This document shows positions 1 to 64,000 of a stretch of 64,000 bases of DNA, one piece after another. A program made the position numbers and the translations under genes. The notes under the pieces are model-generated. The model ran no database searches. It was given only the letters and a program-made list of their open reading frames with translations, and was not told the origin of the DNA. The stretch covers positions 175,335-239,334 of the forward strand of contig CAWIPY010000004.1 in NCBI GenBank assembly GCA_963837965.1, read 5' to 3'. Each line of letters starts with the position of its first letter. Positions within the stretch are counted from its first letter, which is position 1. Origin of the DNA: an uncultured Pseudomonadota bacterium. Lineage in GTDB: Bacteria > Pseudomonadota > Alphaproteobacteria > Rhizobiales > Xanthobacteraceae.

Positions 1-291
1 CGCGGAACAGACAACCTTGAGAAAGAAGGCACGGCCATTGGCGATGATTTGTACGCAATGTTTGATGGTGAGATTGTCACGCTCAATACGTACGAGCCGC
101 AGCCGCAGACTCTGCGTCTCACCAAAGAGACTTACGGAAATCTGACCGAATTTGTTGCCAATCAGCCGCCGAAACTCGCGAGGTCTTACGAGGTCGGCCC
201 ATTGCTGTGGGGCTTCCTGTGGGGCGTCACGGTCACGCTGTTGAGCGAGCTTGCCTTGACGCTCTATTACACGACGCCTCGAACTTGGTAG
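1..291 (+). CDS. Hypothetical protein, 5'-partial, with C-terminal hydrophobic segment
   Basis: Frame 1 is open from base 1 to TAG at 289-291; ends in LLWGFLWGVTVTLLSELALTLYY. Confidence 0.45.
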   Translation, partial: RGTDNLEKEGTAIGDDLYAMFDGEIVTLNTYEPQPQTLRLTKETYGNLTEFVANQPPKLARSYEVGPLLWGFLWGVTVTLLSELALTLYYTTPRTW

Positions 292-699
292 TGCGGCGCG
301 CTGTGTGCGCCGCCGCAACAGCAATTCCGCTTAAACCCTTCGTTAAGCAACGCAGCATCAATTCTTGGTCATTCGGGCGGCGCTTCAGTGCTGCGCCGCA
401 GAAATGCCCGAACCCGTCGATAAGCCCGCGCCCGGCGATGCCGGGCTTTGCGCGCGGGAGAGAGCCGATCCCGCCCCTCGATCGCGAATTTGTCTTTGCA
501 AAAATCGTGTTGCGCGAGCGCCTTAGCCGATATCGCTAATCCCGAAAATTGACGGGGACGCCTTCACGCGGGCGTAGCCCTAACGCAGGTTAACACATTC
601 CGCGTTCGAAAATTAACGCGGACCCAAATGCGCGCCTTTTAAGTTACGGAAATACATCGCGGATTGGCGGTGGAAGCCGCCCACACGACGTAAGGCGCC

Positions 700-2991
700 A
701 TGTTTGGGAAGCGGACATCCTTGCACAGGCACGACTGGCGGACCGTCGTTTTCGCCGGCACCGTCGGCTTCGCCCTCACGCTTGGGTTCATGCTTGGTAT
801 CGAGCGGTTCTCGGTATCGCTGACCGCGCTTTCGATCGCGCTCGCGGCGGTTGTCGGCGCGCTGATCGGCGTGTGCCTGACGGCAGCGCTCGCGTCGCGG
901 CGGGCGCGGCGTGCACTCAGCGAGCAGAACGATCGGCTCGGCCACGCCATCGACAACATGAAACAGGGTCTGTGCATGTTCGACGCGCAGAACCGCCTCA
1001 TGGTGTGGAACGAGCGCTACCGCGCCATGTACCAGATCGAGCCGCACCGCATCTGGCGCGGCTGCCGCATACGCGACATGATCGACGCCCGCATCGCCGC
1101 CGGCACGTTTCCGCTCGATCCGGAGCGTTACGAGGCCGACTTGCACGCCGCGCTCAGCGAGGGCAAGGCCGTCACCCTCGAGGTCGACCTCGCCGACGGC
1201 CGCAGCATTGCCGTCGTCAATCAACCTATAAAGGGCGGCGGCTGGGTGGCGACCCACGAGGACGTCACCGAAGGCAAGCGGGCCGAACGCGCGCTCGAAC
1301 ATACCCGCGCATTTCTCGACACGGTTATCGAGAACGTGCCCTCGCCGATCCTGGTGAAGGACGCGCAGGATTTTCGCTATCTGCTGATCAATCGCGCCGC
1401 CGAAGACTACATCGGCATCAGCCGGGACAAGGTGCTTGGCAAGCGCGCGATCGAAATCATGCCGCCGGCCACCGCCGAGCACATCGAAGCTGAAGACCGC
1501 AGGCTCATCGAGCAGGGCAAGATCCTGTTCGTCGACGAGCACGTCATCACCACGCCAGGCAACGGCACCCGCATCGTCACCACCACCCACCTGCCGGTGA
1601 ACGGCGCGGACGGCAAGCCGCGATATCTCATCAGCATGATCCGCGATCTGACCGAAACCAAGCGCCACGAGCAGCGCATCGCGCACTTGGCGCACCACGA
1701 TCCGCTCACCGATCTGCCCAACCGCGGCGCGTTTTACGAATGCATTAGCGCCACGGCCGAGCTGGCCAAGCTGTCTTCGGCCTCCTTTGCCGTGCTCTGC
1801 CTCGATCTCGACCGCTTCAAGACGATCAACGACGTCTACGGCCATTCCGCCGGTGATGACGTGCTGCGCGAGATCGCCTATCGCCTCGAGGCCGCCTGCG
1901 AAGGCGCCTTTCTTGCCCGCATCGGCGGCGACGAGTTCGCCGTCATCACGCCAACCGGTGCGCAGCCGGAGGGCGCCGCCGCGCTGGCCCACCGGATCAA
2001 CGCCGCGCTGGCCAGCGATATCGACGTCGGCGGCATGCCGACGCGCGCGGCGGTGACCGCCGGCATCGCCGTCTTCCCGCAGGACGGAGAAGACGCCGTC
2101 ACCCTGGTCGCCAATGCCGAGGCCGCCCTGTTCCGTGCCAAGTCGGAGGCGCGCGGCTCGGTGCGCTTCTTCGAAATGTCGATGGACAAGCAGTTGCGCG
2201 AGCGCCGCGCCCTGCAGCAGGACCTGCGCCTCGCCATGGCGCGCAACGAGATCGAGCTGTACTACCAGCCGCAGGCGCTGATCGACGGCGAGGTCACCGG
2301 CTTCGAGGCGCTCGTGCGTTGGCACCACCCGCGCTTCGGCATGGTGCCGCCGTCCACCTTCATCCCGCTCGCCGAGGAAAGCGGCCTCATCGTCGAGCTC
2401 AGCGAATGGATCCTGCGCACGGCCTGCGCGGAGGCCGCCACCTGGCCGCGCCGGCTGCGTATCGCCGTCAACCTGTCGCCGGTGCAGTTCCAGCGCGGCG
2501 ACCTCGCCAAGCTGGTGCATGAGGTGCTGCTGCAGACCGGCCTTTCCGCCAAACGACTGGAACTGGAGATCACCGAGGGCGTGCTGATCGGCGACTTCTC
2601 CGGCGCGGTGTCGATCCTGCGCCGGCTGAAGAACCTCGGCGTGCGCATCGCCATGGACGATTTCGGTACCGGCTATTCCTCGCTGTCCTATCTGCAGTCC
2701 TTCCCCTTCGACAAGATCAAGATCGACCGCGCCTTCATCGCCAATCTCGCCCACAGCCAGCAGGCGGTCACCATCATCCGCGCGGTGATCGCGCTCGGCC
2801 GCGGCCTCGACCTGCCGGTGCTGGCGGAAGGCGTGGAGACGGAACAGCAGCTCGAGTTCCTCGCCGCCGAGCACTGCAACGAAGTGCAGGGCTACTATAT
2901 CGGCCGGCCGGGACCGATCGCCGACTATGCTGCCGAGGTCGGCCGCGCCCCGGGTCCGCGCCACCGCAAGGCGCTGGCCGTGGCGGGGTGA
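700..2991 (+). CDS. Membrane-anchored PAS-PAS-GGDEF-EAL diguanylate cyclase/phosphodiesterase
   Basis: N-terminal TM segments; HDPLTDLPNR, RIGGDEF, FEALVRW and DDFGTGYSS motifs. Confidence 0.95.
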   Translation: MFGKRTSLHRHDWRTVVFAGTVGFALTLGFMLGIERFSVSLTALSIALAAVVGALIGVCLTAALASRRARRALSEQNDRLGHAIDNMKQGLCMFDAQNRLMVWNERYRAMYQIEPHRIWRGCRIRDMIDARIAAGTFPLDPERYEADLHAALSEGKAVTLEVDLADGRSIAVVNQPIKGGGWVATHEDVTEGKRAERALEHTRAFLDTVIENVPSPILVKDAQDFRYLLINRAAEDYIGISRDKVLGKRAIEIMPPATAEHIEAEDRRLIEQGKILFVDEHVITTPGNGTRIVTTTHLPVNGADGKPRYLISMIRDLTETKRHEQRIAHLAHHDPLTDLPNRGAFYECISATAELAKLSSASFAVLCLDLDRFKTINDVYGHSAGDDVLREIAYRLEAACEGAFLARIGGDEFAVITPTGAQPEGAAALAHRINAALASDIDVGGMPTRAAVTAGIAVFPQDGEDAVTLVANAEAALFRAKSEARGSVRFFEMSMDKQLRERRALQQDLRLAMARNEIELYYQPQALIDGEVTGFEALVRWHHPRFGMVPPSTFIPLAEESGLIVELSEWILRTACAEAATWPRRLRIAVNLSPVQFQRGDLAKLVHEVLLQTGLSAKRLELEITEGVLIGDFSGAVSILRRLKNLGVRIAMDDFGTGYSSLSYLQSFPFDKIKIDRAFIANLAHSQQAVTIIRAVIALGRGLDLPVLAEGVETEQQLEFLAAEHCNEVQGYYIGRPGPIADYAAEVGRAPGPRHRKALAVAG

Positions 2992-3119
2992 GGCCGGCAA
3001 CCTTCGGGACCGCCCGCGTTTGTCAATTCCTCCCCGTGCGCCTGCCGGCGAGCGACCCGTTGCGCCGCCGCAGAGATTCACTAGGCTGCTTGGAATGGCG
3101 GGCCCGGGGGGAAAGGCAG

Positions 3120-3728
3120 ATGAAAGCGCCAATCGACTTCTGGTTCTCGATCGGCAGCACTTACACCTATCTGACGGTCATGCGTCTCGACGAGGTAGCG
3201 CGGCGCGAGGGCATCGCGTTCCGATGGCGGCCGTTCGACGTGCGCGCGATCATGGTCGCCATGGACAACATCCCCTTTTCAAAAAAGCCGATCAAGGCAC
3301 AATACATGTGGCGCGATATCGAGCGGCGCGCGGCGATGTACGGTGTTCCCTGGTCGGGCATTCCGCATTATCCCCTGCAGCACCTGCCTTTCGCCAACCG
3401 GGTCGCGCTCGCCGGCATGCGCGAGGGCTGGGGCGCCGACTACGTGCGCGCCGCCTATCGTCGCTGGTTCGGCAGCGGGGAGGATGTCAGCGTCGAGCCC
3501 AGTCTTTCGGAAGTCCTGCGCGAGATCGGCCAGGACCCGGAGCGCGTCTTGGCGCTCGCTGCTTCCGACCAATCAACGTCCGCCCTGCGCGCTGAAACCG
3601 ATGCCGCGGCCGCACTCGGAATCTTCGGCTCGCCGACTTTCGCCGTCGGCAAGGAACTGTTCTGGGGTGACGATCGGCTCGACGACGCCATCGCCTGGCA
3701 GCGCGAGGGCCGGCTGCAACGGGCGTGA
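3120..3728 (+). CDS. DsbA-family 2-hydroxychromene-2-carboxylate isomerase / GST-kappa-like protein
   Basis: IDFWFSIGSTYTYL start and GIFGSPTF...FWGDDRL end; ATG at 3120 after an AG-rich RBS. Confidence 0.85.
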   Translation: MKAPIDFWFSIGSTYTYLTVMRLDEVARREGIAFRWRPFDVRAIMVAMDNIPFSKKPIKAQYMWRDIERRAAMYGVPWSGIPHYPLQHLPFANRVALAGMREGWGADYVRAAYRRWFGSGEDVSVEPSLSEVLREIGQDPERVLALAASDQSTSALRAETDAAAALGIFGSPTFAVGKELFWGDDRLDDAIAWQREGRLQRA

Positions 3729-3744
3729 GGCGGTGGGAAATTAA

Positions 3745-3819
<75 letters not shown>

Positions 3820-3954
3820 ATGAAAACCGCGCCGACGCCATATAGGGCGGCGCGAACGCGGCGGAAACTGCCATAGGGGCCCAAGCGGCGCAAGACAAAG
3901 CGGCGGCGCGCCAAACGCCTTGTGCGAGCGCCGCCGGCGCCCGATAGAGAAGCC

Positions 3955-4173
3955 ATGGCGCACGAAAACGACCCGAAATCCGGCAAACCGGGCCAAACCG
4001 GCGGCAGCGGCGGCGGCGGCGGCGGCAGCGGCGCCCGGCAGAAACGCCTGGCCGCGGCGCTGCGCGAGAACCTGCGCCGCCGCAAGGCACAGACGCGCGG
4101 GCGGGAGCAGGAAGCGCCGTCCGAGCCAAACCCAGCTCAACCCTGCGGAAGCGCGAATCCGGACAGCGACTAG
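3955..4173 (+). CDS. Small basic hypothetical protein upstream of murA
   Basis: RLAAALRENLRRRKAQ resembles a small protein recurring upstream of murA in alphaproteobacteria; Gly run from GGC repeats. Confidence 0.6.
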   Translation: MAHENDPKSGKPGQTGGSGGGGGGSGARQKRLAAALRENLRRRKAQTRGREQEAPSEPNPAQPCGSANPDSD

Positions 4174-4392
4174 GGCGGAGATTGCCGCCCCTCGGCCTCG
4201 TGAGCTTGGGCGGGGATGAGCGGCCGATCTGTTGGTTGCCGCCCCATATCGGCGCAGCGCAGGGCCGAGTTCCGCCGCAATTGCCGCTTTTCGCTCTGCT
4301 AACCCTGGCAAATTTTAGGCTTTGCCCGCCGCCCCGGGCGGTCCATAAACGCAGGTCCGAGACCTACAGGATGCCGCGCGGGCGGGGGCTTC

Positions 4393-5682
<1,290 letters not shown>

Positions 5683-5688
5683 ACCTCT

Positions 5689-5799
5689 CTCCGCTCGTCC
5701 CCGCGCAAGCGTCGCGCAAGCGGGGACCCAGCTCGTTGGCCACCAATTACACCCTTGCCATTTACCCCTGGATGCCCGTTTGCGCGGGCATGAGCGGAG
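5689..5799. repeat. REP-like intergenic palindromic element
   Basis: CTCCGCTCGTCCC...GGGCATGAGCGGAG terminal inverted arms with internal hairpins. Confidence 0.7.
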
Positions 5800-5874
5800 G
5801 TCTGGCGCGTGCCGTGCCCAAAAAAGCCAATATGGCGACCCAGGCTCATGGCAGCCTACGATAGAGGCGCGCCC

Positions 5875-6783
5875 ATGCTCGACCGCCGCCAACTGCTCGC
5901 TTCGCTCGGCGCCGCCGGCGCCGCCAGCATGCTGCCCCGCCTGGCGCAGGCCGAGAGCAACACATTTCTCACCCGCGCCATCCCATCCTCCGGCGAACAG
6001 CTTCCGCGCGTGGGCCTGGGAAGCTGGCGCACCTTCAATGTCGGCGACGATCCCGAAGCGAAGGACGCTTGTGCCGCGGTGATGCGCGCATTCTTCGCCG
6101 GCGGAGGACGCATGGTCGATTCCTCGCCGATGTACGGCTCCTCGCAGGACACCGTCGGCCACGGCCTGAAGAAACTCGACGCCTACAAACAGGTCTTTTC
6201 CGCCGACAAGGTGTGGACCACCTCGGGCGGCGCCGCCCAGCTCGAAGAGTCCCGCAAGAAATGGGGCATCGCCCGTTTCGATTTGCTGCAGGTGCATAAC
6301 CTCTTGTCCTGGCAGGAGCACCTGCCCATGCTGATGGACATGAAGGCGCAGAAGCGCCTGCGCTATATCGGCATCACCACCTCGGAAGGCCGGCGTCATG
6401 ACGAGTTCGAGCAGGTCATGCGCGCGCACCCGATCGATTTCATCCAGGTCACCTACAACGCGCTCGACCGCGAGGTCGACCAGCGCATTCTGCCGCTGGC
6501 GCACGAACGCGGCATCGCGGTGATTATCAACCGCCCGTTCCGATCCGGGCCGCTGATACGCAGTGCCAAGCGGCACAAGCTGCCGGACTGGGCAGGCGAA
6601 ATCGACTGCGCCAACTGGGCGCAGGTGCTGCTCAAGTTCATCGTCTCGCACCCGGCGGTCACCTGCGCCATTCCGGCCACCACGCGGGTTGATCACGTGC
6701 GCCAGAATATCGGCGCGAGTTACGGCCGCCTGCCGGATGAACCCATGCGCAAGCGCATCGCCGCGGCGGCCGAGCGCTTCTGA
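5875..6783 (+). CDS. Aldo/keto reductase with twin-arginine-like N-terminus
   Basis: MLDRRQLL leader; GLGSW, DSSPMYG, DLLQVHNL and AIPAT motifs; start uncertain (5848 or 5875). Confidence 0.88.
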   Translation: MLDRRQLLASLGAAGAASMLPRLAQAESNTFLTRAIPSSGEQLPRVGLGSWRTFNVGDDPEAKDACAAVMRAFFAGGGRMVDSSPMYGSSQDTVGHGLKKLDAYKQVFSADKVWTTSGGAAQLEESRKKWGIARFDLLQVHNLLSWQEHLPMLMDMKAQKRLRYIGITTSEGRRHDEFEQVMRAHPIDFIQVTYNALDREVDQRILPLAHERGIAVIINRPFRSGPLIRSAKRHKLPDWAGEIDCANWAQVLLKFIVSHPAVTCAIPATTRVDHVRQNIGASYGRLPDEPMRKRIAAAAERF

Positions 6784-7481
6784 TGTCGGTGTGGCTCACC
6801 TATACGTTTTCCGATTTCCTGCTGTTCACGCCGCGCACCTATTACCGCCTCTTCGAATTGTACAATCGTGCCGTCTGGCCGCTGCATCTTGTGGCCTTCG
6901 CGCTCGGGCTCGCGCTGCTCGTGCTGCTGTTTCGCGGCGGCGCTTCCGGGGGTGCCTGGCGCGGCCGCGTCATCGCGGGGATCCTCGCTGCATGCTGGCT
7001 ATGGGTGGCGTGGGGCTATCTCTATCAGCGCTACGACACCATCAATTGGGCGGCGCGCTATTTCGCCATCGCCTTTGCCATCGAGGCGGTCTTGCTGATC
7101 GTCTTAGGCGTCGTCCTCGATCGCTTCGCGCCGGGCGCTTCGCCGCTTCATCGTGTGGGGGGCGCCTTGGTCGCCTTCGCGCTGTTTGCGCAGCCGCTGC
7201 TGGCGCCATTGCTCGGCCGCGACTGGATGCAGATGGAGTTCTTCGCGCTGATGCCCGATCCCACCGTCACCGCCACCCTTGGCGCACTCATCGCCATGCG
7301 CCGCGCGCACTTGCCGTTGCTCGTCATTCCACTCCTCTGGTGCGCGCTCACCGGCGCCACCCTGTGGGCCATGCAGGCGCCGGACGCGCTTCTGATGCCA
7401 GCGACCGGCTTGCTGGCCGCTGGCTGTGCGGCCTGGAAGGCATTGAGGCACGGTGTGGCCAGGCCTCTAGCCGCGCCGTAG
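6783..7481 (+). CDS. Multi-pass membrane protein (DUF6064-like)
   Basis: TYTFSDFLLFTPRTYYRLFELYN start, about 7 hydrophobic segments, PDPT motif; overlaps the AKR stop (TGATG). Confidence 0.75.
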   Translation: MSVWLTYTFSDFLLFTPRTYYRLFELYNRAVWPLHLVAFALGLALLVLLFRGGASGGAWRGRVIAGILAACWLWVAWGYLYQRYDTINWAARYFAIAFAIEAVLLIVLGVVLDRFAPGASPLHRVGGALVAFALFAQPLLAPLLGRDWMQMEFFALMPDPTVTATLGALIAMRRAHLPLLVIPLLWCALTGATLWAMQAPDALLMPATGLLAAGCAAWKALRHGVARPLAAP

Positions 7482-7607
7482 CTGCGAGCGGCGAGGCGGC
7501 AGCGATCATGGCGGCCGGTGCGGCCCGGAGCCCGCCTTTCCCTTGCCGACGCTCTTGCGCGGCGAAGTGGCGTTCCCTAGCTAATTCGTACCAGGGGAGC
7601 GAAGCCC

Positions 7608-8096
7608 ATGTCTGCCGAACCGGTCAAATTCATCGTCCTTGATGAGGAGGACCTGGAGGTCGTCTCCGCCCACGTACAGGATGCGGTCGTTAAATGCGCC
7701 GATGTGCTGTGGCGCCCGCAGGAAAAACGGGTGGTGGTCGCGCTCAACCGTTTCGACTGGGAAGGCGCCCAGAACGGCGATCCCGAATACCGCCGCCGGC
7801 GCGCCGCGCTGCGCTTCGAGCGCGTGCTGTCCTGCAAATGCCGCGACATCGAGCCGGGCGGCAAGGACGTGCTGCTCAACCTGCTGGCGGTCGAATTCGC
7901 CGAAACCGATGCCCCCTCCGGCGTGGTTACCCTGATCTTCTCCGGCGGCAAGGCATTGCGGCTGGACGTCGAGTGCCTGGAAGCCGAACTCGCCGATCTC
8001 GGCCCCACCTGGAGCGCTGCCGCCTGCCCGAACCATCCCGTGATCGAGGCCGACGCGGTTGCCGGAGCCGAGCCGGCAAAGTCACAAGCGTCATAA
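7608..8096 (+). CDS. DUF2948 family protein
   Basis: DEEDLEVVSAHVQDAVV, NRFDWE and LDVECLEAELADLG; usual position upstream of hisD. Confidence 0.85.
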   Translation: MSAEPVKFIVLDEEDLEVVSAHVQDAVVKCADVLWRPQEKRVVVALNRFDWEGAQNGDPEYRRRRAALRFERVLSCKCRDIEPGGKDVLLNLLAVEFAETDAPSGVVTLIFSGGKALRLDVECLEAELADLGPTWSAAACPNHPVIEADAVAGAEPAKSQAS

Positions 8097-8245
8097 GTCT
8101 CGCCGCCCCCTACCGGCTGCGACAAATACCCGTTCAGAACTCAGGCCGCGTCCGCCGCGCCGAAGTTCCGTTGCTTGAACCGCCCCCGTTTAACTGGCGT
8201 AGTCGCGGTCTCGCTCATGGGAGCGATTCGAGGGGGGTAATTCGA

Positions 8246-8578
8246 ATGCGCAATCTCGTGAGATCAGCGGGGCTGCTCGCGTCGGCCGGGTTGCTGCTGG
8301 GCGCCGCGCTCGTTCCCGGCGCGCCGGCTGAGGCCGCCCTCGGCTGCCAATGCGTCAAGTTCGGCGTGCCGTCGGCCTGCATGCCGACCGTTAGCGCCTG
8401 CAATCACCAGATGCACGGTATCTGCCTCGCGCCGTGCAGCTATCCGGCGCGGCCCGCGGCCGGGCACCGCGTCGTCTACAAGAAGCATCACGTCGTCAGG
8501 AAACGCCATGTCGTCAGGAAACGCCATGTCGCCAAGAAGATGGCACCCAGGAAGAAGGCGACGAAGAAGAAGATGTGA
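8246..8578 (+). CDS. Small secreted six-Cys protein with Lys/Arg-rich tail
   Basis: Signal-peptide-like N-terminus ending AEA, six-Cys core, HVVRKR repeats; RBS upstream and terminator downstream. Confidence 0.7.
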   Translation: MRNLVRSAGLLASAGLLLGAALVPGAPAEAALGCQCVKFGVPSACMPTVSACNHQMHGICLAPCSYPARPAAGHRVVYKKHHVVRKRHVVRKRHVAKKMAPRKKATKKKM

Positions 8579-8614
8579 GGAGCGAAGTTTTCCGCCGAAG
8601 AGGCTCCGCCCAGG

Positions 8615-8647
8615 AGGCTCCGCCCGTGCGGCGGAGCCTTTGTTTTT
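8615..8647 (+). terminator. Rho-independent terminator
   Basis: AGGCTCCGCC-CGTGC-GGCGGAGCCT followed by TTGTTTTT. Confidence 0.8.
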
Positions 8648-8730
8648 CGGGACGCCGCGACAGGGTTGACGCGAGAAGGCGCATCACCCATTGACCTGTC
8701 GAGCCGGGCGCGCCCGGACGGAAAGAGACG

Positions 8731-10023
8731 ATGCCGCTACGCCTGGACAGCCAAAGCGCCGATTTTGCCGACCGTTTCCGCGCCTTCCTCGGCGTCAAGC
8801 GCGAGGCCGCGCAGGACGTGGAACAGACCGTGCGCGGCATCCTCACGGACGTGCAGGCGCGCGGCGACAAGGCGCTGATCGAACTCACCGCCAAATTCGA
8901 CCGCCTCGATCTCGGCAAAGTGGGGATGCGGGTCAGCGAGGCCGATCTTGCGGCGGCGGAACAGGCTTGCGACGCCAAGGCGCTCGACGCGCTCAAGCTG
9001 GCGCGCGACCGCATCGAGGCCTACCACGCCCGCCAGAAGCCGGCCGACGCGCGCTTCACCGACGCGCTCGGAGTCGAGATGGGCGCCAAATGGACCGCCA
9101 TCGAGGCGGTGGGACTCTACGTTCCGGGCGGCACGGCGGCCTATCCTTCCTCGGTGCTGATGAACGCCGTGCCGGCCAAGGTGGCCGGCTGCCCCCGCGT
9201 GGTCATGGTGGTGCCGGCGCCCGACGGCAAGCTGGCGCCTCTGGTGCTGGCCGCTGCCAAGCTCGCCGGCGTCGACGAGGTCTATCGCGTCGGCGGCGCC
9301 CAGGCGGTGGCGGCGCTCGCCTACGGCACCGAGACGATTCAGCCCGTCGCCAAGATCGTCGGCCCCGGTAACGCCTATGTCGCCGCCGCCAAGCGCCTGG
9401 TCTTCGGCAAGGTCGGCATCGACATGATCGCCGGCCCCTCCGAAGTGCTGATCCTCGCCGACCAAACCGGCAATGCCGACTGGATCGCCGCCGATCTCCT
9501 GGCGCAGGCCGAGCATGACGCAAGCGCGCAATCGATCCTGATCACCGACGACCGGGCGCTTGCCGATCACGTCGCCACGGCGGTGGAATCGCAGTTGAAA
9601 GCGCTGGTGCGCGCCAAGGTGGCCGCCGCCTCGTGGCAGGACTTCGGCGCCATCATTCTCGTCGATAAGCTCGAGGACGCGATCCCGTTGGTCGACCGGC
9701 TGGCGCCGGAGCACCTCGAGATAGCGTCCGCCGATGCCGAAAAGCTCGCCGGTAAAATCCGCAATGCCGGCGCCATCTTCATCGGTGCGCACACGCCGGA
9801 AGCGATCGGCGACTACGTCGCCGGCTCCAACCACGTGCTGCCGACCGCGCGCTCGGCGCGCTTCTCCTCCGGCTTGGGCGTGCTCGACTTCATGAAGCGC
9901 ACTTCGCTGTTGAAATGCGGACCGGAGCAGTTGCGCGCGCTCGGGCCTGCGGCCATCGCGCTCGGCGAGGCGGAAGGGCTGACCGCTCATGCGCGCTCGG
10001 TCGCCATCCGGCTCAACCAGTGA
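8731..10023 (+). CDS. hisD: Histidinol dehydrogenase
   Basis: [40 protein letters not shown] and [12 protein letters not shown] motifs. Confidence 0.98.
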
Positions 10024-10529
10024 CGAGCGCGGGCAAGACACCGGCCAACACGCCCGCTGCGCGGCAGCGGCTGGTTTCAGTTACGCTCGACGAGGAGACC
10101 ATCGGCCGCTCCAACCCCGACGTCGAGCACGAGCGTCAGATCGCCATCTACGATCTGCTCGAACAGAATTCCTTCGCGCCGGTCGGCCATGAGGAGGCGG
10201 GGCCCTTCGCTCTTCATCTCAGCATCACCGGCAACCGGCTGGCCTTCGACATCCGCACCGAAGACGGCAAGCCCATCATCGCGCACCTGTTATCGCTGAC
10301 ACCGCTGCGTCGCATCGTGAAGGACTACTACACGGTCTGCGACAGCTATTACGAGGCGATCCGCACCGCCACGCCGGACAAGATCGAGGCGCTCGACATG
10401 GGGCGACGCGGTATTCACAACGAGGGCTCGCACGTCCTCATGGACCGGCTCAAGGGCAAGGTGAAGCTCGACAACGACACCGCGCGCCGCCTGTTCACCC
10501 TGATCTGCGTGCTGCACTGGAAGGGCTGA
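10020..10529 (+). CDS. UPF0262 family protein
   Basis: [32 protein letters not shown] and [13 protein letters not shown]; GTG overlaps the hisD stop. Confidence 0.9.
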
Positions 10530-10536
10530 GCCTGCC

Positions 10537-11010
10537 ATGGCCGCCGCGTCCGAGCGCCGCGCGCATCCTCAGGCGGTGCTGTTCGCCTGCGGGCAGAACG
10601 CGGTGCGGTCGCCCATGGCCGCCGGCATCTTCCAGCAGCTCTTCGGCAAGAACATCTATGTCGCCTCCGCCGGGGTGCAGAAGGGCGAGCCCGATCCCTT
10701 CGCGGTGGCGGCGATGGAGGAGATCGGCATCGACATTTCCCGACACAAGCCGGTTACCTTCGAGGACCTGGAAGACCTGGAGGGGCTCAATTTCGACCTG
10801 ATCGTCACGCTGTCGCCGCCGGCGCACCACAAGGCGCTGGAGCTGACGCGGACGCTGGCCGCCGACGTCGAATACTGGCCGACCGTCGATCCGACCGCCA
10901 CCGAGGGTAACCGCGAGCAGCGCCTGGAGGCCTATCGTGAAGTGCGGGACCAGCTCATGCAGCACATCCGCGAGCGCTTCGGTAAGCCGGGGACGGGCGG
11001 GAATGAATGA
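10537..11010 (+). CDS. Low-molecular-weight phosphatase / ArsC-like protein
   Basis: VLFACGQNAVRSPMA (Cx5R) motif; conserved position after UPF0262. Confidence 0.9.
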   Translation: MAAASERRAHPQAVLFACGQNAVRSPMAAGIFQQLFGKNIYVASAGVQKGEPDPFAVAAMEEIGIDISRHKPVTFEDLEDLEGLNFDLIVTLSPPAHHKALELTRTLAADVEYWPTVDPTATEGNREQRLEAYREVRDQLMQHIRERFGKPGTGGNE

Positions 11011-11181
11011 CGGTCATTCCGGCCCGCCCGCTTCGGCCCCCGGAGCGAAGGATAGGATGCACCCTTCGGGTTGTGAACGAGCGCCGTCCGCGTACGGCCA
11101 CTTAGATTCGGGTTGTGAAACCCCCGCCGTTCCGCTAGCTTCCGCGCCACTTTCAACGGCATCGCAGCATCCGCTAAATCC

Positions 11182-11805
11182 ATGATCGGCCGGCCAAAAT
11201 TCGTGCTCGCTTCCGGCTCGCCCCGCCGGCTCGCTCTGATCAACCAGGCCGGCATCGAGCCCGACGCGCTGAAACCGTCCGATATCGACGAAAGTCCGCA
11301 TCGCGGCGAAATCCCGCGCGCGCTGGCCAAGCGCCTGGCACAGGCCAAGGCCGCCGCGGCGTTGGAAAACGTGATGCTCGATGACGAGCTGCGCGGCGCC
11401 TTCATCCTCGCCGCCGACACTGTGGTGGCGGTCGGCCGCCGCATCCTGCCCAAGGCCGAATTGCTCGACGAGGCGGCGCAGTGTCTGCGTCTTCTGTCGG
11501 GCCGCAACCACCGGGTCTACACCGCCATCTGCCTGGTGACCCCGAAGGAAGCCTTCCGCCAGCGGCTGGTGGAAACACGGGTGCGCTTCAAGCGCCTCTC
11601 CGAGGAGGACATCGAGGCCTATCTCGCCTCCGGCGAATGGCGGGGCAAGGCCGGCGGCTATGCCGCGCAAGGCATCGCCGGCACCTTCATCGTCAAGCTC
11701 GTCGGCTCCTATAGCAACGTGGTCGGCCTGCCGCTCTACGAGACCATGAGCCTGCTGAGCGGCGAGGGCTACCCGATCCGCTTCGGCTGGCTCAACGCGG
11801 TTTGA
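11182..11805 (+). CDS. maf: Maf-family nucleoside triphosphate pyrophosphatase
   Basis: [20 protein letters not shown] and [10 protein letters not shown] motifs. Confidence 0.95.
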
Positions 11806-11823
11806 TGCCGTGCGGAGGCCCGC

Positions 11824-13347
11824 ATGAACATCGCGCTCTGGCTGGAACGCACCGCGCTCAGCCACCCGTCGCTGCCGGCGGCGGCGAGCGCCACCCGCGT
11901 GGTGGCGACCTACGCGCAACTGGCGACACGCGCCGCGCGTCTCGCCGGTGCGCTGCGCGATAAACTGGGGCTTAAGCCCGGCGACCGCGTCGCCATCGCC
12001 GCCAAGAACATGCCGGCCTATCTCGAGCTGCTCTACGGCATCTGGCACGCGGGGCTCGCCGCCGTGCCGGCCAACGCCAAGCTGCACGGGTCGGAGATCG
12101 GCTACATCCTGGAGCATTCCGGCGCGCGCGCCTGCTTCGCCTCGAAAGGCTTAGACGGCGAGATCGCGCCGCACGCGCCGGCGACACTCGAACATCTGAT
12201 CACGATCGGCGGCGCCGACTACGAGGCACTGTTCAGCGCCGACGCCGTCGCTTGCCTCCCGCGCAATGGCGACGATCTCGCCTGGCTGTTCTACACCTCG
12301 GGCACGACCGGCCGGCCGAAAGGCGCCATGCTCACCCACCGCAATCTGGTCGAGGCGAGCCTCGCCTATGCCGCCGAGGTCGATCCCGCCGCTCCGGGCG
12401 ATGCCATCCTGCATGCGGCGCCGATGAGCCACGGCTCCGGCATCTACATCATGCCGCACGTCGCCCGTCTTGGCGTGCAGGTGGTGCCGGAGAGCGGCGC
12501 CTTCGAGCCCGACGAGATCGCCGCGCTGTTCAATCACTGGCCGCGCATGTCGATGTTCGCGGCGCCCACCATGATCAAGCGCATGGTTGCTTCGCCGGCG
12601 AATCTCAACGCCGACAACATCCGCACGCTGATCTGGGGTGGCGCGCCCATGTATGTGGAGGACGCACTCGCCGCCCTCGACCGCTTCGGCCCGCGGCTCG
12701 CGCAGATCTACGGCCAGGGCGAGGCGCCCATGACCATCACCACGCTGTCGAAGGAGGACATCGCCGACCGCGAGCATCCGCGCTGGCGCGAGCGCCTCGG
12801 CTCCGCCGGCAAACCTTATGCGAATGTTGAAGTGATGGTGGCCGATGGCGATGATGCGCCGGTGACGCAAGGGGAGCCCGGCGAAATCCTGGTGCGAGGC
12901 GATGTGATCATGGCCGGCTACTGGCGCAACGAGGAGGCAACTGCCGCTTCGCTACGCGGCGGCTGGCTGCACACCGGCGACGTCGGCATTCTCGACGAGG
13001 AAGGCTATCTCCATCTCAAGGACCGTTCGAAGGACCTGATCATTTCGGGCGGGTCCAACATCTATCCGCGCGAGGTGGAGGAGGTGCTGCTCACCCATGA
13101 TGCGGTGCGCGAGGTCTCGGTGATCGGCCGGCCCGACCGGGAATGGGGCGAGGTGGTGGTGGCCTATGTGGTGGGCGAAGCACCGGCGGCGGCGCTTGAC
13201 GCCCATTGCCTTGCCCGCATCGCGCGCTTCAAACGGCCGAAGGATTATGTTTTTGTCGACGCGCTGCCGAAGAACAATTACGGCAAGATCCTCAAGACCG
13301 AACTGCGCACGCGGGACGCGGGCCGCGGGCAGGGCGAAGCGGAGTAG
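11824..13347 (+). CDS. Acyl-CoA synthetase (AMP-binding enzyme)
   Basis: YTSGTTGRPKG, YGQGE, LHTGD, DRSKDLIISGGSNIYPREVE and GKILK motifs. Confidence 0.93.
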   Translation: MNIALWLERTALSHPSLPAAASATRVVATYAQLATRAARLAGALRDKLGLKPGDRVAIAAKNMPAYLELLYGIWHAGLAAVPANAKLHGSEIGYILEHSGARACFASKGLDGEIAPHAPATLEHLITIGGADYEALFSADAVACLPRNGDDLAWLFYTSGTTGRPKGAMLTHRNLVEASLAYAAEVDPAAPGDAILHAAPMSHGSGIYIMPHVARLGVQVVPESGAFEPDEIAALFNHWPRMSMFAAPTMIKRMVASPANLNADNIRTLIWGGAPMYVEDALAALDRFGPRLAQIYGQGEAPMTITTLSKEDIADREHPRWRERLGSAGKPYANVEVMVADGDDAPVTQGEPGEILVRGDVIMAGYWRNEEATAASLRGGWLHTGDVGILDEEGYLHLKDRSKDLIISGGSNIYPREVEEVLLTHDAVREVSVIGRPDREWGEVVVAYVVGEAPAAALDAHCLARIARFKRPKDYVFVDALPKNNYGKILKTELRTRDAGRGQGEAE

Positions 13348-13484
13348 GAATGGCTGACGATCGCCGCGACCGGCGCCGCCGGGCATTTACAAAACGTCCG
13401 GCAAGATTACATCCCATATTATCGTTCAGCGGCGGGCCCGGCTGCGGCAGGGGTTTCGCGCTGTGGAAGTAAGACCGTCAGGTA

Positions 13485-13535
13485 ATCCATCTTTTTGCGA
13501 AGAAGGATGGATGCGCGGGTCGAGCCCGCGCAAGA
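13485..13535. repeat. REP-like element (partial)
   Basis: ATCCATC...GATGGAT hairpin plus GCGCGGGTCGAGCCCGCGC; same family as 45192 and 60769. Confidence 0.7.
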
Positions 13536-13588
13536 TGGAGGAGAGTTGGGCGATTCCGGGTCTCCGAAAAATAGGTTACGCTAACACC

Positions 13589-13798
13589 ATGAACGAAATG
13601 GACCGCAAAATCTCGGCCCGGACTTGCCCGATCTGCGGCAAGCCGACCGATCACGCGTTCCGTCCATTCTGCTCCAAGCGTTGCTCCGACGTCGATCTCA
13701 ATCGCTGGCTTTCAGGCGTCTATGCGGTGCCGGTGCGCGAAGAGGAAGATGAGGACGGCGAGCGCCCACCCGAGGGCGATGCGGGCGAGGCCTCATGA
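13589..13798 (+). CDS. yacG: DNA gyrase inhibitor YacG
   Basis: CPICGK...RPFCSKRCSDVDLNRWL zinc finger; acidic tail. Confidence 0.95.
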   Translation: MNEMDRKISARTCPICGKPTDHAFRPFCSKRCSDVDLNRWLSGVYAVPVREEEDEDGERPPEGDAGEAS

Positions 13799-14322
13799 AC
13801 GCACCAATGACGGCCACCTGGCCGGATAAGCTCTACGACACGCTCAAGCGCGCGCGTATAGCGCAGGTCGGCTATGTGCCCGACGCCGGCCACGCCCGGC
13901 TGATCGAGCGCTGCCGCGCCGATCCCGATATCCGGGACGTGGTGCTGACCACCGAGGAAGAGGGCGTGGCGCTGGCAGCGGGCGCCTGGCTCGGCGGTCA
14001 GCGCTGCGCGCTGCTGATGCAGTCGAGCGGCACCGGCAACTGCGTCAACATGCTGTCGCTGATGCGCAGCTGCCGCTTTCCCATGTTGATGTTCATCACG
14101 ATGCGCGGGGAGTGGGAAGAGTTCAACCCCTGGCAGGTGCCGATGGGCTCCATCGTCGATCCGGTGCTCAAGCTTTGCGAGACGGAGATCTATCGCGCGT
14201 GCAACGCCGACGAGGTCGAAGGCCTGGCCGAGCGCGCCGTCCAGCAGGCTTTCGGCGACGAGCGCATCGTCGCCGTCATCCTGTCGCAGGAGCTGATCGG
14301 CAGGAAGGTGTGGACCAAATGA
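13795..14322 (+). CDS. TPP-dependent decarboxylase alpha subunit (sulfopyruvate/phosphonopyruvate decarboxylase-like)
   Basis: YVPDAG, TTEEEGVALAAGAWL, LMQSSGTGNCVN and RGEWEEFNPWQVPMG motifs. Confidence 0.88.
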   Translation: MNAPMTATWPDKLYDTLKRARIAQVGYVPDAGHARLIERCRADPDIRDVVLTTEEEGVALAAGAWLGGQRCALLMQSSGTGNCVNMLSLMRSCRFPMLMFITMRGEWEEFNPWQVPMGSIVDPVLKLCETEIYRACNADEVEGLAERAVQQAFGDERIVAVILSQELIGRKVWTK

Positions 14323-14897
14323 GCCAGCGACGACTCGAACGCCGCGCGGCCATGGCCACGCTGGTCGCCGACCGCGGCGACGATCTGCTGGTGGTCCCGG
14401 GCCTCGGCTCGACCACATACGATCTTGCCGCCGCCGGCGACGACCCGCGCAATTTCTATATGTGGGGCGCCATGGGCGGCACGGCCATGATCGGGCTGGG
14501 CCTGGCATTGGCGCAGCCGGACAGGCGCGTCGCGGTAATCACCGGCGACGGCGAGATGCTGATGGGCCTGGGCTCGCTCGCCACCATCGGCATTCAGCGT
14601 CCGGCCAACTTGGCCGTCATCGTCTTCGACAATGGCGTCTATGGCGAAACCGGCGGCCAGCCCAGCCACACCCAGAAGGGCGCCGATCTGGTCGGCATCG
14701 CCCGCGCCAGCGGCATCCCGCTCTGCCTCGATGTGAACGACGAGGCGGCGCTCTCGGCGCTCTCCGGCCGTCTCAAGAGCCTGGACGAGACCCTGTTCGC
14801 GCGCGTTGCCATCTTGGCCGACGAGCCGCCGCGGGTCCTGCCGGAGAAGGACGGCGTGGTGCTGAAGCGGCGGTTCCGCGCAGCGCTGGGGCTTTAG
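14319..14897 (+). CDS. TPP-dependent decarboxylase beta subunit
   Basis: WGAMG, ITGDGEMLMGLG and DNGVYGETGGQ (TPP-binding GDG...N) motifs. Confidence 0.88.
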   Translation: MSQRRLERRAAMATLVADRGDDLLVVPGLGSTTYDLAAAGDDPRNFYMWGAMGGTAMIGLGLALAQPDRRVAVITGDGEMLMGLGSLATIGIQRPANLAVIVFDNGVYGETGGQPSHTQKGADLVGIARASGIPLCLDVNDEAALSALSGRLKSLDETLFARVAILADEPPRVLPEKDGVVLKRRFRAALGL

Positions 14898-14999
14898 CCC
14901 TGATTATTCAAGGCGTAGGCCGTTCTGGACAGGCCCGAACAGGGCCTTTATAACGCGCCGCGCACTTCTGCCGCCGCCTCGGGTTTCAGGCGGCCCGGC

Positions 15000-15075
15000 G
15001 CCCAGGTAGCTCAGTTGGTAGAGCACGTGACTGAAAATCACGGTGTCGGTGGTTCGATTCCGCCCCTGGGCACCA
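15000..15075 (+). tRNA. tRNA-Phe(GAA)
   Basis: GCCCAGGTAGCTCAGTTGGTAGAGCACGTGACTGAAAATCACGGTGTCGGTGGTTCGATTCCGCCCCTGGGCACCA. Confidence 0.97.
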
Positions 15076-15076
15076 T
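15059..15076 (+). repeat. attL core (tRNA-Phe 3' end)
   Basis: TCCGCCCCTGGGCACCAT, identical to 19220-19237. Confidence 0.9.
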
Positions 15077-15178
15077 TACCCCTGCTCACCGCTCCTCATC
15101 GTTGCTCATTCTGCCGCAGATTCAATGACTTCCGCCGAATTGCGCTACTCACGGCGAGGCACTTCTCCCCACCACTTC

Positions 15179-15238
15179 GCGGGTATCTGCGGGTACAATT
15201 GCGGGTAGGACGCTCTTTCACAGAAAGGCGATACCCGC
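15179..15238. promoter_or_regulatory. Putative integrase arm-type binding sites
   Basis: GCGGGTA at 15179, 15189 and 15201, plus an inverted copy TACCCGC at 15232 directly before the int ATG. Confidence 0.65.
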
Positions 15239-16192
15239 ATGGTTCTGCATCAGTTCTCAATCGCCAAGGCGGCTCCCAAGGAGAAGCCGTACAAGCTCTC
15301 TGACGGGAACGCCCTGCACCTGCTGGTCAAACCGAACGGCAGCAAGCTCTGGCGCCTCCGCTACCGTTTCGGAGGGCTCGAGAAGATGCTCGCGTTGGGG
15401 CCCTATCCCGAAGTGAGCCTCGCGAACGCCCGCCAGAAGCGGGACGACGCGCGGAGGCTGCTTGCCGACGGCAAGGACCCGTCCGAGCAGCGCAAGCTCG
15501 ATAAGGTCGCGGCGGAAGTCGCGGCCCGGAACACGTTCGGTGCCATGGCCGCCGAGTATCTCGAAAAGCTCAGAGAGGAGGGCGCGGCTCCGGCTACGCT
15601 CGAAAAAAACCGCTGGCTGCTCCATGACCTAGCCGACCCGCTCTCTAAGCGGCCCGTTTCCGCTATCACTCCCGCAGAAATCTTGATGCTCCTACAGCGC
15701 ATCGAGAAGACCGGGAGGCGGGAAACTGCGCACCGCTTGCGAGGCGTCATCGGCAGCGTCTTCAGGTTCGCCGTGGCGACTCTCAGAGCAAACAACGACC
15801 CGACCTACGCCCTCAGGGGTGCGTTGCTTAAAAAGACCGTCAAGCATCGCGCAGCCATCACCGACGAGCAGCAGCTCGGGGCGCTCATGCGCTCTATCGA
15901 CGAGTACGACGGGTGGCCGACCCTCAAAGCGGCCTTGCAAACCCGCACCCCGCTCAAGACTAAGGGCGATTCAGAGGTCGCAGAGGTCAAGAAAAGAGTC
16001 CAAGCCCTCCTCCGCGCCATCGTTATCATCACGGATGGCGGCTGCGTTCTTCGCCACTATACGGAAGCAGGAGCCTGCGGCGGCTACCGGAAAGACGGCG
16101 AGCTCATCCTCCAAGCCGAGCACCTCATCACAAGGAAAAACAGCATCTCCTTCGGAGACTTGCGTAATATCGTGTGCCGTTCGCGCACCTGA
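15239..16192 (+). pseudogene. P4-like tyrosine integrase lacking its catalytic domain and fused in frame to an unrelated fragment
   Basis: Arm-binding KPYKLSDGNALHLLVKPNGSKLWRLRYRFGG and core-binding domains present; similarity stops after GWPTLKAALQ (~15940); no catalytic R...HxxR...Y region. Confidence 0.85.
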
Positions 16193-16503
16193 CGCAGGAG
16201 ACTCTTTCCGCGCAGACGGCGCAGGCTGCGCTGCACCGAGCGCTCTGACACGCCCATCCGTTTGGCGATGGTGTGCGGCTGCAAGTAGGGCAGCCGGTCG
16301 CTGTACCACCACGCCTGGTTCAGATTGGCGATGACGACGATGTCGGTCGCGGTGAGCTTGAGCAGGCGTTGGCCCCGCAACAAGGCGTCGGGCAGGACCT
16401 GGTATCCGGCCTTGATCGCATCGCCCCATTTTGCCTGGGGCTGCGAGGTCGGTGCCGCTTCTTCCGCGATATCGGGCTCTAGGTCGCTGATGTCCTGCAT
16501 CAT
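16084..16503 (-). pseudogene. Winged-helix replication-initiator-like protein (DnaD_N/HTH_36-like), 3'-truncated
   Basis: GYQVLPDALL...IAKRMGVSERSVQRSLRRL; appears cut near 16178. Confidence 0.6.
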
Positions 16504-16640
16504 GGTCCGGTTTCTAATTTTTTTTGGAGGACGTGGCCAGACTTCGTCTTATTAGGGTGACAATGATGACGCCGTTTCTACTTGGGCCTAGCACCGAGGG
16601 CCCCCGGGCCGGGTCCCAATGCCAGCCCCTGTAGAGATTG

Positions 16641-16794
16641 TTTTTCACAAAATATCTGTTTTGCAATCGTTTTTCATGAGATATTGTGATTTTTCAGGAA
16701 GGTCGCCAGATGTGATGGTTTTTCGCAAGGAGCGATCGTTTTTCATGAAAAATGGCCAGCAACAGCGTTTTTCAGGGCCGGTGACGGTTTTTCA
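16641..16794. repeat. Phased array of seven TTTTTC(A) motifs, spacing alternating 29/20 bp
   Basis: T5 starts at 16641, 16670, 16690, 16719, 16739, 16768 and 16788. Confidence 0.75.
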
Positions 16795-18304
16795 CGAAAG
16801 GAGGCTTCCGGAGACGGGGACCCCTGTGGGATATGCCGCCCTCACCGACGCCTACGATCTGCCCGTGCCGCTGCCGCGCACATTATCGGCCATCGGAACG
16901 CGGCACAGGATTATCGAGGAGGCCGGCTGGCGCCTCTACACCCCCCGGCACGAGCCGGCGGCGACGCTGGAGGGCCACCTGACCTTTGCCCTCAAGTACG
17001 AGGGACTCGACCTTGCGGTATTGAAGCGGCTGTTCCTGGCCACCGGCCCGACCCCGATCGAAGCGCTTGTCCGCGCCACCCCGACGGGCAGCTACGCCCG
17101 CCGCATCTGGTTTTTGTATGAGTGGTTGACGGGAAACCAGCTCGATCTGCCCAATGCCGAGCGCGTCACCTACGTCCCGGTTGTTGATCCCGATCAGCAA
17201 TGGGCCACGGAAGGGGAGAATTCCGCCCGGCACTGCGTGCGCAACAACCTGCCGGGCACGCCTGAGTTCTGCCCGCTCGTTTTCCATACGGCAGCGCTCG
17301 ATCAATATCTTTCCCTCGATCTGGCCGCGCGCGCGCGCGCGGTCGTTAGCGCCGTGCCGCGCGATCTGCTTGCGCGCACCGCCGCCTTCCTTTTGCTGAA
17401 GGATTCAAAGTCGAGCTACGTCATCGAGGGCGAACGCCCGCCACAGGACCGCATCCAGCGCTGGGGCCGGGCAATTGGCGAGGCAGGGCGCGCGCCCCTC
17501 GACCTCGATGAGCTTCTGCGCCTGCAAAAGATCGTCATCGGCGACGAGCGCTTTGTCCGGCTCGGGCTGCGGCGTGAAGGCGGCTTTGTCGGCGAGCATG
17601 ACCGCGACACCCAGGCCCCGATTCCGGACCATATCAGCGCCCGGCCCGAGGACCTGGACTCCCTGGTCAGCGGCATGATCGCTTTCGACCGCGCGGCTTC
17701 GGACAATCTCGATCCCGTCATGGCCGCCGCGGTGCTTTCGTTCGGCTTTGTGTACGTCCATCCGTTCACGGACGGAAACGGCCGGGTCCACCGCTATCTG
17801 ATCCATCACGTTCTTGCCCGGCGCGGGTTCAACCCGCCCGGCGTCGTCTTCCCGGTGTCGTCGGCCATTCTCGACCGGATCGACGATTACCGCGAGGTGC
17901 TGGAGAGCTATTCGCGCAGGCTCTTGCCTGTCATCAAGTGGGAGCCGCTGCCGGATGGCAATGTGCGCGTCCTGAACGATACCGCTGATTTTTACAGGTT
18001 TTTCGACGCAACCCCGCATGCCGAATTTCTCTATGGCTGCGTCCGCAAGACGATTGAGGAGGACTTGCCCAACGAAACAAGGTTTTTGGAAAGGTCCGAT
18101 CGCTTCCGCAGCGGCATCGAAGCCATCGCCGATATGCCCGACCGGACGCTCAACAATCTCTTCGGCTTCCTGCGGCAAAACGGTGGGCGCTTGTCCAAGC
18201 GCGCGCGCGAAACTGAATTCGCCGCCCTTACGGAACACGAAATCAAGCGTATTGAAGAGGTCTACGCGGGCGTCTTTGGCGAAGCCGTTGAGACTCATGA
18301 CTGA
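16745..18304 (+). CDS. Fic family protein
   Basis: Canonical HPFTDGNGRVHR motif; start chosen at ATG 16745. Confidence 0.92.
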   Translation: MKNGQQQRFSGPVTVFHERRLPETGTPVGYAALTDAYDLPVPLPRTLSAIGTRHRIIEEAGWRLYTPRHEPAATLEGHLTFALKYEGLDLAVLKRLFLATGPTPIEALVRATPTGSYARRIWFLYEWLTGNQLDLPNAERVTYVPVVDPDQQWATEGENSARHCVRNNLPGTPEFCPLVFHTAALDQYLSLDLAARARAVVSAVPRDLLARTAAFLLLKDSKSSYVIEGERPPQDRIQRWGRAIGEAGRAPLDLDELLRLQKIVIGDERFVRLGLRREGGFVGEHDRDTQAPIPDHISARPEDLDSLVSGMIAFDRAASDNLDPVMAAAVLSFGFVYVHPFTDGNGRVHRYLIHHVLARRGFNPPGVVFPVSSAILDRIDDYREVLESYSRRLLPVIKWEPLPDGNVRVLNDTADFYRFFDATPHAEFLYGCVRKTIEEDLPNETRFLERSDRFRSGIEAIADMPDRTLNNLFGFLRQNGGRLSKRARETEFAALTEHEIKRIEEVYAGVFGEAVETHD

Positions 18305-19070
18305 CATTCCGAAGCCGATTCTTGCTTTCGCCGACGATCTAAAAAAATCATGCCGGTACTGCGCTGCGATTTCATACATCGCAACAAGCCGATTGCCTGG
18401 TCAGCCAATCCCGGAGCCGAACGACCCGACTGCGACGGCGACATTTATCCAGTTCCGTGGGCAGACATATGCGGTGACAGCGGCGCACGTTGTCAAAGAC
18501 TTCCGCGCCTCGGTACCCGATCCGCATAACTACACTTTTTTCATTCCAAAGGCTCCGGGCCACGCCCTTTCCGACTGCTTTGTGCAGCCTCCAGCAGGTT
18601 TAATCAGCGGGCAACCGGACATCGCGATCAGAAGAATCAAGCCAGACCTACTGCCCCATATCGGAAAAGAAGCCTTTCTGCTGACTGACGATGAGCAGCC
18701 TGCCGAATTCCCCTATGCGTTGGCGGCAGGCTATCCGACGGCGCGAAAATCGAAAAAAGCCGACCCAAAAGGGTGGCAAGTTGCAATGGAATGCTGCCAC
18801 GCCATTGCGGAAGGCGTTTCACGCGGGCATGGCGACCAGGTACAGTTTTACAGCGAAATAGCAGACCAGCCGGAGGTTTCGTCTCTAAGCGGAATGAGCG
18901 GCGGCCCGGTGTTTTGGAGTGGTGACGACGAGGCGTATGGACTGATCGGTATCGTTAAACAGGCCATGAGTAACGAAACAACTCCGCAAACGCTCGGAGC
19001 GGCCCGAAAGTTCATTTCATCTGTCAGCGCTTTTCTGCCGCCGAATTCGAGAACTGGGTTACCGCCTTGA
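18297..19070 (+). CDS. Trypsin-like serine protease, no signal peptide; possible C-terminal frameshift
   Basis: VTAAH, QPDIAI and GMSGGP give His/Asp/Ser triad motifs; overlaps the fic stop (ATGACTGA). Confidence 0.8.
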   Translation: MTDIPKPILAFADDLKKSCRYCAAISYIATSRLPGQPIPEPNDPTATATFIQFRGQTYAVTAAHVVKDFRASVPDPHNYTFFIPKAPGHALSDCFVQPPAGLISGQPDIAIRRIKPDLLPHIGKEAFLLTDDEQPAEFPYALAAGYPTARKSKKADPKGWQVAMECCHAIAEGVSRGHGDQVQFYSEIADQPEVSSLSGMSGGPVFWSGDDEAYGLIGIVKQAMSNETTPQTLGAARKFISSVSAFLPPNSRTGLPP

Positions 19071-19219
19071 ACTAGACGGTCGCCCGCAATTGTCCGCGGT
19101 TCGATTCCCAAAACCGGAATCGCATGGTGGGGCAGGGATGGCAGAAACGCCTATAATCATACAGGATAGTTAGCTGCCCCACTTTTCGGTAAGCGATTGA
19201 AATCGTTTGATGTCTGTAC

Positions 19220-19237
19220 TCCGCCCCTGGGCACCAT
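19220..19237 (+). repeat. attR core
   Basis: TCCGCCCCTGGGCACCAT duplicate of the tRNA-Phe 3' end. Confidence 0.9.
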
Positions 19238-19400
19238 CACGCTTGGAGCAAGTGGACGGGCCGCGTTTCGCCTGCGCCCACGCTTTTATTGAAGACCGGC
19301 TTTCAGTCTGGACGAGGGCCCCGGCCGAGCGGCGACCCGCGTTCAGCCGTTGTGCGGCGAACTTGGCGACCGGCCCGCGCGCCGAAAGCCATGCTTGCAA

Positions 19401-19790
19401 TCACACATCGGCCACTGCAATCGCTTCGATCTCTACACGCCATTCGGGTCGCGCCAGCGCGCTCACGATAAGCAAAGTGGAGGCGGGCTTGTGTCCGCCG
19501 AGAAATTCCGACCGAATCTTTCCGTAGGCGGAAACATCTCCTGAACTCGTCAAGAACGCGGTGACCTTCACGAGATCATTGACGCTCATCTGCGCTGATT
19601 TAAGAACATCGATCAGATTTCTCCACGCCTGCCGCGCCTGCGAATCAAAATCGGCCGCGGCTTTTCCCGTCGAATCGGAACCGATTTGTCCCGAAACGTA
19701 GAGCGTCCGGCTCTCCCCGGAGATCAGCATGCCCTGGCTATAGGAAAGAACAACATCCGCTTCAGGAGACGGCGAGATAGGCTTTTGCAT
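19401..19790 (-). CDS. Rid (YjgF/YER057c/UK114) family protein lacking the catalytic Arg
   Basis: LYVSGQIG, LVKVTAFL and VEIEAIA; PAST where RidA has PARS. Confidence 0.9.
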   Translation of the reverse strand: MQKPISPSPEADVVLSYSQGMLISGESRTLYVSGQIGSDSTGKAAADFDSQARQAWRNLIDVLKSAQMSVNDLVKVTAFLTSSGDVSAYGKIRSEFLGGHKPASTLLIVSALARPEWRVEIEAIAVADV

Positions 19791-19800
19791 AAGAATCTCC

Positions 19801-20652
19801 TCAAAACTCCAGCATTCGGTCGACTGATTTCATCATCGGGCCATCGATTTTTGCCAGTTCATCCAGCACGGTGAAGTGATTGCAGGCAACGACTTCGTCA
19901 TAAGAGGCGCTTCCCTTGCGGGCCTGCCAGGCGACAACGAGCTCTTTCGTCCACTGTTTGAACCCGCTCGTCTCATCGCTCCCAACCAGCCCAACCAAGG
20001 GCATCAGCTTGGCACCTTCGGCGATCTTGTTGAGTCGCAGCAGTGGGCTGGCTGCAGCCGCTTCATCTGCGGATAGGCCCAAGTCGTTGTTGACCGATGT
20101 TCGCAGCAGCGGGCGCAGATCGTACACTCCGCTGATTCCTACAACGCCGACGATAGGTCCTGCCCCGGCCACGATCTGGTCAATCGCCAACATAAGGGCA
20201 AGCTGGCCTCCGGCTGAATGGCCGGCGACAACGACGCGATCTGGCCTAAGCCGCCGCATCGCCCAGCCAAATGCCGCGCGTAGCTGTTGAACGATCTCGT
20301 GGACGCTCACTGCAGGGGCCAGGTCATACGTCGGCAAAACGACCGTAATGCCCTTGCTCTGGAACGGTTGAGCAATGAACGAAACGTAGGATTTGTCCAA
20401 TGCCCGCCAATAGCCGCCATGAACGAAAAAGAGCACAGGTGCATCCTTGCCGGCCGGGAAGATATCGAGCAGGCAACGAGGTCCGTCGGCATAGCGCAGA
20501 TCCAGTTCGCAATTCTTCAAAGCCCGAAACGATTCACTTCGTTGTTGATGGTTCAGGTAGATTTCGCCCCTCTCAGGGTGCCGCTGCCGAAGCGCATATT
20601 GCGCTTCCAGCACCTCATCGATCGTTGAAAGCGCACTATTGCCCGGCATCAT
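19801..20652 (-). CDS. Alpha/beta hydrolase, arylformamidase (kynurenine formamidase)-like
   Basis: HGGYW oxyanion motif, GHSAG nucleophile elbow, SGVYDL and NHF motifs. Confidence 0.85.
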   Translation of the reverse strand: MMPGNSALSTIDEVLEAQYALRQRHPERGEIYLNHQQRSESFRALKNCELDLRYADGPRCLLDIFPAGKDAPVLFFVHGGYWRALDKSYVSFIAQPFQSKGITVVLPTYDLAPAVSVHEIVQQLRAAFGWAMRRLRPDRVVVAGHSAGGQLALMLAIDQIVAGAGPIVGVVGISGVYDLRPLLRTSVNNDLGLSADEAAAASPLLRLNKIAEGAKLMPLVGLVGSDETSGFKQWTKELVVAWQARKGSASYDEVVACNHFTVLDELAKIDGPMMKSVDRMLEF

Positions 20653-20655
20653 CCC

Positions 20656-21369
20656 TTAAATTCCCAAATAAGCGGATTGCACCGAAGGATCCTGAGCAAG
20701 CGAGGTGCTCGCGGCACTCTGCACGATTCTTCCTTCGGTAATGACGTATCCCCAGTCGGCTGTTTGTAAGGCCATATTGGCGTTCTGTTCTGCGATCAGT
20801 ATCGTCATGCCTTCCTTGTTCAGACGCCGGATGGTGGCGAAAATGTCTTGTACGACGCGCGGCGCCAAGCCCATGGACGGTTCGTCGAGCAGCAATAACT
20901 GCGGCTTCGCCATCAAAGCCCGGCCGATCGCCAGCATCTGCTGTTCGCCGCCCGACAGCAGTCCAGCGGACTGCTTTTCTCTCTCACGAAGACGCGGGAA
21001 AAGGTCGAATACCATTTCCAAATCGCGGGGCACCTTTGGGTCGCGCCGCGGCCAAAGCCGCCGAAATGCGCCCATTTCGAGGTTCTCACGTACGCTCATC
21101 GGCGCAAAAATGCGCCGGCCTTCGGGAACGAGGGTCATGCCATGATCGAGCCGCGTTGACGCGGACGCGGAAGCAATTTCATTGTTGTTTACGCGGATGC
21201 TGCCGGTGCTTGCTCGCAGCAAGCCGGCCAGACAGCGCATAAAGGTCGTCTTGCCGGCACCGTTGGCGCCGATCAAACAGACGCATTGGCCCGCGTCTAC
21301 ACGCAAAGAGAGGTCATGCAGCACTTGAACGCTGCCATAGCCGGCATTCAGCGCGTCGACCTCAAGCAT
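20656..21369 (-). CDS. Branched-chain-type ABC transporter ATPase (LivF-like)
   Basis: GANGAGKT, LSGGEQQ and LLLDEPS motifs. Confidence 0.93.
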   Translation of the reverse strand: MLEVDALNAGYGSVQVLHDLSLRVDAGQCVCLIGANGAGKTTFMRCLAGLLRASTGSIRVNNNEIASASASTRLDHGMTLVPEGRRIFAPMSVRENLEMGAFRRLWPRRDPKVPRDLEMVFDLFPRLREREKQSAGLLSGGEQQMLAIGRALMAKPQLLLLDEPSMGLAPRVVQDIFATIRRLNKEGMTILIAEQNANMALQTADWGYVITEGRIVQSAASTSLAQDPSVQSAYLGI

Positions 21370-22135
21370 GTTTGGTCTCGCCCAAATACGCGGTTATGAC
21401 GTCCGGATTGCGCCGAACTTCCTCGGCTGAACCCTGGGCAATGCGCCAACCGTTGTTGAGCACTAAAATATCGTGCGAAAGCGACATGACCATGCGCATG
21501 TTATGCTCGACCAATAGCACCGTCATGCCGCTTCGGTTGAGCTCTGAAATTGTCTTGCCGACTTGCTCGGCCTCCTGTTGCGGCAGGCCCGCGGCCGGCT
21601 CGTCAAGCAGTAAGAGCGTTGGCTCGCATGCGAGAGCGCGTGCCAGCTCCAGCAATTTCATTTGCCCGAAGCTGAGATCGTTCGCCAGAACGGAGGCCTT
21701 TTCGATGAGACCGAATCGCTCCAAGAGGTGCATGGCCGAGTCAGTCATCGCGCGCTCCTCTGCACGAGACTTCGGGCCACGCAGGACCGTTGCGATCACG
21801 CCCGTCCTGCCGTGCAGGTGACGTCCCACCATCACGTTTTCGAGAACTGTCAATTCGCGAAATATCTGCAAATTTTGGAACGTACGCGCGATACCCAATT
21901 TGGCACGCCGGTGCGTCGGCAGATTGTCGATACGCTGGTTCTCGAACCAGATGGCGCCCGAGGTCGGGCGCGTGACGCCGGCGATCATGTTAAAAAGCGT
22001 GCTCTTCCCCGCGCCATTCGGGCCGATGACTGCCTTTATCTCGCCGGGCGCGACGCCGAAGCTCAGATCGGCGACGGCGCGGACACCCTCGAACTGGCAA
22101 TTGAGTCCTTCGACCCGCAGCAGAAGGTCGGTCAT
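21362..22135 (-). CDS. Branched-chain-type ABC transporter ATPase (LivG-like)
   Basis: GPNGAGKS, RTFQN, LLLDEPAAG and LVEH motifs; start at MTDLLL. Confidence 0.93.
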   Translation of the reverse strand: MTDLLLRVEGLNCQFEGVRAVADLSFGVAPGEIKAVIGPNGAGKSTLFNMIAGVTRPTSGAIWFENQRIDNLPTHRRAKLGIARTFQNLQIFRELTVLENVMVGRHLHGRTGVIATVLRGPKSRAEERAMTDSAMHLLERFGLIEKASVLANDLSFGQMKLLELARALACEPTLLLLDEPAAGLPQQEAEQVGKTISELNRSGMTVLLVEHNMRMVMSLSHDILVLNNGWRIAQGSAEEVRRNPDVITAYLGETKHA

Positions 22136-23121
22136 CTCGACCTCGCGCGTGCAATTCGCCCACGAATCGCTGCCGGTACACCGGCTAACCCGGAGGGTAG
22201 CATAATCAGCACGATCAGCATCGCCAGACCGAACAGCATCAGTTCCGCATCTTCGTACTGAAGCAGCAGTTGAGGGACCGCCGTATAAATCAGGGCGCCG
22301 AGCAATGGTCCCCAAAATGTGCCGCTGCCGCCGATCGCGACCATAACAACCAACAAGATCGAATTGGATACGCTGAACGTTTCGGGCGACGCGAACTGAT
22401 TTATATGAACGTAAAGACTACCCGCAAAACCGGCCATTCCGGCCGTCAGGACGAAGACGAGGAGTTTCGTGCGGAAACTGTCCACGCCAACGGCGTCAGC
22501 GCCCAATTCGTTCGTTGCGACAGCCCGCAAGGCCCGGCCCGTCCTTGAGTGCAACAGGTTCAGGATAACTACCATCGCGAAATATGATGCCAGCCACACG
22601 ACCGGAAACTGACTGAGATCGGTATTCAGCGCGAAGCCGGCGACGGAAAATGGGTTTACTCCCAACAAACCGTTCGGACCGCCGGTGACCGAAATCAATC
22701 TGTTGAAAAATACAACGAGGATCGCGTTCCAGCCGAGGGTGGCCATCGAGAGATACAAACCGCGGAGCCGGAGCGCCGGCATTCCGATCACAAGCGCGGC
22801 TAAGCCGGTGGCCGCCGTTGCGCATGGCAATCCGATCCATGGATTTACGCCAAGCTTTGCATTCAGCGCGCCGCTGACATACGCGCCGAGTCCATAGAAG
22901 CCCGCATGTCCGAGTGAAATCTGGCCACCATAACCCATGAGCAGATTCAGGCTCGCGATCAACATGATGTTTATGAACATCATGTTCGCGAGAGATATGA
23001 AGTAGGCGTTCGGTGCCGCGAGTGGAATGAGGAGGAGTATCAGCCATACCAGGATCAGGCGCAGATGCTCTGTGCGGTTCGTCGGCTTCGGCTTTGGGCG
23101 CGACGAAATTCCCCCTGCCAT
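22132..23121 (-). CDS. Branched-chain-type ABC permease (LivM-like)
   Basis: GYGGQISLGHAGF, LRLRGLYLSMATL and TGRALRAV motifs. Confidence 0.92.
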   Translation of the reverse strand: MAGGISSRPKPKPTNRTEHLRLILVWLILLLIPLAAPNAYFISLANMMFINIMLIASLNLLMGYGGQISLGHAGFYGLGAYVSGALNAKLGVNPWIGLPCATAATGLAALVIGMPALRLRGLYLSMATLGWNAILVVFFNRLISVTGGPNGLLGVNPFSVAGFALNTDLSQFPVVWLASYFAMVVILNLLHSRTGRALRAVATNELGADAVGVDSFRTKLLVFVLTAGMAGFAGSLYVHINQFASPETFSVSNSILLVVMVAIGGSGTFWGPLLGALIYTAVPQLLLQYEDAELMLFGLAMLIVLIMLPSGLAGVPAAIRGRIARARSR

Positions 23122-23197
23122 CTCGACTGACCTGCCATCCGCCGGCGCGGCCGGTCTCGTCCCAGACGAAGTGTTCCAGGGAGCCATCGTCATAGAA

Positions 23198-24079
23198 CTA
23201 TACTTTGACCACATCTGCTCGGCCCAGGAGGCCGGAAGGGCGCGCAAACAGGATGATCAGAAGGACGGCAAAGGCTATCGCGTCTTTAAAGTCGGAAGAA
23301 ATGTAGTAACTGCCGAATGCTTCGAGAAGGCCGAGCGCGATGCCCCCGGCGATCGCGCCCGGAAGACTGCCGATGCCTCCGAGCATCGCCGCACTGAACC
23401 CTTTGAAGCCGAACATCACGCCCTGGTCATATGACGAGAGCGTCAACGGTGTGATGATGGCGCCCGCCAATGCGCCGGCAAATGCTGCAATGGCAAAAGA
23501 GAGCATCACGGTGGTTTCGACGCGCACCCCGACGATCGCCGCGGCGTCGCGGTCCGCGGCGGCCGCACGCAATGCCTTGCCGATTATCGTCCACTCGAAG
23601 AAGACGTGCAGGATGAACAGAAAGGCGAGCGTCAAGCCGACGACCCACAGGGTCTGGCTCTGTACGGTGACGCTGCCAAAGCTGAGCGTGGTCGGCTGAG
23701 AGAAACTCGGATATCCGACAGGCCGCTTGCCGAGCACGAGCATGGTGAGGCTTCGCGTGGAAATCGCGAGGCCGATGCTGACCAGGGTTATCAACAGCGC
23801 GCTGGGCCGCGGGAGCGGCCAAATCACCAATCGCTCCGACAATATGCCGACGGCGGTCACAATCAGAACGGCGGCAACACAGGCAAGCCCGATGCTGTTG
23901 AAGGTAGCAAAAAGCAGCGCCGAGACCATCCCGCCCATAACGACCCATTCGCCCTGCGCAAAGTTCATGGCGCCGGTGCTTTTGAACACGACGTTGAACC
24001 CAAGGGCGATCAGCGCATAAATGCTGCCGCTGCCAATTCCTGCAACAATCAATTGCAGGACAATCGTTCCGGTGTGCAT
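23198..24079 (-). CDS. Branched-chain-type ABC permease (LivH-like)
   Basis: GSIYALIALG, NFAQGE, GKALRA and KGFSAAMLGG motifs. Confidence 0.92.
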   Translation of the reverse strand: MHTGTIVLQLIVAGIGSGSIYALIALGFNVVFKSTGAMNFAQGEWVVMGGMVSALLFATFNSIGLACVAAVLIVTAVGILSERLVIWPLPRPSALLITLVSIGLAISTRSLTMLVLGKRPVGYPSFSQPTTLSFGSVTVQSQTLWVVGLTLAFLFILHVFFEWTIIGKALRAAAADRDAAAIVGVRVETTVMLSFAIAAFAGALAGAIITPLTLSSYDQGVMFGFKGFSAAMLGGIGSLPGAIAGGIALGLLEAFGSYYISSDFKDAIAFAVLLIILFARPSGLLGRADVVKV

Positions 24080-24087
24080 CTGGACCG

Positions 24088-25023
24088 TCAGAATGTTCGC
24101 ATGCGGTTTGTTTCGAACATCGGTAGAACGATGCCGAATTCGGCGAGCTTCGTCCGCGCGTTGGCCACGTAGTTCGCCAAGGTCTCCTCTTCGGCTCTTC
24201 GCGTGGCGCCGCCCAATCCTGCGGCGGCCGTGAGCGCATCGGCCTCGGCCTCGACCGTGGCGTGTTCCGGGGCCAACCAGGGGCAGTGATACCCCTTCAA
24301 CTCCGTTTCGCGGACGTAATCGGTCAGTTCTTCACCGATAAGCGACCGCTCTTCTGCGGTCCAGTGCGGTGCGCGCGACTGAAGGTAGAGCCAGCCGAAC
24401 GCGGCATGGCGCTCCTTGTCTGAGATGATGTGGTCGAGCACCGCCCCGACGGCCGCATTACGGGTCCCTTTGCGCCAGGTCCGGCAAAGCTCGAGCTCAA
24501 GACCATCCTCGAAGGCGCAGAAACTGGCAACGTAGCTGTCGAGATGTTGCTCCGCATCCATGACGCGGCGGTGGAGATTTCGATTGAAGGTGGCTTGATA
24601 GTCGGGATTAGCCGGGCTTTCGATGCGTCCACCGAAAGACTCGGCAATCCTGTCGAAACACTCCACATGCCAGGCTTCTTCGGTATTGCGCACAGTCAGG
24701 TAGAATTTCGAGTCGATTTCCCGGCCGGTCTCCATGCAGAATCGCATTAGCAGTGCCGGCGTTTCGGTCAGGCCCGTGGCTTCCACCCAGAGGCGACGGC
24801 TCCATGTCCGTCGTGCCGCATCGCGCTCTTCCGGGGTGTACCGGTCCGACAGCAACGCGTCCCAGCCGATACTCCGGTGCGGGTTCCAGCGTCCCGCCTT
24901 GCCGCTGTCATAGAGCTGCCGAATCTCGGGCAGCGTTACATTCATTTCCAGGGGGAAGCGCCGCTCCACCAAAAGGCGGAGCGGCGGTAGCGACTCGCCT
25001 CTATTTTCGACCACCGTCGACAC
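24088..25023 (-). CDS. Ferritin-like diiron-fold protein, degenerate paralog (subunit B)
   Basis: VEATG, EEAWH, FEDGLE and DKERH (Lys in place of the second motif Glu); aligns by eye with 25025-25978; GTG start 1 nt after the upstream stop. Confidence 0.8.
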   Translation of the reverse strand: MSTVVENRGESLPPLRLLVERRFPLEMNVTLPEIRQLYDSGKAGRWNPHRSIGWDALLSDRYTPEERDAARRTWSRRLWVEATGLTETPALLMRFCMETGREIDSKFYLTVRNTEEAWHVECFDRIAESFGGRIESPANPDYQATFNRNLHRRVMDAEQHLDSYVASFCAFEDGLELELCRTWRKGTRNAAVGAVLDHIISDKERHAAFGWLYLQSRAPHWTAEERSLIGEELTDYVRETELKGYHCPWLAPEHATVEAEADALTAAAGLGGATRRAEEETLANYVANARTKLAEFGIVLPMFETNRMRTF

Positions 25024-25024
25024 G

Positions 25025-25978
25025 TCAGATCGCCCCAAGCTTAGGATGGCTGAATGGCGGGAGATTGATGCCAAGCGGCTTCATCTGATCTCGAATGCGC
25101 TTCACCGTGGAGATGAAGACGGGCTTTTCGGCTTCTTCGACTGTCGCCCCCAGTCCCGCTTCATAAGTAATGCGGTCGGCTTCGACCTCCGCGAGCGAGG
25201 CCGGATTCTCCGGAGCAAGCCAGCTGCTGTGATAACCGTTGAGCTCGACCTTTTCCATCATCGTAATGACCGAGTTTTCGATCATCTTCTTCTGCTCGGG
25301 CGTCAAGGTTTCGCAGATGGCCTCGAGGAAGTACCAGCCGAAGGCGCAGTGCCGAGACTCGTCGCGCATGATGAAGCGTACGACCTGTTTTGCGACAGGG
25401 TCGCGCGTAACATCCTCAAGATGGCGGAAGACGTCGAAGGCGATTTCTTCGGCAGTACAGACCAGTGCCGCAATGATTCCTTCGAGTGGAACGTCCTCAT
25501 TAAGGGTCGCACGGCGAACGCCGTGCGTCGATACCGACCCCTCGAAAAGCTGCTGCACGGGCTTTTCGATGTAGCCGCCCAGGCGTTCCGCCATTGTATG
25601 GCAGACTTCCGCATGCCGAGCTTCCTCCTGGGAGCGGATCGTGAAGAAGAGCTGCATGTCCGAGGGCCGCTTCTCGATCCCGAACCGAAGCTGCAGGGAC
25701 GGGCTTTCGGAAATCGCCCCGTATTCGCTCCATGCACGCCTGCTCCAGTAAAGACGCGCGGCGTAGCGCTGCTCGTCTGTATAGGCTTCAGGATCGAGTT
25801 GATCCCAATCGACATCGGTCTTGGGATCCCATTGGTTTCGTGTGGCCGCGTGAAAAAGCTCACGAATTCGCGGAAGATCGGAATTGAACGTGAGCGGGAA
25901 GCGACTTTCCGGGCCGTCGAGCAGCGTCTGCACCACCTCGAAGGCCTGCTGTTCCGACATATCGCGCGTCAGCGCCAT
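25025..25978 (-). CDS. Ferritin-like diiron oxygenase-type protein (subunit A)
   Basis: SEYGA, EEARH, AEEIA and DESRH match the E / ExxH / E / ExxH carboxylate-diiron pattern. Confidence 0.82.
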   Translation of the reverse strand: MALTRDMSEQQAFEVVQTLLDGPESRFPLTFNSDLPRIRELFHAATRNQWDPKTDVDWDQLDPEAYTDEQRYAARLYWSRRAWSEYGAISESPSLQLRFGIEKRPSDMQLFFTIRSQEEARHAEVCHTMAERLGGYIEKPVQQLFEGSVSTHGVRRATLNEDVPLEGIIAALVCTAEEIAFDVFRHLEDVTRDPVAKQVVRFIMRDESRHCAFGWYFLEAICETLTPEQKKMIENSVITMMEKVELNGYHSSWLAPENPASLAEVEADRITYEAGLGATVEEAEKPVFISTVKRIRDQMKPLGINLPPFSHPKLGAI

Positions 25979-26005
25979 GACGTTTCTCCAACCAGCTAAG
26001 GTCGA

Positions 26006-27175
26006 TCAGGCATAATCGACCAGGTTAAAGCGGCCATCGCGCCAATTGATCAGCACGATGTCTTTTTTCGACAGCCCCGAATGCTTCTTTGGCGAGAAAT
26101 TGAAGACGCCGCTGACGCCGGCGAAATTCCTGATGCTCTCCAACCCTTGCGGCAGCTTCGACACGTCTCCATTGACCTTGTTGAGGCCTTCGCGGGCGAG
26201 CATGAGCGCGTCGTACAATTCTGCCGCATACACGCTGGCTTGCCGTTTGAAGCGTGCTTGATAGCTGTGGAACAGCTTGAGAATGCCCGTTTTGAGAGGA
26301 TCGCTATCGGGCAACTGGTCGCCAACCGGTAGCTTCAGGCTCGCCAGAAGGAGCGGCTTGGCCGCATCGCCGGCAAGCTTCATGTAGTGGGAGGACACGA
26401 AGCCGTAGCTATGAATGAGCGTCCGCTTATCGAGTCCGAGCTGCTGCGCCTGCTTGAGGAACACGACGCCGGCCGGGGTGACCGTCCAGCAGATGATGAC
26501 GTCGGCGCCACTGTCACGCAGCCTGGTCAATTGAGGCATCATATCCGTGTCGGCAGGTCCGAAGGATTCGTAGACCACGTCAAGATGCCGCCGCGGGGCG
26601 ACTTTGTGCATCTGCGTGACCGCACCCTGTCCGAAGCCGCTGGTATCCGCCAGCAGCGCGATTTTCTTGAACTTCTTCTTGATGCAGTAATCAGCGATGC
26701 GTTCGAGCACGTCTTCGTCGTCGACCGTGCTCTTGAAGACCCATTTTCGCTTTTCAACGGGCGTGACGATCTGCAGCGCACCTTCACTCGAGATGAAAGG
26801 CATTTTCGCTGCTTCCGCCATCGGCGCCATCGCCAGCGCGATGCCGCTCATGTTCCCGCCGCTTACAATGAGGTCGACCTTGTCCTGGCTGATGAGCCGG
26901 CGCGTTTCCGAGATGGCCTTTTGCGTCTGGCTTTCCGCGTCATAATAGGTCCAGGCGATCTTGCGTCCGCCGATTCCGCCGCTCGCATTCACTTGGTCGA
27001 CGGCAAGCTGCAGGCCGGCCTTCATATCTTCGCCCAGAAAGGCCGCCGGGCCGGTAACTGAAAGTACCGAGCCGACATGCAGAGGCTTCGTTGCGGCCCA
27101 CACGCTACGCGCGCCCGTTGTCGCCAGCATTGCCCCAGGAATGAGTTGCAGAAAGCTGCGTCTTGCAAGTGTCAC
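26006..27175 (-). CDS. ABC substrate-binding protein (LivK-like), Tat signal
   Basis: MTLARRSFLQ, SVTGPAAFLG and type I periplasmic binding protein pattern; GTG start. Confidence 0.92.
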   Translation of the reverse strand: MTLARRSFLQLIPGAMLATTGARSVWAATKPLHVGSVLSVTGPAAFLGEDMKAGLQLAVDQVNASGGIGGRKIAWTYYDAESQTQKAISETRRLISQDKVDLIVSGGNMSGIALAMAPMAEAAKMPFISSEGALQIVTPVEKRKWVFKSTVDDEDVLERIADYCIKKKFKKIALLADTSGFGQGAVTQMHKVAPRRHLDVVYESFGPADTDMMPQLTRLRDSGADVIICWTVTPAGVVFLKQAQQLGLDKRTLIHSYGFVSSHYMKLAGDAAKPLLLASLKLPVGDQLPDSDPLKTGILKLFHSYQARFKRQASVYAAELYDALMLAREGLNKVNGDVSKLPQGLESIRNFAGVSGVFNFSPKKHSGLSKKDIVLINWRDGRFNLVDYA

Positions 27176-27242
27176 GATATCCCTCCACCGTTTTTGGACT
27201 CCGAATGGGTCCCGTTTGCGCCTTGGTCACTCCCCGGCAAGT

Positions 27243-28082
27243 TCAGTCGTCGTGTATCCCGCTCGTATCTATCCCGCTCGTATCGACTTGGTTTGTAAGG
27301 CCGCCGTCCTTGCGTGAGAGCGGCACATCGAGCGAATAGCGAACGAGATCGGCGCGGTGCACGGTATGCCCCGCGAGCACCAGTCGTCCGTTCGTATCCC
27401 GGTAACGCAAGGTTCGAATCAAGACGGGCGCGCCGGCCGCAAGATGCAGGTACTCGACTTCTTCCGGTCCTGCGATGCCGGCCTCGATGCCAAAGTCGCC
27501 GCTACGAAGCTCGACACGCTGCCAAAGCAAATGCAACGGCGACCCGAGCGCAGAACTTTCGTCCCAGTCGCTGACCAGATCCGCCGGAATGAGTCGGTAA
27601 TCGATCGCGACGGGCACGCGAGCGGCAGCCCGCATTCGCTTAATGAAAAGGATCGGAGTCCCGAGTTCGAGCTCCAATGCGGTCGCTGTCTGCTTATCGG
27701 CAGGTCTGCGCTCGAAAACCAGGACTGTCGGCTGGATCGGGGTCCCGCTCGCCGCCCATTGGCGCATGAAGTCCATGCTCGGCCCGAACCGCTCCTCCAG
27801 CTTGTGGACGGCGACGAAGGTGCCGAGGCCCCGGCTGCGGGTCAGTAGCCCTTCGCGGACCAGCTCCGACAGCGCCTGCCGGACGGTATCGCGGCTGACA
27901 CAGAAGAAGGCGCACAGCTGTTCATCAGAATAGAAGCGGCGGCCCGGCTGATCCCAGCGCAGGATGATTCCGATAAGTCTTTGTTTTATTTGCGCATATA
28001 GCGGTAACGGCGACGCGCGGTCGAGTGGTGGGGTCGTCCACTCATCGTCCAAACTTGTCAGTTTTTCCGACCGATCAGTCAT
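27243..28082 (-). CDS. GntR (HutC/UTRA) transcriptional regulator
   Basis: PLYAQIKQRL, VSRDTVRQALSEL and RGLGTFV; C-terminal UTRA domain; start uncertain. Confidence 0.9.
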   Translation of the reverse strand: MTDRSEKLTSLDDEWTTPPLDRASPLPLYAQIKQRLIGIILRWDQPGRRFYSDEQLCAFFCVSRDTVRQALSELVREGLLTRSRGLGTFVAVHKLEERFGPSMDFMRQWAASGTPIQPTVLVFERRPADKQTATALELELGTPILFIKRMRAAARVPVAIDYRLIPADLVSDWDESSALGSPLHLLWQRVELRSGDFGIEAGIAGPEEVEYLHLAAGAPVLIRTLRYRDTNGRLVLAGHTVHRADLVRYSLDVPLSRKDGGLTNQVDTSGIDTSGIHDD

Positions 28083-28656
28083 AAGCCGAGGACACAACTG
28101 AGATTGCCTGATTGTCTGCTTAATCATACATTCTGGCAAGCTGTTTTCTCTGGCCGAGGAAAAGAAAATATAGTGTCCGCTTGCGCGGCGGCCTTCGGCG
28201 GATCCGGAAAGACTACAGAAACCGACAAAAAACTGCGTGGACTATTCGCGAAATAGATTTCTGCGTCTCGGTGCGCCGAGATGAATATTGCAGTGAATGA
28301 GCCCGGGACTCGTGCCTTACCAATACTGTTTGAATTTTTCCTTTTGCTTCGGCGCGGTCAGCCGATTGGCGCGTTTTGCTCCACGGATCTGGATCGGCAG
28401 TCGATTTGCCATCGTGCGAACTTCCGTCGAGTTGCGATTGCTGTTGAGCGCCAGCGCGGCAGAGGTCGCCCGCGCTGCGAACGAAGCAATGGCTGCGACA
28501 TTGCAGGCTGCCGAAATGGCAACAAGGTCTTCGCGCAAAGTTCGACGGATTTTCCGGCCCAATATGGGACGCTCGCCCGCGTGGCTCTTATCCAAACGAG
28601 GACACTCGCTCACGTGCAGGCGATGGCGGCTTAACGCTTATTGAAGCGGTCGTTGG

Positions 28657-29160
28657 CTAAGGGCATCGGTAATGTGCGGGGCCATTTATGCAGGTGACAT
28701 CGTCGCCCGGCGCGACAGAATTTGCTAGAGGCTGGTTATGAGCCTCTTCGATATGGTCACGGACCTGATGGGTTTCGTTATCCTTGTCAAAGCGGCCATC
28801 GTCTTGGGCGGCGTCATCATAATAGCGGCAATGGGCATATTGGCTTGGCGGGCCATAGCTCGCCTTCAAAAATAATGTTGTAGGCGAATCAAAATGCGCC
28901 TTACCCGAGAATTTCTTGCTCAAGGCATCCGGCGCTTCAGCCGCGTTAGGGTCTGCCCGACGTCCCGTTTGCCTTCCGGCAAAAGCATCATCCGATAGAA
29001 AACATCATCCCATGTGATCGGGAAGTCCCTTGGCCACAAAGCCGAGCCAAGTGTGGAAATTTTTGAGAATAGCGAAATCGACACCGAGCGGCGGTGACCG
29101 GCGGCGAAGCGTGCGCGAACGTCGGTGTCGTCAGCAAGGGTTTGCCTGACGTGTCGGCTC
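28657..29160 (-). pseudogene. Degraded gene of unknown function
   Basis: Protein-like frame VDFAILKNFHTWLGF...HMG*CFLSDDAF...HNQPLAN...CINGPAHYRCP broken by a TGA at 29005-29007, with an apparent frameshift near 29090. Confidence 0.4.
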
Positions 29161-29293
29161 TCAGCCTGCCGGTCCGCGAATATTCTCTGAGATCGGCGCC
29201 CGAAAGGAATCCTTGTGGTCCGTCTATCGGAACGCGGCTTGCTCATCTGCTCGGCAGATCGGCAAAGTGCCAACCATTCAAGCAATTTGGAGT

Positions 29294-29322
29294 TTGACAG
29301 TAGATCGCGCCCGCCTCATGCT
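29294..29322 (+). promoter_or_regulatory. Putative sigma70 promoter of amiCR
   Basis: TTGACA-N17-CATGCT. Confidence 0.55.
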
Positions 29323-29375
29323 ACTTATGGACTTTGGCCGGGGTCCGAATCCAGAGTTCGAAGCAGGGGCCAGCC

Positions 29376-30527
29376 ATGAATCCGAAATCACCGGCAAATA
29401 CGAGCGAGCCGTGGCGCGTTGGCGTTCTCTTCTCCCGCACCGGCTTCATGGCGATCATCGAAGAAACGCAAGTCCATGGCACGTTGATCGCAATCGAAGA
29501 AATCAACGAGCGTGGCGGCATCAATGGCCGCGAACTCGTTCCGGTCATTTACGATCCCGCTTCCGAGAATGCGCTGTTTAGGGCTTATGCGAAGCGCATG
29601 ATCGTTGAAGATCAGCTTTCGACAATCTTTGGTTGCTACACGTCCAGCAGCCGCAAAGCCGTCTTGCCGATCGTCGAGCGGCTGAACTGCCTGCTCTGGT
29701 ATCCGACCCTCTACGAGGGCTTCGAATACTCCCCCAATGTCATCTATACCGGCGCCGCGCCAAACCAGAACAGCGTTTCCCTCTGCCAATTTCTCACCGA
29801 GAAATACGGGAACCGCTTCTACCTTATCGGTTCCGACTACGTATATCCGCGCGAGTCGAACCGGGTGATGCGCGAACTCCTGAACAAACGCGGCGGCCAA
29901 GTCGTCGGTGAGCGCTATGTCGGCCTGCGGGCGTCGCGACGAGACTTCGTCCCGGTCCTCAACGAGATCCGCGAGCTTTCGCCCGACGTCATCTTCTCCA
30001 CGGTCGTGGGCGAAGCCACCATCTACCTCTACCAGGCCTATGCCGATTTCGGGTTCGATCCGCGCAACATGCCGATTGCGAGCCTGACCACTACGGAGAC
30101 CGAAATCCGCGCCATGGGGTCGGACGTGGGCGAGGGCCATATCACGGCGGCGCCTTATTTCGAGGGCTTGCCCGGAGCGGCCAACGACGCCTTTGTGAAG
30201 CGCTACAAGCGCCGCTTTGGCGACGACCAGTCCACCAATATGTGCGTGGAAGCGGCGTATTTTCAGGTCCATCTGTTTGCACGCGCGCTGGAACTCGCCA
30301 ACTCGCTGGATCCGGAGATTCTGCGGCCCATGGTTCTCGGCTCCAGCTTGGAGGCGCCCCAGGGCACTGTTTCGATCGACGCGGGGTGCAGCCATGCCAA
30401 TCTCTGGAGTCGCATCGGCCGGGCAAACGGTCGCGGCCAATTCGACCTGCTGCAGGAATCGTCTTCCCTGGTGCCGCCCGATCCGTTCCTGACCGGAACC
30501 GGCTTCGGCCGGCTGGTCCCAGCGTAA
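29376..30527 (+). CDS. amiC: Cytoplasmic amide sensor AmiC
   Basis: Periplasmic-binding fold without signal peptide; GCYTSSSRKAVLP and YPTLYEG motifs; adjacent to an ANTAR regulator. Confidence 0.88.
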   Translation: MNPKSPANTSEPWRVGVLFSRTGFMAIIEETQVHGTLIAIEEINERGGINGRELVPVIYDPASENALFRAYAKRMIVEDQLSTIFGCYTSSSRKAVLPIVERLNCLLWYPTLYEGFEYSPNVIYTGAAPNQNSVSLCQFLTEKYGNRFYLIGSDYVYPRESNRVMRELLNKRGGQVVGERYVGLRASRRDFVPVLNEIRELSPDVIFSTVVGEATIYLYQAYADFGFDPRNMPIASLTTTETEIRAMGSDVGEGHITAAPYFEGLPGAANDAFVKRYKRRFGDDQSTNMCVEAAYFQVHLFARALELANSLDPEILRPMVLGSSLEAPQGTVSIDAGCSHANLWSRIGRANGRGQFDLLQESSSLVPPDPFLTGTGFGRLVPA

Positions 30528-30542
30528 CGGGAGCGCGCAGCG

Positions 30543-31121
30543 ATGGCGCCGCCGCGGCATGAGACGGAAAAATTATCGGTCCTCGTCGCGGCGGAACGCG
30601 ATGCCCAGGTCGACCTGCTGTTGCGCGAATTGCGGCGAAGCGCCAGCCACGTCATTCACCTGTTTCCGGTGACGGACCGGCTGCCGGCCGAGCACGACAT
30701 CATCCTGGCCGATATCAGTCTCCCATTGTCGGATCAGTTGCCTTGGGTGCCCGGCGAGGCCACCGCCGCGCTGATCCTTCTCCTTCCCGAAAACGGCCAG
30801 CACTCGCTGAAAAAGCTGCGCGCTTGCTGTCCGGACGCGGTGCTCCACCGTCCGTTCCAGCCGAGCGCGATCCTGACGAGCCTGGTGATCGCGCGCAGCC
30901 AGTTCCAGTTCATCCGGCGGCTGCGCAGCCGAATCGCGCGTCTCGACGAGAACATCAAGGCGATTCGCGACATAGAGCGCGCCAAATTGATCGTTATGGA
31001 CATGCGCCGGATCGGCGAAGACGAAGCCTACGCATATTTGCGCAGCCAGGCCATGGAGCGACGCACGACCGTCGCCTCCTTCGCCTCCCATCTTGTTGAC
31101 TCCCACCAACTGCTCGGTTAG
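30543..31121 (+). CDS. amiR: AmiR-type ANTAR antiterminator (pseudo-receiver + ANTAR)
   Basis: C-terminal IERAKLIVM...EDEAYAYLRSQAMERR ANTAR motif. Confidence 0.88.
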   Translation: MAPPRHETEKLSVLVAAERDAQVDLLLRELRRSASHVIHLFPVTDRLPAEHDIILADISLPLSDQLPWVPGEATAALILLLPENGQHSLKKLRACCPDAVLHRPFQPSAILTSLVIARSQFQFIRRLRSRIARLDENIKAIRDIERAKLIVMDMRRIGEDEAYAYLRSQAMERRTTVASFASHLVDSHQLLG

Positions 31122-31150
31122 CTTTCTGTTCGCTGCCCACGCTGGCGGCC

Positions 31151-31233
31151 GCGGCAACAGCGCCGCCTACATCGAAACAGGCATCAAAGCCTCACAACGA
31201 ACCGCCCGTTCGTCGTGGGGCTTTTTGTTTTTT
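31151..31233 (+). promoter_or_regulatory. ANTAR dual-hairpin leader overlapping an intrinsic terminator (site 1)
   Basis: P1 GCGGC-AACAGC-GCCGC; P2 AGGC-ATCAAA-GCCT; terminator AAAGCCTCAC...GTGGGGCTTT plus T tract. Confidence 0.8.
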
Positions 31234-31252
31234 GTTCTGGGAGAACACGAAC

Positions 31253-32506
31253 ATGAGCATAAAGAGGCGTGACTTCCTGAAGGCAACGGCTGCGGCTGGC
31301 GCTGCCGCTTCTTTCGGATTCCCTCACATCTGGATCAAGAACGCCGATCTCGCGCACGCGGCCGGCGGCGAGATCAAGGTTGGCGTACTGTACTCATTGA
31401 CCGGCACCACGGCGATCATCGAGACGTCGCTGAATCAGGCCTGCCTGATGGCGATCGAAGAGATCAACGCCGCCGGTGGCATCAACGGCATGAAGCTGAA
31501 GCCGGTCGTGGAGGATCCCGCCTCCGATCCGGCCACCTTCGCGCAGAAAGCCCGCAAACTCGTCCTCGGCGACAAGTGCGTCAGCGTGTTCGGCTCCTAC
31601 ACCTCGGCGAGCCGCAAGGCCGTGCTGCCGGTCTTCGAGAAGTACCACAATCTCTATTGGTATCCGACCCTCTACGAGGGCCGCGAATGCTCGATGAACG
31701 TGATCTACACGGGCGCAGTGCCCAACCAGCAGCAGCAGGATTTCGTCCCCTGGCTGATGAAGAACTTCGGCAAGAAGTTCTATCTGATCGGGTCGAACTA
31801 CATCTATCCGAAGGAAGAGAACAACGTCTGTAAGATCCTGCTCAAGCGGCTGGGCGGCGAAGTGGTCGGCGAGGAATACGTGCCGCTCGGTCATTCCGAG
31901 TTCAGCTCCGTGATCCAGAAATTCAAGGACACCAAGCCGAACGTCATCTTCTCAACCGTGGTGGGCGACTCCGTGGTGGCGCTGCACCGCCAGTACAAGG
32001 CGGCGGGTCTCGATCCGGCCAAGATGCCGATGGCGAGCCTGACCACGTCGGAAGAGGAAATCGCGGCGATGGGCGGCGAGTTCGCCACCGGGCACTTCAC
32101 CTCGGCGCCGTACTTCATGTCGTACGACTCGCCGGAAAATCACAAGTTCGTCGAGGCCTTCAAGAAGAAATACGGCAAGGACAAGGTGACGAACTTCGTC
32201 TCCGAGCCCGCCTATTTCCAGGTCTACCTGTTCAAACAGGCGGTCGAGAAGCTCGGCGGCAAGAATCTCACCCCGCCCGAAATCCGCAAGGCGGCTTGGG
32301 GTCAGCAATTCAAGGCCCCGCAAGGCCTGGTGAAGATCGACCCGGATAACTCGCATACCTACCTCTGGCCGAAGATCGGCGAGGCCCAGTCGAACGGCCA
32401 GTTCAAGATCATCGAACAGGTCAAGGAATGGGTCGAGCCCAAGCCTTACTGGGCCTATCAGGGGCAGGTCTGCACGCCGACCGGCCTTAAGATGACCAAG
32501 TCATAA
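31253..32506 (+). CDS. urtA: Urea/amide ABC substrate-binding protein, Tat signal
   Basis: MSIKRRDFLK, SLTGTTAIIE, GSYTSASRKAVLP and YPTLYEG motifs. Confidence 0.88.
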   Translation: MSIKRRDFLKATAAAGAAASFGFPHIWIKNADLAHAAGGEIKVGVLYSLTGTTAIIETSLNQACLMAIEEINAAGGINGMKLKPVVEDPASDPATFAQKARKLVLGDKCVSVFGSYTSASRKAVLPVFEKYHNLYWYPTLYEGRECSMNVIYTGAVPNQQQQDFVPWLMKNFGKKFYLIGSNYIYPKEENNVCKILLKRLGGEVVGEEYVPLGHSEFSSVIQKFKDTKPNVIFSTVVGDSVVALHRQYKAAGLDPAKMPMASLTTSEEEIAAMGGEFATGHFTSAPYFMSYDSPENHKFVEAFKKKYGKDKVTNFVSEPAYFQVYLFKQAVEKLGGKNLTPPEIRKAAWGQQFKAPQGLVKIDPDNSHTYLWPKIGEAQSNGQFKIIEQVKEWVEPKPYWAYQGQVCTPTGLKMTKS

Positions 32507-32645
32507 GGCGTCGCAAGGAAGCGCCGAAGTGGCGCAATCCCGCACCTTCGCGATGAAGGTGCGCCGGGCGGGTGCAGGACCTCTTCTGCTGCACCCGCCC
32601 TGGCCCGGGCGCACTTAAAGAACACGTGCCGACGCGGAGCGTTGA

Positions 32646-33518
32646 ATGGCAGATACCCTGAATCAGATCTTCACCGGGCTCAGTATCGCTTCAATCCTTC
32701 TTCTGGTGTCCCTCGGACTTGCCATCATTTACGGCACGATGGGGGTGATCAATCTCGCCCACGGCGAGTTTGTCATGCTCGGCGCCTATTCGGTCTGGTT
32801 TTTGCAGACGATCTTTGGGCTCGATCTTTTGATCTGCGTGGTAATTGCCTTCTTCATGGTTGCCGCAGTCGGTTGGCTTATCGAACGCCTGATCGTCCAG
32901 CATCTCTACAAACGGCCGCTCGATACCATTCTGGCCACATGGGGCGTCGGCGTGATCCTGCAGCAGAGCATCCGGCTCAGCGCAGGTGCCAAGCTGCGCT
33001 ACATAAAGATGCCTGACTGGCTGACCAAAGCTGTGCCTGTATTCGGCGTCGACGTGTCGGCCTACCGGATTTTCATCTTCGCGCTGACGGTCGCGCTGCT
33101 GGCATTCACCTTTTTCCTCATCACCCGCACGCGCTATGGCTTCCGTCTGCGGGCGGTGACGCAGAACGCCGAGGTGGCGCGCTGCTTCGGCATCAACGCT
33201 TCGCGCGTCTATGGGCTCACCTTCGCCTATGGCGCCGGGCTTGCCGGTGTCGCGGGCGCGCTGATCGGTCCGCTGAAGAGCGTTTCGCCCGACATGGGCA
33301 CCAGTGTCGTGGTCGACGCCTTCATGGTGGTGGTGGTCGGCGGCGTATCGAGCCTGCTCGGAACAGTCGCCAGCGCCGGCCTGCTCGGCGAAATGTCGGG
33401 GCTTCTGGCCTATCTCTACAACGACACGCTGGCCAAGGCGCTGGTCTTCTTCGCCGTCGTTATCCTGATCCGGTTCAGGCCGGAAGGCATGTTCACCGTG
33501 CGCGTGCGGCGAGGCTGA
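32646..33518 (+). CDS. urtB: Urea/amide ABC permease
   Basis: GVINLAHGEF, PLDTILATWGV and DAFMVVVVGG motifs. Confidence 0.88.
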   Translation: MADTLNQIFTGLSIASILLLVSLGLAIIYGTMGVINLAHGEFVMLGAYSVWFLQTIFGLDLLICVVIAFFMVAAVGWLIERLIVQHLYKRPLDTILATWGVGVILQQSIRLSAGAKLRYIKMPDWLTKAVPVFGVDVSAYRIFIFALTVALLAFTFFLITRTRYGFRLRAVTQNAEVARCFGINASRVYGLTFAYGAGLAGVAGALIGPLKSVSPDMGTSVVVDAFMVVVVGGVSSLLGTVASAGLLGEMSGLLAYLYNDTLAKALVFFAVVILIRFRPEGMFTVRVRRG

Positions 33519-33521
33519 CCG

Positions 33522-34673
33522 ATGAGTTCATCCAATTACGCGCGCTGGCGGCTGGCGGGCTACCTGCTGTTCTGCGTCCTCATCCTGATCTTTCCGCTGG
33601 TTCTCAACAACGACTACCTGCTCAACAAGTACATGCGCTACCTGGTATTCGGGATTCTGTCGGCGGCGCTGTCCTTTTCGTGGGGCTACACGGGCATCCT
33701 CAATCTCGGCCAGGCAGTGAGTTTCGGGCTCGGCTCCTACGCCATGGCGATGGCGCTCAAGCTGCGTACCATCCCGATCCAGACCGGCGCCAAGGGGCTG
33801 CCGGACTTCATGGTCTGGAACAACGTCAAGACGCTGCCGTGGTTCTGGGAGCCGTTCCATTCCTACGCCTTCGCCATATTCGCCGGCATGGCGGTGCCCA
33901 TGCTGCTCGCCATGCTGCTCGGCTGGTTCATGTTCCGCGGCCGCATTACCGGCGTCTTCGTCGCCATCATCACGCTTGCAATGCTGGTCGTGGTGAACCT
34001 GCTGATCATCGACCAGCAGAAATACACAGGCGGGTTCAACGGCATCACCGACCTCACCACGTTGAAGGTGTTCGGCGTCGCATTCGACGCCTACAGCTCC
34101 AACACCTACTACCTGATTGCAGGCACGCTCTGCGTCGTTCTGCTCGGCGGCCTTGCCATTACCCAGACGAAGACTGGACTGATCTTGCAGGCGATCCGCG
34201 ACGACGAAAACCGCGTTCGCTATTTCGGCTACGACGTCGGCGCTTATCAGATCTTCGCCTTCACCGTGTCCGCCGGCGTCGCCGGTTTTGCCGGCATGCT
34301 CTACACGCTGGTGATGGAATTCGCCTCGCCGACCTTCCTTGCCGTTCCCTTGAGCCTTTCCATCGTGATCTGGTGCGCGGTCGGCGGCCGCAGCTCGCTC
34401 GTCGGTGCCGCCCTCGGCGCCATTCTGGTCACCGGCGTGCAGGGCAATCTGTCTGAATCACCGACCTTTCTCGACACCTGGATGCTGGTCATGGGCGCCA
34501 TTTTCATCGCCGTGGTGCTGTTCCTGCCGAAAGGCCTGATCAGCCTGATCGACATCGGCGCCGAGGCCCTCAATCGCCGGCGGAATCCTTCAGGCGACAG
34601 CCAGTCGAAGCGGCCGGGGACGAAAATCGGCGACGTCGCGCTGCAACGCTCCGACCGCGTGCGAAAGGGCTAA
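33522..34673 (+). CDS. urtC: Urea/amide ABC permease
   Basis: WGYTGILNLGQ, LPDFMVWN...LPWFW and AIRDDENRVRYFGY motifs. Confidence 0.88.
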   Translation: MSSSNYARWRLAGYLLFCVLILIFPLVLNNDYLLNKYMRYLVFGILSAALSFSWGYTGILNLGQAVSFGLGSYAMAMALKLRTIPIQTGAKGLPDFMVWNNVKTLPWFWEPFHSYAFAIFAGMAVPMLLAMLLGWFMFRGRITGVFVAIITLAMLVVVNLLIIDQQKYTGGFNGITDLTTLKVFGVAFDAYSSNTYYLIAGTLCVVLLGGLAITQTKTGLILQAIRDDENRVRYFGYDVGAYQIFAFTVSAGVAGFAGMLYTLVMEFASPTFLAVPLSLSIVIWCAVGGRSSLVGAALGAILVTGVQGNLSESPTFLDTWMLVMGAIFIAVVLFLPKGLISLIDIGAEALNRRRNPSGDSQSKRPGTKIGDVALQRSDRVRKG

Positions 34674-34674
34674 C

Positions 34675-35427
34675 ATGGCGGCTCTTCTCGAAATGCGCGA
34701 CGTGCATGTCAGCTTCAGCGGCTTTCGCGCCGTGTCCGGCCTCGACCTTACCGTCGAACAGGGCGAACTGCGCTGCCTTATCGGCCCGAACGGCGCCGGC
34801 AAGACCACGGCGCTCGACGCCATCTGCGGCAAGGCGAGGGCCGCCGCCGGCGAGATTCTCTACCGCAGCCACAACATCACGCGCTGGCAGGAATACCTCA
34901 TCGCCCGCCTCGGAATTGGCCGCAAGTTTCAAGTGCCGAGCGTGTTCAAGGATTTGACCGTTCGCGAGAACCTGCGCGTCGCCTACTGCAAGCAGCGCGG
35001 AGTCTTCCCGAACCTCGTTCGGGGCCACAATGGCGACAGCGTCGATGGCCTGGAGAAGCTCGCCGAGCTCGTCGGTCTCAAGGACGAACTGCACCGGCCG
35101 GCGCGCCGGCTCTCGCACGGCCAGACGCAATGGCTGGAAACGGCTTTGCTGTTGGCTCAGGACGCCGATCTCATCCTGATGGACGAGCCGACCGCGGGCA
35201 TGACCAGCGCGGAGACCCACAAGACCGCCGAACTGTTCAACCGGTTGAAAGGCCGCCACACCCTCATCGTGGTCGAGCACGACATGGGTTTCGTCAAGGA
35301 GATCGGCGACACCATTTCGGTGATGCATCAGGGACGCATCCTCGCCGAAGGCAAGATCGCCGACATCGAGCAGAACCCGGAAGTGAAACGCGCCTATCTC
35401 GGGTCGGGAGGGATTTCCGGTGCTTGA
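34675..35427 (+). CDS. urtD: Urea/amide ABC ATPase
   Basis: GPNGAGKT, GRKFQVP, LSHGQTQW and DEPTAGM motifs. Confidence 0.9.
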   Translation: MAALLEMRDVHVSFSGFRAVSGLDLTVEQGELRCLIGPNGAGKTTALDAICGKARAAAGEILYRSHNITRWQEYLIARLGIGRKFQVPSVFKDLTVRENLRVAYCKQRGVFPNLVRGHNGDSVDGLEKLAELVGLKDELHRPARRLSHGQTQWLETALLLAQDADLILMDEPTAGMTSAETHKTAELFNRLKGRHTLIVVEHDMGFVKEIGDTISVMHQGRILAEGKIADIEQNPEVKRAYLGSGGISGA

Positions 35428-36115
35428 ACTGATCGACGTCGACGCCTTCTACGGCAACAGCCGCGCACTGCAGGGCGTCAGCATGCAGATCCGCGAAAAG
35501 GAGTTGCTGAGCGTCCTGGGCCGCAACGGCGTCGGCAAGACCACACTGCTGCGCACCATCATCGGCTTGATGGACCGGACGACCGGCGCGTTGCGCCTCG
35601 ACGATCAGGACATCGCGCGCGTGCCCACTGACGAACGCGCCAAGATCGGTATCGCCTATGTGCCGCAAGGGCGGGGCATTCTCCCGAAATTCACCGTTCG
35701 CGAGAATCTCTATCTCGGCCTGTTCGCACGCAAGATCCAGACCACGGTCATCGACGATTTCGTTTTCGAGTTGTTTCCGATGCTCAAGGAGCATCTGGGC
35801 CGGCTCGGCGGAAACCTGTCGGGCGGTCAGCAGCAACAGCTCGCTATCGCCCGCGCCCTGCTGACGGAGCCGAAGATCGTTCTTCTCGACGAGCCGACCG
35901 AAGGCATTCAGCCGAGCATCGTGGAGGAGATCGAGGCCGTCATCTTGAAGCTCAATCGAGAGCACGGCATTGCCGTGGTCCTGGTCGAGCAGAACGTGGC
36001 GTTTGCCCGCCGCGCCTCGCAGCGCTTCGTCATCATGGAGCGCGGCACGATCGCCGCTCAGGGCGACATCGGCGAGCTGAGCGACTCCCTTGTCCACAAA
36101 CACATGACGGTTTGA
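35420..36115 (+). CDS. urtE: Urea/amide ABC ATPase
   Basis: GRNGVGKT, LSGGQQQQ and DEPTEGIQP motifs; GTG start. Confidence 0.9.
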   Translation: MLELIDVDAFYGNSRALQGVSMQIREKELLSVLGRNGVGKTTLLRTIIGLMDRTTGALRLDDQDIARVPTDERAKIGIAYVPQGRGILPKFTVRENLYLGLFARKIQTTVIDDFVFELFPMLKEHLGRLGGNLSGGQQQQLAIARALLTEPKIVLLDEPTEGIQPSIVEEIEAVILKLNREHGIAVVLVEQNVAFARRASQRFVIMERGTIAAQGDIGELSDSLVHKHMTV

Positions 36116-36154
36116 TCCACAGCGCACGCGAGTCCACGAACCAAGGAGAGAGCT

Positions 36155-37192
36155 ATGCTTCACGGCGACATTTCGAGCAGTAACGACACCGTCGGCGTCG
36201 CGGTCGTCAACTACAAGATGCCGCGCATGCACACCAAGAAGGAGGTCCTGGCCAACGCCCAGAACATCGCCGACATGCTGGTCGGCATGAAGACGGGCTT
36301 GCCGGGCATGGATCTGGTCATATTCCCGGAATACAGCACGCACGGGATCATGTACGACCAGAAGGAAATGTACGAAACCGCCTCCAGCGTGCCGGGCGAA
36401 GAGACCGATATCTTCGCCGCCGCCTGCCGCAAGGCCAAGGTCTGGGGCGTGTTCTCGCTGACCGGCGAGCGCCATGAAGACCATCCCAACAAGGCGCCTT
36501 ACAACACCCTCATCCTGATGAACGACAAGGGCGAGATCGTTCAGAAATACCGCAAGATCATGCCGTGGGTGCCGATCGAAGGATGGTATCCCGGCAACTG
36601 CACCTATGTTTCCGAAGGGCCGAAAGGCCTCAAGGTCAGCCTGATCATCTGCGACGACGGCAATTATCCGGAAATCTGGCGCGATTGCGCCATGAAGGGC
36701 GCCGAGCTCATCGTTCGCTGCCAGGGTTACATGTATCCGGCGAAGGACCAGCAGGTGATCATGGCGAAAGCCATGGCCTGGGCCAACAACTGCTATGTGG
36801 CGGTGGCCAATGCCGCAGGGTTCGACGGCGTCTACTCTTATTTCGGCCATTCGGCGATCATCGGCTTCGACGGCCGTACCCTCGGCGAATGCGGCGAAGA
36901 GGACATGGGGATCCAGTACGCGCAGCTCTCCAAGTCGCTGATCCGCGATGCGCGCCGCAACATGCAGTCGGAGAACCACTTGTTCAAGCTGGTGCATCGC
37001 GGCTACACGGGCATGATTAACTCCGGTGAGAGCCCGCGCGGCGTGGCGGCATGCCCATACGACTTCTACCAGCGCTGGATCACCGATCCGGAGGGGACCC
37101 GCGAAAGCGTCGAGGCCCTGACCCGCGCCACAGTGGGCACCGACGAATGCCCGATCGAGGGTATTCCCAACAAGGCGGCCACCCACCGCTAG
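36155..37192 (+). CDS. amiE: Aliphatic amidase (nitrilase superfamily)
   Basis: [24 protein letters not shown] start like Pseudomonas AmiE; PEYS, YRK and ICDD catalytic motifs. Confidence 0.97.
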
Positions 37193-37282
37193 CCGCCGTC
37201 CGCGCCCAGAAGCGAGCCGCCGGCAGGCGTTTTGCAAACTGCCGCGCGGTCCACTCGAGGACCGCGCGGCCACTCTCTGCCT

Positions 37283-38116
37283 ATGGAGTATGCGTTGACC
37301 TCGCCGAATAAGAAGCCGCCGGCCCTCGACGAATTTTATATTCGCGAGGAGCCCTATTACCGCGCCCATGGCGACGAGGTCGCCCTGTTCGAGGCGGCCT
37401 ATGCCAACCGAATCCCGGTCATGCTGAAAGGTCCGACCGGCGTCGGCAAGACCCGCTTCATGGAGCATATGGCGTGGCGACTGAAACGGCCGCTGATTAC
37501 GGTTGCCTGCCACGAGGACATGACCGCTTCCGATCTGGTCGGCCGTTTTCTGCTCGATGCGGAAGGCACCGTGTGGCACGACGGACCGCTGACGCTTGCC
37601 GTCCGCTACGGCGCGATCTGCTATCTCGACGAGGTTGTCGAGGCGCGCCAGGATACCACCGTGGTCATCCATCCGCTGACCGACGACCGCCGGGTGCTGC
37701 CCATCGAGAAACGCAACGAACTCATCCACGCGCATCCCGATTTCGGCCTCGTGGTTTCCTACAATCCGGGCTATCAGAGCGTTCTCAAGGACCTGAAGGA
37801 ATCGACCAAGCAGCGCTTCATCGCCCTCGACTTCTCCTATCCGGATTCCCAATTGGAAGCCGAGATCGTCGCGCACGAGGCCGGGGTTTCCCGCGCCGAG
37901 GCGGAGCGCCTGGTGACGATCGGTCAACGCTCGCGCAACCTGAAGGGCCACGGGCTCGACGAGGGCGCCTCGACCCGCATGTTGATCCATGCCGGCCGCC
38001 TGATGCAGAAGGGCGTCACGTTGCAAAGCGCCTGCACGACCGCCATGGTGTTGCCGATCACTGACGATCCCGATCTCAGAGAGGCGCTGAACGAGGCCAT
38101 CGCCGCGTGCCTTTGA
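37283..38116 (+). CDS. CbbQ/NirQ/NorQ-family AAA+ ATPase
   Basis: [34 protein letters not shown] and EGASTR motifs. Confidence 0.93.
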
Positions 38117-38129
38117 GGGAGGCAGCCCA

Positions 38130-40412
38130 ATGACCGGCGCCGATGCGCTTATTCAAGACTTGTTGGAACGCTCGCGCATTTCGGGCCTGATCGGTCCAAC
38201 ATCGTGGAACACCGTCCAGCGCGCGTTTCCCGGCCTCGCCTTCGAGCGCTGGGTCGACGTCATGGAAAGCCTGATCGACGGCGGCCTCGGCTCGACGACG
38301 GTGCTGAATTTCGTGCAGGCGAGCCCATCGGTTGCACGGCTGATGGGGATCGAGGCGGCACTCACCGTCGGCAAGACAGCCCGGCAAGTTGCCGCCTGCG
38401 CCGGTGGCCAGGCGGCGGCCGCGCTCATTGCCGCCTCGACGCGCGCTGCCGGTCAGGCCAGCGACGAAGCGACGTTTCGTACCTGGCTGGAGATGTTGGC
38501 TGCCGTCGCCGAGCAGGCGCCGGCAGCCGTCCCCGCGCTGCTGCACCGCACGGAACTCGTTCTTTCCGTGCTTGGCCCCGATGCTCTGCGTTCCTGGATT
38601 CTCGTCGGCTTGCGGCTGACCGCCGGTCAGCCGGAGCGAAGCCTTGCCTATTTCTCGCTGGCCGACGCGGACTCCTTGCGGCTGTTCGAGCACGAGGCCG
38701 GCAATGTCGTGCTGGCGACGGTGGAGCGGCGGCTGCGTCATTATCTATCGGCGCTGTGGGGCATCAGGCCGTTCATCCGCGCCACCGGCCAGCGGACGGC
38801 GGTCAAACCGGTGCGGCGCGCGACTTTCGACGGCTTCGTGATCCGGATGCCCGATCACTTTCCCGGCTTTTCCGGACAACAGGCGACCCGTCTCTTCCAT
38901 GCAGCCGTCGCCCATATAGGCGCGCACATGGTGTTCACGCCGCAGCGCTTTCCGGTACGCAGCCTGAAACCGCTGCAGGTGGCGTTGATTTCCCTGATCG
39001 AGGATGCCCGTATCGAAGCGCTGGCCGGCCGCCGGTTCCCCGGGCTGACGCGGCTTTGGCGCACATTCCACGTGGCCGAACCGGAGGGGCCCCTTCTCGC
39101 CCTTCCCCTGATGGCGCGTTTGTCGCGGGCGCTGATCGATCCCGATTACGAGGATCCCGACCCGTGGGTGCGCAAGGGCCGCGCCATGTTCAACGATGCA
39201 CAATCGAACTGGGAAGACCAGGCGATCAGCCGCGAGATCGGCGGCCTGCTCGGCAACGATCTCGGCCAGATGCGCGTTCAGTTCAACCCGAAGACCTACG
39301 TGGTCGAGCCCGCCTATCGTGACGACAACCTCGGCATCTGGGACATGGGTCAGCCGGACGCGCCGCCGTCGGAAGAAACGGACGTCATCGAGCAGGGTGT
39401 GCGCATCAACCGGACCGAAGAGGAGCCCGAGCCGGAGCAGCGCTCGCGCACCGAGCAGGACGAGGCCGGCAATGCGCGCGCGGTGCAGTTGCGCCCAATG
39501 GAAGAGGACACCGGCATTCCGGTCGCCCGCTACGGCGAATGGGACTATGTCACCGGGAGCGAACGGCTCGACTGGGTCACCGTGCAGGAGTTCGAGCCGC
39601 GCGCGGCGCCCGCGCGCATCATCGATCGGGTCCTCGCCGAACATGCCGACGCGCTTTATCGCATTCGCCGCCTGATCAAGTCGGCGCGGGTGAGCCGTCC
39701 GTCGCGGCTGCGCCGCCAGCCGGAAGGCGAGCGCCTCGACCTTCAGGCCTCGATCCAGGCGACGATCGATCGCCGCGCCGGCATCACGCCGGACACGCGG
39801 GTCTACGAGACCATGGAGCTGAAGCACCGCGATCTGTCGGTGATGCTGCTTCTCGATATTTCCGAATCGACAAAGGATACGATCCGCGGCTCCAGCACCA
39901 GCGTGTTCTCCATCGAGATCGCGGCCACGGCGCTCGTCGCAGAGGCCATGACCGGCCTCGGCGATCCCTTTGCCATCAGCGCCTTCTGCTCCAACGGACG
40001 CGAGGAAGTGCGCTACTATCGCGTCAAGGATTTCGAGGCGAGTTACGGCGAGCAGAGCCGGTCGAGGCTCGCCGGTCTGCGCGGCGGCCTGTCGACCCGC
40101 ATGGGCGCTGCGCTGCGGCACGCCGGCCATGAGCTGGCGCAGCAGCAGACCTTCCGCCGGCTGCTGCTGATCGTCACCGACGGCGAGCCCTCCGATACCG
40201 ATGTGAGCGACCGGCGTTACCTCGTGGAAGACGCGCGCAAGGCCGTGCAATCGCTCGCGCATGAGGGCATCGACGTGTTCTGTGTCGGCCTCGACAGCGG
40301 CGGCGACAGCTATCTCACGCGCATCTTCGGCCGGCGCAACGTCATCCAGATCGACAAGGTGACCGCTCTGCCTGAAAAATTGCCGATGCTCTATCTGCGG
40401 CTCGCCGCTTGA
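38130..40412 (+). CDS. NorD/CbbO-type VWA-domain protein
   Basis: EWDY, LLLDISES (MIDAS), STRMGAALRHA and VTDGEP motifs. Confidence 0.9.
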   Translation: MTGADALIQDLLERSRISGLIGPTSWNTVQRAFPGLAFERWVDVMESLIDGGLGSTTVLNFVQASPSVARLMGIEAALTVGKTARQVAACAGGQAAAALIAASTRAAGQASDEATFRTWLEMLAAVAEQAPAAVPALLHRTELVLSVLGPDALRSWILVGLRLTAGQPERSLAYFSLADADSLRLFEHEAGNVVLATVERRLRHYLSALWGIRPFIRATGQRTAVKPVRRATFDGFVIRMPDHFPGFSGQQATRLFHAAVAHIGAHMVFTPQRFPVRSLKPLQVALISLIEDARIEALAGRRFPGLTRLWRTFHVAEPEGPLLALPLMARLSRALIDPDYEDPDPWVRKGRAMFNDAQSNWEDQAISREIGGLLGNDLGQMRVQFNPKTYVVEPAYRDDNLGIWDMGQPDAPPSEETDVIEQGVRINRTEEEPEPEQRSRTEQDEAGNARAVQLRPMEEDTGIPVARYGEWDYVTGSERLDWVTVQEFEPRAAPARIIDRVLAEHADALYRIRRLIKSARVSRPSRLRRQPEGERLDLQASIQATIDRRAGITPDTRVYETMELKHRDLSVMLLLDISESTKDTIRGSSTSVFSIEIAATALVAEAMTGLGDPFAISAFCSNGREEVRYYRVKDFEASYGEQSRSRLAGLRGGLSTRMGAALRHAGHELAQQQTFRRLLLIVTDGEPSDTDVSDRRYLVEDARKAVQSLAHEGIDVFCVGLDSGGDSYLTRIFGRRNVIQIDKVTALPEKLPMLYLRLAA

Positions 40413-40534
40413 GCGGCAGGCGGCGGTTATCAGAAGTTGTGCTGCGCCCGCAAAGGCAACGCGGTGCTCTTTGCCTATTCAGCGATCAGAGTGGCTGGGA
40501 GACGCGCAAGGATATGTCCGAACGGAAAGAGATA

Positions 40535-40563
40535 TTGACAGATTATCGACGTGCCATTAGCCT
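40535..40563 (+). promoter_or_regulatory. Sigma70 promoter
   Basis: TTGACA-N17-TAGCCT, 30 bp upstream of ANTAR site 2. Confidence 0.7.
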
Positions 40564-40593
40564 TCAAGCACGCTCGATTGAATAGTCGAGTTG

Positions 40594-40666
40594 GTGGCAA
40601 CGGCGCCACGCCAATCTAAGGCATCAACGCCTCACGCACGATCGTCGGTCGTGGAGGCGTTTTTTT
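40594..40666 (+). promoter_or_regulatory. ANTAR dual-hairpin leader overlapping an intrinsic terminator (site 2)
   Basis: P1 GTGGC-AACGGC-GCCAC; P2 AGGC-ATCAAC-GCCT; terminator AACGCCTC...GAGGCGTT plus T tract. Confidence 0.85.
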
Positions 40667-40796
40667 ATTTCCGTCCCAGGACCGATTCTCACGTGAGGCG
40701 ACCCCGTTCTGCGGGAAAGGCCCGCAGGCGCAACGCGTCTTGCTGCGTGCGTGCGAGTGGCACGCGCAGGCAGCCAATCGGTAAAAGGGGCAATCC

Positions 40797-42122
40797 ATGA
40801 CGACGACGCCGCATCACGGTGCGCAGATAGAAGAGATAGAGCAAGAAGTCGATCACGTACTCGGCTCCGAATACGAGCATACGCCCGTTCCCATGAGCGC
40901 GCGGCGCAGCATGTTCTCGGTGACCATGGTGTGGATCGGCTTCCCGATGATCATCACCGGAGCGATGACGGGGTCGATCCTGGTGGCCGGCATGGGCTTC
41001 AAGCGCGCGCTTGTCGCCATGATCGTCGGTAACTTGATGATGTTCGCCTATGTCGGCGCGCTCGGCGTTCTCGGCACCCGCCGGGGCATGAACTACGCGC
41101 TGCTCGCCAGCATCGTCTTCGGCCGCAAAGGCTATGTCTTTTCGTCCGGCCTCCTGGCGACGCTGCTGCTCGGCTGGTACGCGGTGCAGACCGGTATCAC
41201 CGGCAATCTCGTCAGCAGCACCTACCACGTCAATTACGTGCTGATGACGGCCATCGCCGGCATTCTCTATATCGGCATCACCTTCATCGGCGTGCGCGGC
41301 CTGCACTGGATCGGAATGATCTCGGTCCCGCTCTTCGTGATCCTCGGCGCGTGGGTGGCAATTGACGCCGCGGCTGGATCGGGCTGGAGCGCGGTCGTCA
41401 ACTATCCCGGCAACAACGGCGCCGCCACCATGTCGATGGGCGTCGGCCTTACCGTGGTATTGACGCTGTTCGTCGATGCCGGGACCGTGACGGCGGACTT
41501 CAATCGATGGGCGAAGGATACGACGAGCTCGCTGGTGTCGACGTTCAGCGCGTTTCCGTTCGCCAATCTGCTCGCCATGTTGGCAGGTGGCGTCATGACT
41601 GCCGCGCTGGCCAAGCCGAACGCCAATCCGTTCGGCGCCGACAACATGTTCGGCTACATGAACAGCATGCAGATGGTGTGGCTGAGCGCCCTGGCGTTCC
41701 TGTTCCTCTACTGCAACCTCGGCTCGGTCTGCTCGCACTGCCTCTATAACGCGGCGACCGGCTGGTCGCGCATCTTCGGCAGCCATATGCGGCTGCTGGC
41801 GGTCATTCTGGGCGCAATCGGCATCGTCATCGCCGCCGGAAACGTCTGGGCCTACTTCATCCAGTGGCTGTCGCTGCTCGGCATCCTGGTGCCGCCGATC
41901 GGGGCGATCATCCTGGTCGATCAGTATGTGCTGCGGCCGAATTCGGACGTCGAAAAGGATTGGCGGTCGTCGGCTTTCATCGCCTGGGCGGCCGGCTCGA
42001 TCGTGGCGTTCTTCGTCAACAGCTATGCCCCGGACTGGTCGACCGCGATCTCCGCTTTCGTGGTGGCAGGCGTCGTCTACTGGGGTCTGGGCGCGTTCAT
42101 GCCCAAGCACGCGTTCGCCTGA
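40797..42122 (+). CDS. NCS1 / cytosine permease (CodB-like)
   Basis: About 12 TM segments; VPMSARR, GWYAVQTG and LVPPIGAIILVD motifs. Confidence 0.88.
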   Translation: MTTTPHHGAQIEEIEQEVDHVLGSEYEHTPVPMSARRSMFSVTMVWIGFPMIITGAMTGSILVAGMGFKRALVAMIVGNLMMFAYVGALGVLGTRRGMNYALLASIVFGRKGYVFSSGLLATLLLGWYAVQTGITGNLVSSTYHVNYVLMTAIAGILYIGITFIGVRGLHWIGMISVPLFVILGAWVAIDAAAGSGWSAVVNYPGNNGAATMSMGVGLTVVLTLFVDAGTVTADFNRWAKDTTSSLVSTFSAFPFANLLAMLAGGVMTAALAKPNANPFGADNMFGYMNSMQMVWLSALAFLFLYCNLGSVCSHCLYNAATGWSRIFGSHMRLLAVILGAIGIVIAAGNVWAYFIQWLSLLGILVPPIGAIILVDQYVLRPNSDVEKDWRSSAFIAWAAGSIVAFFVNSYAPDWSTAISAFVVAGVVYWGLGAFMPKHAFA

Positions 42123-42203
42123 ACTCACGAATGACACGAGGGCGCGCCGCCGAGCGGCGCGTCCTCGCGTGAATCAACCAGCAAGACGATGGACTGTAGG
42201 ACC

Positions 42204-43223
42204 ATGACAATAGACTATGAAATATATGATTTGGGCGACGTGCAGCTTCAGCGCGGCGCGACGCTGCGCGATTGCAAGCTCGCCTACAAGACGTTTGGCA
42301 AGCTCAACGCCGACAAGAGCAACGCCATCGTCTATCCGACTTGGTACTCGGGCCAGCACTACGACAACGAATGGCTGGTCGGGAAAGGCATGGCGCTCGA
42401 TCCCGACAAGTATTTCATCATCATCCCCAATATGTTCGGCAACGGCCTCTCGACCTCGCCGAGCAACACGCCGCCACCCTATAACGGCCCGCGCTTTCCG
42501 CAGGTCACCATGTACGACAATGTGCGCGCGCAGCACCGCCTGGTCACCGAGAAGTTCGGCATCAAGAAGCTCAAGATGGTCCTCGGCTGGTCAATGGGCG
42601 CCGGGCAGACCTTTCAGTGGGGCGCGCTCTACCCCGACATGATGGAGTTTCTGGTGCCGTTCTGCGGCTCGGCAAAATGCGCGCGCCACAACTTCGTCTT
42701 TCTCGAAGGCGTCAAGGCGGCGCTGACCGCGGACGCGGCTTTCAACGAAGGCTGGTACAAGGAGCAGCCCAACAAAGGCCTGCGCGCCGCGGCGCGCGTC
42801 TATGCCGGCTGGGGCTTCTCTCAGGCCTTCTATCGCCAGGAGCTTGACATCAAGGCCCTCGGCTTTTCCTCGCTCGAGGATTTCCTGGTCGCATTCTGGG
42901 AAGGCTTCTTCATGCCGAAGGACGCCAACAACCTGCTGACCATGCTGTGGACCTGGCAGTACAGCGACCTCAGCGCCAACGAACTCTACAACGGCGACGT
43001 CAAGAAGGCGCTGGGCGCGATCAAGGCGAAAACCTACGTCATGCCCGGAAAGACCGATCTCTACTTCCCGCCGGAGGACAGCGAGAACGAAGTGGCCAAC
43101 ATGCCCAACGCCGAGCTCATACCGATCCCGTCGGTCTGGGGTCACTTCGCGGGCGGTCCGGGCACCAATCCCGACGACGTGAAGTTTCTGGACCAGAAAC
43201 TGAAGGAGCTTCTGGGAAGCTAG
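42204..43223 (+). CDS. Homoserine O-acetyltransferase-like alpha/beta hydrolase
   Basis: LAYKTFG, PNMFGNG, GWSMG, TDLYFPPED and WGHFAG (Ser/Asp/His) motifs. Confidence 0.85.
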   Translation: MTIDYEIYDLGDVQLQRGATLRDCKLAYKTFGKLNADKSNAIVYPTWYSGQHYDNEWLVGKGMALDPDKYFIIIPNMFGNGLSTSPSNTPPPYNGPRFPQVTMYDNVRAQHRLVTEKFGIKKLKMVLGWSMGAGQTFQWGALYPDMMEFLVPFCGSAKCARHNFVFLEGVKAALTADAAFNEGWYKEQPNKGLRAAARVYAGWGFSQAFYRQELDIKALGFSSLEDFLVAFWEGFFMPKDANNLLTMLWTWQYSDLSANELYNGDVKKALGAIKAKTYVMPGKTDLYFPPEDSENEVANMPNAELIPIPSVWGHFAGGPGTNPDDVKFLDQKLKELLGS

Positions 43224-43245
43224 TCGAGCTCACGGGGAGAATGGC

Positions 43246-44691
43246 ATGGCGGGCGTTGGTGAAATCTGCCGCATGGACGCGGTCAGTATTGCGAAGGCGG
43301 TGCGTGAGAAGAAGTTGTCGCCGGTGGAGGTGGTCGACGCTTCGCTTTCGGCAATGGACGAACTGGAGCCGAAGCTGCACGCCTTTTGCACGCCGACGCC
43401 CGACCTTGCGCGCGCCCGCGCCAAGGAGATCGAGCGGGACATTGCCGCCGGCAAGCCGGTCGGACCGCTTGCCGGCGTTCCCATCGGGATCAAGGATCTG
43501 GTCTGCACCAAGGGCATCGCCACCGTCTCCGGCTCCGTCGCCTATCGCGATTTCGTCCCCGATGAAGACGACGTGGTGGTCGAGCGTCTTGTCGCGGCCG
43601 GCGCCGTGATCGTCGGCAAGACGAACGTGCCTGAGTTCGGCTACAGCGGCGTCGGCCATAATCCGGTGTTCGAGACCACGCGCAACCCGTGGAACACCGA
43701 GATGACATCGGGCGGGTCGAGCGCCGGCTCGGGCGCCGCCGTCGCCGCGGGCATGTGTCCCTTCGCCATCGGCAGCGACGGCGGCGGATCGGTCCGCATT
43801 CCGGCCGCGCATTGCGGCCTCTATGGTCTCAAGGCGTCCATGGGGCGCGTTCCGCTCTATCCGGGCACCAAGGACGAACGTTACCCCGGCGTCTCGAGTT
43901 GGGAGAGCCTCGAACATATCGGCCCCATCAGTCGGACGGTGGCCGACAGCGCGCTGATGATGTCGGTGATCGCCGGTCCCGATCCGCGCGATCGGAACAG
44001 CCTGCCGGAGGCTTCGTTCGACTGGACCAAATGCGCCGAGGGCGATCTCAAGGGCCTTAAGGTGGCCTACAGCCCGGACTGGGGCTATGCCGCGGTCGAT
44101 CCGCGCGTGCGCAAGATCGTCGGCGATGCCGTTCGGGTCTTCGAACGGGATCTCGGCTGCAGCGTGGAAGAGGCGCATCCCGGATGGGACGATCCCTACG
44201 CCGCGTTCTGGGGCATCGTTGCCGCCGAATCCGACCTGGTCGGCCTGCGCGCGATGGCGGACAAGTATGAAGCGCAGATGACGCCGCACGTGGTCGATTT
44301 CATCCGCCGCAATTGGACCGCCGAAGAGCTCACAAGCGCGGTGATGGGCCGCAAGGCGGTTAATAACAAGATGTGGCGTTTCATGCAGAAATACGATCTG
44401 CTGTTGACGCCGACGCTGGCCGTGCCGGCGTTCCCCGTGCACGTCCAGGGGCCCGAGAAGATCGACGGGCAAATCGTGGCGCCGTTCCGTTGGCTGGCAT
44501 TCACGTTCCCGCTGAATCTGACGGGTCAGCCGGCGGCGACCGTCCCGGCCGGCTGGACCGAAGACGGGCTGCCCGTCGGCATGCAGATCATCGGCCGCCA
44601 CCTGGACGATCCGCTGGTCTTGCGCGCCTCGGCGGCATTCGAGCAGGCGCAGCCCTGGAAGGACCGCTGGCCGCCGATTTCTGTCGACTGA
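43246..44691 (+). CDS. Amidase-signature family amidase
   Basis: [19 protein letters not shown] and [12 protein letters not shown] (Ser-cisSer-Lys triad) motifs. Confidence 0.93.
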
Positions 44692-44862
44692 CGACGATAA
44701 AAGGCAGCGCCCCCATCGATGCCGCGCTGGCGGTAAAAACGAGCGCCGCAAAGGGCGCGTTTGCGGTCCGGCGGCGGTACGCTTGCGTCGCTTTTGCGCG
44801 AGCGCCATTTCAAGCTAACATGATTTCAGGCTGTGCGATGCTTCGCCCCACAGGTATGACCA

Positions 44863-45183
44863 ATGCGAATTCTGCTGGCCGCCTGCATCCTCGCAACTCT
44901 GCCGCTTGCCGCACCGGCGCGCGCGCAGGATCCGGTGGTGCGCGGCCACAAGCTGGCCGAGACTTTCTGCGCGGAGTGCCACGCCATCGGCAAGACGGGC
45001 AAGAGTCCCAACGAGGCCGCGCCGCCGTTCCGCCGCTTCGGTAGCCTGTTCGATCTCGACAGCTTCCCACGGCGCGTGATGATGCACGGCCTCGCGTCGA
45101 ACCATCCCGACATGCCGCAATTCGACATGAGCGCGCGCGACGCGGTGGCGCTGCGCGATTACATCAGGACGCTGCAGGAGTAG
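44863..45183 (+). CDS. Small periplasmic cytochrome c
   Basis: Signal peptide, CAECH heme motif, HPDMP distal Met. Confidence 0.88.
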   Translation: MRILLAACILATLPLAAPARAQDPVVRGHKLAETFCAECHAIGKTGKSPNEAAPPFRRFGSLFDLDSFPRRVMMHGLASNHPDMPQFDMSARDAVALRDYIRTLQE

Positions 45184-45191
45184 TTCTTGCT

Positions 45192-45279
45192 GTCATCACC
45201 GGGCCGGCGCGAAAGCGCCGTGACCCGGTGATCTATCTTTGCGAAAAGGATGGATTGCCGGGTCAAGCCCGGCAATGAC
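45192..45279. repeat. REP-like palindromic element
   Basis: GTCATCACCGGG...GATGGATTGCCGGGTCAAGCCCGGCAATGAC. Confidence 0.85.
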
Positions 45280-45287
45280 CAATCGCC

Positions 45288-46253
45288 CTAGCGATCGATC
45301 GTGATCTCGTCCGTGCGCGCGCGCGACACGCAGATCATGATGTGGTCCTTGCGCTCGTGATCGGCGAGCACCAGGTCGCGGTGGTCGGCCTCGCCGGCCA
45401 GGAGCTTGGTGCGGCAGGTGCCGCAGGTGCCGGTCTCGCATGAGCTCGGCACTTCCAGCCCGTTCTCCCGCAGCACTTCCAGGATGGTCTTGGTCACCGG
45501 CACCTCGACCACCTTGCCCGAGCGGGCGAGCTTCACGCGGAACGGCTTGTCGGTGGCCTTGTGCGTCTCCGCCTCGCTGAACGCCTCGAAATGCACCGCC
45601 GTGGGCGACCAGTGGTCGGTGAAATGGCGCACCGCCTCCATCAGCGGCCGCGGCCCGCAGCAATAGAGATGCTCGCGGTTCTTGCGCTCGGCCAGGATCG
45701 GTTTCAGGTCGAGCGCGCAGGACGGGTCGCCCTGGTCGTGATGGATCATCACGCGATCGGTGAATTCCGGCTTGCTCAATTCATCGGCGAAGGCGGTCGT
45801 TTCCGCCGAGCGCGTACAATAAAACAGGCGGAAGCTTTTGCCCTGGCGCCGCACCTCGCGGATCATCGCCATGATCGGCGTGATGCCGATGCCGCCGGCA
45901 ATGAAGAGGAAATTCTGCGCGCGCGGCGGCAGGCCGAAATCGTTGACCGGCGGCGCCACCATCAGTTCGTCGCCGGCCTTGACGCCGTCGATCAGCGCCG
46001 AAGAGCCGCCGCGCCCATTCGCCTCCCGCTTGACCGCGACCTGATAGCGGTCGCGTTCGGCCGGATCGTTGCACAGGGAGTATTTGCGCAAGAGCCCGTT
46101 CGGCACCCTGATGGTGATATGCGCGCCGGCGGAAAATTCCGGCAGCGGCTTGCCGCTAAGGTCGCGGAATTCGATCAGGTTGATGCCGTCGGCGATCGCC
46201 TCGTTGCGCGTCACGCGCAGCGGCATCATTTGCGGTTCTTCGCTTGCAGCCAT
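45288..46253 (-). CDS. PDR/VanB-type FMN/[2Fe-2S] oxidoreductase
   Basis: RKYSL, GGIGITP, CCGP and CETGTCGTC...C motifs. Confidence 0.93.
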   Translation of the reverse strand: MAASEEPQMMPLRVTRNEAIADGINLIEFRDLSGKPLPEFSAGAHITIRVPNGLLRKYSLCNDPAERDRYQVAVKREANGRGGSSALIDGVKAGDELMVAPPVNDFGLPPRAQNFLFIAGGIGITPIMAMIREVRRQGKSFRLFYCTRSAETTAFADELSKPEFTDRVMIHHDQGDPSCALDLKPILAERKNREHLYCCGPRPLMEAVRHFTDHWSPTAVHFEAFSEAETHKATDKPFRVKLARSGKVVEVPVTKTILEVLRENGLEVPSSCETGTCGTCRTKLLAGEADHRDLVLADHERKDHIMICVSRARTDEITIDR

Positions 46254-46341
46254 CTCACCCCCGGCTCAGACCGTCGAGAGGGAACGAGTGGCGGTTTTGC
46301 GCGACACCCGCAAGTGCCGCGGCGCATGCGCGCCATACGGC

Positions 46342-46989
46342 CTAAATTTGCAGGATCGAGCCGAAGTCGAAGTTCTCGCCTTTTGGATTTTCACCAATTT
46401 GAATCTTTTTGTCGTTGACGAAATTATAGGGCGGCACCGGCAGGTTGTAGGGCGCCGGCACGCCCGCATAGACGCGGCCTGCCAGATCGTATTTCGAACC
46501 GTGGCAGGGACAGAAATAGCCGCCCGGCCAGTCGGTGGTCGGCGTGGTCGGATTGGGCTGCGGGAAGAAAGACGGGATGCAGCCGAGATGGGTGCAGATG
46601 CCGACCAGCACGCCGAATTCCGGCTTGATCGAGCGGTGCCAGTTCTGGGCATAGGTCGGCTGCTGGTGGTTGTCCGACTGCGGATCCGACAGCCGGTCGA
46701 GCACTTCTTTCGATTGCAGCATTTTCAGCGCTTCCGGCGTGCGGTTGATCACGAAGATCGGCCGGCTGCGCCAGCGCACCTGCACCTGCTGGCCGGGGGC
46801 CACCTTGGTGAGGTCGAGTTCGACCGGCCCGCCGGCGGCAAGCGTGGCCGCGTCCGGGTTCATCTGGTCGATCAGCGGCACCAGGGTGGCGGCGGCGCCG
46901 ACCGCGGCGACCGCGCCGGTCGCAATATAGAGGAAGTCACGGCGGGAAGGTTCTTCGGGCGGATCGATAGATGAAGTGGTGTGGGACAT
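46342..46989 (-). CDS. petA: Rieske iron-sulfur subunit of cytochrome bc1 type, standalone
   Basis: SRRDFL Tat motif, CTHLGC, CPCHGS and PAPYNL; no petB/petC alongside. Confidence 0.9.
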   Translation of the reverse strand: MSHTTSSIDPPEEPSRRDFLYIATGAVAAVGAAATLVPLIDQMNPDAATLAAGGPVELDLTKVAPGQQVQVRWRSRPIFVINRTPEALKMLQSKEVLDRLSDPQSDNHQQPTYAQNWHRSIKPEFGVLVGICTHLGCIPSFFPQPNPTTPTTDWPGGYFCPCHGSKYDLAGRVYAGVPAPYNLPVPPYNFVNDKKIQIGENPKGENFDFGSILQI

Positions 46990-47314
46990 GAGCAAGACCG
47001 GATTTACGTCGCCGCCCCCATGACGGATCGCTTACCCGTCACCAAGGCCTAATCTATAGGGAAACGCCGCCCGGGGAACAACGTTCAAGGCACGCCGGAA
47101 CTTTTTTTGCAGAGCGGCAAATCAGCGCGTGAGCGGCCGCCGCCACGGCGTTTTCCGCGTGACCGGGGTGGTTGGCCGCATGGTGGGACGGCCGGGGCCG
47201 TGGCGGGGGCCCAAGCTTAGCAAGGCCCGTCGCTGCTTTGAACCTCTGCGCCGGGGCAGGCGACCCATGGCCGGGAGATGTGGAAGGCACATCTCGTAAA
47301 CAGGAGAGACCACC

Positions 47315-47572
47315 ATGTTTCGCAGGCTTGTCATCACCCTCGCCGCCACCGCCGTTGTCACCGCCGGCGCACTCGCGCCCTCGGCGGCTTCGGCCAAGGG
47401 CTGGCATCACGGGCATCACTGGCACCAGTGGCATCATTCCTGGCGCCATTTCTCCGGCGGAGTCTACCTCGGCGCCTACCCGGCCTATGCCGGCACCGGC
47501 TGCTACGTCGTCCGCAAGGTCGTCTGGACCCATCACGGCAGGCGCGTGCGCCGCGTCGCGATCTGCGACTGA
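47315..47572 (+). CDS. Small secreted His/Trp-rich protein
   Basis: RBS AGGAGAG, signal peptide ending ASA, GWHHGHHWHQWHH, C...C tail. Confidence 0.7.
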   Translation: MFRRLVITLAATAVVTAGALAPSAASAKGWHHGHHWHQWHHSWRHFSGGVYLGAYPAYAGTGCYVVRKVVWTHHGRRVRRVAICD

Positions 47573-47819
47573 GCGAGCCGCCCCCCGAGGCTTGCCGGCG
47601 CAGCCCGGCTCCGCCTGGGCGGAGCCGGGACGTCATTGTTCTTCTTGCCCCGCCCGCTTCCCCGGCCTTTTTATCCAAATCCGCCGCAATTGGGCGCGCC
47701 ATCCGTGGTGCACTCGCGCCCTTTGCGGAGTTCTGCTAGTGGGGGCCGGCGTCCTTGGCGGGACGCGCGGCATTGCGGCGGGCTTTCGCGCGAGGCCGCG
47801 GGCGGGTTCCGGAGGAAGA

Positions 47820-48884
47820 ATGCTCAGGTTGGTGCGCGCGGTGGCGCGCTTTTTCCAGCACACCATCGGGTGGCATCGCATCGGCGTGGTGCTCAGCGTC
47901 GCCATCATCGCGATCGCGGTGGTCGTGCTGTTCCACACGCTGCATAACCTGAAGATCGACGAGGTGGGCGCGGCGCTGAAGGCCATCAAGGACAGGAATA
48001 TTGCCATCGCGGCCGTTTGCGTCGCCGCCGGCTATTTCACGCTCACCTTTTACGACTGGTTCGCGCTGCGCACCATCGGCCGCACGGAGGTCCCTTATCG
48101 GATCGCCGCGCTCTCCGGCTTCACCAGCTACGCGATCGGCCACAATATCGGCGCCACCGTATTCACGGGCGGCGCCGTGCGCTACCGCATCTATTCGGCC
48201 TGGGGGCTGTCGGCCATCGAGGTGGCCAAGATCTGCTTCGTTTCCGGCCTTACATTCTGGCTCGGCAACGCCACGGTGCTTGGCTTGAGCGTCGTCGTCG
48301 AGCCGCACGCCGCGGCGCCGATCACCCAGCTTCCCGGCTGGATCAATCGCGGCATCGCGATAGCGATCCTGGTCGTGCTGTTCTCCTATCTCGGCTGGGT
48401 GTGGAGCGCTTCGCGCGAGATCGGCCAGCGCGAGTGGAAAGTGACCCTGCCGAGCGGGCCGTCGACCCTGGTGCAGATCGTGATCGGTCTGTGCGACCTC
48501 TGCTCCTGCGCGCTCGCCATGTACATGCTGCTGCCCGGCGAGCCGAATATCGGCTTTGTCACGCTGCTCGTGGTGTTCGTCTCCGCCACCATGCTCGGCT
48601 TCGCCAGTCACGCGCCGGGCGGCCTCGGCGTGTTCGATGCCGCGATGCTGGTGGCCTTGTGGGAATTCAACAAGGAAGACCTGGTGGCGGGGCTGCTGCT
48701 GTTCCGGCTGCTCTATTATCTCGTGCCGTTCGCGGTCGCGCTCTCCATATTGGGTACCCGCGAGCTGATTTTCATGCGAAGGCACAAGAGGCTGCCGCAC
48801 CCGCAAAAGCTGGAGGTGGCGGAGCCCCTGATCAGCGAGATAGAGCGCCAGAAAACCGACGCCGATTGCCATGGCAACCGATGA
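47820..48884 (+). CDS. UPF0104/YbhN lysylphosphatidylglycerol-synthase-TM family membrane protein
   Basis: YDWFAL, GGAVRYRIYS, HAPGGLGVFDA and FRLLYY motifs. Confidence 0.88.
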   Translation: MLRLVRAVARFFQHTIGWHRIGVVLSVAIIAIAVVVLFHTLHNLKIDEVGAALKAIKDRNIAIAAVCVAAGYFTLTFYDWFALRTIGRTEVPYRIAALSGFTSYAIGHNIGATVFTGGAVRYRIYSAWGLSAIEVAKICFVSGLTFWLGNATVLGLSVVVEPHAAAPITQLPGWINRGIAIAILVVLFSYLGWVWSASREIGQREWKVTLPSGPSTLVQIVIGLCDLCSCALAMYMLLPGEPNIGFVTLLVVFVSATMLGFASHAPGGLGVFDAAMLVALWEFNKEDLVAGLLLFRLLYYLVPFAVALSILGTRELIFMRRHKRLPHPQKLEVAEPLISEIERQKTDADCHGNR

Positions 48885-50094
48885 GAGCAATCTGCCCGTC
48901 CGCGCCGGCTGGCTCGCCCGTCTGCGCGAGGCCTGGGGCGTTCTGTTCGGCGACAGCGTGTTGCCCGGCACCGCTGCCGGCGCACCGGCCGTAAGCGGAC
49001 GCGGCACCGCGCCGGCGCAGATGCTGCTGATCGACTCGCTGATCGCCGGCCTGCCGCAGCCGGCCATCGTGCTCGATCGCGACGCTCGTGTCCTCGCCTT
49101 CAACGAGGCGGCGGCGGCTATCGCACCGGCCCTGCGCCGGGGCGAACCCGCGCTCATCACGCTGCGCATGCCGGAGCTGGTCGATGCCATCCGCCGCGCC
49201 ACAAAGCGGCGTGAGCAGCAGCGGGTGGAGTTCTTCGAGCGCGTGCCGCTCGACCGCTGGTTCGAGGCCTTCGTCACCCCGATCAGGCTGGCGGCCGGCG
49301 CGGAAAGCGGCGGCAGCGCCGACATGCTGCTGATGACCTTCAACGACCTGACCCCCTTGCGCCGCGTCGAGGAGATGCGTGCCGACTTCATCGCCAATGC
49401 CAGCCATGAACTGCGCACACCGCTCGCCGCCTTGCTTGGTTTCATCGAGACCCTGCAGGGGCCCGCCAAGAGCGATGCCGCGGCGCGCGAGAAGTTTCTG
49501 GCCATCATGCAGGGCCAGGCCTCGCGCATGGCCCGGCTGATCGACGATCTGCTGTCGCTGTCGCGTATCGAGCTCAATGCCCATCTGCAGCCGAACACGC
49601 CGGTCGATCTGGTGCCGATCGTGCGTCAGGTCGCCGACGGCCTGCAGATGCTGGCGCGCGACCGCGGCGTCGACATCAAGGTCAACGCGCCCGGCGAGCC
49701 GGTCATGGTGCTGGGCGATCGCGACGAGCTGATCCGCGCGCTCGAGAACCTGGTGGAGAATGCGCTCAAATACGGCGCCGCCGGCAAGCGGGTCGATATC
49801 ACGCTGACCCGCGGCCAAACCCGTGCCGGCAGCCCGGAAGCCCGCCTGATGGTCCGCGACTACGGCCCCGGCATTGCGCCCGAGCACCTGCCGCGCCTGA
49901 CCGAGCGCTTCTACCGCGTCGACGTCGCCGACAGCCGCGCCCAAGGCGGAACCGGGCTGGGGCTGGCGCTGGTCAAGCATGTGCTCAACCGCCACCACGG
50001 CGGCCGTCTCACCGTGGAAAGCACGCCCGGCTCCGGCGCGGCTTTCACTATGCATGTACCGTTACCCACCGGCGATTTTACCGTCTCAAAGTAA
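48871..50094 (+). CDS. phoR: Phosphate-regulon sensor histidine kinase
   Basis: FIANASHELRTPL, NALKY, DYGPGI, RLTERFYRVD and GTGLGL motifs; upstream of pstS. Confidence 0.9.
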   Translation: MATDESNLPVRAGWLARLREAWGVLFGDSVLPGTAAGAPAVSGRGTAPAQMLLIDSLIAGLPQPAIVLDRDARVLAFNEAAAAIAPALRRGEPALITLRMPELVDAIRRATKRREQQRVEFFERVPLDRWFEAFVTPIRLAAGAESGGSADMLLMTFNDLTPLRRVEEMRADFIANASHELRTPLAALLGFIETLQGPAKSDAAAREKFLAIMQGQASRMARLIDDLLSLSRIELNAHLQPNTPVDLVPIVRQVADGLQMLARDRGVDIKVNAPGEPVMVLGDRDELIRALENLVENALKYGAAGKRVDITLTRGQTRAGSPEARLMVRDYGPGIAPEHLPRLTERFYRVDVADSRAQGGTGLGLALVKHVLNRHHGGRLTVESTPGSGAAFTMHVPLPTGDFTVSK

Positions 50095-50119
50095 TTTCAT
50101 TATAATTCAGATACTTAGG

Positions 50120-50148
50120 CTGTCACCAAGCTGTCATCTCACTGTAAT
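50120..50148 (+). promoter_or_regulatory. Triple Pho box
   Basis: CTGTCAC-CAAG-CTGTCAT-CTCA-CTGTAAT, 11-bp period, upstream of pstS. Confidence 0.9.
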
Positions 50149-50348
50149 AGTACGGTGACCTGCGGCCCATAAGGCTGGCTGCGGCTTCGGATTGTTCGCA
50201 CCTGCAACAAGAAACTCCGTCCGAAGCTGGATTTCGGAGTGCGTCTAGAACCAAGCGCGGCCGCCCGGGCGACGGGCATTTAGGCGGAAAATCACGGGCA
50301 GCAATGTCCGCGAATGCCTTTGGCCGCAAACCCTAATGGAGAGACCCC

Positions 50349-51401
50349 GTGAAACATTGGACCGCATGGGCAGCCGCCGGCTTTATCGCCGCGACCGCTG
50401 CTATCGCTCCCGCCAAGGCCGACAATATTTCGGGCGCCGGCGCCACCTTCCCCTATCCGATCTATGCCAAGTGGGCTGATGCCTACAAGAAAGCCACCGG
50501 TATCGGCCTGAACTATCAGTCGATCGGCTCCGGCGGCGGCATCAAGCAGATCACCAACAAGACCGTCACTTTCGGCGCTAGCGACGCGCCGCTCAAGGGC
50601 GATCAGCTCGACAAGATCGGTCTTGCCCAGTTCCCGACGGTGATGGGTGGCATCGTGCCGGTCGTCAATCTCTCCGGCATCAAGCCCGGTGAGTTGGTGA
50701 TCGACGGCCCGACCCTCGCCAAGATCTTCATGGGCGAGATCAAGAAGTGGGACGACCCCGCCCTCAAGAAGCTCAACCCGAAGGCCAAGCTGCCGAACGC
50801 CGCAATCGCGGTCGTGCACCGCTCGGACGGTTCGGGTACCACCTTCAATTTCGCCTACTATCTGTCGGACGTCAGCGCCGACTGGAAGAAGAACGTCGGC
50901 TATAACACCTCGGTGCAGTGGCCGGTCGGCATCGGCGCCAAGGGTAACGAAGGCGTCGCCAACAACGTCGGCAACACCAAGGGCTCGATCGGCTATGTCG
51001 AGTACGCCTACGCGCTGCAGAACAAGCTGACCTACACCAAGATGAAGAACAAGGACGGCAAGGTGGTCGCCCCGACCTCCGACGCCTTCCAGGCCGCCGC
51101 CGCCAACGCGGATTGGAAGTCGCAGCCCGGCTTCGGCGTCATCCTGGCCAATCAGCCCGGTGCCAAGTCCTGGCCGATGACCGCCGCGACCTTTATCCTG
51201 ATCTACAAGAAGCCGAGCAATCCGGAGAATGTCGCGCAGGCTCTCAAGTTCTTCGCCTGGGCTTACAAGAACGGCGACAAGATGGCCGAGAGCCTTGACT
51301 ACGTCCCCTTCCCCGACTCGGTCGTGAAGCAGATCGAGGACATGTGGAAGAACGATATCAAGGGCGCGGACGGCAAGGCCGTCTACTCGGCGGCCATGTG
51401 A
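50349..51401 (+). CDS. pstS: Phosphate ABC substrate-binding protein
   Basis: [25 protein letters not shown] and GNEGV motifs. Confidence 0.97.
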
Positions 51402-51552
51402 TCCATGTGATCCATGAATGAATCACGGGAAAGGGCGCCATCCTGGTGCCCTTTCCTTCTCCACCGCCGCCCACAAGACGGCTTGTCATTTGGCCGCAAG
51501 GCCGTTTGAGTGACGCTCCCGGACGCGTTTTCCGCCAGCCAAGGGAGTGCCG

Positions 51553-52572
51553 ATGCAACCGACCGGGAGAGAGCCTGTGGTCGATGTAGCGTTGCAGGGA
51601 GGCGCCATTTCCGTCGCCGTGCAGACCGATCGGGCCAATGTCCTTCAGCGCCTGCGCCTGCGAGACGCCGCCTTCCGCCATTTGACCCGCCTCGCCGCCA
51701 TCGCCGTGCTGATCATTCTCAGCGGCATCATTTTCTCGCTGGTCTACGGCTCCTGGCCTGCGCTGACCACGTTCGGCCCGGCCTTCCTGGTCACCGAGGT
51801 GTGGAACCCGGTCACCAACAAATTTGGCGCGCTGGCGGCGATTTACGGCACCCTCATCACTTCGGTCATCGCCATGCTGATCGCGGTGCCGGTCGGGTTG
51901 TTCATTTCCTTGTTCCTCACCGAACTGTGCCCGATGTGGCTGCGCCGCCCCATCGGCATCGCCATCGAGCTGCTCGCCGGCATCCCGTCGATCATCTACG
52001 GCATCTGGGGCCTGTTCGTGTTCGCGCCCTTCCTGCAGAGCACTTTGCAGCCCTTCCTGATCGACACGCTTGGCAACATTCCCGGCATCGGCAACCTGTT
52101 CGCCGGCCCGCCCTACGGCATCGGCATTCTCACCGCCGGCCTGATCCTCGCCGTCATGGTGCTGCCCTTCATCACCTCGATCTCGCGCGACGTGTTCGAG
52201 GCGGTGCCGCCGGTGCTCAAGGAGGCCGCCTACGGCGTCGGCTGCACCACCTGGGAGGTGGTGCGCTACGTGGTGCTGCCCTATGCCCGCGTCGGCGTCA
52301 TCGGCGGCGTCATGCTCGGTCTCGGCCGCGCGCTCGGCGAGACCATGGCGGTCACCTTCGTCATCGGCAACGCCCACCGGATTTCGTCGTCGATCCTGGC
52401 CCCGGGCACCACCATTTCCGCCACCATCGCCAACGAGTTCACCGAGGCGGTCGGCGACCTCTACACGTCCTCCCTGATAGCCCTCGGCCTCATCCTGTTC
52501 GTCATCACCTTCATCGTGTTGGCCATCGCCCGTCTCATGCTGATGCGTATCAATGCCAGGGTGGGAGGCTGA
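51553..52572 (+). CDS. pstC: Phosphate ABC permease
   Basis: [25 protein letters not shown] and RALGETMAV motifs; start approximate. Confidence 0.95.
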
Positions 52573-52573
52573 A

Positions 52574-53431
52574 ATGGCGGACGCGCGCGCAACCCCGCTC
52601 TACAATCGCCGCCGCCGCGCCAACGTGATCGCGGTCGCGCTCGCCATCGGCGCCACGGCCTTCGGCCTGATCTGGCTGGTGCTGATCTTGGGCGACCTTT
52701 TGTGGGAAGGCTTTAGCGGCCTCAACCTGGCGGTGTTCACCCAGATGACGCCGCCGCCCGGCTCCGCCGGCGGCCTGCTCAACCCGATCATGGGCAGCAT
52801 CCTCATGACCGCGGTCGCGGTGGCGATCGGCACGCCGCTCGGCATCCTGGCCGGCACCTACATGGCCGAGTACGGCCGCTACGACAAGCTCAGCATGGTG
52901 GTGCGCTTCATCAACGACATTCTCCTGAGCGCGCCATCGATCGTCATCGGCCTGTTCATCTACGAGATCATGGTCGCGCAGATGGGCCATTTCTCCGGCT
53001 GGGCCGGCGCCGTCTCGCTGGCGGTGATCGTCGTGCCGGTGGTGGTGCGCACCACCGAGGACATGCTCACGCTGGTGCCCGACACCCTGCGCGAGGCTGC
53101 CGCTTCCATCGGCCTGCCGCGCTCGCTGATGATCACCAAGGTCGCCTACCGCGCCGCCCGCGCCGGCATGATCACCGGCGTGCTGCTCGCGGTCGCGCGC
53201 ATCTCCGGCGAGACCGCGCCCCTGCTGTTCACCGCGCTCAATAACCAGTTCTGGAGCCTCGACATGAACGCGCCGGTCGCCTCGCTGCCGGTGGTCATCT
53301 TCCAGTTCGCACTGAGTCCTTACAAGGATTGGCAGCATCTGGCCTGGACCGGCGCGCTGATCATCACGCTGGCGGTGCTTGCGCTCAGCATCATCGCCCG
53401 GACACTCGCGGGACGGAGCAAAACATCATGA
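52574..53431 (+). CDS. pstA: Phosphate ABC permease
   Basis: [15 protein letters not shown] and [10 protein letters not shown] motifs. Confidence 0.95.
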
Positions 53432-54249
53432 GCGTAGCCAGCATGACCGCACCCACGCCGGCGCCGACGCCGAATGCCACGTCCGCGGAGGGGCTGGTGG
53501 AAAAGATCATCGTGCGCGACCTGGACTTCTTCTACGGCGACAACCGCGCGCTCAAGAGCGTCAACCTGTCGCTCTATCAGAACCGGGTGACCGCGCTGAT
53601 CGGCCCCTCCGGCTGCGGCAAGTCCACGCTCCTGCGCATCCTCAACCGCATGTACGACCTCTATCCGAGCCAGCGCGCGGTCGGCCACGTGCGGCTCGAC
53701 GAACACGACATCCTCTCGCCCTCGCAGGACCTGAACCTGCTGCGCGCCAAGGTCGGCATGGTGTTCCAGAAGCCGACGCCGTTCCCGATGACCATCTACG
53801 AGAATATCGCCTTCGGCATCCGCCTTTACGAGAAGCTGCCGAAGTCGGAGCTCGACGACCGCATCCGGCACTGCCTGCAGCGCGCCGCCCTCTGGGAAGA
53901 GGTCAAGGACAAGCTGAACGCCAGCGGCCTCTCGCTCTCCGGCGGCCAGCAGCAGCGCCTGTGCATCGCACGCACCGTGGCGGTGCGCCCCGAGGTGATC
54001 CTGTTCGACGAGCCGTGCTCGGCGCTCGATCCCATCTCCACCGCCAAGGTCGAGGAACTGATCGACGAACTGAAAGAGGACTATACGATCGCCATCGTCA
54101 CCCACAACATGCAGCAGGCGGCGCGCGTCTCCGACTTCACCGCCTTCATGTATCTGGGCGAGCTGGTTGAATTCGGCGAAACCACGACCATCTTCACCAC
54201 GCCCAGCGACCGCCGCACGCAGGATTACATCACCGGCCGCTTCGGCTGA
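53428..54249 (+). CDS. pstB: Phosphate ABC ATPase
   Basis: [24 protein letters not shown] and YITGRFG motifs. Confidence 0.97.
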
Positions 54250-54283
54250 GCACAAGCGCCAAATCGGCAGGGCGGGACCAAGG

Positions 54284-55003
54284 ATGACCACGATGTCAGA
54301 CCATACAATGAAGGCATTCGACTCGGACCTGCAGGATCTCGCGCGCATGGTCGCCGAGATGGGCGGTCTCGCCGAAAAACAGGTCGCCGACGCGGTCGAC
54401 GCGCTGGCGAAGCGGGACACCACGCTCGCCCAGCGGGTTGCCGTCGCCGATGCCAGCATCGACGACCTGCAGCGCGAGATCGAGGAAAAATCGGTCCTGA
54501 CGATCGCCCGCCGCCAGCCCATGGCGGTCGACCTGCGCGACATCGTCGGCGCGCTGCGGCTCGCCAACGACCTCGAGCGCATCGGCGATCTCGCCAAGAA
54601 CATCGCCAAGCGCGTGATCGCGCTCAACGGCGAATTCCCGCCGCCCAAGCTGATCCGCGGCGTCGAGCACATGACCGACCTGGTGCTCGAGCAGCTCAAG
54701 ACCGTGCTCGACGCCTTTGGCCGCCGCGACCTCAGCAAGGCCATGGCGGTGTGGCGCGGCGACGAGGAGATCGACGCGGTCTGCACCTCGGTCTTCCGCG
54801 AACTGCTCACCTACATGATGGAAGACCCGCGCAACATCACCTTCTGCATCCACCTGATGTTCTGCGCCAAGAACATCGAGCGCATGGGCGATCACGCCAC
54901 CAACATCGCGGAGACCGTGCACTACATTATCGAGGGACGTCCGCCCGCCGACCAGCGGCCGAAGGGCGATACCACCACCATCGCCCTGGCGGGCCGTGCC
55001 TAG
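54284..55003 (+). CDS. phoU: Phosphate signalling protein PhoU
   Basis: RRQPMAVDLR, DLERIGDLA and ERMGDHATNIAE motifs. Confidence 0.96.
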   Translation: MTTMSDHTMKAFDSDLQDLARMVAEMGGLAEKQVADAVDALAKRDTTLAQRVAVADASIDDLQREIEEKSVLTIARRQPMAVDLRDIVGALRLANDLERIGDLAKNIAKRVIALNGEFPPPKLIRGVEHMTDLVLEQLKTVLDAFGRRDLSKAMAVWRGDEEIDAVCTSVFRELLTYMMEDPRNITFCIHLMFCAKNIERMGDHATNIAETVHYIIEGRPPADQRPKGDTTTIALAGRA

Positions 55004-55007
55004 AGCC

Positions 55008-55056
55008 GCGCATGATCCCGAAAAGCGGCAACCGGATTTCGGAAAAGATCATGCGC
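55008..55056. repeat. Short REP-like palindrome
   Basis: GCGCATGATC...GATCATGCGC arms. Confidence 0.7.
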
Positions 55057-55073
55057 CAAGGAAGAATGCTTCG

Positions 55074-55775
55074 ATGAGCGCACGCATTCTGATTGTCGAG
55101 GATGAGGAGCCGCTGACCATGCTGCTCCGCTACAATCTCGAGTCGGAGGGATACGAGGTGGAAACTGCCGGCCGCGGCGACGAGGCCGACACGCGGCTGA
55201 AGGAATCGACGCCCGACCTCGTCGTGCTCGACTGGATGCTGCCCGGCCTGTCCGGCATCGAGCTGTGCCGCCGCCTGCGCGCGCGGCCGGAGACGCGCCA
55301 GCTCCCCATCATCATGCTCACCGCGCGCGGCGAGGAGAGCGAGAGGGTGCGGGGGCTCGCCACCGGCGCCGACGACTACATCGTCAAGCCGTTCTCGGTG
55401 CCCGAGCTCTTGGCGCGCGTGCGCGCGCTGCTGCGCCGCGCCGCCCCGGAGCGCGTCGCCACCGTCTTGACCATCGGCGACATCGAGCTCGACCGCGACA
55501 AGAAGCGTGTGGTGCGCAACGGCCGCCCGATCAATCTCGGCCCCACCGAATACCGCCTGCTCGAATTCCTCATGGAGCGGCCCGGCCGCGTGTTCTCGCG
55601 CGAGCAACTGCTCGACGGCGTCTGGGGCTCCGACATCTATATCGACGAACGCACCGTCGACGTGCATGTCGGCCGCCTGCGCAAAGCCATCAACCGCGGC
55701 CAGGTCGCCGACCCGATCCGCACCGTGCGCGGCGCCGGCTACGCCCTCGACGACCGCTTCGGCGCGGCGATTTAG
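55074..55775 (+). CDS. phoB: Phosphate-regulon response regulator
   Basis: LDWMLPG, GADDYIVKPFS, ERTVDVHVGRLR and TVRGAGY motifs. Confidence 0.96.
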   Translation: MSARILIVEDEEPLTMLLRYNLESEGYEVETAGRGDEADTRLKESTPDLVVLDWMLPGLSGIELCRRLRARPETRQLPIIMLTARGEESERVRGLATGADDYIVKPFSVPELLARVRALLRRAAPERVATVLTIGDIELDRDKKRVVRNGRPINLGPTEYRLLEFLMERPGRVFSREQLLDGVWGSDIYIDERTVDVHVGRLRKAINRGQVADPIRTVRGAGYALDDRFGAAI

Positions 55776-55802
55776 AGCAAGTTCCGTTTGGACGGACCTG
55801 AA

Positions 55803-55889
55803 CTCGGCTCATTCCCGCGTGAGCGGGAATCCAGCTCTTAAATCAGATCAAGGGAAGAACCGGGTCCCCGCTTTTGCGGGGGCGAGCGG
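55803..55889. repeat. REP-like palindromic element
   Basis: ATTCCCGCGTGAGCGGGAATCC and GTCCCCGCTTTTGCGGGG hairpins. Confidence 0.75.
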
Positions 55890-56093
55890 GTGATTTCCTG
55901 CCAATGCGACCGCTTGATTAAACCCCCGCCGCTATCTCTTTCTCGCTCCACGCAAAAAGCGTTCCCGCAAAAAACTTATCCCCGCTCGCTGCAACGGCTT
56001 TATCATTGCGGCGCTTTGTTCGGATGCGCGATGCCGTCTCGAGGGCGTCGTGCGGAGGGGCAGGGCGCGGCGCGCCGACAATGCGTGCCGCAA

Positions 56094-56249
56094 ATGGAGC
56101 GCCGGGAGGCGCAGCACCCCCGATCGCAAGGGGGTGGCGCGCCCGGGGCGGGCCTCATCACCCCGCTCCCGAACGGCGCGCGTGGCCGCCCGATCGCAAG
56201 GGCGGCCCAAAGGGGCCTCGCAAGCCCCTGGCGCCTCCCGGCGCTCCAT
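56094..56249. repeat. Highly structured element: 19-bp perfect inverted repeat enclosing four hairpins
   Basis: ATGGAGCGCCGGGAGGCGC / GCGCCTCCCGGCGCTCCAT; two hairpins share the loop GATCGCAA. Confidence 0.75.
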
Positions 56250-56511
56250 TCCCCCTTTTCGGGGGACGGAAAAAGGGAACAGGCCTACCCCGGGCCTTCA
56301 ATAACAGGGGCGGCGGACGTTCGCTTCGCGGGCTGTTTGAAAAAATTGAGTGCGGAAGAGCGCGCGCGCTCAGCAAATTCCGCTGTCGTCCTCCGCAGGC
56401 GGAAGGACCGAGTACACACGAAGAGCGAAGTATTACTGGATGCCCCGCAGGAGCCTGCACTCCGCGCAGGTGGATGCGGGCAGGACAGCGGCGGAGTACG
56501 CGGGTCTTCTG

Positions 56512-56997
56512 CTAACCCCGGAACGACCGCTTCTCGCGCCGGCGCTCGGAGGCCGGCTGGTAGGCGACACGCGAATGATACGAGCAATAGGGCAGTTCGT
56601 TCGCGGTATCGCCGCCGCAGAAATAGAAGCCTTCGCTGCCGGGATCGCCGATCGGCCAGCGGCAGGTGTGCTCGTTGAGCTGCAGCAGCGTCTTGCGCTG
56701 CTCGGCCGGGATTTCGATGAGATCCGGCTCGGGCTCTACCTCGTAGTCGTAGGCGAGCGCTGTATTGCCGCGTATGGCCGGCCGCGACACCCGCATCATG
56801 CCGGACGGGCGCGCCTTGCGCGGCCGCGGCGCGGTAGAGGAAGGGCTCTTGGCGCGCCCCGACAGGCCGAGGCGGTGCACCTTGCCGATGACGGCATTGC
56901 GCGTGATGCCGCCCAGTTCGGCGGCGATCTGGCTGGCGGACAGCCCGTCCGCCCACAGCTTCTTCAGGAGTTCGACCCGCTCGTCCGTCCAGCCCAT
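56512..56997 (-). CDS. gcrA: Cell-cycle regulator GcrA
   Basis: WTDERVELLKKLWADGLSASQIAAELGGITRNAVIGKVHRLGL and CRWPIGDP motifs. Confidence 0.96.
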   Translation of the reverse strand: MGWTDERVELLKKLWADGLSASQIAAELGGITRNAVIGKVHRLGLSGRAKSPSSTAPRPRKARPSGMMRVSRPAIRGNTALAYDYEVEPEPDLIEIPAEQRKTLLQLNEHTCRWPIGDPGSEGFYFCGGDTANELPYCSYHSRVAYQPASERRREKRSFRG

Positions 56998-57422
56998 TGG
57001 GTTTCTCCTCGGCAACCAGTGCCTTGGTCGGAATCCATCCCTGTCGTCAGGCTGCCCTCCGGCACCCGACGCTTTACGCTCCAGGAGATGAACAGATTTC
57101 GTTTGCCGTACGATATGTCGTACCGGCCTAGCTCAAAGCTACAATATCGGGTGACTCGCCCGCAAGCTTTAGCAAGACCGGAACCCCAGCTATCAACGGT
57201 TTTTCCTTTAGAATCGGCGCTTGCGGCAATTTTGAGTCATGATCGGCCGGCTCGCGCGTGTTGACAGGCAGGGACCCGGCAATAGAATGCAAAAAGTGCC
57301 GCCCGGCGAGGCGGCACATTTCTTTTCGGCGCGCGCACGACGCCGATAAGTCCGGTGCCCTGGGGCGCTTCGTGCGGTAACGACACACTCGTTCAACGCA
57401 ACGCTGGTTAAAGAACAAGACC

Positions 57423-58625
57423 GTGAGCTCGCACCTGTTGCCGACCTATGCCCGTGTCGACCTCGCTTTCGAGCGGGGCGAGGGCGCTTGGCTGTTTACG
57501 ACGCAAGGCGAGCGCTATCTCGATTTCACCTCCGGCGTCGCGGTCAATGCCTTCGGTCACGCGCATCCCTACATGGTCGAGGCGCTCACCGAACAGGCCA
57601 AAAAGCTCTGGCACGTCTCCAATCTCTACCGCATCCCGCAAGGCGAGCGGCTGGCCGACCGGCTCTGCGCGCTGAGCTTTGCCGACACGGTGTTCTTCCA
57701 GAACTCCGGCGCCGAGGCGATCGAATGCGCGATCAAGATGGCGCGCAAATACCAGTCGGCGTCCGGCAAACCGGAACGCTACCGCATCGTCACTTACGAG
57801 GGCGCTTTCCACGGCCGCACGCTCGCCGCCATCGCGGCGACCGGCAACAAGAAATACCTGGAAGGCTTCGGCCCGCCGGTCGAGGGCTTCGATCAGGTGG
57901 CCTATGCCGATCTCGCGGCGACCAAGAAAGCCATCGGGCCTGAAACGGCCGCCATCATGATCGAGCCTGTCATGGGCGAGGGCGGCGTGCGCGTGGTGCC
58001 GCACAATTTCCTCAAGAGCTTGCGCGATCTCTGCGACAAGCACGGCCTGCTGCTGATCTTCGATGAGATCCAGACGGGCATAGGCCGCACCGGCGACCTG
58101 TTCGCCTATCAGCATACCGGCGTCACCCCCGACATCATGACGCTGGCGAAAGCGCTGGGCGGCGGCTTTCCCATCGGCGCCTGTCTCTCGACGGCGGAAG
58201 CGTCCAAGGGCATGACCGCCGGCACGCATGGCTCGACCTTCGGCGGCAACCCGCTGGCCATGGCGGTCGGCAATGCGGCGCTCGACCTCGCCACCGGCGA
58301 CGGCTTCATCGACAATGTGCGCAAGACCTCGCTGCTGCTCAAGCAGCGCCTCGCCGAGCTGAAGGACCGGCATGCCTCCGTGCTGGCGGAAGTGCGCGGC
58401 GAGGGCCTGCTGATCGGCCTGCGCATGCTGCCGCCTGCCGCCGCCATGGTCGACGAATTGCGCGCCGAAAAGATGATCACGGTCGCCGCCGGCGACAATG
58501 TTGTGCGGCTGCTGCCGCCGCTCATTATCGGCGAGGAGGAAATCGCCTACGCCGTCGATGCGGTCGACCGCGCCTGCGCGCGCCTCGCCCAGATGCAGGC
58601 GCGAGCGAAAGAGGCCGCGTCATGA
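57423..58625 (+). CDS. argD: Acetylornithine aminotransferase
   Basis: GAFHGRT, FDEIQTG, AKALGGG and [11 protein letters not shown] motifs. Confidence 0.95.
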
Positions 58626-59548
58626 GCGGGCCCGACGTGCGACATTTCCTCAACCTGATCGACATTCCCAAGCGGACGCTTGCCGGGATGATCGAGCACA
58701 GCCGCGCGATGAAGGCAGCCCGGGCGAACGGCGCCGGCGGCGCGCCGCTTGCCGGCAAGACGATGGCGATGATCTTCGACAAGCCCTCGACCCGCACCCG
58801 CGTCTCCTTCGATGTCGCGATGCGGCAGCTCGGCGGAGAGGCGATCATGCTCACCGCGCAGGAAATGCAGCTCGGCCGCGGCGAGACGCTGGCCGACACG
58901 GCGCGCGTGCTCTCGCGCTTCGTCGATGCCATCATGATCCGTATCCTCGACGACGAGGCGGTGGCCGAGCTCGCGCGCTACGCGACGGTGCCGGTGATCA
59001 ACGGGCTCACCCGCCGCTCGCATCCCTGCCAGGTGCTGGCCGACGTGATGACGTTCGAGGAGCACAAGGGCTCCATCCGCGGCCGCACCGTGGCCTGGAC
59101 CGGCGATGCCAACAACGTGCTGGCCTCCTGGATGCACGCCGCCGAGCGGTTCGACTTTCAACTGCGCGTGGCCTGTCCGGCCGAGCTCAGGCCGAAGAAA
59201 TGGCTGATGGATTGGGTCAAGTCGTCGGGCGCCGCGATCGAGATCGGCGACGACCCGGAGGCTGCGGTGAAGAACGCCGACTGCGTGGTCACCGACACCT
59301 GGGTGTCGATGGGCGACCGCGACGGCAAGCACCGCCACAATGTACTCAAGCGCTATCAGGTGAACGGCGCGCTGATGGCCAAGGCCAAGTCCGACGCCGT
59401 GTTCATGCACTGCCTGCCGGCGCACCGGGGCGAGGAGGTCACCGACGAGGTGATCGACGGGCCGCAGTCGGTGGTGTTCGACGAGGCGGAGAACCGCCTG
59501 CACGCCCAGAAGGGTCTGCTCGCCTGGTGCCTGCACGCGGACACTTGA
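58622..59548 (+). CDS. argF: Ornithine carbamoyltransferase
   Basis: [17 protein letters not shown] and AENR motifs. Confidence 0.97.
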
Positions 59549-59550
59549 CG

Positions 59551-59688
59551 GTCATTCCGGGGCGCGGGCGTTGGTCCGCGAACCCGGATTCCATAACCCC
59601 TGTGCTGCGGAGTATGGATTCCGGGCTTGGCGGCATAGCGCGTCGAAAGCCGCGCGTAAGCGCGCTTGTGGCGCCGTCCCGGAATGAC
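59551..59688. repeat. REP-like palindromic element
   Basis: GTCATTCCGGG...CCCGGAATGAC arms; internal GGATTCC repeats. Confidence 0.85.
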
Positions 59689-59728
59689 AGCCTCTCGAAT
59701 TCGCGCATCGAAAAACTACATAGCGCTC

Positions 59729-60748
59729 ATGAGCGATCCCATGATGAACCAACCGCAAGCGATCCCTTCCCGCGCCCCGTCGGCGACGCCGACCGACGAC
59801 ATCGTCACGCCGTTCGAGGTGGCCAAGCTCGATCTGCGCGGCCGCGTGGTGCGGCTGGGGCCGGTGGTCGACGAGATCCTGGACAAGCACGGCTATCCCG
59901 CGCCCGTCGCCAAGCTGGTGGGCGAGGCGGTGGTGCTCACCGTCATGCTCGGCTCGGCGCTGAAGATCGAGGGCCGCTTCATCCTGCAGACGCAGACCGA
60001 CGGCCCGGTGCGCCTGTTGGTGGTCGACTTCAGCACCCCCGGCAAGGTGCGCGCCTGCGCCAAGTTCGACAAGGCGCTGGTCGCCGAGGCGATCGCATCC
60101 GGCGATGTCACGCCCGGCCGGCTGCTCGGCCACGGCCATCTCGCCATGACCATCGATCAGGGGCCCGAGATGAGCCGCTACCAGGGCCTGGTGCCGCTGG
60201 AGGGCGGCTCGCTGGAGGATGCAGCGCACGAATATTTCCGCCGATCCGAGCAGATTCCGACGCAGGTGCGCCTGGCGGTGGCGGAAGAGCTGCGCCAGGC
60301 CGCGGGCGGCGCCAGCCATCGCTGGCGCGCCGGCGGCATCATGCTGCAGTTCCTGCCCAAGGCGCCGGAGCGCGCGCGCATCGCCGACCTCCACCCCGGC
60401 GATGCCCCGGAGGGCATGGAACTGCCCGAAGTCGCGGAAGACGATGCCTGGGTGGAAGGCCGTGCCTTGGTCTCCACCGTTGAGGACCTCGAGCTGATCG
60501 ACCCCGCGCTGTCCAGCGAGCGGCTGGTCTACCGGCTGTTCCACGAGCCCGGCGTGCGTGTGTTCCAGCCCGGCGACGTGCGCGCCGAATGCTCCTGCTC
60601 GCGCGACACCGTCGAGGCCATGCTCAAGAGCTTCTCGCAGGACGACCGCGACCACATGGTCGAGGACGGCAGGATTTCCGTCACCTGCGAATTCTGCAGC
60701 GCCAACTATCTGTTCGAGCCGCATGAAGTCGGCGCCAAGGTGAGCTGA
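59729..60748 (+). CDS. hslO: Hsp33 redox-regulated chaperone
   Basis: CSCSR and CEFC zinc motifs; YQGLVPLEG. Confidence 0.93.
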   Translation: MSDPMMNQPQAIPSRAPSATPTDDIVTPFEVAKLDLRGRVVRLGPVVDEILDKHGYPAPVAKLVGEAVVLTVMLGSALKIEGRFILQTQTDGPVRLLVVDFSTPGKVRACAKFDKALVAEAIASGDVTPGRLLGHGHLAMTIDQGPEMSRYQGLVPLEGGSLEDAAHEYFRRSEQIPTQVRLAVAEELRQAAGGASHRWRAGGIMLQFLPKAPERARIADLHPGDAPEGMELPEVAEDDAWVEGRALVSTVEDLELIDPALSSERLVYRLFHEPGVRVFQPGDVRAECSCSRDTVEAMLKSFSQDDRDHMVEDGRISVTCEFCSANYLFEPHEVGAKVS

Positions 60749-60768
60749 CAGGCGGATTAACTCTGCTT

Positions 60769-60890
60769 CGTCATCGCCCGGGCCGCCGCGTAGCGGCGTG
60801 ACCCGGCAATCCGGTATCTTCGCAAAGACGATGGATGCACGGCCCGCAGCGTAAAGACGACGCTTCGCGCCTTTTTGCCCGCGCATGACG
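60769..60890. repeat. REP-like palindromic element
   Basis: CGTCAT...ATGACG ends; internal GACCCGGCAATCC and GATGGATGC. Confidence 0.8.
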
Positions 60891-60899
60891 GAGTAGGCG

Positions 60900-61604
60900 A
60901 TGCGCCGGACCGTATTCGCGATCGCTTTGCTGCTCGCGCCATTCGCCGCGCAGGCGCGGAGCTGTCCGGCACCACTTGCTTCCGCCAGACGTCTGGTGCT
61001 CGTCGTTGCGCCCACCTGGTCGAGCCCGACCGCCAGCGTCCGCCGCTACGTACGTGCCGCGCCGGCTGCGCGCTGGCGCGAAATCGGCGGGCCGGCGAGC
61101 GCGCTCATCGGCCACCGGGGCGTCGCGTGGGCGCATGCCTTCCGCCGGTTTCGCCGCGCCAGGGAGCCGGTCAAAGTCGACGGCGACAAGCGCGCGCCTG
61201 CCGGTTTCTTTTCGATCGGCGCGAGCTTCGGCTTCGCCCCCTCGCGGCTGCCCGACTATCTGCATATCGCGGCCGGCATGGTCTGCGTCGATGATGCGCG
61301 CTCTCCCGCCTACAACACGATTACGTCGCGCGCGCGGGTTGGTTGGCGGGTGCACGGCGAGAACATGTGGCGCGCCTCGGCCTATCGGCGTGGGTTGCTG
61401 GTCGACTATCCCAGCGACCGCCGCGATCGCGCCGGTTCCTGCATCTTCATCCATCTGCGGCTGCCCGGCATGACCGGCACCGCCGGCTGCGTCGCTCTGC
61501 CGGAGCAGCAGGTGACGGCATTGCAGAATTTCGCCCAAGGCGGCGCCGTGCTCGCCATTCTGCCGCGGCAGGCCCTGGCGCGGTTCAGCGGCTGCCTGCC
61601 CTAA
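60900..61604 (+). CDS. L,D-transpeptidase (YkuD) family protein
   Basis: Signal peptide, DGDKRAPAG, SCIFIH...TAGCVAL (His...Cys). Confidence 0.85.
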   Translation: MRRTVFAIALLLAPFAAQARSCPAPLASARRLVLVVAPTWSSPTASVRRYVRAAPAARWREIGGPASALIGHRGVAWAHAFRRFRRAREPVKVDGDKRAPAGFFSIGASFGFAPSRLPDYLHIAAGMVCVDDARSPAYNTITSRARVGWRVHGENMWRASAYRRGLLVDYPSDRRDRAGSCIFIHLRLPGMTGTAGCVALPEQQVTALQNFAQGGAVLAILPRQALARFSGCLP

Positions 61605-61993
61605 TTAATCGTCCGCGTGCCCTCGCTCGAATCGAGCGAAAAGGCCGGCACCTCGATGTCGAAGTGCTCGCCTTCCGTGGTCACCATGCCGTAGCTGCCC
61701 AGCATGAAACCGGAAGGGGTCGGCAGCGGCACGCCGCTCGTATATTCGAACGATTGCCCCGGCTTGAGCACCGGCTCCTCGCCGACCACGCCCGGGCCTT
61801 TCACTTCCTGCAGGCGGCCGAGCGCGTCAGTTATGCGCCAATGCCGGGTTTTAAGCTGGACGGTCTCGCCGCCGAGATTGGCGATCTCGATGGTGTAGGT
61901 CCAGAAGTAATAGCCCTCGCCCGGCGACGAGCGTTCCGCGGAAAAACGCGGCGTCACGGTGACCTCGATCTCGCGGGTAACGGCTCGATACAT
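61601..61993 (-). CDS. apaG: ApaG protein
   Basis: YTIEIAN, RHWRITD, GPGVVGEEP and FEYTSG motifs. Confidence 0.95.
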   Translation of the reverse strand: MYRAVTREIEVTVTPRFSAERSSPGEGYYFWTYTIEIANLGGETVQLKTRHWRITDALGRLQEVKGPGVVGEEPVLKPGQSFEYTSGVPLPTPSGFMLGSYGMVTTEGEHFDIEVPAFSLDSSEGTRTIN

Positions 61994-62039
61994 GGCCCGA
62001 CATTATCCGCATCTGGGGGTGCGAAGAAAAGACGCCTCG

Positions 62040-63236
62040 TCACACCGCGTCGAGGGCTTCCACGAGATCCTCGACCACGTCGTCGGGATGTTCCAGCCCG
62101 GCGGAAAGGCGCAGCAAGCCGTCGCCGATGCCGAGTTCCGCGCGCTGATCGGGCGTGAGGCGCTGATGGGTGGTGGTGGTGGGATGGGTGATCAGGCTCT
62201 TGGCGTCGCCGAGATTGTTGGTGATGGCGATCAGCTCGAGCGCGTTGAGGAAGCGAAACGCGCCTTCCTTGCCGCCTTTGACCTCGAAGGCGACCAGCGT
62301 GGAGCCGCCTTTCATCTGCCGTTTCACCACGTCGGCCTGGGGGTGATCGGAGCGACCGGGGTAGATGAGCCGCGCGAGCTTGTCGTGGCCGGCGAGCGCG
62401 TTGGCCACCACCGCCGCGGTGTCGGTCTGCCTTTGCACGCGCACGGCCAAGGTCTCCAGCCCCTTGAGCAATACCCAGGCATTGAACGGCGACAGCGAGG
62501 GGCCGGTCTGCCGGATCACCTGGTGCACGTGGTCCATGATGAACTGCTCCGAGCCGAGGATGACGCCGCCCAGCACGCGGCCCTGGCCGTCAATATGCTT
62601 GGTAGCGGAATAGACGACACAGTCGGCGCCGAGCGCAAGCGGGCTCTGGTAGAGCGCGGTGGCGAACACGTTGTCGACCACCAGCTTGGCGCCCGCCGCG
62701 TGGGCAATGTCGGCCACCGCGGCGATGTCGTAGACTTCCAATGTGGGATTGGTCGGCGTCTCCATGAAAAACGCCCTAGTGTTCTCCCTCACGGCGCCCT
62801 TCCAGGCGCTCAGGTCCTTGCCGTCGACCAGCGTCGAGGCGACGCCGAAGCGCGGCAGCCATTCCTCGATCACCCAGCGGCAGGAGCCGAACAGCGCCTT
62901 CGCCGCCACCACGTGATCGCCGGCGCGCACGAGGCCCATGAGCGCGGTGGTCACCGCTGCCATGCCGGTAGCGGTGGCGCGCGCGGCTTGCGCGCCTTCC
63001 AGCGCGGCCATGCGGCTCTCGAACATGGTGAGCGTCGGATTGTTGTAGCGCGAATAGACATAGCCCGGCAGCTTGCCGGAAAAGCGCGCCTCGCATTCCT
63101 CGGCGCTGTCGTAGACATAGCCTTGCGTGAGAAACAGCGCTTCCGAGGTTTCCTTGAACTGGGAGCGCAGGGTGCCCGCGTGGACCAGGCGGGTTTCCGG
63201 GCGGTAGCTTTTCGGCGCATTCTCGGACGCGGGCAT
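62040..63236 (-). CDS. metZ: O-succinylhomoserine sulfhydrylase
   Basis: YSRYNNPT, ETPTNPT, SATKHIDGQGR and NNLGDAKS motifs; SAM riboswitch upstream. Confidence 0.95.
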   Translation of the reverse strand: MPASENAPKSYRPETRLVHAGTLRSQFKETSEALFLTQGYVYDSAEECEARFSGKLPGYVYSRYNNPTLTMFESRMAALEGAQAARATATGMAAVTTALMGLVRAGDHVVAAKALFGSCRWVIEEWLPRFGVASTLVDGKDLSAWKGAVRENTRAFFMETPTNPTLEVYDIAAVADIAHAAGAKLVVDNVFATALYQSPLALGADCVVYSATKHIDGQGRVLGGVILGSEQFIMDHVHQVIRQTGPSLSPFNAWVLLKGLETLAVRVQRQTDTAAVVANALAGHDKLARLIYPGRSDHPQADVVKRQMKGGSTLVAFEVKGGKEGAFRFLNALELIAITNNLGDAKSLITHPTTTTHQRLTPDQRAELGIGDGLLRLSAGLEHPDDVVEDLVEALDAV

Positions 63237-63269
63237 TTCCAGTCTCCTTCGACCCGCAGGCGGGCCAAT

Positions 63270-63303
63270 AAAAAACCGGCCGGAGAGAAAATCTCTCGGC
63301 CGG
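63270..63303 (-). terminator. Riboswitch-coupled intrinsic terminator
   Basis: Minus strand CCGGCCGAGAG-ATTTT-CTCTCCGGCCGG-TTTTTT. Confidence 0.85.
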
Positions 63304-63312
63304 GCTCACGCG

Positions 63313-63385
63313 TCCCCGGCCTTTTAGCGAGTTGTTTAACGTGGCTGCAAGCCGGCCGGCTCAAATGACCACGGGATAAAGCCGT
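63313..63385 (-). ncRNA. SAM-II (SAM_alpha) riboswitch
   Basis: Minus strand TTATCCCGTGGTCATTTGAGCCGGCCGGCTTGCAGCCACGTTAAACAACTCGCTAAAAGGCCGG matches the known consensus; upstream of metZ. Confidence 0.93.
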
Positions 63386-63446
63386 TTCTAGCGGGATGCG
63401 CGGCTTCCCGTCAAGGCGGTGGTCGGGTTAGATCAGCTTCCATGAT

Positions 63447-63555
63447 CCGTCACCCTGAGGTGACCGCGCGGAGCGCGGGCCTCGAAGGGCGGCGGCCTGC
63501 GTATTGGCCGATCATCCTTCGAGGCGCGCCTTTGGCGCGCACCTCAGGATGACGG
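63447..63555. repeat. REP-like palindromic element
   Basis: CCGTCACCCTGAGG...CCTCAGGATGACGG arms with internal CTCGAAGG/CCTTCGAG. Confidence 0.85.
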
Positions 63556-63573
63556 TGAGAAGCAAGGGTCCGC

Positions 63574-64000
63574 ATGGCACTTTCCTTCGCCATCGAGGAC
63601 AAGGGCATCCTGCCCGACCGCATGATCGCGCAGCTCGCGCGCGACGGCGGGATTTTGTCCGAGGCACAGTTCGCGCCCGACCAGATCCAGCCGGCCAGCC
63701 TCGACCTGCGGCTGGGCGATGTCGCCTACCGCGTGCGGGCGAGTTTCCTGCCCGGCCGCACCACCGTCGCGCAGCGCATCGACGAGTTGAAGCTGCACGA
63801 GGTTTCCCTCACCGACGGCGCGGTGCTTGAGACCGGCTGCGTCTACATCGTGCCGCTCTTGGAAAGCCTTGCCCTGCCGGAGGATGTTTCCGCCGCCGCC
63901 AATCCGAAGAGCTCGACCGGCCGGCTCGACGTTTTCACCCGCGTGATCGCCGATGAACTGCGCGGCTTCGACCGCATCGAACCCGGCTATCACGGCCCCC
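63574..64000 (+). CDS. dcd: dCTP deaminase (alphaproteobacterial long form), 3'-partial
   Basis: QIQPASLDLRLG, GCVYIVPL and ANPKSSTGRLDVFTR; open to the window end. Confidence 0.9.
   Translation, partial: MALSFAIEDKGILPDRMIAQLARDGGILSEAQFAPDQIQPASLDLRLGDVAYRVRASFLPGRTTVAQRIDELKLHEVSLTDGAVLETGCVYIVPLLESLALPEDVSAAANPKSSTGRLDVFTRVIADELRGFDRIEPGYHGP

Follow-up and report, generated by a model that had tools for sequence, protein, structure and literature searches.

A widely conserved bacterial operon that joins a LIV-type importer to paired ferritin-like proteins and a kynurenine formamidase-like hydrolase

The window analyzed here, a 64,000-nucleotide stretch of DNA from an uncultured alphaproteobacterium of the Xanthobacteraceae (a soil MAG of 5.1 Mb), raises the question of whether the importer and enzyme genes that lie together in it form a single unit and, if so, what that unit does. 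We found that they form a real, widely conserved ten-gene bacterial uptake-plus-enzyme operon. Its two ferritin-like proteins, called DiA and DiB here, belong to a family of which we found no description in the literature searched.

Gene content, order and regulation

The ten genes are co-oriented on the minus strand (19401-28139) and are separated by gaps of 1 to 76 bp or overlap. They encode a HutC-type GntR regulator, a LIV-type binding protein (SBP), the ferritin-like paralogs DiA and DiB, the importer components LivHMGF, a serine hydrolase (hyd) and an Arg-less Rid protein. In window coordinates, the features are as follows.

28111-28139, minus strand: promoter-like site and operator (promoter scan; block conserved upstream of gntR in alphaproteobacterial loci)
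27243-28082, minus strand: gntR, HutC-subfamily regulator (Pfam GntR 6e-11, UTRA 4e-23)
26006-27175, minus strand: SBP, periplasmic, LIV/HAAT type (Peripla_BP_6; Pfam 8.5e-54)
25025-25978, minus strand: diA, R2-like ferritin-fold dimetal-carboxylate protein (ligand alignment, AF2 model, Foldseek)
24088-25023, minus strand: diB, DiA paralog with a degenerate metal site (34% identity to DiA)
23198-24079, minus strand: livH-type ABC permease (Pfam BPD_transp_2 1.6e-35; NCBIfam LivH 8e-43, below cut-off)
22132-23121, minus strand: livM-type ABC permease (Pfam BPD_transp_2 1.1e-39)
21362-22135, minus strand: livG-type ABC ATPase (Pfam ABC_tran 3e-33, BCA_ABC_TP_C 6.5e-10)
20656-21369, minus strand: livF-type ABC ATPase (Pfam ABC_tran 3.5e-28; NCBIfam LivF 8e-79, below cut-off)
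19801-20652, minus strand: hyd, AFMID-like serine alpha/beta hydrolase (Pfam Abhydrolase_3, PDB matches)
19401-19790, minus strand: rid, Rid family, last gene, accessory (Pfam Ribonuc_L-PSP 2e-24)

Read off the sequence, the gaps are 67 bp between gntR and the SBP gene, 27 bp between the SBP gene and diA, and 8 bp between diB and livH. With a diB start at GTG 25023, which falls 1 nt past the diA stop in a frame open to TTG 25074, diA and diB are 1 bp apart. Between livH and livM there is either a 76-bp gap or an overlap, depending on the livM start; ATG 23121, where orthologue similarity begins, is the likely one, in a frame open to 23247. Farther on, livM and livG overlap by 4 bp and livG and livF by 8 bp, followed by gaps of 3 bp (livF-hyd) and 10 bp (hyd-rid). 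An earlier note on this DNA had described just such a tightly packed, co-oriented set with enzymes inside the transporter genes, and both features are present, diA and diB coming after the SBP gene and before livH.

The order gntR-SBP-diA-diB-livHMGF-hyd(-rid) recurs in 80 loci of Alpha-, Beta- and Gammaproteobacteria, with carriers that include Bradyrhizobium, Xanthobacter, Azospirillum, Achromobacter, Variovorax, Ottowia and Gammaproteobacteria, and an Acidimicrobiales locus retains diA-diB-hyd only. Chance cannot plausibly account for an arrangement that recurs in this many loci, which span different classes and phyla. The gene diB follows diA in every locus, gntR comes first in 67 of the 80, and hyd stays linked to diA-diB even where the ABC genes are missing; in the minimal forms, (gntR)-diA-diB-hyd (L058, L064, L069, L073 and L074), these three are always together, with hyd last. 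About half of the loci have the rid gene; the others, the closest Bradyrhizobium loci among them, lack it. The earlier note had staked its reading on a gene order conserved in other genomes, which is what we observed. It had also called the operon self-contained, in keeping with the lack of conservation of the flanks among the loci compared and with the single strong operator described below. The genes flanking the 80 loci include no conserved reductase or ferredoxin family.

An 18-bp HutC-type operator, TGTATGATTAAGCAGACA, is predicted at 28113-28130, enclosed by the promoter-like site (TTGCCA, 17-nt spacer, GACAAT). The operator has been kept across classes, and the beta- and gammaproteobacterial loci carry an equivalent palindrome, TGTCTAGTTAACTAGACA. 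When the entire 5.1-Mb genome was scanned with a PWM, this site scored 27.6 bits and the next best 18.9, and no second strong site came up. The GntR protein combines a wHTH with a UTRA effector domain (best NCBIfam match HutC, 1e-28, below cut-off) and is likely an autoregulated repressor of the operon. We rejected a gntR start at 28139 (298-aa ORF), which would lie inside the promoter/operator; the likely start is ATG 28082, where the earlier note had ended the operon.

The paired ferritin-like proteins

DiA has a complete dimetal site of the 4-carboxylate/2-His kind (E85 or E91; E119xxH122; E177 or E178; E207xxH210), all six ligands of which are invariant in 81 sequences. Its orthologues are 61-93% identical across classes. 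The best Foldseek matches of its AF2 model (pLDDT 80.8) were R2lox entries (6f6f and 4hr0; TM 0.53-0.59, 15-18% identity), followed by RNR R2 and VlmB; this azoxy synthase, at rank 33, was the sole N-oxygenase-type entry among the best 50 matches listed, and AurF and CmlI were not among them. By sequence, family matches were weak (AurF, DUF455 and R2lox), with a marginal pass for Pfam AurF (PF11583; 31.7 bits, gathering score 29.6) and an E value of about 0.008 for R2lox in a PDB profile search. We rejected an AurF-type assignment because the third His of HxxxExxH is missing, its position being taken by an almost invariant Ile203. Membership in R2lox by sequence was rejected on the NCBIfam R2lox models (25 bits, cut-off 194), as was an RNR R2; the R1 partner and the radical Tyr (Cys126 at His+4) are absent. 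The structural model gives DiA an R2lox/R2 fold, and with its complete site DiA is the putative catalytic subunit.

DiB is 34% identical to DiA (E = 5e-56), has no Pfam match and does not qualify as the second diiron protein that the earlier note had taken it for. Lys has replaced the Glu of its second ExxH in 72 of 81 sequences, Asp-Gly stands in for the Glu-Glu of helix 3, and His136 is Gln in 13 of the 81; in distant pairs, an intact A subunit is accompanied by a B subunit without any ligands. Because its site is degenerate here and ligand-less in those relatives, DiB is probably a non-catalytic scaffold subunit that would form a heterodimer with DiA. Yeast RNR Rnr2/Rnr4 and PaaA/PaaC likewise hold the dimetal site in one subunit, while a paralogous partner that has lost its ligands serves assembly or structure. 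DiA and DiB resemble both in their adjacent paralogous genes, one with an intact site and one degenerate; they differ from Rnr2/Rnr4 in the missing R1 partner and radical Tyr and from PaaA/PaaC in that the operon has no PaaB/D/E-type accessory protein or reductase. With R2lox (Geobacillus kaustophilus 4hr0; M. tuberculosis Rv0233, 3ee4), DiA shares a ferritin-like R2 fold of about 300 aa, the canonical 4-carboxylate/2-His site and the absence of a dedicated reductase gene, but R2lox is homodimeric, whereas DiA and DiB are always paired as intact and degenerate paralogs inside an importer/hydrolase operon. R2lox carries a fatty acid when isolated, and we know of no substrate turnover by it; a ferritin fold, even with its site complete, therefore does not prove oxygenase chemistry in DiA.

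Binding protein, hydrolase and Rid

The SBP has a twin-arginine-type signal (RRSFLQ...VWA), and among solved structures it is nearest to 3sg0 and 4dqd (about 1e-31). The importer has the same five-component architecture and families as LIV-I/HAAT (LivJ/K-HMGF), except that enzyme genes separate the SBP gene from the permease genes and that the LivJ contacts to the alpha-amino and alpha-carboxylate groups are missing. In an alignment whose identity is low enough that individual columns could be shifted, S79 is replaced by M, T102 by A or S, Y202 by V and E226 by Y, and the position of A100 is an invariant Glu131. Aromatic or hydrophobic residues occupy the pocket positions, along with the invariant Glu and an Asn. 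The SBP is thus predicted not to bind alpha-amino acids.

The hydrolase carries its oxyanion motif HGGYW at residue 78 and its nucleophile motif GHSAG at residue 144 (Ser146), with His259 and either Glu227 or Asp226 completing the triad; all 65 sequences compared keep these motifs unchanged. It falls in the clade of the eukaryotic kynurenine formamidases (KFases), in line with the formamidase-like label of the earlier note: against the Drosophila enzyme (4e11; 4e-19, about 72 bits), both motifs and the catalytic His of the AFMID-type alpha/beta hydrolase align, although the bacterial clade keeps Glu227 and not the Asp. Its closest solved relatives (9n8r, 1.5e-33; 2pbl, 8e-33) are named lipase/esterase, which makes ester cleavage possible. 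In five loci (L047, L061, L063, L070 and L080), however, an amidase-signature enzyme occupies the hydrolase slot, which argues for amide hydrolysis over plain esterase chemistry, and two others (L046 and L057) have an inserted creatininase-family gene. Around distant DiA relatives, one neighborhood (L083; three short metagenomic contigs of one arrangement, with an A subunit only about 43% identical to DiA) holds a creatininase-family gene, TenA (thiaminase II, above the equivalog cut-off), Zn-ADH and a PAST-type Rid with RutC as best match; another (L090) holds GGT, Amidohydro_3 and a second LIV importer; and a third (L088) holds Amidohydro_2. Since hydrolase types interchange and distant relatives adjoin creatininase-, GGT- and amidohydrolase-type enzymes, the conserved step appears to be C-N hydrolysis, and the hydrolase would be an amide or small-acyl hydrolase.

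In the Rid protein, Ser104 ('PAS') aligns with the catalytic or carboxylate-binding Arg of UK114/RidA ('PAR'), and none of 34 orthologues has Arg there, as expected from the description of an Arg-less Rid in the earlier note. A distant DiA/DiB-like pair comes with a Rid that is 37% identical and shares the PAST motif, and the proposed sequence of oxidation, C-N hydrolysis and Rid action recurs as a gene combination around distant relatives. No deaminase activity has yet been found for Rid proteins that lack this Arg (PMC4433059, PMC8113886), and the present protein may have some function other than imine deamination.

Possible roles of the operon

The operon can be read as a route in which DiA/DiB oxidatively open an N-heterocycle (compare Rut, NicX and kynurenine) to an N-formyl or ureido enamine, which a deformylase and a deaminating Rid would then process. 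The N-formyl idea is plausible, and it agrees with the arylformamidase motifs and 4e11 match of the hydrolase, with a binding pocket that would suit a planar amino-heterocycle and with the L083 neighborhood, whose TenA, creatininase-family gene, Zn-ADH and RutC-like Rid point to pyrimidine-like substrates; the creatininase family includes a formamide deformylase. N-methyl oxidation, the other N-formyl source considered in the earlier note, normally yields formaldehyde rather than N-formyl compounds. The architecture parallels the Rut operon (RutA-G, RutR), which brings together an oxygenase that activates or opens an N-compound, an amidohydrolase, a Rid, an alpha/beta hydrolase, a local regulator and a transporter, but no component is orthologous, RutA, a flavin monooxygenase, works with the reductase RutF, and RutC needs the Arg104 that is missing here (PMC8113886). 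Moreover, amidase-signature and GGT-type replacements usually cleave larger amides, the L083 context is narrow and distant, and the genome lacks TDO (tryptophan 2,3-dioxygenase) and kynureninase, so that the kynurenine pathway itself is not the source of the substrate; we therefore regard heterocycle opening as possible but unlikely. The order of reactions is not fixed by gene order, and the hydrolase might instead act at entry, deacylating an imported N-acyl or O-acyl compound whose amine DiA/DiB would oxidize to an imine or hydroxylate, with Rid or water finishing the deamination. We know of no precedent for an R2-like protein as an amine oxidase. Entry-step deacylases are typically interchangeable, as the hydrolases here are (alpha/beta, amidase signature, creatininase family), and Rid genes often cluster with amine-oxidizing enzymes (PMC4433059); given that minimal loci keep diA-diB-hyd together with hyd last and that an Arg-less Rid is not expected to hydrolyze 2-imino acids, this order seems distinctly improbable.

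Amide N-oxygenation is modeled by Alcaligenes, in which the AurF-family DnfA and the hydrolase DnfC turn the glutamine amide into a hydroxamate and then hydroxylamine (PMC11160463). DiA/DiB would N-hydroxylate an amide or amine and the hydrolase would free hydroxylamine or an N-hydroxy product, in a process resembling heterotrophic nitrification or serving detoxification. The pairing of oxygenase and hydrolase and the marginal PF11583 match fit, but the site of AurF, CmlI and DnfA is of the 3-His/4-carboxylate kind, with HxxxExxH (PMC9478400), and DiA has Ile203 in place of the third His; DnfA also uses a dedicated reductase, DnfB, for which the operon has no counterpart, and among the fold matches listed, DiA is nearer to R2lox and R2 than to VlmB. 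We consider this chemistry very unlikely. Least probable of all, to a slight degree, is a non-catabolic role, in which DiA/DiB would bind a ligand or handle metal like R2lox, or protect against oxidative stress, with the importer linked for regulatory reasons. The R2lox-like fold, the fatty acid bound by R2lox and the missing reductase gene are compatible with it; the strict linkage to hydrolase and importer, seen across phyla and also among distant relatives, the local substrate-type regulator and its single operator and the very high conservation of DiA are not what it leads one to expect.

We thus favor, as reasonably probable, substrate-inducible uptake and breakdown of a small nitrogen compound other than a standard alpha-amino acid. 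The HutC-type GntR would bind the palindrome within its own promoter and leave it when the substrate or an intermediate binds the UTRA domain, and the Tat-exported SBP and LivHMGF would bring the compound in. A cytoplasmic heterodimer of DiA (full site, O2-activating) and DiB (structural) would oxidize it without a dedicated reductase to an amide product whose acyl group is probably small (formyl or acetyl type), and the AFMID-like hydrolase would cut this amide. Where present, the Arg-less Rid would handle the labile amine, enamine or imine set free. Of 151 genomes from the same family, 5 carry the operon, a patchy distribution that fits the expectation for an accessory catabolic trait, through which nitrogen and carbon would finally reach central metabolism.

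Layout, control and distribution of the operon

The operon occupies 19401-28139 on the minus strand, where ten co-oriented genes overlap or are separated by gaps of 1 to 76 bp. We assigned gene identities with Pfam and NCBIfam. The earlier note had described co-oriented genes with short gaps or overlaps, and this description proved correct:

gntR, minus strand: GntR regulator with a UTRA domain; the best model is HutC
SBP gene, minus strand: Peripla_BP_6 binding protein; its twin-arginine signal reads RRSFLQ
diA, 25025-25978, minus strand: 317-aa ferritin-like protein with weak matches only (AurF, 31.7 bits; DUF455; R2lox)
diB, minus strand: protein of 311-328 aa with no Pfam match
livH and livM, minus strand: LivH- and LivM-type permeases
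livG and livF, minus strand: LivG- and LivF-type ATPases
hyd, minus strand: 283-aa Abhydrolase_3 protein carrying HGGYW and GHSAG
rid, minus strand: 129-aa Rid protein

DiB is a paralog of DiA (34% identity, E = 5e-56). No intrinsic terminator was found after rid. Searched against Rfam for riboswitches, neither the window region nor any of seven varied loci gave a match.

The regulator has the features of the HutC subfamily, namely an N-terminal GntR wHTH, a C-terminal UTRA domain and a palindromic operator. The 18-bp palindrome TGTATGATTAAGCAGACA lies upstream of gntR at 28113-28130, inside the sole promoter-like site, where it follows the -35 element and overlaps the -10 element. A conserved 18-bp palindrome precedes gntR in the window and in the majority of 62 examined loci; TGTATGATTAAGCAGACA is the form conserved in alphaproteobacterial loci, and its beta/gamma counterpart is TGTCTAGTTAACTAGACA. 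When the whole 5.1-Mb genome was scanned with a symmetrised PWM, the gntR operator scored 27.6 bits and the next best site 18.9 bits, with no second convincing operator. This difference indicates a one-operon regulon and supports the earlier view of the operon as self-contained. Past rid, the 330-bp spacer contains the 10-mer TGTATGATTA (19154-19163, minus strand), which matches the left half of the gntR operator exactly but has no right half-site beside it and may be either a remnant or a chance occurrence.

We scanned one genome per species, which gave 128 related places; the best 80 were retained, and gene order was established by tblastn with the ten window proteins. Among these best 80 of 128 loci, the order gntR-SBP-diA-diB-livH-livM-livG-livF-hyd recurs, with rid present in about half, so the lack of conserved gene order that would have spoken against the first reading was not observed. 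The carriers of this order include Bradyrhizobium (DiA identity, 93%), Xanthobacter, Amorphus, Azospirillum and Acetobacteraceae, as well as Achromobacter, Variovorax, Ottowia, Comamonas, Lautropia and Gammaproteobacteria. Five homologous loci in other genomes (L058, from Acidimicrobiales, and L064, L069, L073 and L074) are reduced to (gntR)-diA-(diA)-diB-hyd, which identifies the paralog pair and the hydrolase as the core. Two DiA-type genes stand in tandem ahead of diB in L064, L073 and L080. The operon flanks are not conserved between genomes, the DiA/DiB pair is carried by 5 of the 151 genomes of the window's taxonomic family, and the window's own genome (a soil MAG, 94.5% complete) holds a single copy; together these are typical of an accessory operon that moves horizontally. 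The sequence was found only in soil and wetland metagenome DNA runs and in no RNA run.

Downstream of rid, at a distance of 4.3 kb, there is a tRNA gene (15000-15072, 71.8 bits), followed by Fic and trypsin-like protease ORFs (16619-19070). The operon thus abuts a candidate tRNA-integrated element, which fits its patchy, transferable distribution. On the opposite strand, an AmiC-like Peripla_BP_5 gene (4e-138) and a 192-aa putative AmiR ORF (29334-31121) begin roughly 1.2 kb ahead of the gntR promoter. Neither the AmiC/AmiR amidase regulon nor the Fic and protease genes showed linkage to the operon in other genomes. A gene of about 430 codons that is absent from the window is conserved in 26 beta/gamma/alpha loci (L053:6419-7708, minus strand, and 25 others), divergent from gntR and separated from it by the operator-bearing spacer. 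Its product has no Pfam or NCBIfam match. An AF2 model (pLDDT 87) gave weak, partial Foldseek matches (best E = 1e-3, TM at most 0.25) that include restriction endonucleases (PD-(D/E)xK nucleases). The gene does not encode a reductase.

DiA and DiB as R2-like metal proteins

Metal ligands were compared in alignments of 81 DiA and 81 DiB sequences. All canonical ligands of DiA are invariant (E85 or E91, E119xxH122, E177 or E178, and E207xxH210). In DiB, the Glu of the second ExxH is replaced by Lys in 72 of the 81 sequences, the helix-3 Glu-Glu has become Asp-Gly, and His136 (numbering of the 328-aa ORF) is Gln in 13 of 81. When 1.84 billion cluster representatives were searched exhaustively with a profile, just 779 relatives scored E <= 1e-3, of which 59 reached E <= 1e-30; the relatives split into an A type with two or more ExxH motifs and a B type, many members of which have none. 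In the distant loci L083 and L086, the A subunit is intact and shares 40-43% identity with DiA, and its partner is stripped of all ligands. From these alignments, we infer that the family probably forms heteromers in which one subunit is catalytic and the other a scaffold, a pairing comparable to those of Rnr2/Rnr4 and PaaA/PaaC. Four long matches (P0164, P0186, P0150 and P0222), considered as domain fusions, were frameshifted metagenomic gene calls.

DiA also has invariant cysteines flanking its metal ligands, C126 (His+4), C174 (just before E177/E178) and C211 (after H210), which are not conserved in DiB. Its C-terminal motif, LPxFxHxxLGx(I/F) at residues 306-317, is kept even in 40%-identical relatives and might be a docking tail like the R2 C-terminus.

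Foldseek searches with the AlphaFold model of DiA (pLDDT 80.8) placed R2lox entries on top, followed by RNR R2 and the azoxy synthase VlmB, at TM-scores of only 0.5-0.6 and 15-18% identity; phmmer and profile searches of the PDB gave E = 0.008-0.1, none better than about 0.008. R2lox proteins contain a Tyr-Val ether cross-link, bind a fatty acid as ligand and have an Mn/Fe or Fe/Fe cofactor that is well studied; to our knowledge, no physiological reaction is known for them. DiA shares the R2 fold and the canonical E/ExxH/E/ExxH ligand set of R2lox but falls outside its sequence family (25.1 bits versus a cut-off of 194, NCBIfam PRK08326 models). Class I RNR R2 has its radical Tyr four residues past the first ligand His (E. 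coli H118/Y122), whereas DiA has the invariant Cys126 at H122+4 and does not belong to that class. Bacterial multicomponent monooxygenases and PaaABCDE differ in having a co-encoded reductase, ferredoxin or effector: none is conserved with DiA/DiB among the best 80 of 128 loci, where no reductase or ferredoxin gene was conserved either in or beside the cluster.

The AurF/CmlI/DnfA site is a 3-His/4-carboxylate one, with an extra His four residues ahead of the second ExxH (HxxxExxH) (PMC9478400). The corresponding region of DiA reads I203-M-R-D-E207-S-R-H210. Ile203 is nearly invariant in a 12-sequence alignment, the conserved columns of the 81-sequence alignment never show His there, and we rejected DiA as an AurF-type N-oxygenase because this third His is missing. 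DiA does score 31.7 bits against PF11583 (AurF; gathering cut-off, 29.6), over residues 116-242 only, and DiB has no match. We found no description of the DiA/DiB ferritin-like/diiron family in the literature, also alongside hydrolase, amidase, GntR or ABC; the ferritin-like stress proteins of an R. palustris syringate paper are unrelated.

Hydrolase, Rid and binding protein

The earlier note had called the hydrolase formamidase-like, and it does carry the arylformamidase motif set: HGGYW, GHSAG and the catalytic His align to Drosophila kynurenine formamidase (4e11, 4e-19), and HGG(Y/F)W, GHSAG, His259 and Glu227 are conserved in 65 orthologues. Its other PDB matches are 9n8r ("Lipase 1," 1.5e-33) and 2pbl (putative esterase, 8e-33). 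At 170.4 bits against NCBIfam NF058665 (equivalog cut-off, 320), it is not a HaHSL-type hormone-sensitive lipase. Five loci (L047, L061, L063, L070 and L080) encode, exactly after livF, an amidase-signature enzyme in its place (PF01425, E about 1e-98), and in L046 and L057 a creatininase-family gene lies between diB and livH. Distant A-type relatives neighbor a creatininase-family gene (L083), gamma-glutamyltranspeptidase, Amidohydro_3 and another LIV-type importer (L090) or Amidohydro_2 (L088). Judged from these neighborhoods, a C-N hydrolase of whatever fold is the recurring partner of the metal enzyme, which favors amide over ester cleavage.

The relative in L090 (6607-18483) has no adjacent B paralog and sits in an IclR-controlled operon that also encodes aldehyde dehydrogenase, PF06684 (AA_synth) and a full set of importer genes. 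The Acuticoccus mangrovi locus (L029) lacks the hydrolase gene and has a urocanase gene (L029:17005-18687) about 1.6 kb downstream of livF.

RidA depends on a conserved Arg, Arg105, for activity. The Rid protein was predicted to be Arg-less, and we found Ser104 at the position of the essential Arg of RidA/UK114, with Ser or Ala in all 34 orthologues; it also scores below the TIGR00004 and RutC cut-offs. RutC requires Arg104 (PMC8113886), and Rid proteins without the Arg have so far shown no imine deaminase activity (PMC4433059). With the essential Arg missing, the protein does not fit the RidA/RutC type of enamine-imine deaminase. The simplest reading is a substrate without the carboxylate normally bound by Arg. 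A Rid of the same PAST type, with 37% identity, also occurs beside the distant pair in L083, so this Rid type and the metal enzyme are not associated by accident.

We aligned the SBP and 73 orthologues, at low identity, with E. coli LivJ, whose Glu226 we take to be an alpha-amino/alpha-carboxylate contact. Further contacts of this kind include Ser79, Thr102 and Tyr202 (PMC6983066). In this low-identity alignment, Ser79 is replaced by Met109, Thr102 by Ala133 (Ala or Ser), Tyr202 by Val232 and Glu226 by Tyr257, substitutions conserved in the 73 orthologues, and LivJ Ala100 corresponds to an invariant Glu. The SBP thus departs from the LIV-I amino-acid importers and is unlikely to bind a standard alpha-amino acid. 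The predicted pocket, largely aromatic and hydrophobic with one Glu and one Asn, is suggestive of an amide, amine or heterocycle, either neutral or cationic.

The L083 cluster (L083:1-6288) encodes, besides the intact and ligand-less ferritin-like pair and the creatininase-family protein, a Zn-ADH, a TenA scoring above the equivalog cut-off for thiaminase II (139 versus 130 bits), the PAST-type Rid, whose best model match is RutC, and a YeiH-type membrane protein. These contents hint at aminopyrimidine-like substrates for this branch and may represent a pathway for thiamine-pyrimidine-like compounds; they would also fit the oxidative heterocycle opening proposed earlier and the logic of the Rut pathway. 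The hint comes from three short metagenomic contigs with one arrangement, and from a relative only about 43% identical to DiA.

Proposed catabolic module and its significance

The operon is real and conserved. Its best-supported reading is an inducible import-and-catabolism module whose key enzyme would be a new heteromeric branch of R2-like dimetal proteins, with amide hydrolysis following the DiA/DiB step. The hydrolase is not a formamidase of the kynurenine pathway, since neither tryptophan 2,3-dioxygenase (PF03301) nor kynureninase (TIGR01814) was found in the 94.5%-complete genome. The removal of an N-formyl group, as first proposed, is a plausible sub-case of the module that we regard as unlikely; the recurring C-N hydrolase partner does not identify the acyl group as formyl. 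A second precedent is N-oxygenation coupled to a hydrolase: DnfA, a diiron N-oxygenase, hydroxylates an amide nitrogen, and DnfC then frees the hydroxylamine (PMC11160463). Such a route is less likely here because the third His and a reductase are both missing.

It is possible, though rather unlikely, that DiA/DiB founds a new heterodimeric R2-like metalloenzyme class (catalytic plus scaffold) that uses no dedicated reductase and oxidatively cleaves a C-N bond or a ring in some nitrogen compound of soil, perhaps a heterocycle resembling aminopyrimidines. Joined by the Arg-less Rid and by an amidohydrolase of interchangeable type, it would then constitute a new Rut-like catabolic module, horizontally spread through Proteobacteria and Actinobacteria.

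DiA/DiB is related to but distinct from R2lox, a long-standing puzzle, and its setting is unusually informative: the regulator is local, binds an effector and has a defined operator, the binding protein is a dedicated one, and the hydrolase is an obligatory partner. Screening two soluble proteins for ligands could thus name the substrate directly. The pairing of intact and degenerate subunits would add a new case to the natural examples of scaffold subunits among ferritin-like enzymes, and the Arg-less Rid, which stays with the enzyme as far as distant relatives, could yield the first function for this orphan kind of Rid. Given carriers such as Bradyrhizobium, Azospirillum, Xanthobacter, Achromobacter and Variovorax and the occurrence in soil and wetland metagenomes, the compound may be a relevant soil nitrogen source.

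Follow-up and report, generated by a model that had tools for sequence, protein, structure and literature searches.

The R2-like ligand-binding oxidases (R2lox), which are the nearest relatives of the proteins described here, use Mn/Fe and bind a fatty-acid ligand, and to our knowledge neither a substrate nor a physiological reaction is known for them after more than a decade of structural and spectroscopic work. In addition, we know of no R2lox that lies inside an operon with an importer and a hydrolase. Among the R2 subunits of ribonucleotide reductase (RNR R2), those of class Ie are metal-free and a Lys replaces a ligand. A further design is found in PaaA/PaaC of phenylacetyl-CoA epoxidase and in the α and β subunits of the soluble diiron monooxygenases (SDIMOs), that is, a ferritin-fold catalytic subunit is combined with a paralogue which has lost metal ligands. 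As for the supply of electrons, the 2-aminoisobutyrate hydroxylase AibH1H2 acts with a Rieske ferredoxin and a reductase, and AurF, ADO and the desaturases draw on housekeeping ferredoxins.

The window, namely the whole stretch of 64,000 nucleotides that was analysed, contains an operon-like group of genes on the minus strand (Table 1) at the centre of which lie two genes, here called A and B. The initial annotation had described them as two similar genes of about 310 codons, 1 nt apart, and this description holds. The open frame of B extends over 24088-25074, but its start is placed at the GTG at 25023, 1 nt past the TGA of A (...ATC TGA C GTG...), because the homologues show TGAnATG junctions. 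A and B are paralogues: over 292 aligned residues they are 34% identical (E 3e-56), a similarity far above chance. While the initial annotation had named a usual occurrence as single genes as an argument against its proposal, B comes directly after A in all but three of 80 related genome loci (77), and these three are accounted for by a contig end or by disrupted genes. Furthermore, the distance from the stop of A to the start of B is at most 6 nt, or the genes overlap (TGAnATG or TGATG), in at least 50 loci, and the co-occurrence of A and B is near-obligate. Some loci have two A-type genes and B. A 636-aa protein (P0169) was considered as a natural A-B fusion and was rejected, since the gene call is frame-scrambled.

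Table 1. Genes of the A/B operon and its regulator, with positions in the window
Feature	Position	Strand	Evidence and remarks
GntR/HutC-type regulator (GntR HTH + UTRA)	27243..28139	-	Pfam UTRA 82 bits, GntR 42 bits; exact start uncertain
Periplasmic binding protein of a HAAT/Liv-type ABC importer	26006..27175	-	Pfam Peripla_BP_6, 184 bits
Subunit A	25025..25978	-	317 aa, ATG start; R2lox/R2-like ferritin-fold with complete dimetal-carboxylate site; presumed catalytic subunit
Subunit B	24088..25023	-	Paralogue of A with degenerate metal site; presumed non-catalytic partner
LivH-type ABC permease	23198..24079	-	Pfam BPD_transp_2, 123 bits; position kept in related loci
LivM-type ABC permease	22132..23247	-	Homologues at the same position in related locus L001 with BPD_transp_2; kept in related loci
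LivG-type ABC ATPase	21362..22315	-	Walker A GPNGAGKST; L001 homologue with ABC_tran + BCA_ABC_TP_C; kept in related loci
LivF-type ABC ATPase	20656..21369	-	L001 homologue with ABC_tran; kept in related loci
α/β-Hydrolase, kynurenine-formamidase/HSL type	19801..20652	-	Pfam Abhydrolase_3 + BD-FAE; HGG at residue 78, GHSAG at 144
Rid/YjgF-family protein without catalytic Arg	19401..19790	-	Pfam Ribonuc_L-PSP, 86 bits; PAST for PARS; optional last gene

The two subunits differ in their metal sites in the way that the initial annotation had read from the motifs. In A, the complete dimetal-carboxylate ligand set is present as SEYGA (E85), EEARH (E119 and H122), AEEIA (E178) and DESRH (E207 and H210), and these six ligands are invariant across 41 paired orthologues, apart from a single sequence that has K at 207, and are likewise invariant in a set of 63 orthologues. 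B has EEAWH and DKERH, that is, K203 takes the place of the Glu of the second ExxH. Of the 41 paired orthologues, 38 have K and 3 have R at this position, none has E, and 10 have Q in place of H119, so a conserved metal centre in B is disfavoured by the variation at these two positions. On the other hand, E81, E116, D173 and H206 of B are kept almost invariantly in the same orthologues. A also possesses invariant Cys residues, namely C126 (invariant in the 41 paired orthologues and present in at least 90% of the 63-sequence set) as well as C174 and C211, which flank ligands.

As regards family, A and B lie, by the sequence searches made here, outside every characterised family. A matches the Pfam family AurF (PF11583) with 31.7 bits against a cut-off of 29.6, a marginal match split over two stretches, whereas B matches no Pfam family; many homologues bear PF11583 in precomputed annotation. 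Other models remain below their cut-offs: Pfam Ribonuc_red_sm gives 21.1 bits with A (cut-off 33.6), the PaaA model TIGR02156 gives 15.6 bits (cut-off 280), and the best of the NCBIfam R2lox models, whose cut-offs are 194-315, is NF006200 with 25.1 bits for A (cut-off 194) and 16.7 bits for B. Searches of PDB sequences, both single-sequence and profile, gave marginal matches only, among them de novo designed helix bundles; in a profile alignment, E178 and the DE(S/V)RH motif of A align directly with SaR2loxII. Nothing on the A/B family was found in the literature, and a search for RNA-seq runs that contain the stretch gave none.

A Foldseek search with the AF2 model of A (pLDDT 86, pTM 0.84) placed R2lox at the top (E 3e-6, probability 1.00, TM 0.56-0.66 over about 290 columns), and with the models of A and of an A-B fusion alike R2lox came first (E 3e-6 to 1e-5) and RNR R2 second (TM 0.55-0.68, 16-19% identity). 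The best 50 matches were all R2lox or RNR R2, and AurF, CmlI, PaaA, BoxB, MiaE and SDIMO were absent from these 50. The likeness to R2lox is modest (TM about 0.6, rmsd 4-6 Å), but the predicted fold is nearest to the R2-like ligand-binding oxidases and RNR R2, not to PaaA/C, SDIMO or AurF. Consequently, of the earlier picture of a catalytic and a degenerate ferritin-fold subunit built like PaaA/PaaC and the SDIMOs, the pair itself stands while the likeness to these two systems is reduced to an analogy, in agreement with the remark in the initial annotation that the proteins were not recognisable as members of either family; the searches against AurF, PaaA/C, BoxB, MiaE and SDIMO that it had called for gave no characterised family that claims A or B.

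A predicted A-B interface, which had also been proposed as a check, was obtained from a single-chain model of the A-B read-through fusion, with an alignment of 12 paired rows and 63 B-only rows; alignments which mixed fusion, A-only and B-only rows were discarded because the B rows were placed on the A half. The model has a pLDDT of 87.9 and a pTM of 0.88, and disorder is confined to the termini and the linker (318-329). Because it is confident over the whole chain, it supports a heteromer of A and B, although the packing may merely copy that of the R2 homodimer.

The gene order GntR, binding protein, A, B, LivHMGF and hydrolase is shared by loci that range from Bradyrhizobium to Achromobacter and Variovorax, whereas minimal marine loci consist of GntR, A, A2, B and hydrolase only. 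The GntR regulator, for which the nearest NCBIfam model is HutC (under the cut-off), precedes the operon in most of the related loci. The binding protein is 50-83% identical across related loci, and its best PDB sequence matches are 3sg0 (E 1e-31) and 4dqd (E 2e-30), both named "extracellular ligand-binding receptor"; a literature search on the ligands of these two entries found nothing relevant. The listed start of the LivM reading frame overlaps livH and the true start is probably further downstream, and that of LivG is probably also downstream of the listed TTG. A survey of 185,579 species genomes gave about 100 with the cassette, from Proteobacteria of soil, sludge and the sea, and a sample of 400 further genomes of the phylum gave none; the cassette is rare and has spread horizontally. 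The operon contains no gene for a reductase, ferredoxin or coupling protein, and none is recurrent in the DNA flanking about 75 related loci, which extends to these loci what the initial annotation had noticed in the neighbourhood of A and B. The single real gene that recurs as an extra in the flanks encodes a protein of about 430 aa without family match, the other ORF clusters being mostly antisense shadow ORFs. Outside the cassette, a distant relative (27% identity) in Variovorax paradoxus VAI-C lies beside a 2Fe-2S reductase in an aryl-CoA-type cluster, which suggests that the wider family is used as oxygenases.

This survey of neighbourhoods added a point that was absent from the initial annotation, namely that A and B are tied to an importer and an amide hydrolase, and this linkage is the main functional clue to the pair. 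The hydrolase matches the PDB entries 9n8r, 2pbl and the Drosophila kynurenine formamidase 4e11 (E 4e-19), and its slot is occupied in most loci by a kynurenine-formamidase-like α/β-hydrolase. In one clade (loci L050, L063, L071 and L080), this enzyme is displaced by an amidase-signature enzyme, and two other loci (L049 and L060) have an extra creatininase-family amidohydrolase. Because the slot is held by one or the other of these enzymes, the pathway appears to contain an amide-cleaving step, and the hydrolase is presumed to be the amide or formamide hydrolase of the pathway. The Rid gene occurs in about half of the related loci. In place of the catalytic Arg, 24 of the 38 operon-linked Rid proteins have S and the other 14 have A, and none has R, so the role of a canonical RidA imine deaminase was rejected, and a role in quenching enamines or imines is doubtful for the same reason.

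Taken together, A and B probably constitute a heteromeric dimetal-carboxylate enzyme of the R2lox/R2-like type which carries out the O2-dependent step of a compact and horizontally mobile catabolic module. The assignment to a breakdown pathway comes from the locking of the pair into an operon with an importer and an amide-cleaving hydrolase, and in this sense we infer an "oxygenase" activity for A and B. In the mechanism proposed, the Liv-type importer would take up a small nitrogen-containing organic acid, and the GntR/HutC-type repressor would sense this acid or a product. A would hold an Fe/Fe or Mn/Fe site and carry out the chemistry, while B, its metal site lost, would be an obligate structural partner standing in for the second protomer of an R2-type homodimer. 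The pair would oxidise the imported compound, after which the adjacent hydrolase would cut an amide bond. The favoured order places the oxidation first, as a four-electron reaction without an external reductant: either a C-N methylene or methyl group would be converted into an amide or formamide, or the ring of an N-heterocycle would be opened to an enamine with an N-formyl or N-acyl group. In the next step, the formamidase-like hydrolase or the amidase would release formate or an acid together with an amine or enamine, and the Rid protein without Arg would be an accessory. Within the ring-cleavage class, a candidate that was considered is that A and B would take the place of tryptophan 2,3-dioxygenase in the step before the formamidase-like hydrolase. 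The opposite order, with the hydrolase acting ahead of the oxidase, could also apply, and a missing linked reductase does not prove independence of a reductant, since AurF, ADO and the desaturases use the housekeeping ferredoxins mentioned above.

If the proposal is carried to its full extent, A and B would be the first case in which a physiological role is known for an R2lox-like protein, here a heterodimeric Mn/Fe or Fe/Fe enzyme. With O2 only and no reductase, the enzyme would carry out a four-electron oxidation of a C-N unit in a carboxylate of the N-heterocyclic or N-alkyl type that the importer has taken up. By opening the ring or by oxidising a methylene group to an amide, it would form an N-formyl or N-acyl compound, which would then be hydrolysed by the dedicated formamidase or amidase. 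In this complete form the proposal is speculative and, on balance, unlikely to be right in every part.

An unlikely reading, yet one to be taken seriously, is that A and B are a reductant-dependent monooxygenase (a hydroxylase or epoxidase like PaaABCE, BoxAB or SDIMO) which would receive its electrons from a housekeeping ferredoxin and reductase encoded elsewhere. The hydrolase would act first and free from the imported amide an amine or acid, which A and B would hydroxylate. Its subunit logic would be that of PaaA/PaaC, many ferritin-like oxygenases have no dedicated reductase, the distant relative in Variovorax does adjoin a 2Fe-2S reductase gene, and D182 of A, four residues past the ligand E178, stands at what we take to be the position of the active-site Thr of multicomponent monooxygenases. 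Nevertheless, no electron-transfer or coupling gene recurs in the related loci, and both the score of the PaaA model and the fold matches point away from PaaA, BoxB and SDIMO. An N-oxygenase of the AurF/CmlI type, with A converting an amine into a hydroxylamine, nitroso or nitro compound, would suit the Pfam match, which is the best family match of A, and AurF works without a dedicated reductase. This match is marginal in A and missing in B, AurF and CmlI are not among the best 50 fold matches, and the third His ligand of AurF (presumably H223, four residues ahead of the Glu of the second ExxH) is missing: at position 203 of A, four before E207, 37 of the 41 sequences have I and the other 4 have V. 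Moreover, N-oxygenation would leave the obligatory amide hydrolase unexplained, and this reading is distinctly improbable.

Two further readings concern the pair itself. A and B may not oxidise a substrate at all and may be, as an R2-like protein, the generator of a radical or cofactor for a partner, or a protein that binds a ligand or metal, as R2lox does in its isolated form. The closest folds and the invariant Cys residues, of which C126 stands at the position of the R2 radical Tyr, would agree with this. It is improbable, however, because the operon encodes no R1-like or otherwise plausible radical-accepting partner, A lacks both the radical Tyr and the crosslink residues of R2lox, and an importer and a hydrolase under a local repressor are a typical context of catabolism. 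It is highly improbable that A and B form no heteromer and are separate homodimeric enzymes with their own roles, B having a mononuclear or alternative site. While the four almost invariant residues of B and the flexible stoichiometry of the loci with two A-type genes would be compatible with such an arrangement, the near-universal adjacency with translationally coupled spacing, the whole-chain confidence of the fusion model and the variability of the B site at 119 and 203 argue against it. The heteromeric O2-dependent enzyme of a catabolic module is therefore preferred.

If the O2-only four-electron reading is true, it would add a new class of reaction to the R2 scaffold and provide a novel mineralisation route for N-heterocyclic or N-alkyl carboxylates, and A and B may expose a reductase-independent oxidation which feeds an amidase. 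The rarity and horizontal spread of the cassette suggest that its target is a specialised nitrogen compound, either natural or xenobiotic. The family is the nearest R2lox relative found here and has a built-in functional context, and its chemistry is experimentally approachable because the operon supplies an importer, a binding protein, a repressor and a hydrolase; whatever the binding protein binds or the repressor responds to should be the substrate of A and B or a compound close to it.

The R2lox structures matched are those of Geobacillus kaustophilus (4hr0, 4xbw and 6f6c), Mycobacterium tuberculosis Rv0233 (3ee4 and 4ac8) and Sulfolobus (6qrz and 7qbk). R2lox and A share the six-ligand set E/ExxH/E/ExxH and the lack of a dedicated reductase, but R2lox is a homodimer whereas A and B are a catalytic and a degenerate subunit. 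In addition, the residues of the Val-Tyr crosslink of R2lox, which we take to be V72 and Y162 in GkR2loxI with offsets that fit the mutant names among the fold matches, are missing in A, where the corresponding positions, mapped by helical offset and not by structural superposition, are the invariant Ala88 (E85+3) and Val173 (E178-5). RNR R2 of classes Ia to Ie has the ligand pattern in common with A, but its radical Tyr (Phe in class Ic), four residues past the first His ligand, is replaced by Cys126 in A, and no R1-like partner gene is present in the A/B operon. The Lys in the place of a ligand in class Ie, of which 7mmp and 8bt4 are among the Foldseek matches, recalls the change of Glu to Lys in B.

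Among the multicomponent systems, PaaA/PaaC has the linked genes paaB, paaD and paaE, which are missing in the window and in the related loci, and an SDIMO consists of an α subunit of about 500 aa, a β (and γ) subunit, a coupling protein and a reductase, in contrast to A and B of about 310 aa each without such genes. The arylamine N-oxygenases AurF and CmlI are ferritin-like and reductase-free like A, but the fold of A is nearer to R2lox. AibH1H2 is a heterodimer of paralogues, only one subunit of which has a dinuclear Mn/Fe site (PMC10401708). It is also catabolic and acts on a small amino acid (PMC10401708). Its likeness to A and B is a functional analogy; its fold is taken to differ from theirs, since the word "ferritin" does not occur in the main text of the paper (PMC10401708) and its structure 8FUN is outside the best 50 matches. 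Compared with all of these, A and B would carry the catalytic plus degenerate design of PaaA/PaaC and the SDIMOs into the R2 branch of the ferritin superfamily.

Genes A and B are similar neighbours, as the initial annotation had claimed: the junction in the window reads ATC TGA C GTG, which places the start of B 1 nt past the stop codon of A, and a pairwise comparison shows them to be 34% identical across 292 residues (E 3e-56). This GTG was taken as the start of B because TGAnATG stands at the same junction in many orthologous loci. Every motif quoted earlier for A and B was also found in the window ORFs.

Features of the window and of related loci
Feature	Location	Strand	Remarks
A	25025-25978	minus	ORF, 317 aa
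B	24088-25074 (open frame)	minus	ORF; start taken as GTG at 25023
Rid/YjgF gene	19401-19790		
AmiC-like binding protein, AmiR/ANTAR-like regulator, further UrtA/amide-type binding protein	29334-32506		adjoin the operon
tRNA-Phe	15000-15075		
Lower-G+C stretch	~16000-37000		G+C 0.56-0.62 vs 0.65-0.69 on both sides
Gene of ~430-aa protein	L001:6438-7727	minus	related locus L001
Single-subunit relative (L084)	CP063167.1, 636048-637067		megaplasmid of Variovorax paradoxus VAI-C

Site statistics were read from 41 aligned A-B pairs, drawn from the window and from related genomes. In A, the residues E85, E118/E119, H122, E177/E178 and H210 are invariant and position 207 is Glu in 40 of the 41; E178 and the DE(S/V)RH motif fall on ligands of the Sulfolobus R2loxII in a HMMER alignment. 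Further invariant polar or redox-capable residues near the site are C126, C174, C211, D182 and H186, of which D182 and H186 lie 4 and 8 residues past E178, and C126, 4 residues past H122, occupies what we take to be the position of the radical Tyr of RNR R2. B has Lys (38 pairs) or Arg (three) in place of the Glu in its second ExxH, and Gln in place of the His in its first ExxH in 10 of the 41; it retains E81, E116, D173 and H206. This pattern marks B as a paralogue that is conserved and systematically degenerate, as opposed to a decaying gene.

In 80 loci taken from 185,579 species genomes, B directly follows A in 77; in the other three a contig ends (L070) or a gene is disrupted (L031 and L075). 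In at least 50 junctions the stop of A and the start of B are 6 nt or less apart, or overlap. For structure prediction A-B was read as a single chain using the code TGAN=G, and the alignment (A3) consisted of the window chain, 11 natural in-frame TGA read-through pairs and 63 B sequences. The AF2 model of this fusion, with only 12 paired rows in its alignment, has pLDDT 87.9 and pTM 0.88 over 629 residues, and disorder is confined to the termini and the junction 318-329. Because domains lacking a confident mutual arrangement could not reach such a whole-chain pTM, the A-B arrangement is predicted with confidence, in agreement with the two-subunit assembly proposed initially. A single B is preceded by two A-type genes, each having all the ligands, in five loci (L066, L074, L080, L081 and L082), which suggests that alternative catalytic subunits share one scaffold subunit there.

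The order GntR/HutC regulator, Peripla_BP_6 binding protein, A, B, LivH, LivM, LivG, LivF and hydrolase, with or without Rid, is conserved across loci from Bradyrhizobium, Xanthobacter and Azospirillum to Achromobacter, Variovorax, Ottowia and Comamonas. Three marine alphaproteobacterial loci, adjoining mutS, have just GntR, A along with a second A-type gene, B and the hydrolase, so that the core consists of the oxidase pair and the hydrolase. The window hydrolase has HGG and GHSAG motifs, and its best solved relatives include the Drosophila kynurenine formamidase (E 4e-19). In other loci the place of this hydrolase is taken by an amidase-signature enzyme, by PF01425 at 316-342 bits (L050, L063, L071 and L080), by similarity (L065) or by match to L080 (L081), or a different Abhydrolase_3 protein (L032); in addition, L049 and L060 carry an extra creatininase-family amidohydrolase between B and livH. 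Such replacement by non-orthologous enzymes speaks for amide hydrolysis being obligatory in the pathway. The operon-linked Rid proteins make up a subfamily that lacks the catalytic Arg of RidA in 38 of 38 homologues, always having Ser or Ala there, and the gene is absent from about half of the loci; Rid is therefore accessory and probably no classical imine deaminase. A protein of ~430 aa, without Pfam or NCBIfam match and not encoded in the window, is encoded divergently to GntR in 20 of the related loci, betaproteobacterial and other (among them Achromobacter, Variovorax, Ottowia and Comamonas), and may belong to the system as an optional component. The amide-type genes adjoining the operon in the window, which do not accompany the A/B cassette elsewhere, appear to be a separate amide-utilisation locus.

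On the best-supported reading, A/B is a heteromer that works as a dimetal oxidase or oxygenase, with A as the catalytic subunit and B as the scaffold. Its substrate would be a nitrogen-containing acid brought in by the importer, and its O2-dependent step would be tied to amide hydrolysis. We favour oxidation first, by a reductant-independent four-electron reaction giving an N-formyl or N-acyl product, followed by the formamidase or amidase, because of the type of hydrolase, the precedents for four-electron diiron chemistry in the last step of AurF and in MIOX, and the absence of a reductase: the initial annotation saw none in the window, and neither a reductase nor a ferredoxin is recurrent in the flanks of related loci. 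It is also quite possible that A/B is a conventional monooxygenase supplied by housekeeping electron donors and acting after the hydrolase. The distant single-subunit relative of L084 (27% identity) immediately precedes a 2Fe-2S reductase-like gene in a cluster with CoA ligase, CoA transferase, thiolase, enoyl-CoA hydratase, PaaN and a Liv-type importer, and because of this setting the wider family would serve as oxygenases, the relative itself being a candidate new aryl-CoA oxygenase. For the substrate there is only a lead: the nearest solved relatives of the binding protein are 3sg0 and 4dqd, whose ligands are presumably aromatic 2-oxo acids.

Within the window's genus the pair occurs in only two of 37 genomes, and it was found neither in 24 other families of the order nor in 400 other genomes sampled evenly from the phylum. 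The operon, downstream of the tRNA-Phe, has a G+C of 0.56-0.60 vs 0.65-0.69, and is a rare, horizontally spread accessory cassette. The lower-G+C stretch, in which a Fic-type gene and a gene for a trypsin-like protease come before the A/B operon, resembles a genomic island that was inserted at tRNA-Phe.

The initial annotation did not recognise the proteins as PaaA/PaaC or soluble diiron monooxygenases. In Pfam, A matches AurF marginally (31.7 bits vs 29.6) and DUF455 and R2 below threshold, B matches no family, the top NCBIfam matches are R2lox models far under their cut-offs, and PDB sequence and profile searches gave nothing significant. A search of 5.8 billion proteins returned 508 relatives, and among the best 120 those named are "hypothetical" or "ferritin-like", with "rubrerythrin" or "AurF" in single cases; among 1.84 billion 50%-identity representatives there are 526 proteins at E 1e-3 and only 38 at E 1e-30. 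This makes it a small and isolated family, on which literature searches found no publication. Modelled alone with AF2 (pLDDT 86.4, pTM 0.84), A matches R2lox first (E 3e-6, TM 0.56-0.66, 16-18% identity) and RNR R2 next, a ranking identical for the fusion model, and none of the families put forward for comparison (AurF, PaaA, BoxB, MiaE and SDIMO) is among its best 50 fold matches. Taken together, the sequence, fold and site results place A/B in an R2/R2lox-like fold but in no characterised family. AurF has a third His, whereas A has Ile or Val there (position 203, 41 pairs). R2lox is the nearest fold, yet the pair falls under the R2lox sequence thresholds and has Ala and Val in A at the positions of the Val-Tyr crosslink. 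The likeness to PaaA/PaaC and to the SDIMO alpha/beta pairs drawn in the initial annotation holds for the subunit logic but not for membership, the pair being outside those families.

Follow-up and report, generated by a model that had tools for sequence, protein, structure and literature searches.

Two terminator-coupled leaders with purine-4 hexaloops, probable targets of an adjacent AmiC/AmiR pair in an uncultured Xanthobacteraceae bacterium

RESULTS

The amiC-amiR locus and its two operons

We analyzed a 64,000-nucleotide stretch of an uncultured Pseudomonadota bacterium of the family Xanthobacteraceae (GenBank assembly GCA_963837965.1, contig CAWIPY010000004.1, positions 175,335 to 239,334), hereafter the window, whose numbering is used throughout. 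A search for RNA-seq runs of this organism found none; the runs that hold this sequence are all labelled DNA and are mostly soil and wetland metagenomes. The genes and putative promoters around the two leaders are as follows.

29295..29323, + strand: putative sigma-70-like promoter of amiC-amiR (TTGACA, 17 nt, CATGCT), picked by eye, weak consensus match
29376..30527, + strand: amiC-like cytosolic ligand sensor, Peripla_BP_5 (Pfam PF13433, 4e-138, 461 bits), likely start ATG 29376
30543..31121, + strand: amiR, ANTAR antiterminator with AmiR_N pseudo-receiver (Pfam ANTAR 7.7e-13, 48 bits; AmiR_N 7e-11, 42.5 bits)
31253..36115, + strand: UrtA/FmdD-like ABC importer (Pfam, NCBIfam), comprising the next three entries
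31253-32506, + strand: importer binding protein with TAT signal (Pfam, NCBIfam)
32646-33518 and 33522-34673, + strand: two importer permeases (Pfam, NCBIfam)
34675-35427 and 35420-36115, + strand: two importer ATPases (Pfam, NCBIfam)
36155..37192, + strand: aliphatic amidase AmiE (NCBIfam NF009802 equivalog, 725 bits against a cut-off of 427)
37232-38116, + strand: CbbQ/NorQ-type AAA ATPase at the amiB position (Pfam CbbQ_C, AAA_5)
38130-40412, + strand: VWA-domain partner of the CbbQ/NorQ-type ATPase (Pfam VWA)
40536..40564, + strand: putative promoter of operon 2 (TTGACA, 17 nt, TAGCCT), picked by eye
40797-42122, + strand: NCS1/cytosine-type permease, operon 2 (Pfam, NCBIfam)
42189-43223, + strand: MetX-like alpha/beta hydrolase, operon 2 (Pfam, NCBIfam)
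43246-44691, + strand: amidase-signature amidase, operon 2 (Pfam, NCBIfam)

The regulatory pair has the features of an AmiC/AmiR system, namely an ANTAR domain with an AmiR-type pseudo-receiver and an adjoining cytosolic sensor of binding-protein fold. Both AmiR domain scores exceed their cut-offs, and the relatives of this protein in the PDB are Rv1626, EutV, and Pseudomonas aeruginosa AmiR. The sensor is UrtA-like but falls under the NCBIfam cut-off for urea-binding proteins. No signal peptide was found at its N-terminus, MNPKSPANTSEPWRVGVLF, read from the likely start at 29376, unlike the transporter's binding protein with its TAT signal. The first leader (site 1) lies directly 3′ of amiC-amiR, and from this position the AmiE operon would be controlled by the AmiC/AmiR pair of the window. 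Operon 2 (40797..44691, + strand) lies 3′ of the second leader (site 2). At both sites the downstream genes have the same orientation and begin 20-130 nt past the U-tract. The putative operon-2 promoter is kept in a Pseudolabrys locus (L041), where the sequence farther upstream is divergent.

Layout and folding of the two leaders

The initial annotation described a recurrent module at 31151-31233 and 40594-40666, and direct reading of the sequence shows each of its claimed features there. At both sites, hairpins P1 (5 bp) and P2 (4 bp) each close a hexaloop and are separated by a linker, and folding shows the 3′ strand of P2 also forming the 5′ side of the base of a strong terminator.

31132..31149, + strand: P0 hairpin (GCUGCC...GGCGGC), just 5′ of P1, in the minimum-energy fold
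31151..31166, + strand: site 1 P1, GCGGC-AACAGC-GCCGC, hexaloop A1 and A4, in the minimum-energy fold
31179..31192, + strand: site 1 P2, AGGC-AUCAAA-GCCU, hexaloop A1 and A4, 3′ strand common to the terminator
31186..31233, + strand: site 1 intrinsic terminator, core stem 31189-31221, A-U pairs extending it to 31186-31224, U-tract 31222-31233
40594..40609, + strand: site 2 P1, GUGGC-AACGGC-GCCAC, canonical A1/G4 loop
40619..40632, + strand: site 2 P2, AGGC-AUCAAC-GCCU, hexaloop A1 and A4
40626..40666, + strand: site 2 intrinsic terminator, stem 40626-40661, U7 tract 40660-40666

The site 1 terminator has a dG of -22.9 kcal/mol (z -3.8) and the bulged site 2 terminator a dG of -20.2 kcal/mol (z -4.4); in neither case was any of 200 shuffles equally good. 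At the foot of the terminator stem, the pairing partner of the P2 GCCU is GGGC in site 1 and AGGC in site 2. The minimum-energy fold of each leader contains P1, and P2 is formed solely when the terminator is omitted from the fold, as is expected of a protein-stabilized antiterminator. Compared with site 1, the P1 stem of site 2 carries a compensatory change of a C-G pair to U-A. The P0 hairpin is kept in three close relatives, where changes of GCUGCC to GCCGCC preserve pairing.

Judged by the criteria of Ramesh 2012 for ANTAR targets, both sites have tandem stems of at least 3 bp, hexaloops with A1 (four of four loops), a short linker (12 and 9 nt at sites 1 and 2, respectively, against 5-12 nt in eut and 2-25 nt in later searches), and a P2 3′ strand and terminator 5′ strand that are mutually exclusive. 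The departure is at G4, which occurs in AACGGC (site 2 P1) alone; the other three loops, AACAGC, AUCAAA, and AUCAAC, have A4, as the initial annotation had counted. We also considered an alternative register. The P2 loops are free of G and the P1 loop of site 1 has G at position 5 only, so no register places G at position 4.

Uniqueness in the window and genome

The 17-mer common to both sites, AGGCATCAANGCCTCAC, has exactly two copies in the window, where 100 shuffles give an expectation of 0. Across the 5.1-Mb genome the combined P1...P2 pattern is found at these two places alone, and its reversed control gave 0 matches. A covariance search, which had been proposed as a check, gave the same answer: our model R1 matches just these two sites in the genome. 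They score 49.6 bits (31149-31195) and 42 bits (40592-40635), values that are high by construction because the training set included both sites along with most orthologous modules; what is informative is the absence of other matches (the next best in the genome reaches 23.9 bits, E 0.25) and the matches outside the training set. An Rfam cmscan of 28000-46000 at E<=10 found no ANTAR-type family and returned three sub-threshold M23 matches. A third genomic copy of the P2 core (L001) was set aside, as it has no P1, terminator, or other sign of a leader module. A scan by structure only (hairpin-hairpin-T-run) was too unspecific, giving many candidates in the window and missing site 2 because of its bulged terminator; it was superseded by a fold-checked scan and the covariance model.

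Conservation and co-occurrence with AmiR

P1 and P2 hairpins stand right after the amiR stop codon in all 30 related AmiR loci that have sequence downstream of amiR. The overlapping terminator is present in 28 of the 30; no clear one was found in two gammaproteobacterial MAG loci (L058 and L067). In an alignment of 33 modules, 96.6% of cells pair, compared with 35-53% in slid controls, and four of the nine pairs show changes on both sides. The P1 of site 1 is identical in three loci (L041, L042, and L012), the last of which encodes an AmiR with 54% identity to that of the window, and differs by one G-U pair in a fourth (L043).

Two matches outside the R1 training set concern the second operon. 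The site 2 orthologue in Pseudolabrys scores 40.6 bits and has the P2 loop AAUAAC. In Mesorhizobium, an R1-type module precedes the same permease-hydrolase pair, directly upstream of amiC-amiR. We then profiled 301 genomes of the order with R1 at E<=1e-3. Matches occur in five of the six genomes that have an orthologue of the window AmiR and in 0 of the 295 others (Fisher 3e-10).

Purines at loop position 4

The A4 loops are the norm for the whole AmiR subfamily and are not peculiar to this genome or locus. Among 112 hexaloops from 58 AmiR-linked modules, no pyrimidine occurs at position 1 or 4; A4 is found in 32 of 56 P2 hexaloops and 9 of 56 P1 hexaloops, and P1 loops are mostly canonical (A1/G4 in 38 of 58 modules), all of these being raw counts that ignore kinship, with many loci from Mesorhizobium. 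Within the clade of the window, six P2 loops have positions 1 and 4 alone invariant, both A, while positions 2, 3, 5, and 6 drift. In two other ANTAR subfamilies of the order, by contrast, G4 is present in 20 of 20 P2 loops (Fisher 2e-6, on the same kind of raw count). The ANTAR subfamilies of the same cell may differ systematically in their loop signatures, with A/G at positions 1 and 4 for this AmiR, U1/G4 for a second AmiR type, and G/U at position 1 with G4 for NasT-like proteins.

We compared the ANTAR domain with EutV, orthologues, and NasT-like proteins and found no residue change that explains an altered base preference. The residues of EutV that contact G4 (Lys149, Glu160, and Tyr164) are kept in the window AmiR as Lys148, Glu159, and Tyr163. 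The replacement of Arg142 of EutV by Ile was rejected as a cause, as this position is also hydrophobic in orthologues with canonical loops and is mostly V/I, with one Asn, in the strict-G4 NasT-like proteins.

DISCUSSION

A proposed two-operon attenuation mechanism

ANTAR regulators are widespread, and their RNA targets are sought by an A1/G4 rule drawn from EutV and NasR. Here, a whole AmiR subfamily has well-conserved, terminator-coupled targets that break the G4 rule consistently, with position 4 always a purine and often A. We consider it probable, at roughly 80%, that the two leaders act as ANTAR-type transcription attenuators under the AmiC/AmiR pair at 29376-31121, with this AmiR subfamily accepting a purine at loop position 4. 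The analysis shows structures that overlap the terminators, are unique in the genome, are conserved with covariation, and co-occur exclusively with this AmiR subfamily; that AmiR binds them, that an amide is the signal, and that the base preference is relaxed is what we infer. The initial annotation had proposed that AmiC/AmiR control both operons through a variant recognition code. Its two-switch structure and regulon are well supported by gene context, conservation, covariation, and co-occurrence with AmiR. The variant code is supported only in part: the loops do depart from A1/G4, but the departure is not specific to this locus and keeps to purines at position 4 across the AmiR subfamily.

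By default, the nascent leader would fold into the strong intrinsic terminator, and transcription would stop after amiR at site 1 and shortly past the operon-2 promoter at site 2. In P. aeruginosa, it is established that amide binding to AmiC releases AmiR. A small amide would likewise bind the AmiC of the window and free AmiR, whose dimer would then bind the P1 hexaloop, followed by the P2 hexaloop, of the nascent RNA. A closed P2 (AGGC/GCCU) would remove four nucleotides from the base of the terminator stem beside the U-tract; with P2 held closed, RNA polymerase should read through. Read-through at site 1 would switch on the amide ABC importer, amiE, and the CbbQ/VWA pair, and read-through at site 2 the NCS1 permease, MetX-like hydrolase, and amidase. 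A purine, A or G, would be accepted at loop position 4, chiefly in P2, against the strict G of EutV and NasR targets.

Most likely, then, the importer with AmiE and the permease with its hydrolase and amidase form a two-operon amide regulon under the neighbouring AmiC/AmiR. It appears to be kept across Hyphomicrobiales despite gene rearrangement, which points to a common amide substrate. If this holds, it would account for the canonical motifs missing at some alphaproteobacterial AmiC/AmiR operons, offer a broader search model for ANTAR regulons, and provide a natural set of A4/G4 hairpins for studying how the ANTAR domain reads its flipped base.

How the A4 loops are read

Changing G4 to A (G32A, G56A) impairs induction and binding in EutV (Ramesh 2012, PMC3369931; Walshe 2022, PMC8934654), which makes it plausible, judging from the loop sequences, that a relaxed purine-4 rule is specific to this AmiR subfamily. 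Because one AmiR must serve both the AACAGC and AACGGC P1 loops, relaxation to purine fits better than a different code. A fuller version, which we offer tentatively, is that this subfamily reads purines at positions 1 and 4 without demanding guanine at the latter, that the loop letters may act as a specificity code insulating paralogous antiterminators, and that the mix of A4 and G4 may tune attenuator strength.

The same EutV result can be turned the other way. Since G4-to-A reduces EutV binding, A4 loops could be weak or unbound, with AmiR acting mainly through P1. The sites would then be genuine AmiR attenuators with an unchanged recognition code, in which AmiR recognizes P1 and hairpin shape, and an A4 loop, especially in P2, would be a second site, deliberately weak or purely structural, through which the induction threshold is set. 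The mostly canonical P1 loops beside loose P2 loops are in keeping with this, as are the distal P1 loops of tandem modules in Mesorhizobium, whose very length varies (5-6 nt), and the structure of EutV, where contacts are mostly to the backbone with one flipped base. However, a pyrimidine stands at P2 position 4 in 0 of 56 hexaloops, and A4 is invariant in the clade of the window while its neighbours drift, which argues for selection on that base. Furthermore, the P1 of site 1 also has A4, kept down to 54% AmiR identity. We regard base-unspecific reading of the A4 loops, especially in P2, as rather unlikely.

Which AmiR serves the leaders

The genome encodes a second AmiC/AmiR pair on another contig (C11), so cross-talk is possible, and most RNA-contact residues are common to ANTAR domains. 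That this paralogue reads the leaders wholly or in part, in place of the adjacent AmiR alone, is nevertheless very improbable: it has its own leader (loops CGGGCG and UAGGCA) before its own CN-hydrolase gene, its relatives retain U1/G4 P2 loops, its leader is undetected by R1, and from genome to genome the window-type module goes with the window-type AmiR. Hardly tenable is the idea that these are ordinary intrinsic terminators, ending amiCR at site 1 and the amidase operon at site 2 beside incidental hairpins and with no regulated read-through, for while both are strong, stand at gene ends, and have many look-alikes in the loose structure-only scan, their P1-linker-P2-terminator register persists behind amiR, with compensatory changes, in 28 of 30 related loci, is confined to genomes with this AmiR subfamily, recurs 5′ of permease-hydrolase genes despite differing gene order, and is closely followed by genes of the same orientation.

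Comparison with known systems

The NasR/nasF system of Klebsiella oxytoca and alphaproteobacterial leaders of the NasS-NasT type also combine an ANTAR protein with a dual-hairpin attenuator, and NasT-like loci of the same order have the same overlap of P2 and terminator. Their P2 loops (GAUGCA, GAAGCA, UGUGCA) have G4 in nine of nine cases and G or U at position 1, and NasT-type systems have other target genes and a nitrate/nitrite signal. The actinobacterial ANTAR-target RNAs are predicted dual stem-loops in which A1 and G4 are slightly more than 50% conserved (Mehta et al. 2021, PMC8164766), so departures from the consensus are already acknowledged bioinformatically. Most of them overlap ribosome-binding sites and work at the level of translation, few have terminators, and a subfamily-specific purine-4 rule is not described there.

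The MeAmi operon of Mesorhizobium sp. AP09 (bioRxiv 10.1101/2024.02.22.581678) likewise has an AmiC/AmiR-like pair before an amide ABC importer and amidase, though its binding protein is of a different family, SBP_bac_5. Its authors could not identify canonical dual-hexaloop motifs, and AmiR-type targets outside Pseudomonas are thus still undescribed.

The EutV leaders of Enterococcus faecalis (eutP/G/S/A; PMC3369931, PMC8934654) resemble ours in their two short hexaloop hairpins, a linker of 5-12 nt, and a P2 that overlaps the terminator 5′ strand, with default termination and protein-stabilized antitermination as we propose here. EutV targets have A1/G4 in both loops, whereas three of our four have A4, and EutV is a phosphorylated response regulator, whereas AmiR is controlled by sequestration on AmiC.

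The P. aeruginosa system shares the cytosolic Peripla_BP_5 amide sensor and the AmiR_N/ANTAR antiterminator, although sequence similarity between the two AmiR proteins is weak (29 bits, E 6e-6). The Rho-independent terminator in its amiE leader (amiL) is bypassed upon induction, as would be the case here, and in our locus a CbbQ/NorQ-type ATPase lies 3′ of AmiE, at the position that amiB has in P. aeruginosa (review PMC12591593). Its P2, given in Fig. S1 of Ramesh 2012 (PMC3369931) as AGAGC-AAAUGG-GCUCU, likewise has no clean A1/G4 loop. The gene order differs, being leader-amiE-amiB-amiC-amiR-amiS in P. aeruginosa and amiC-amiR-leader-ABC importer-amiE here. Furthermore, the attenuator of our locus also serves to terminate amiCR, a UrtA-like ABC importer stands in for AmiS, and a second operon carries a leader of its own.

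Two tandem-hairpin leaders at the amidase locus

Sites 1 (31151-31233) and 2 (40594-40666) each carry an ANTAR-type module, in which two hairpins, P1 and P2, are followed by an overlapping terminator. The sequence of both stretches was inspected directly and folded.

Features of the two leaders
31151-31166: site 1 P1, GCGGC-AACAGC-GCCGC, then a 12-nt linker to P2
31179-31192: site 1 P2, AGGC-AUCAAA-GCCU
31189-31221: site 1 terminator stem core, -22.9 kcal/mol, z -3.8
to 31233: site 1 U-tract, UUUUUGUUUUUU
40594-40609: site 2 P1, GUGGC-AACGGC-GCCAC, then a 9-nt linker to P2
40619-40632: site 2 P2, AGGC-AUCAAC-GCCU
40626-40661: site 2 terminator stem, -20.2 kcal/mol, z -4.4
to 40666: site 2 U-tract, U7

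Direct reading and folding bear out the initial annotation's structural description of both sites in every detail, as well as its loop count: all four loops have A at position 1 (A1), and one has G at position 4 (G4). At both sites the 3' strand of P2, GCCU, is also the base of the terminator stem beside the U-tract. The minimum-energy structure of each full leader contains P1, and the terminator outcompetes P2. P2 is seen only when the 3' half of the terminator is withheld, as expected of a protein-dependent antiterminator. Two copies of the 17-mer AGGCAUCAANGCCUCAC are present in the window and none in 100 shuffles, and the joint P1-P2 pattern is found in the 5.1-Mb assembly at these two sites only. 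Rfam has no matching family for the leaders. An extra hairpin, P0 (GCUGCC...GGCGGC, 31132-31149), follows the amiR stop, ahead of P1, and is kept in three close relatives with changes that preserve pairing; an adjoining GCGGC repeat permits an alternative P1 register.

Upstream of site 1 is an amiC-like gene (Peripla_BP_5, 461 bits) whose product, from the likely start at 29376, has no signal peptide. Sixteen bases past it comes amiR (AmiR_N plus ANTAR), with 29 nt from its stop to P1. A GntR/UTRA-family regulator gene (27243-28139, minus strand) lies upstream of the amiC region. A UrtA/FmdD-like ABC importer starts 20 nt past the site 1 U-tract, with a binding protein that has a TAT signal, a pair of permeases and a pair of ATPases. 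Behind it lie an AmiE equivalog, which scores 725 bits on NF009802 (cut-off 427), and then genes for a CbbQ/NorQ-type AAA ATPase and a VWA protein of 760 aa (37232-40412). The last two occupy the place of P. aeruginosa amiB and look like a MoxR/NorQ-NorD-type activase pair within an amidase operon.

Site 2 sits in the 384-nt gap past the VWA gene, behind a plausible promoter (TTGACA-17-TAGCCT), a promoter-like sequence that is conserved. It precedes genes for an NCS1/cytosine-type permease, a MetX-like alpha/beta hydrolase and an amidase-signature amidase. The GC-rich 130-nt spacer from its U-tract to the permease start (40667-40796) holds inverted repeats and, on the minus strand, sub-threshold M23 RNA matches; a Mesorhizobium locus (L046) has a spacer of similar length.

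Conservation of the module with AmiR

An AmiR alignment scanned against one genome per species gave 31 loci. The closest relatives, all MAGs, are Pseudolabrys (93% identity), a Hyphomicrobiales bacterium (89%) and Methylocella (84%); at 37-45% are many Mesorhizobium/Phyllobacteriaceae loci, Rhizobium and a few gammaproteobacterial MAGs. Both hairpins lie directly behind the amiR stop in all 30 loci with downstream sequence, and the overlapping terminator is present in 28. No terminator was found at the other two, from gammaproteobacterial MAGs (L058 and L067). These have P1 loops AACGAA or AACGAC, P2 loops AACAAA or AACAAG, and a long AT-rich spacer ahead of the binding-protein gene, and their control may be different.

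In an alignment of 33 curated modules, 96.6% of cells pair under the given structure, a value that is partly by construction as the modules were chosen as hairpins. The compensatory changes are not: both sides change in 4 of 9 pairs, with the variants GCGGC/GCCGC, GUGGC/GCCAC, GCAGC/GCUGC and ACGGC/GCCGU, and GGC/GCC against GGU/ACC. Pairing fell to 35-53% when the partner was slid by 1-3 columns.

A covariance model of the module, R1, scored site 1 at 49.6 bits and site 2 at 42 bits in the window's genome, with the next best match at 23.9 bits (E 0.25). As far as this motif goes, the regulon is two operons. Across 301 sampled genomes of the order, R1 (E<=1e-3) matched five of the six genomes with an orthologue of the window AmiR (E below 1e-40) and none of the 295 others (Fisher 3e-10). 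In the sixth the module scores lower, and its loops are AACAUC and GCCAGA.

R1 also finds modules outside its training set in the fetched loci, including the site 2 orthologue in Pseudolabrys (P2 loop AAUAAC). In Mesorhizobium-type loci there is a further one ~4 kb upstream of amiR, with P1 GGUGGC-AACGRG-GCCACC, P2 AGGC-AAAAAG/AAAAGG/AAGAAG-GCCU and a terminator after P2. In L046 it is followed by a cytosine-type permease and an alpha/beta hydrolase, then directly by amiC-amiR. This gene pair and the GUGGC/GCCAC P1 stem are those of site 2, so the two-operon AmiR regulon is conserved across the order with differing gene order.

Many Mesorhizobium-type loci have two modules between amiR and the binding-protein gene.

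Tandem complete dual-hairpin/terminator modules
about 10560-10800: L046, L048, L050-L057, L059-L064, L068 and L071 (Mesorhizobium and relatives)

In the first module the loops are canonical (AAYGNN); the second combines a degenerate 5-6 nt P1 loop of variable letters with an A4-rich P2. An R1-type module with terminator also lies ~1.5 kb upstream of amiR, directly before amiC, in L057 (8483), L059 (8375), L063 (8520) and L064 (8422), which suggests that the regulator genes are positively autoregulated at those loci.

The window's genome has only two ANTAR proteins. The second belongs to an AmiC/AmiR pair (Peripla_BP_5; AmiR_N at 143 bits plus ANTAR) on another contig, C11 (locus L010, minus strand, about G000:C11:172600-175400), with its own dual-hairpin/terminator leader ~230 nt downstream and a CN-hydrolase gene. 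Taken as hexaloops, its loops are CGGGCG and UAGGCA; thermodynamically they are tetraloops. Within the order, relatives carry AGGAUU, AGCGUU and AGGGCU, among others, as P1 loops, with P2 UAUGNA. These leaders appear to form a family of their own that has apparently not been described.

Proposed mechanism

Both sites most likely work by classic ANTAR antitermination. Termination would be the default at both leaders. AmiC loaded with amide would release AmiR, and we infer that an AmiR dimer then binds P1 and subsequently P2 on the nascent RNA. Closed P2 would take away the four base pairs joining the terminator stem to the U-tract, leaving an upper stem 4 nt from the U-tract that should not terminate. 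Site 1 would double as the amiCR terminator, so that the regulators would be constitutive and the structural genes made only on induction. What the analysis shows is the leaders' anatomy, their conservation and their association with AmiR; that the two attenuators form an AmiR regulon is well supported (probability about 0.8).

Loop position 4 in the AmiR subfamily

The A1/G4 rule was derived from NasR and EutV, and in EutV G32A and G56A lower induction and binding (PMC3369931). The structure of EutV with RNA shows specific reading of one base only, G4, which stacks on Tyr164 and receives hydrogen bonds from Arg142, Lys149 and Glu160 (PMC8934654). The window AmiR retains Lys148, Glu159 and Tyr163, with Ile in place of Arg142. 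Orthologues with canonical loops have a hydrophobic residue there too, as do most NasT-like proteins (V/I, one Asn), so the Ile explains nothing of the loop departure.

Loop letters in 58 R1-aligned modules (56 P1 and 56 P2 hexaloops)
P1 position 1: A 47, G 9
P1 position 4: G 47, A 9
P2 position 1: A 44, G 12
P2 position 4: A 32, G 24

None of these 112 loops has a pyrimidine at position 1 or 4, and only 16 of the 58 modules have A1/G4 in both loops. Among 25 matches outside the training set, the 23 hexaloop P2s have A4 in 19 and G4 in 4. Six P2 loops from four genomes of the window's clade are invariantly A at positions 1 and 4 and vary at 2, 3, 5 and 6; the site 1 P1 loop AACAGC recurs unchanged in an orthologue whose AmiR identity is only 54%. 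In contrast, two other ANTAR subfamilies of the order, the second AmiC/AmiR type before a CN-hydrolase gene (also on C11) and the NasT-like proteins, have P2 G4 in 20/20, without A1 (Fisher 2e-6, uncorrected for phylogeny).

Departures from A1/G4 have been acknowledged for predicted actinobacterial ANTAR targets (PMC8164766), and the P. aeruginosa amiE P2 loop is AAAUGG as printed in Ramesh Fig. S1 (PMC3369931). Canonical motifs were not found at a Mesorhizobium AmiC/AmiR-like operon (2024 preprint, bioRxiv 10.1101/2024.02.22.581678), and in a 2025 review (PMC12591593) the only AmiR targets described are those of P. aeruginosa. The literature searched yielded no account of the purine-4 pattern or the two-operon regulon. 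The initial annotation's variant recognition code is partly supported: the loops do depart from G4, but the departure is subfamily-wide and not special to the window. The proposal is best restated as a putative relaxation of position 4 from G to purine across the AmiR subfamily, with a base preference of AmiR presumably to match. Both sites would thus be typical representatives of a variant class, itself undescribed, within a known type of regulatory RNA.

Follow-up and report, generated by a model that had tools for sequence, protein, structure and literature searches.

The nearest characterised relative of the gene pair described here is CbbQO, a Rubisco activase in which a CbbQ hexamer works with CbbO (Acidithiobacillus ferrooxidans Q1O1/Q2O2/Q3O3, Halothiobacillus; PDB 5c3c, 6l1q) and which acts on the fully assembled enzyme (PMC4660213). 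CbbQO requires a C-terminal His-Lys/Arg on Rubisco (Tsai 2015, 2022; PMC4660213, PMC8718961). The penultimate His of this tail is critical, activation and ATPase stimulation are abolished by deleting one or two of the His-Lys/Arg tail residues or by adding a single Ala, and CbbQO MIDAS mutants lose function (PMC4660213). Activase specificity can also be switched by tail swaps (PMC8718961). A maturation role is described for the related NorQD, namely insertion of FeB, a non-heme iron, into cytochrome c nitric-oxide reductase (PMC13036017).

NorQ and NorD (PDB 9qh4-9qhg) follow the MoxR AAA+/VWA principle of the pair studied here, with a pore-inserting finger VWA and a MIDAS in common. An ATPase, AmiB, is also encoded next to amiE in Pseudomonas aeruginosa (amiEBCRS) and by an open reading frame in Rhodococcus. 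Wilson and colleagues reportedly saw no obvious phenotype upon deleting amiB from P. aeruginosa in 1995, and AmiE from Pseudomonas, Geobacillus and Helicobacter is active upon expression in E. coli without a partner. To our knowledge, ATP-driven activases that open blocked active sites are known essentially only for Rubisco.

Here we analyse two genes, Q and D, that lie behind amiE in a 64,000-nucleotide stretch of DNA (the window, whose positions are used throughout). Since the genes of a Rubisco-type machine stand behind amiE and AmiE shares the His-Arg tail, their products most likely form an undescribed "amidase activase".

Results

Q and D are the final genes of an amiC-amiR-urtABCDE-amiE operon that runs along one strand (+). 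The operon opens with genes for an AmiC-like cytoplasmic amide sensor (397 aa; 29334..30527; PF13433 Peripla_BP_5, 461 bits) and an AmiR antiterminator (192 aa; 30543..31121; PF03861 ANTAR and PF21332 AmiR_N). Five genes for a UrtABCDE-like ABC importer of urea or short amides follow (31232..36115; NCBIfam), lying singly at 31232-32506, 32646-33518, 33522-34673, 34675-35427 and 35420-36115; in the profile search, UrtB, C, D and E exceeded their NCBIfam cut-offs, while the UrtA-like binding protein, which carries a TAT signal, scored under the UrtA cut-off. The aliphatic amidase AmiE (345 aa; 36155..37192), the proposed client, scored 725 bits against NF009802 (cut-off for this family, 427 bits), and 661 and 641 bits against the aliphatic amidase structures PDB 2plq and 2uxy. 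Between Q (277 aa; 37283..38116) and D (760 aa; 38130..40412) lie 13 nt, and a GGGAGG Shine-Dalgarno sequence precedes D. The start of Q at 37283 is correct, as a public protein collection contains a 277-aa entry identical to the translation of 37283-38116; reading Q as the longer TTG open reading frame from 37232 is thus unnecessary.

The 90-nt spacer between amiE and Q holds a GC-rich hairpin, CGCGCGGTCC / GGACCGCGCG (37244..37270, + strand), that lacks a T-tract, and the fold energy of the spacer is -44.7 kcal/mol. Across 38 loci, the folds of amiE-Q spacers were more stable than those of shuffled controls (median z = -2.3). Judging from the sequence, the hairpin may set a lower dosage of Q/D or stabilise the mRNA. 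A pattern scan for terminators found no convincing candidate in the amiE-Q-D interval. A stem resembling a terminator, with a T-run after it, AACGCCTCACG...CGTGGAGGCGTTTTTTTATTT, lies 3' of D (40625..40672, + strand) and is absent from the list given by the pattern scan, probably because its loop is too long; it may alternatively be part of the leader of the next operon. The sequencing runs that contain this stretch are of soil and sediment metagenome DNA, with no RNA runs among them, and it is therefore gene spacing alone that suggests co-transcription.

The Q protein combines PF07728 (AAA_5) with PF08406 (CbbQ_C), and the alignment shows its Walker A (GPTGVGKT), its Walker B (DE) and a GRFLLD helix-2 insert motif, which makes it a CbbQ-type MoxR AAA+ module and the presumptive motor of the pair. 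Q is the single match to PF08406 in the whole genome and so its sole CbbQ_C gene. Scores against CbbQ structures (416 bits to 5c3c, 386 to 6l1q) exceeded those against NorQ structures (322 bits to 9qh4, 303 to 9qhd), and identity was 64-71% to true CbbQ compared to 51-59% to NorQ. Public databases name the pair "nitric oxide reductase NorQ/NorD protein", as does JGI/IMG.

The D gene directly downstream encodes a C-terminal VWA domain (PF00092) with the MIDAS residues D576-x-S578-x-S580-T581 ... T656 ... D684 (39855..40184, + strand), such that a MoxR-class AAA+ gene is followed by a VWA gene, as in MoxR AAA+/VWA pairs generally. Pfam and NCBIfam searches and the intact MIDAS thus confirm the report in an earlier note on this DNA that an AAA+ ATPase and a MIDAS VWA protein are encoded directly 3' of amiE. 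The MIDAS residues are invariant in 58 homologues and conserved across AmiE-linked, CbbO and NorD proteins. In the AlphaFold2 model (mean pLDDT 80), D begins with a helical N-domain and a middle domain, after which a disordered linker (residues about 408-459) leads to a beta finger and the VWA domain. A fold search with D matched the VWA part only: the VWA domain and finger resembled the NorD VWA of 9qh6_G and 9qhd_G (target TM-score 0.75, 31-34% identity), while no structural relative was found for the N-terminal 400 residues.

In length and architecture, D corresponds to CbbO rather than to NorD. Its 760 residues, which fall within the 750-790 aa of a CbbQO-type partner, compare with a median of about 760-780 for CbbO and about 640 (median 641) for NorD. 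The alignment with CbbO covers all of D, although identity is only 30-36% and conservation is poor over the N-terminal two thirds, whereas the homology of D to NorD is confined to the VWA end, the last 240-300 residues or so (464-759 against 9qhd_G and 9qh6_G).

A tree of 82 D proteins resolved three clades with strong support, namely NorD (SH-aLRT 100), CbbO (99) and a clade of AmiE-linked D proteins (100; 50 rows). The AmiE-linked clade is sister to CbbO, with NorD outside, and the Q tree gave the same picture with weaker support. In the first D tree, which included a single CbbO genome, CbbO was nested among AmiE-linked branches; the addition of 20 true CbbO proteins resolved this. NorD-like matches in other genomes were all located in norCBQD clusters and belonged to another clade than the AmiE-linked D proteins. 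Of the earlier description of the pair as NorQ/NorD (CbbQ/CbbO)-type, the CbbQO part therefore stands, while the likeness to NorQD does not, given that the D clade is sister to CbbO.

Members of the D clade were found only with amiE. In a class sample of 400 genomes, 9/9 D-clade genes were located within 6 kb of amiE, as were 7/7 in a phylum sample; across the unbiased genome samples, all 15 of 15 D-clade members were in amiE-bearing genomes, nearly always within 6 kb. Conversely, of the 80 AmiE loci nearest in the search, 50 carried Q/D, and this recurrence, with that in the independent genome samples, shows the arrangement to be no accident. Among 65 Q/D-linked loci that we fetched, amiE, Q and D were adjacent in this order on one strand in 40 and convergent in 22, and a tally of 51 Q/D-linked loci gave 40 with amiC and amiR ahead of amiE. 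The linkage spans Alpha-, Beta- and Gammaproteobacteria as well as one Acidobacteriaceae MAG, and its cultured carriers include Rhizobium etli 8C-3 (pRsp8C3a) and an Ancylobacter species. Other contexts of Q/D were a TauD-Q-D locus (L100) and a LysR-Q-D orphan (L093).

A different ATPase gene accompanies amiE in other genomes. In Rhodococcus and in a genome of the Pseudomonas nitroreducens group, the amiE-adjacent ATPase is Clp-like (PF07724 AAA_2 plus ClpB_D2-small); we take these proteins, after the work of Wilson and colleagues in 1995, to be AmiB. Q lacks this Clp/Hsp100 D2-type architecture and has only the P-loop in common with the Rhodococcus AmiB-like protein. In the phylum sample, a Clp-like AmiB lay by amiE in 7 of 24 AmiE genomes, and about 40% of AmiE genomes had neither Q/D nor a Clp-like AmiB, so that a partner is not strictly required by AmiE.

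The AmiE of the window ends in ...ATHR, with His344-Arg345 (codons CAC CGC; 37184..37189, + strand) as the proposed recognition tag. All 68 Q/D-linked AmiE proteins ended in -H[RK] (one in -His-Lys, the rest in -His-Arg), compared to 0 of 39 unlinked AmiE; a tail-less AmiE from Bradyrhizobium, for example, is of the -NY type. Across the whole AmiE alignment, only H344 (100% vs 0%) and R345 (99% vs 5%) separated linked from unlinked proteins, while the residues preceding the tag varied freely. Such ends are present on about 0.5% of proteins in the genome, and among 16 neighbouring gene products in the window AmiE alone has one. The difference was also visible within one genus, in which a member with Q/D (G634) has an AmiE ending in -HR while those of its congeners end in -PH, -PR and -AK. 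Two isolates had an HR-tailed AmiE with no Q/D in its flank; as the tag predicts, both own a D-clade gene elsewhere in the genome or at a contig end. In 15 cbbQO-adjacent Rubisco loci, which served as a positive control, the large subunits ended in -HK or -HR except for two form II enzymes ending in -HA.

On an AmiE tree computed without the tail, Q/D changed seven times and the tag changed seven times, always jointly, the within-genus case above being one of these changes. This tree is poorly resolved, with 17 of 112 branches starred, and 4 of the 7 concordant switches are on supported branches (sign-test p 0.125); the count of joint switches could also be inflated by transfer of an amiE-Q-D cassette or by recombination of the tail. 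No acidic surface residue specific to the Q/D group, as would be expected of a dedicated MIDAS ligand, was found across the AmiE alignment. Since only the two terminal residues discriminate, any MIDAS contact would have to involve a residue conserved in all AmiE. At the TauD-Q-D locus and the LysR-Q-D orphan, no neighbour has an H[KR] end, which so far confines the idea of a portable tag to Rubisco and AmiE. AlphaFold2 modelled monomeric AmiE with a pLDDT of 67, falling below 50 in the C-terminal arm (271-345), and predicted no secondary structure for the last 23 residues; for an arm-swapped oligomer whose alignment is shallow, low confidence of this kind is no surprise, and none of our conclusions draws on the model.

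Discussion

Co-occurrence, phylogeny, the tag and the contrast with AmiB all support the central proposal of the earlier note, that AmiE is a new client, with Q/D in the place of AmiB, and the tag is the strongest of these lines of evidence. AmiE is very probably the client of Q/D, because its His-Arg tail tracks Q/D and because CbbQO needs that tail on Rubisco. On balance, we favour the reading that Q/D is a CbbQO-type AAA+/VWA remodelling machine that acts on AmiE, most likely for its reactivation, and hold it with somewhat better than even confidence. Q/D would accordingly be expected to contact AmiE physically, and we infer that the outcome would be reactivation of blocked AmiE rather than assembly.

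In the mechanism that we propose, a Q hexamer would serve as the motor and one D as the substrate adaptor. Recognition would proceed as between CbbQO and Rubisco, with the free His-Arg of AmiE docking into a putative Q/D pocket and the Mg2+ of the D MIDAS binding a carboxylate on the AmiE surface. By hydrolysing ATP, Q could then pull or twist the adaptor against AmiE's long C-terminal arm, and force on this arm might loosen the active-site pocket, which is tightly closed in the AmiE hexamer, allowing a dead-end ligand or a stalled acyl- or carbamoyl-enzyme to be released from the buried Cys166 site. Slow inhibition of AmiE by urea is described in old literature; our literature search on urea or slow AmiE inhibition found nothing.

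The database names would suit a conventional NorQD or CbbQO pair whose client, a nitric-oxide reductase or Rubisco, is encoded elsewhere in the genome and which neighbours amiE by accident. The genome does own a Rubisco, and in one sampled genome (G045) true cbbLSQO lies by chance 2.5 kb from an ami operon. However, the genome has no cNorB (best NorB match, 23.7 bits) and norCB is absent from the locus as well. Its single Rubisco is located on another contig (C11), ends in ...PTAAAV and thus lacks the His-Lys/Arg tail, and has cbbS and a dedicated CbbX (TIGR02880, 503 bits) encoded behind it. The statement in the earlier note that the window lacks nor and Rubisco genes accordingly holds. Since D also falls outside both the NorD and CbbO clades and the linkage to amiE is conserved across classes, we consider this explanation largely refuted and give it only a very slight chance. 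The outcome that the earlier note had named as fatal to its proposal, namely a clade grouping with norQD together with nor genes in the genome, did not arise. Its more speculative suggestion, that the ferritin-like diiron pair at 23198-25074 is the client and Q/D a NorQD-like iron insertase, draws on the insertion of non-heme iron by NorQD (PMC13036017) and on the presence of the pair in the same window. We rejected this candidate as scarcely credible, because the pair is encoded on the opposite strand in a separate operon about 12 kb away, the C-termini of its products read -VKV and -RTF, the NorD clade does not include D, and a search of more than 150 Q/D or AmiE loci returned just three matches to the pair, all of them weak and scattered, indicating that it does not travel with Q/D.

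If AmiE is the client, Q/D could instead be an assembly or maturation chaperone that recognises the same tag and aids formation of the arm-swapped dimers and the hexamer at high expression. All of the evidence for the client fits this reading equally well, Q/D is mostly found with strongly inducible AmiC/AmiR-type operons (the 40 of 51 loci above), and the related NorQD works in maturation (PMC13036017). Nevertheless, AmiE proteins about 89% identical to that of the window exist without an AAA+ partner in Fmd-type loci, and folding or assembly therefore cannot generally require help; AmiE has no metal cofactor, and CbbQO acts on the assembled enzyme (PMC4660213). For these reasons, we regard an assembly role as unlikely, though deserving to be taken seriously. 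Q/D might also regulate AmiE negatively or turn it over when the amide is exhausted, by disassembly, inactivation or hand-over to a protease, or might instead target the AmiC-AmiR complex. C-terminal tags are often degradation signals for AAA+ machines, which together with the frequent linkage of Q/D to amiC/amiR would favour such a role. The tag, however, follows Q/D rather than AmiC/R: AmiE still ends in -HR at Q/D-linked loci without amiCR (L106, L111, L014, L016, L034, L050, L081, L126 and L127) and lacks the tag at an AmiC/R locus with a Clp-like AmiB (L091). AmiC and AmiR themselves have no H[KR] ends, and we know of no MoxR/VWA pair that feeds a protease, leaving turnover or negative regulation improbable.

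Should Q/D indeed reactivate AmiE, what has been a Rubisco curiosity would become a general principle, in which the same motor, adaptor design and two-residue tag serve an unrelated client. It would also provide a simple bacterial system in which to study tail reading and force transmission by CbbQO-type machines, with a soluble, hexameric amidase whose activity is easily followed by colorimetry. Aliphatic amidases, which are industrial biocatalysts, would be predicted to be self-inhibited and to be relieved by co-expression of Q/D. A widespread mis-annotation would be corrected, because public databases name such genes NorQ/NorD, and a role would be suggested for the long-unexplained AmiB of the Pseudomonas amidase operon, a 30-year-old orphan.

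Compared with the described systems, Q/D is closest to CbbQO, with which it shares the two-gene architecture, a client gene just upstream, a free C-terminal His-Lys/Arg on the client and a tail that tracks the presence of the machine's genes. It differs in that D belongs to a separate sister clade and in that the proposed client is not Rubisco but a metal-free Cys-Glu-Lys amidase of the nitrilase superfamily. The contrast with NorQD is greater, as NorB and NorC in nor clusters have no H[KR] ends and AmiE offers no metal to insert. AmiB, which is probably a functional analogue of Q/D acting on AmiE, is an ATPase encoded in the same place as Q but belongs to an unrelated AAA+ clade (ClpB/ClpA D2-like), has no VWA partner, and adjoins AmiE proteins that have ...GKEK(S/T)A(G/D)-type tails without His-Arg. 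CbbX, the red-type Rubisco activase, is an AAA+ that repairs its enzyme via the C-terminal tail, as proposed for Q/D, but it comes from a separate AAA+ clade and threads the tail through its pore without an adaptor. CbbX and CbbQO are thus two unrelated AAA+ classes that serve one enzyme, and the Clp-like AmiB and Q/D may be a parallel for AmiE. More tentatively, His-Lys/Arg could be a portable handle by which a Q-hexamer/VWA-adaptor machine is brought to a self-trapping, metal-free thiol amidase, in which case CbbQO-type repair would not be specific to Rubisco and AmiE would have been partnered at least twice, by AmiB through tail threading and by Q/D through tag and MIDAS, mirroring CbbX and CbbQO.

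Gene context of the Q/D pair

The CbbQ-type AAA+ ATPase (Q; 37283-38116) and the VWA protein (D; 38130-40412) lie in one long plus-strand gene row, which comprises in order an amiC-like sensor (29334-30527), amiR (30543-31121, with ANTAR and AmiR_N domains), a urtABCDE-like ABC importer (31232-36115), amiE (36155-37192; NF009802, 725 bits), Q (277 aa) and D (760 aa). The coordinates that an earlier note had assigned to the pair were right, the 277-aa Q read from the ATG at 37283 being an exact public-collection entry. D is preceded by a GGGAGG Shine-Dalgarno sequence and starts 13 nt past the Q stop. The 90-nt spacer between amiE and Q (37193-37282) contains a GC-rich 12-bp hairpin without a T-run; in the window and 37 other loci, such spacers are typically 50-250 nt long and fold better than shuffled sequence (median z = -2.3, mononucleotide shuffles). 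The hairpin may keep Q/D less abundant than AmiE, or it may shield the end of the amiE mRNA.

Behind D, at ~40625-40672, lies a terminator-like stem with a T-run. Farther 3', at 40797-44691, is a separate unit encoding an NCS1-family permease, a MetX-like alpha/beta hydrolase (NF005757, 564 bits) and an amidase-signature amidase (PF01425). NCS1 and MetX-like genes adjoin amiE in many loci, sometimes sitting between amiE and Q/D.

Co-occurrence of Q/D with amiE

The adjacency of amiE and Q/D was mentioned by a 2026 plasmid study, with the comment that "their roles remain unclear" (PMC13209695). We found no other mention of it in the literature searched, nor a publication that ties CbbQO to an aliphatic amidase or notes the AmiE tail.

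Among 400 genomes spread over the class, AmiE was present in 12 and the D clade in nine, in every case within 6 kb of amiE (9/9). In a phylum sample of 400 genomes, AmiE occurred in 24, with Q/D adjoining amiE in seven, a Clp-like ATPase in seven and neither in ten. The linkage is exclusive, in that no AmiE-linked-clade D was found in an AmiE-less genome of either sample; the co-occurrence with amiE that the earlier note had proposed to check thus held in 15 of 15 D-clade genomes. Q/D also lay within 10 kb in 50 of the best 80 public loci by AmiE similarity. When 65 Q/D-linked loci were fetched, amiE, Q and D were adjacent in that order on one strand in 40, convergent in 22 and split by other genes in three. 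The Q/D-linked loci come from Alpha-, Beta- and Gammaproteobacteria as well as from an Acidobacteriaceae MAG; on a Rhizobium etli plasmid, an acetyl-CoA synthetase gene comes after the same operon. AmiE loci fall into three types: AmiC/AmiR-regulated, mostly with Q/D; urt-fmdA-fmdB-amiE, mostly without an ATPase (L106 and L111 are exceptions with Q/D); and those with a Clp-like AmiB.

Phylogeny and predicted structure of Q and D

Q shows the Walker A (GPTGVGKT) and Walker B (DE) motifs, together with the GRxLL helix-2-insert motif that holds the VWA finger in NorQ (PMC13036017). Against solved structures, Q scored 416 and 386 bits with CbbQ (5c3c, 6l1q) and 322 and 303 bits with NorQ, while the alignment of D with NorD was limited to the last 300 residues of D. 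In pairwise comparisons, window D was 34-58% identical to AmiE-linked relatives and 30-36% identical to CbbO, both over the full length, and about 35% identical to NorD over only ~240 aa; the corresponding values for Q were 58-80%, 63-71% (CbbQ) and 51-59% (NorQ).

As modelled by AlphaFold2 (mean pLDDT 80), D has a helical N-domain (residues 1-210), a middle domain (215-400), a disordered linker (408-459), a beta finger and a VWA domain (524-760), and this modelled layout is the one described for NorD. The modelled finger and VWA domain superpose on NorD VWA structures with a target TM-score of 0.75, and the MIDAS residues (D576, S578, S580, T656, D684) are invariant.

An earlier D tree with one CbbO genome was unresolved. 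The 82-sequence tree covers D proteins of checked context: AmiE-linked ones from the 80 public loci and from the genomes sampled without bias, NorD from norCBQD clusters, and CbbO. It resolved three clades: NorD (SH-aLRT 100), CbbO (99; 23 rows) and AmiE-linked D (100; 50 rows), with window D inside the last, AmiE-linked D sister to CbbO, and NorD outside both. The only row of the AmiE-linked clade without that label is a distal copy from Ancylobacter vacuolatus, whose AmiE also has the tag. The Q tree had the same shape with weaker support; both trees are quick searches without bootstrap, with a few divergent betaproteobacterial rows on long branches.

In locus L100 (G091:C9, 7418-12565), a Q/D pair has a TauD-family Fe(II)/2-oxoglutarate dioxygenase on one side and an alpha/beta hydrolase on the other. 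The D of this pair (729 aa) is a long-branch sister of NorD, none of the pair's neighbours ends in H[KR], and the locus may represent a further client class, perhaps with metal insertion. Orphan LysR-cbbQ-cbbO clusters without an adjoining Rubisco gene were seen at L093 (G045:C1), L142, L143 and L148; their D-type proteins fall within the CbbO (form II-type) clade, and the presumed client of these clusters is a Rubisco encoded at another locus.

The public clusters of Q and D are named "nitric oxide reductase NorQ/NorD protein" in JGI/IMG, and NCBI uses the neutral "CbbQ/NirQ/NorQ/GpvN family" and "VWA domain-containing". The earlier note had allowed that the clade might group with true norQD, but the NorD clade lies outside it, Q is closer to CbbQ, and the genome has no NorB (top match 23.7 bits). 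This largely rules out NorQD, and the NorQ/NorD database names are probably wrong for the AmiE-linked clade. Q is the single PF08406 (CbbQ_C) match in the 5.1-Mb genome. A Rubisco activase would have a substrate here, as the genome has one Rubisco, in a form I operon on contig C11 (G000:C11:703852-712000; L154 9852-17823). However, cbbS, a true CbbX gene (TIGR02880, 503 bits) and Calvin-cycle genes lie behind the large-subunit gene, whose product ends ...DYVPTAAAV, so this Rubisco comes with an activase of its own and is without the CbbQO tag; as D also falls outside the CbbO clade, this role is largely ruled out as well. The four ORFs after cbbX are candidates, by length, for FBPase, PRK, transketolase and FBP aldolase. 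Given this operon, the organism, probably a Pseudolabrys-like bacterium in the Xanthobacteraceae whose genome was assembled from soil metagenome data, may be a facultative autotroph.

A terminal His-Arg on AmiE covaries with Q/D

Window AmiE ends ...IPNKAATHR. Among 118 AmiE sequences, 68 had both Q/D and the His-Arg tail, 39 had neither and none was discordant, with 11 flanks too short to judge; the tagged, Q/D-linked sequences end in His-Arg throughout, or once His-Lys. Bradyrhizobium Fmd-type AmiE ends -NY or -NF, and other unlinked AmiE -AAK, -GEE, -PSE and similar. When a discriminating position was defined as one at ≥90% in one group and ≤20% in the other, the 345-residue alignment yielded only H344 (100% versus 0%) and R345 (99% versus 5%). 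Since the 4-6 preceding residues vary freely, it is the terminal dipeptide as such that is constrained.

With the tail columns left out of the AmiE tree, seven changes were needed for Q/D presence and seven for the tag, and 7/7 independent contrasts agreed. Four of these lie on well-supported branches (sign-test p = 0.125 for those four), such branches being few because AmiE is so conserved, and cassette transfer or tail recombination may have raised the tally of independent switches. L048 and L078, which have Q/D and -HR, nest within the Bradyrhizobium -NY clade. Within a single genus, the AmiE of a genome with Q/D (G634) ends -HR and those of three congeners without Q/D end -PH, -PR and -AK; G665, of the same family as the window and without Q/D, has -DR. 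In a forward test, four HR-tailed AmiE loci had no Q/D in the fetched flank. Both isolates among them have the D clade in the genome (Propylenella, at the same contig's end; Ancylobacter vacuolatus, elsewhere), and the other two are incomplete MAGs that gave no D-clade call either way. The D clade was absent from three -NY AmiE genomes.

About 0.5% of the window genome's predicted proteins end in H[KR]. Among 16 neighbouring products in the window, AmiE alone does so; AmiC, AmiR, the transporter, the downstream NCS1, MetX-like and amidase products and the ferritin-like diiron pair, which the earlier note had put forward beside AmiE as a possible client, do not.

For Rubisco, removing one or two tail residues or adding one alanine abolished both activation by CbbQO and stimulation of its ATPase; within the tail it is the penultimate His that is critical, the C-terminal peptide alone stimulates the ATPase, and the CbbO MIDAS (by mutants) and a Rubisco surface carboxylate are needed (Tsai et al. 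2015, PMC4660213). In Rubiscos that lack cbbQO, the C-terminus comes two residues sooner, and exchange of the last three Rubisco residues switched activase specificity (Tsai et al. 2022, PMC8718961). In 15 loci, the cbbQO-adjoining large subunits ended in HK or HR, except for two form II proteins ending -HA. The covariation of the AmiE tail with Q/D is thus the tail-to-Q/O-gene relation that defined CbbQO clients, in a different enzyme. Locus L091 (G045:C10, 7711-16377) has amiCR-urt-amiE and a Clp-like AmiB followed directly by true cbbR-cbbL-cbbS-cbbQ-cbbO; its CbbL ends -SHR and its AmiE -EETA, making it a natural control, with a Q/O pair close to an AmiE that it does not serve.

Other genes beside amiE

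P. aeruginosa AmiB is Clp-like by an old description. The earlier note was correct to contrast Q with this protein: the amiE-adjoining ATPase consists of one Clp/Hsp100 D2-type module (PF07724 plus ClpB_D2-small), matches ClpB and ClpA best in NCBIfam, and has only the P-loop in common with Q. It was found in Rhodococcus qingshengii pCP1, where it is divergent and upstream of amiE, a Pseudomonas nitroreducens-group genome, five other Gamma/Beta genomes and G045. The position beside amiE is thus taken by either of two unrelated AAA+ classes, and the AmiE tail type differs between them. Clp-AmiB-linked AmiE ends ...GKEK(S/T/V)A(G/D), and these tails are extended and charged (...GKEKSAGA, ...GKERQLG, ...GKEKTA, ...EKTAEA; L116-L121, L091, L085); they could be a threading handle for AmiB, although tail type is not separable from descent here because all Clp-linked AmiE fall in one clade.

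On Rhodococcus plasmids (L085, R. qingshengii pCP1, 10103-13738; L088, R. jostii RHA1 pRHL2, 8248-11828), two large "tubulin-like" genes (518 and 568 aa, weak PF00091/PF13809 matches), separated by a small ORF, come after amiE.

Proposed role of Q/D

From these sequence patterns we infer that Q/D is a CbbQO-type activase with a new client unrelated to Rubisco, and the interaction with AmiE and its outcome are modelled on published CbbQO and NorQD work. A Q hexamer with one D would bind the AmiE hexamer at its His-Arg terminus and by a contact between MIDAS and a carboxylate. Driven by ATP, the adaptor would rotate or pull and so strain the ~80-residue C-terminal arm of AmiE, and the pocket would open to set free a dead-end ligand or stalled covalent species. 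In the 2007 work of Andrade and colleagues, this arm is said to wrap the partner subunit next to a 13-Å pocket whose neck measures 3 Å, and the amidase was reportedly crystallised with an acyl intermediate trapped on Cys166. A candidate trapped species is urea, reportedly a slow inhibitor of Pseudomonas amidase, which the neighbouring Urt-type transporter probably brings in.

Alternatively, Q/D could be an obligatory maturase or assembly factor of AmiE. However, AmiE ~89% identical to that of the window is partnerless in many genomes and works there, which argues for an accessory (repair or performance) factor, and we therefore rank reactivation above assembly. The presence of either a Clp-like AmiB or Q/D beside amiE recalls the two AAA+ classes, CbbX and CbbQO, that act on Rubisco.
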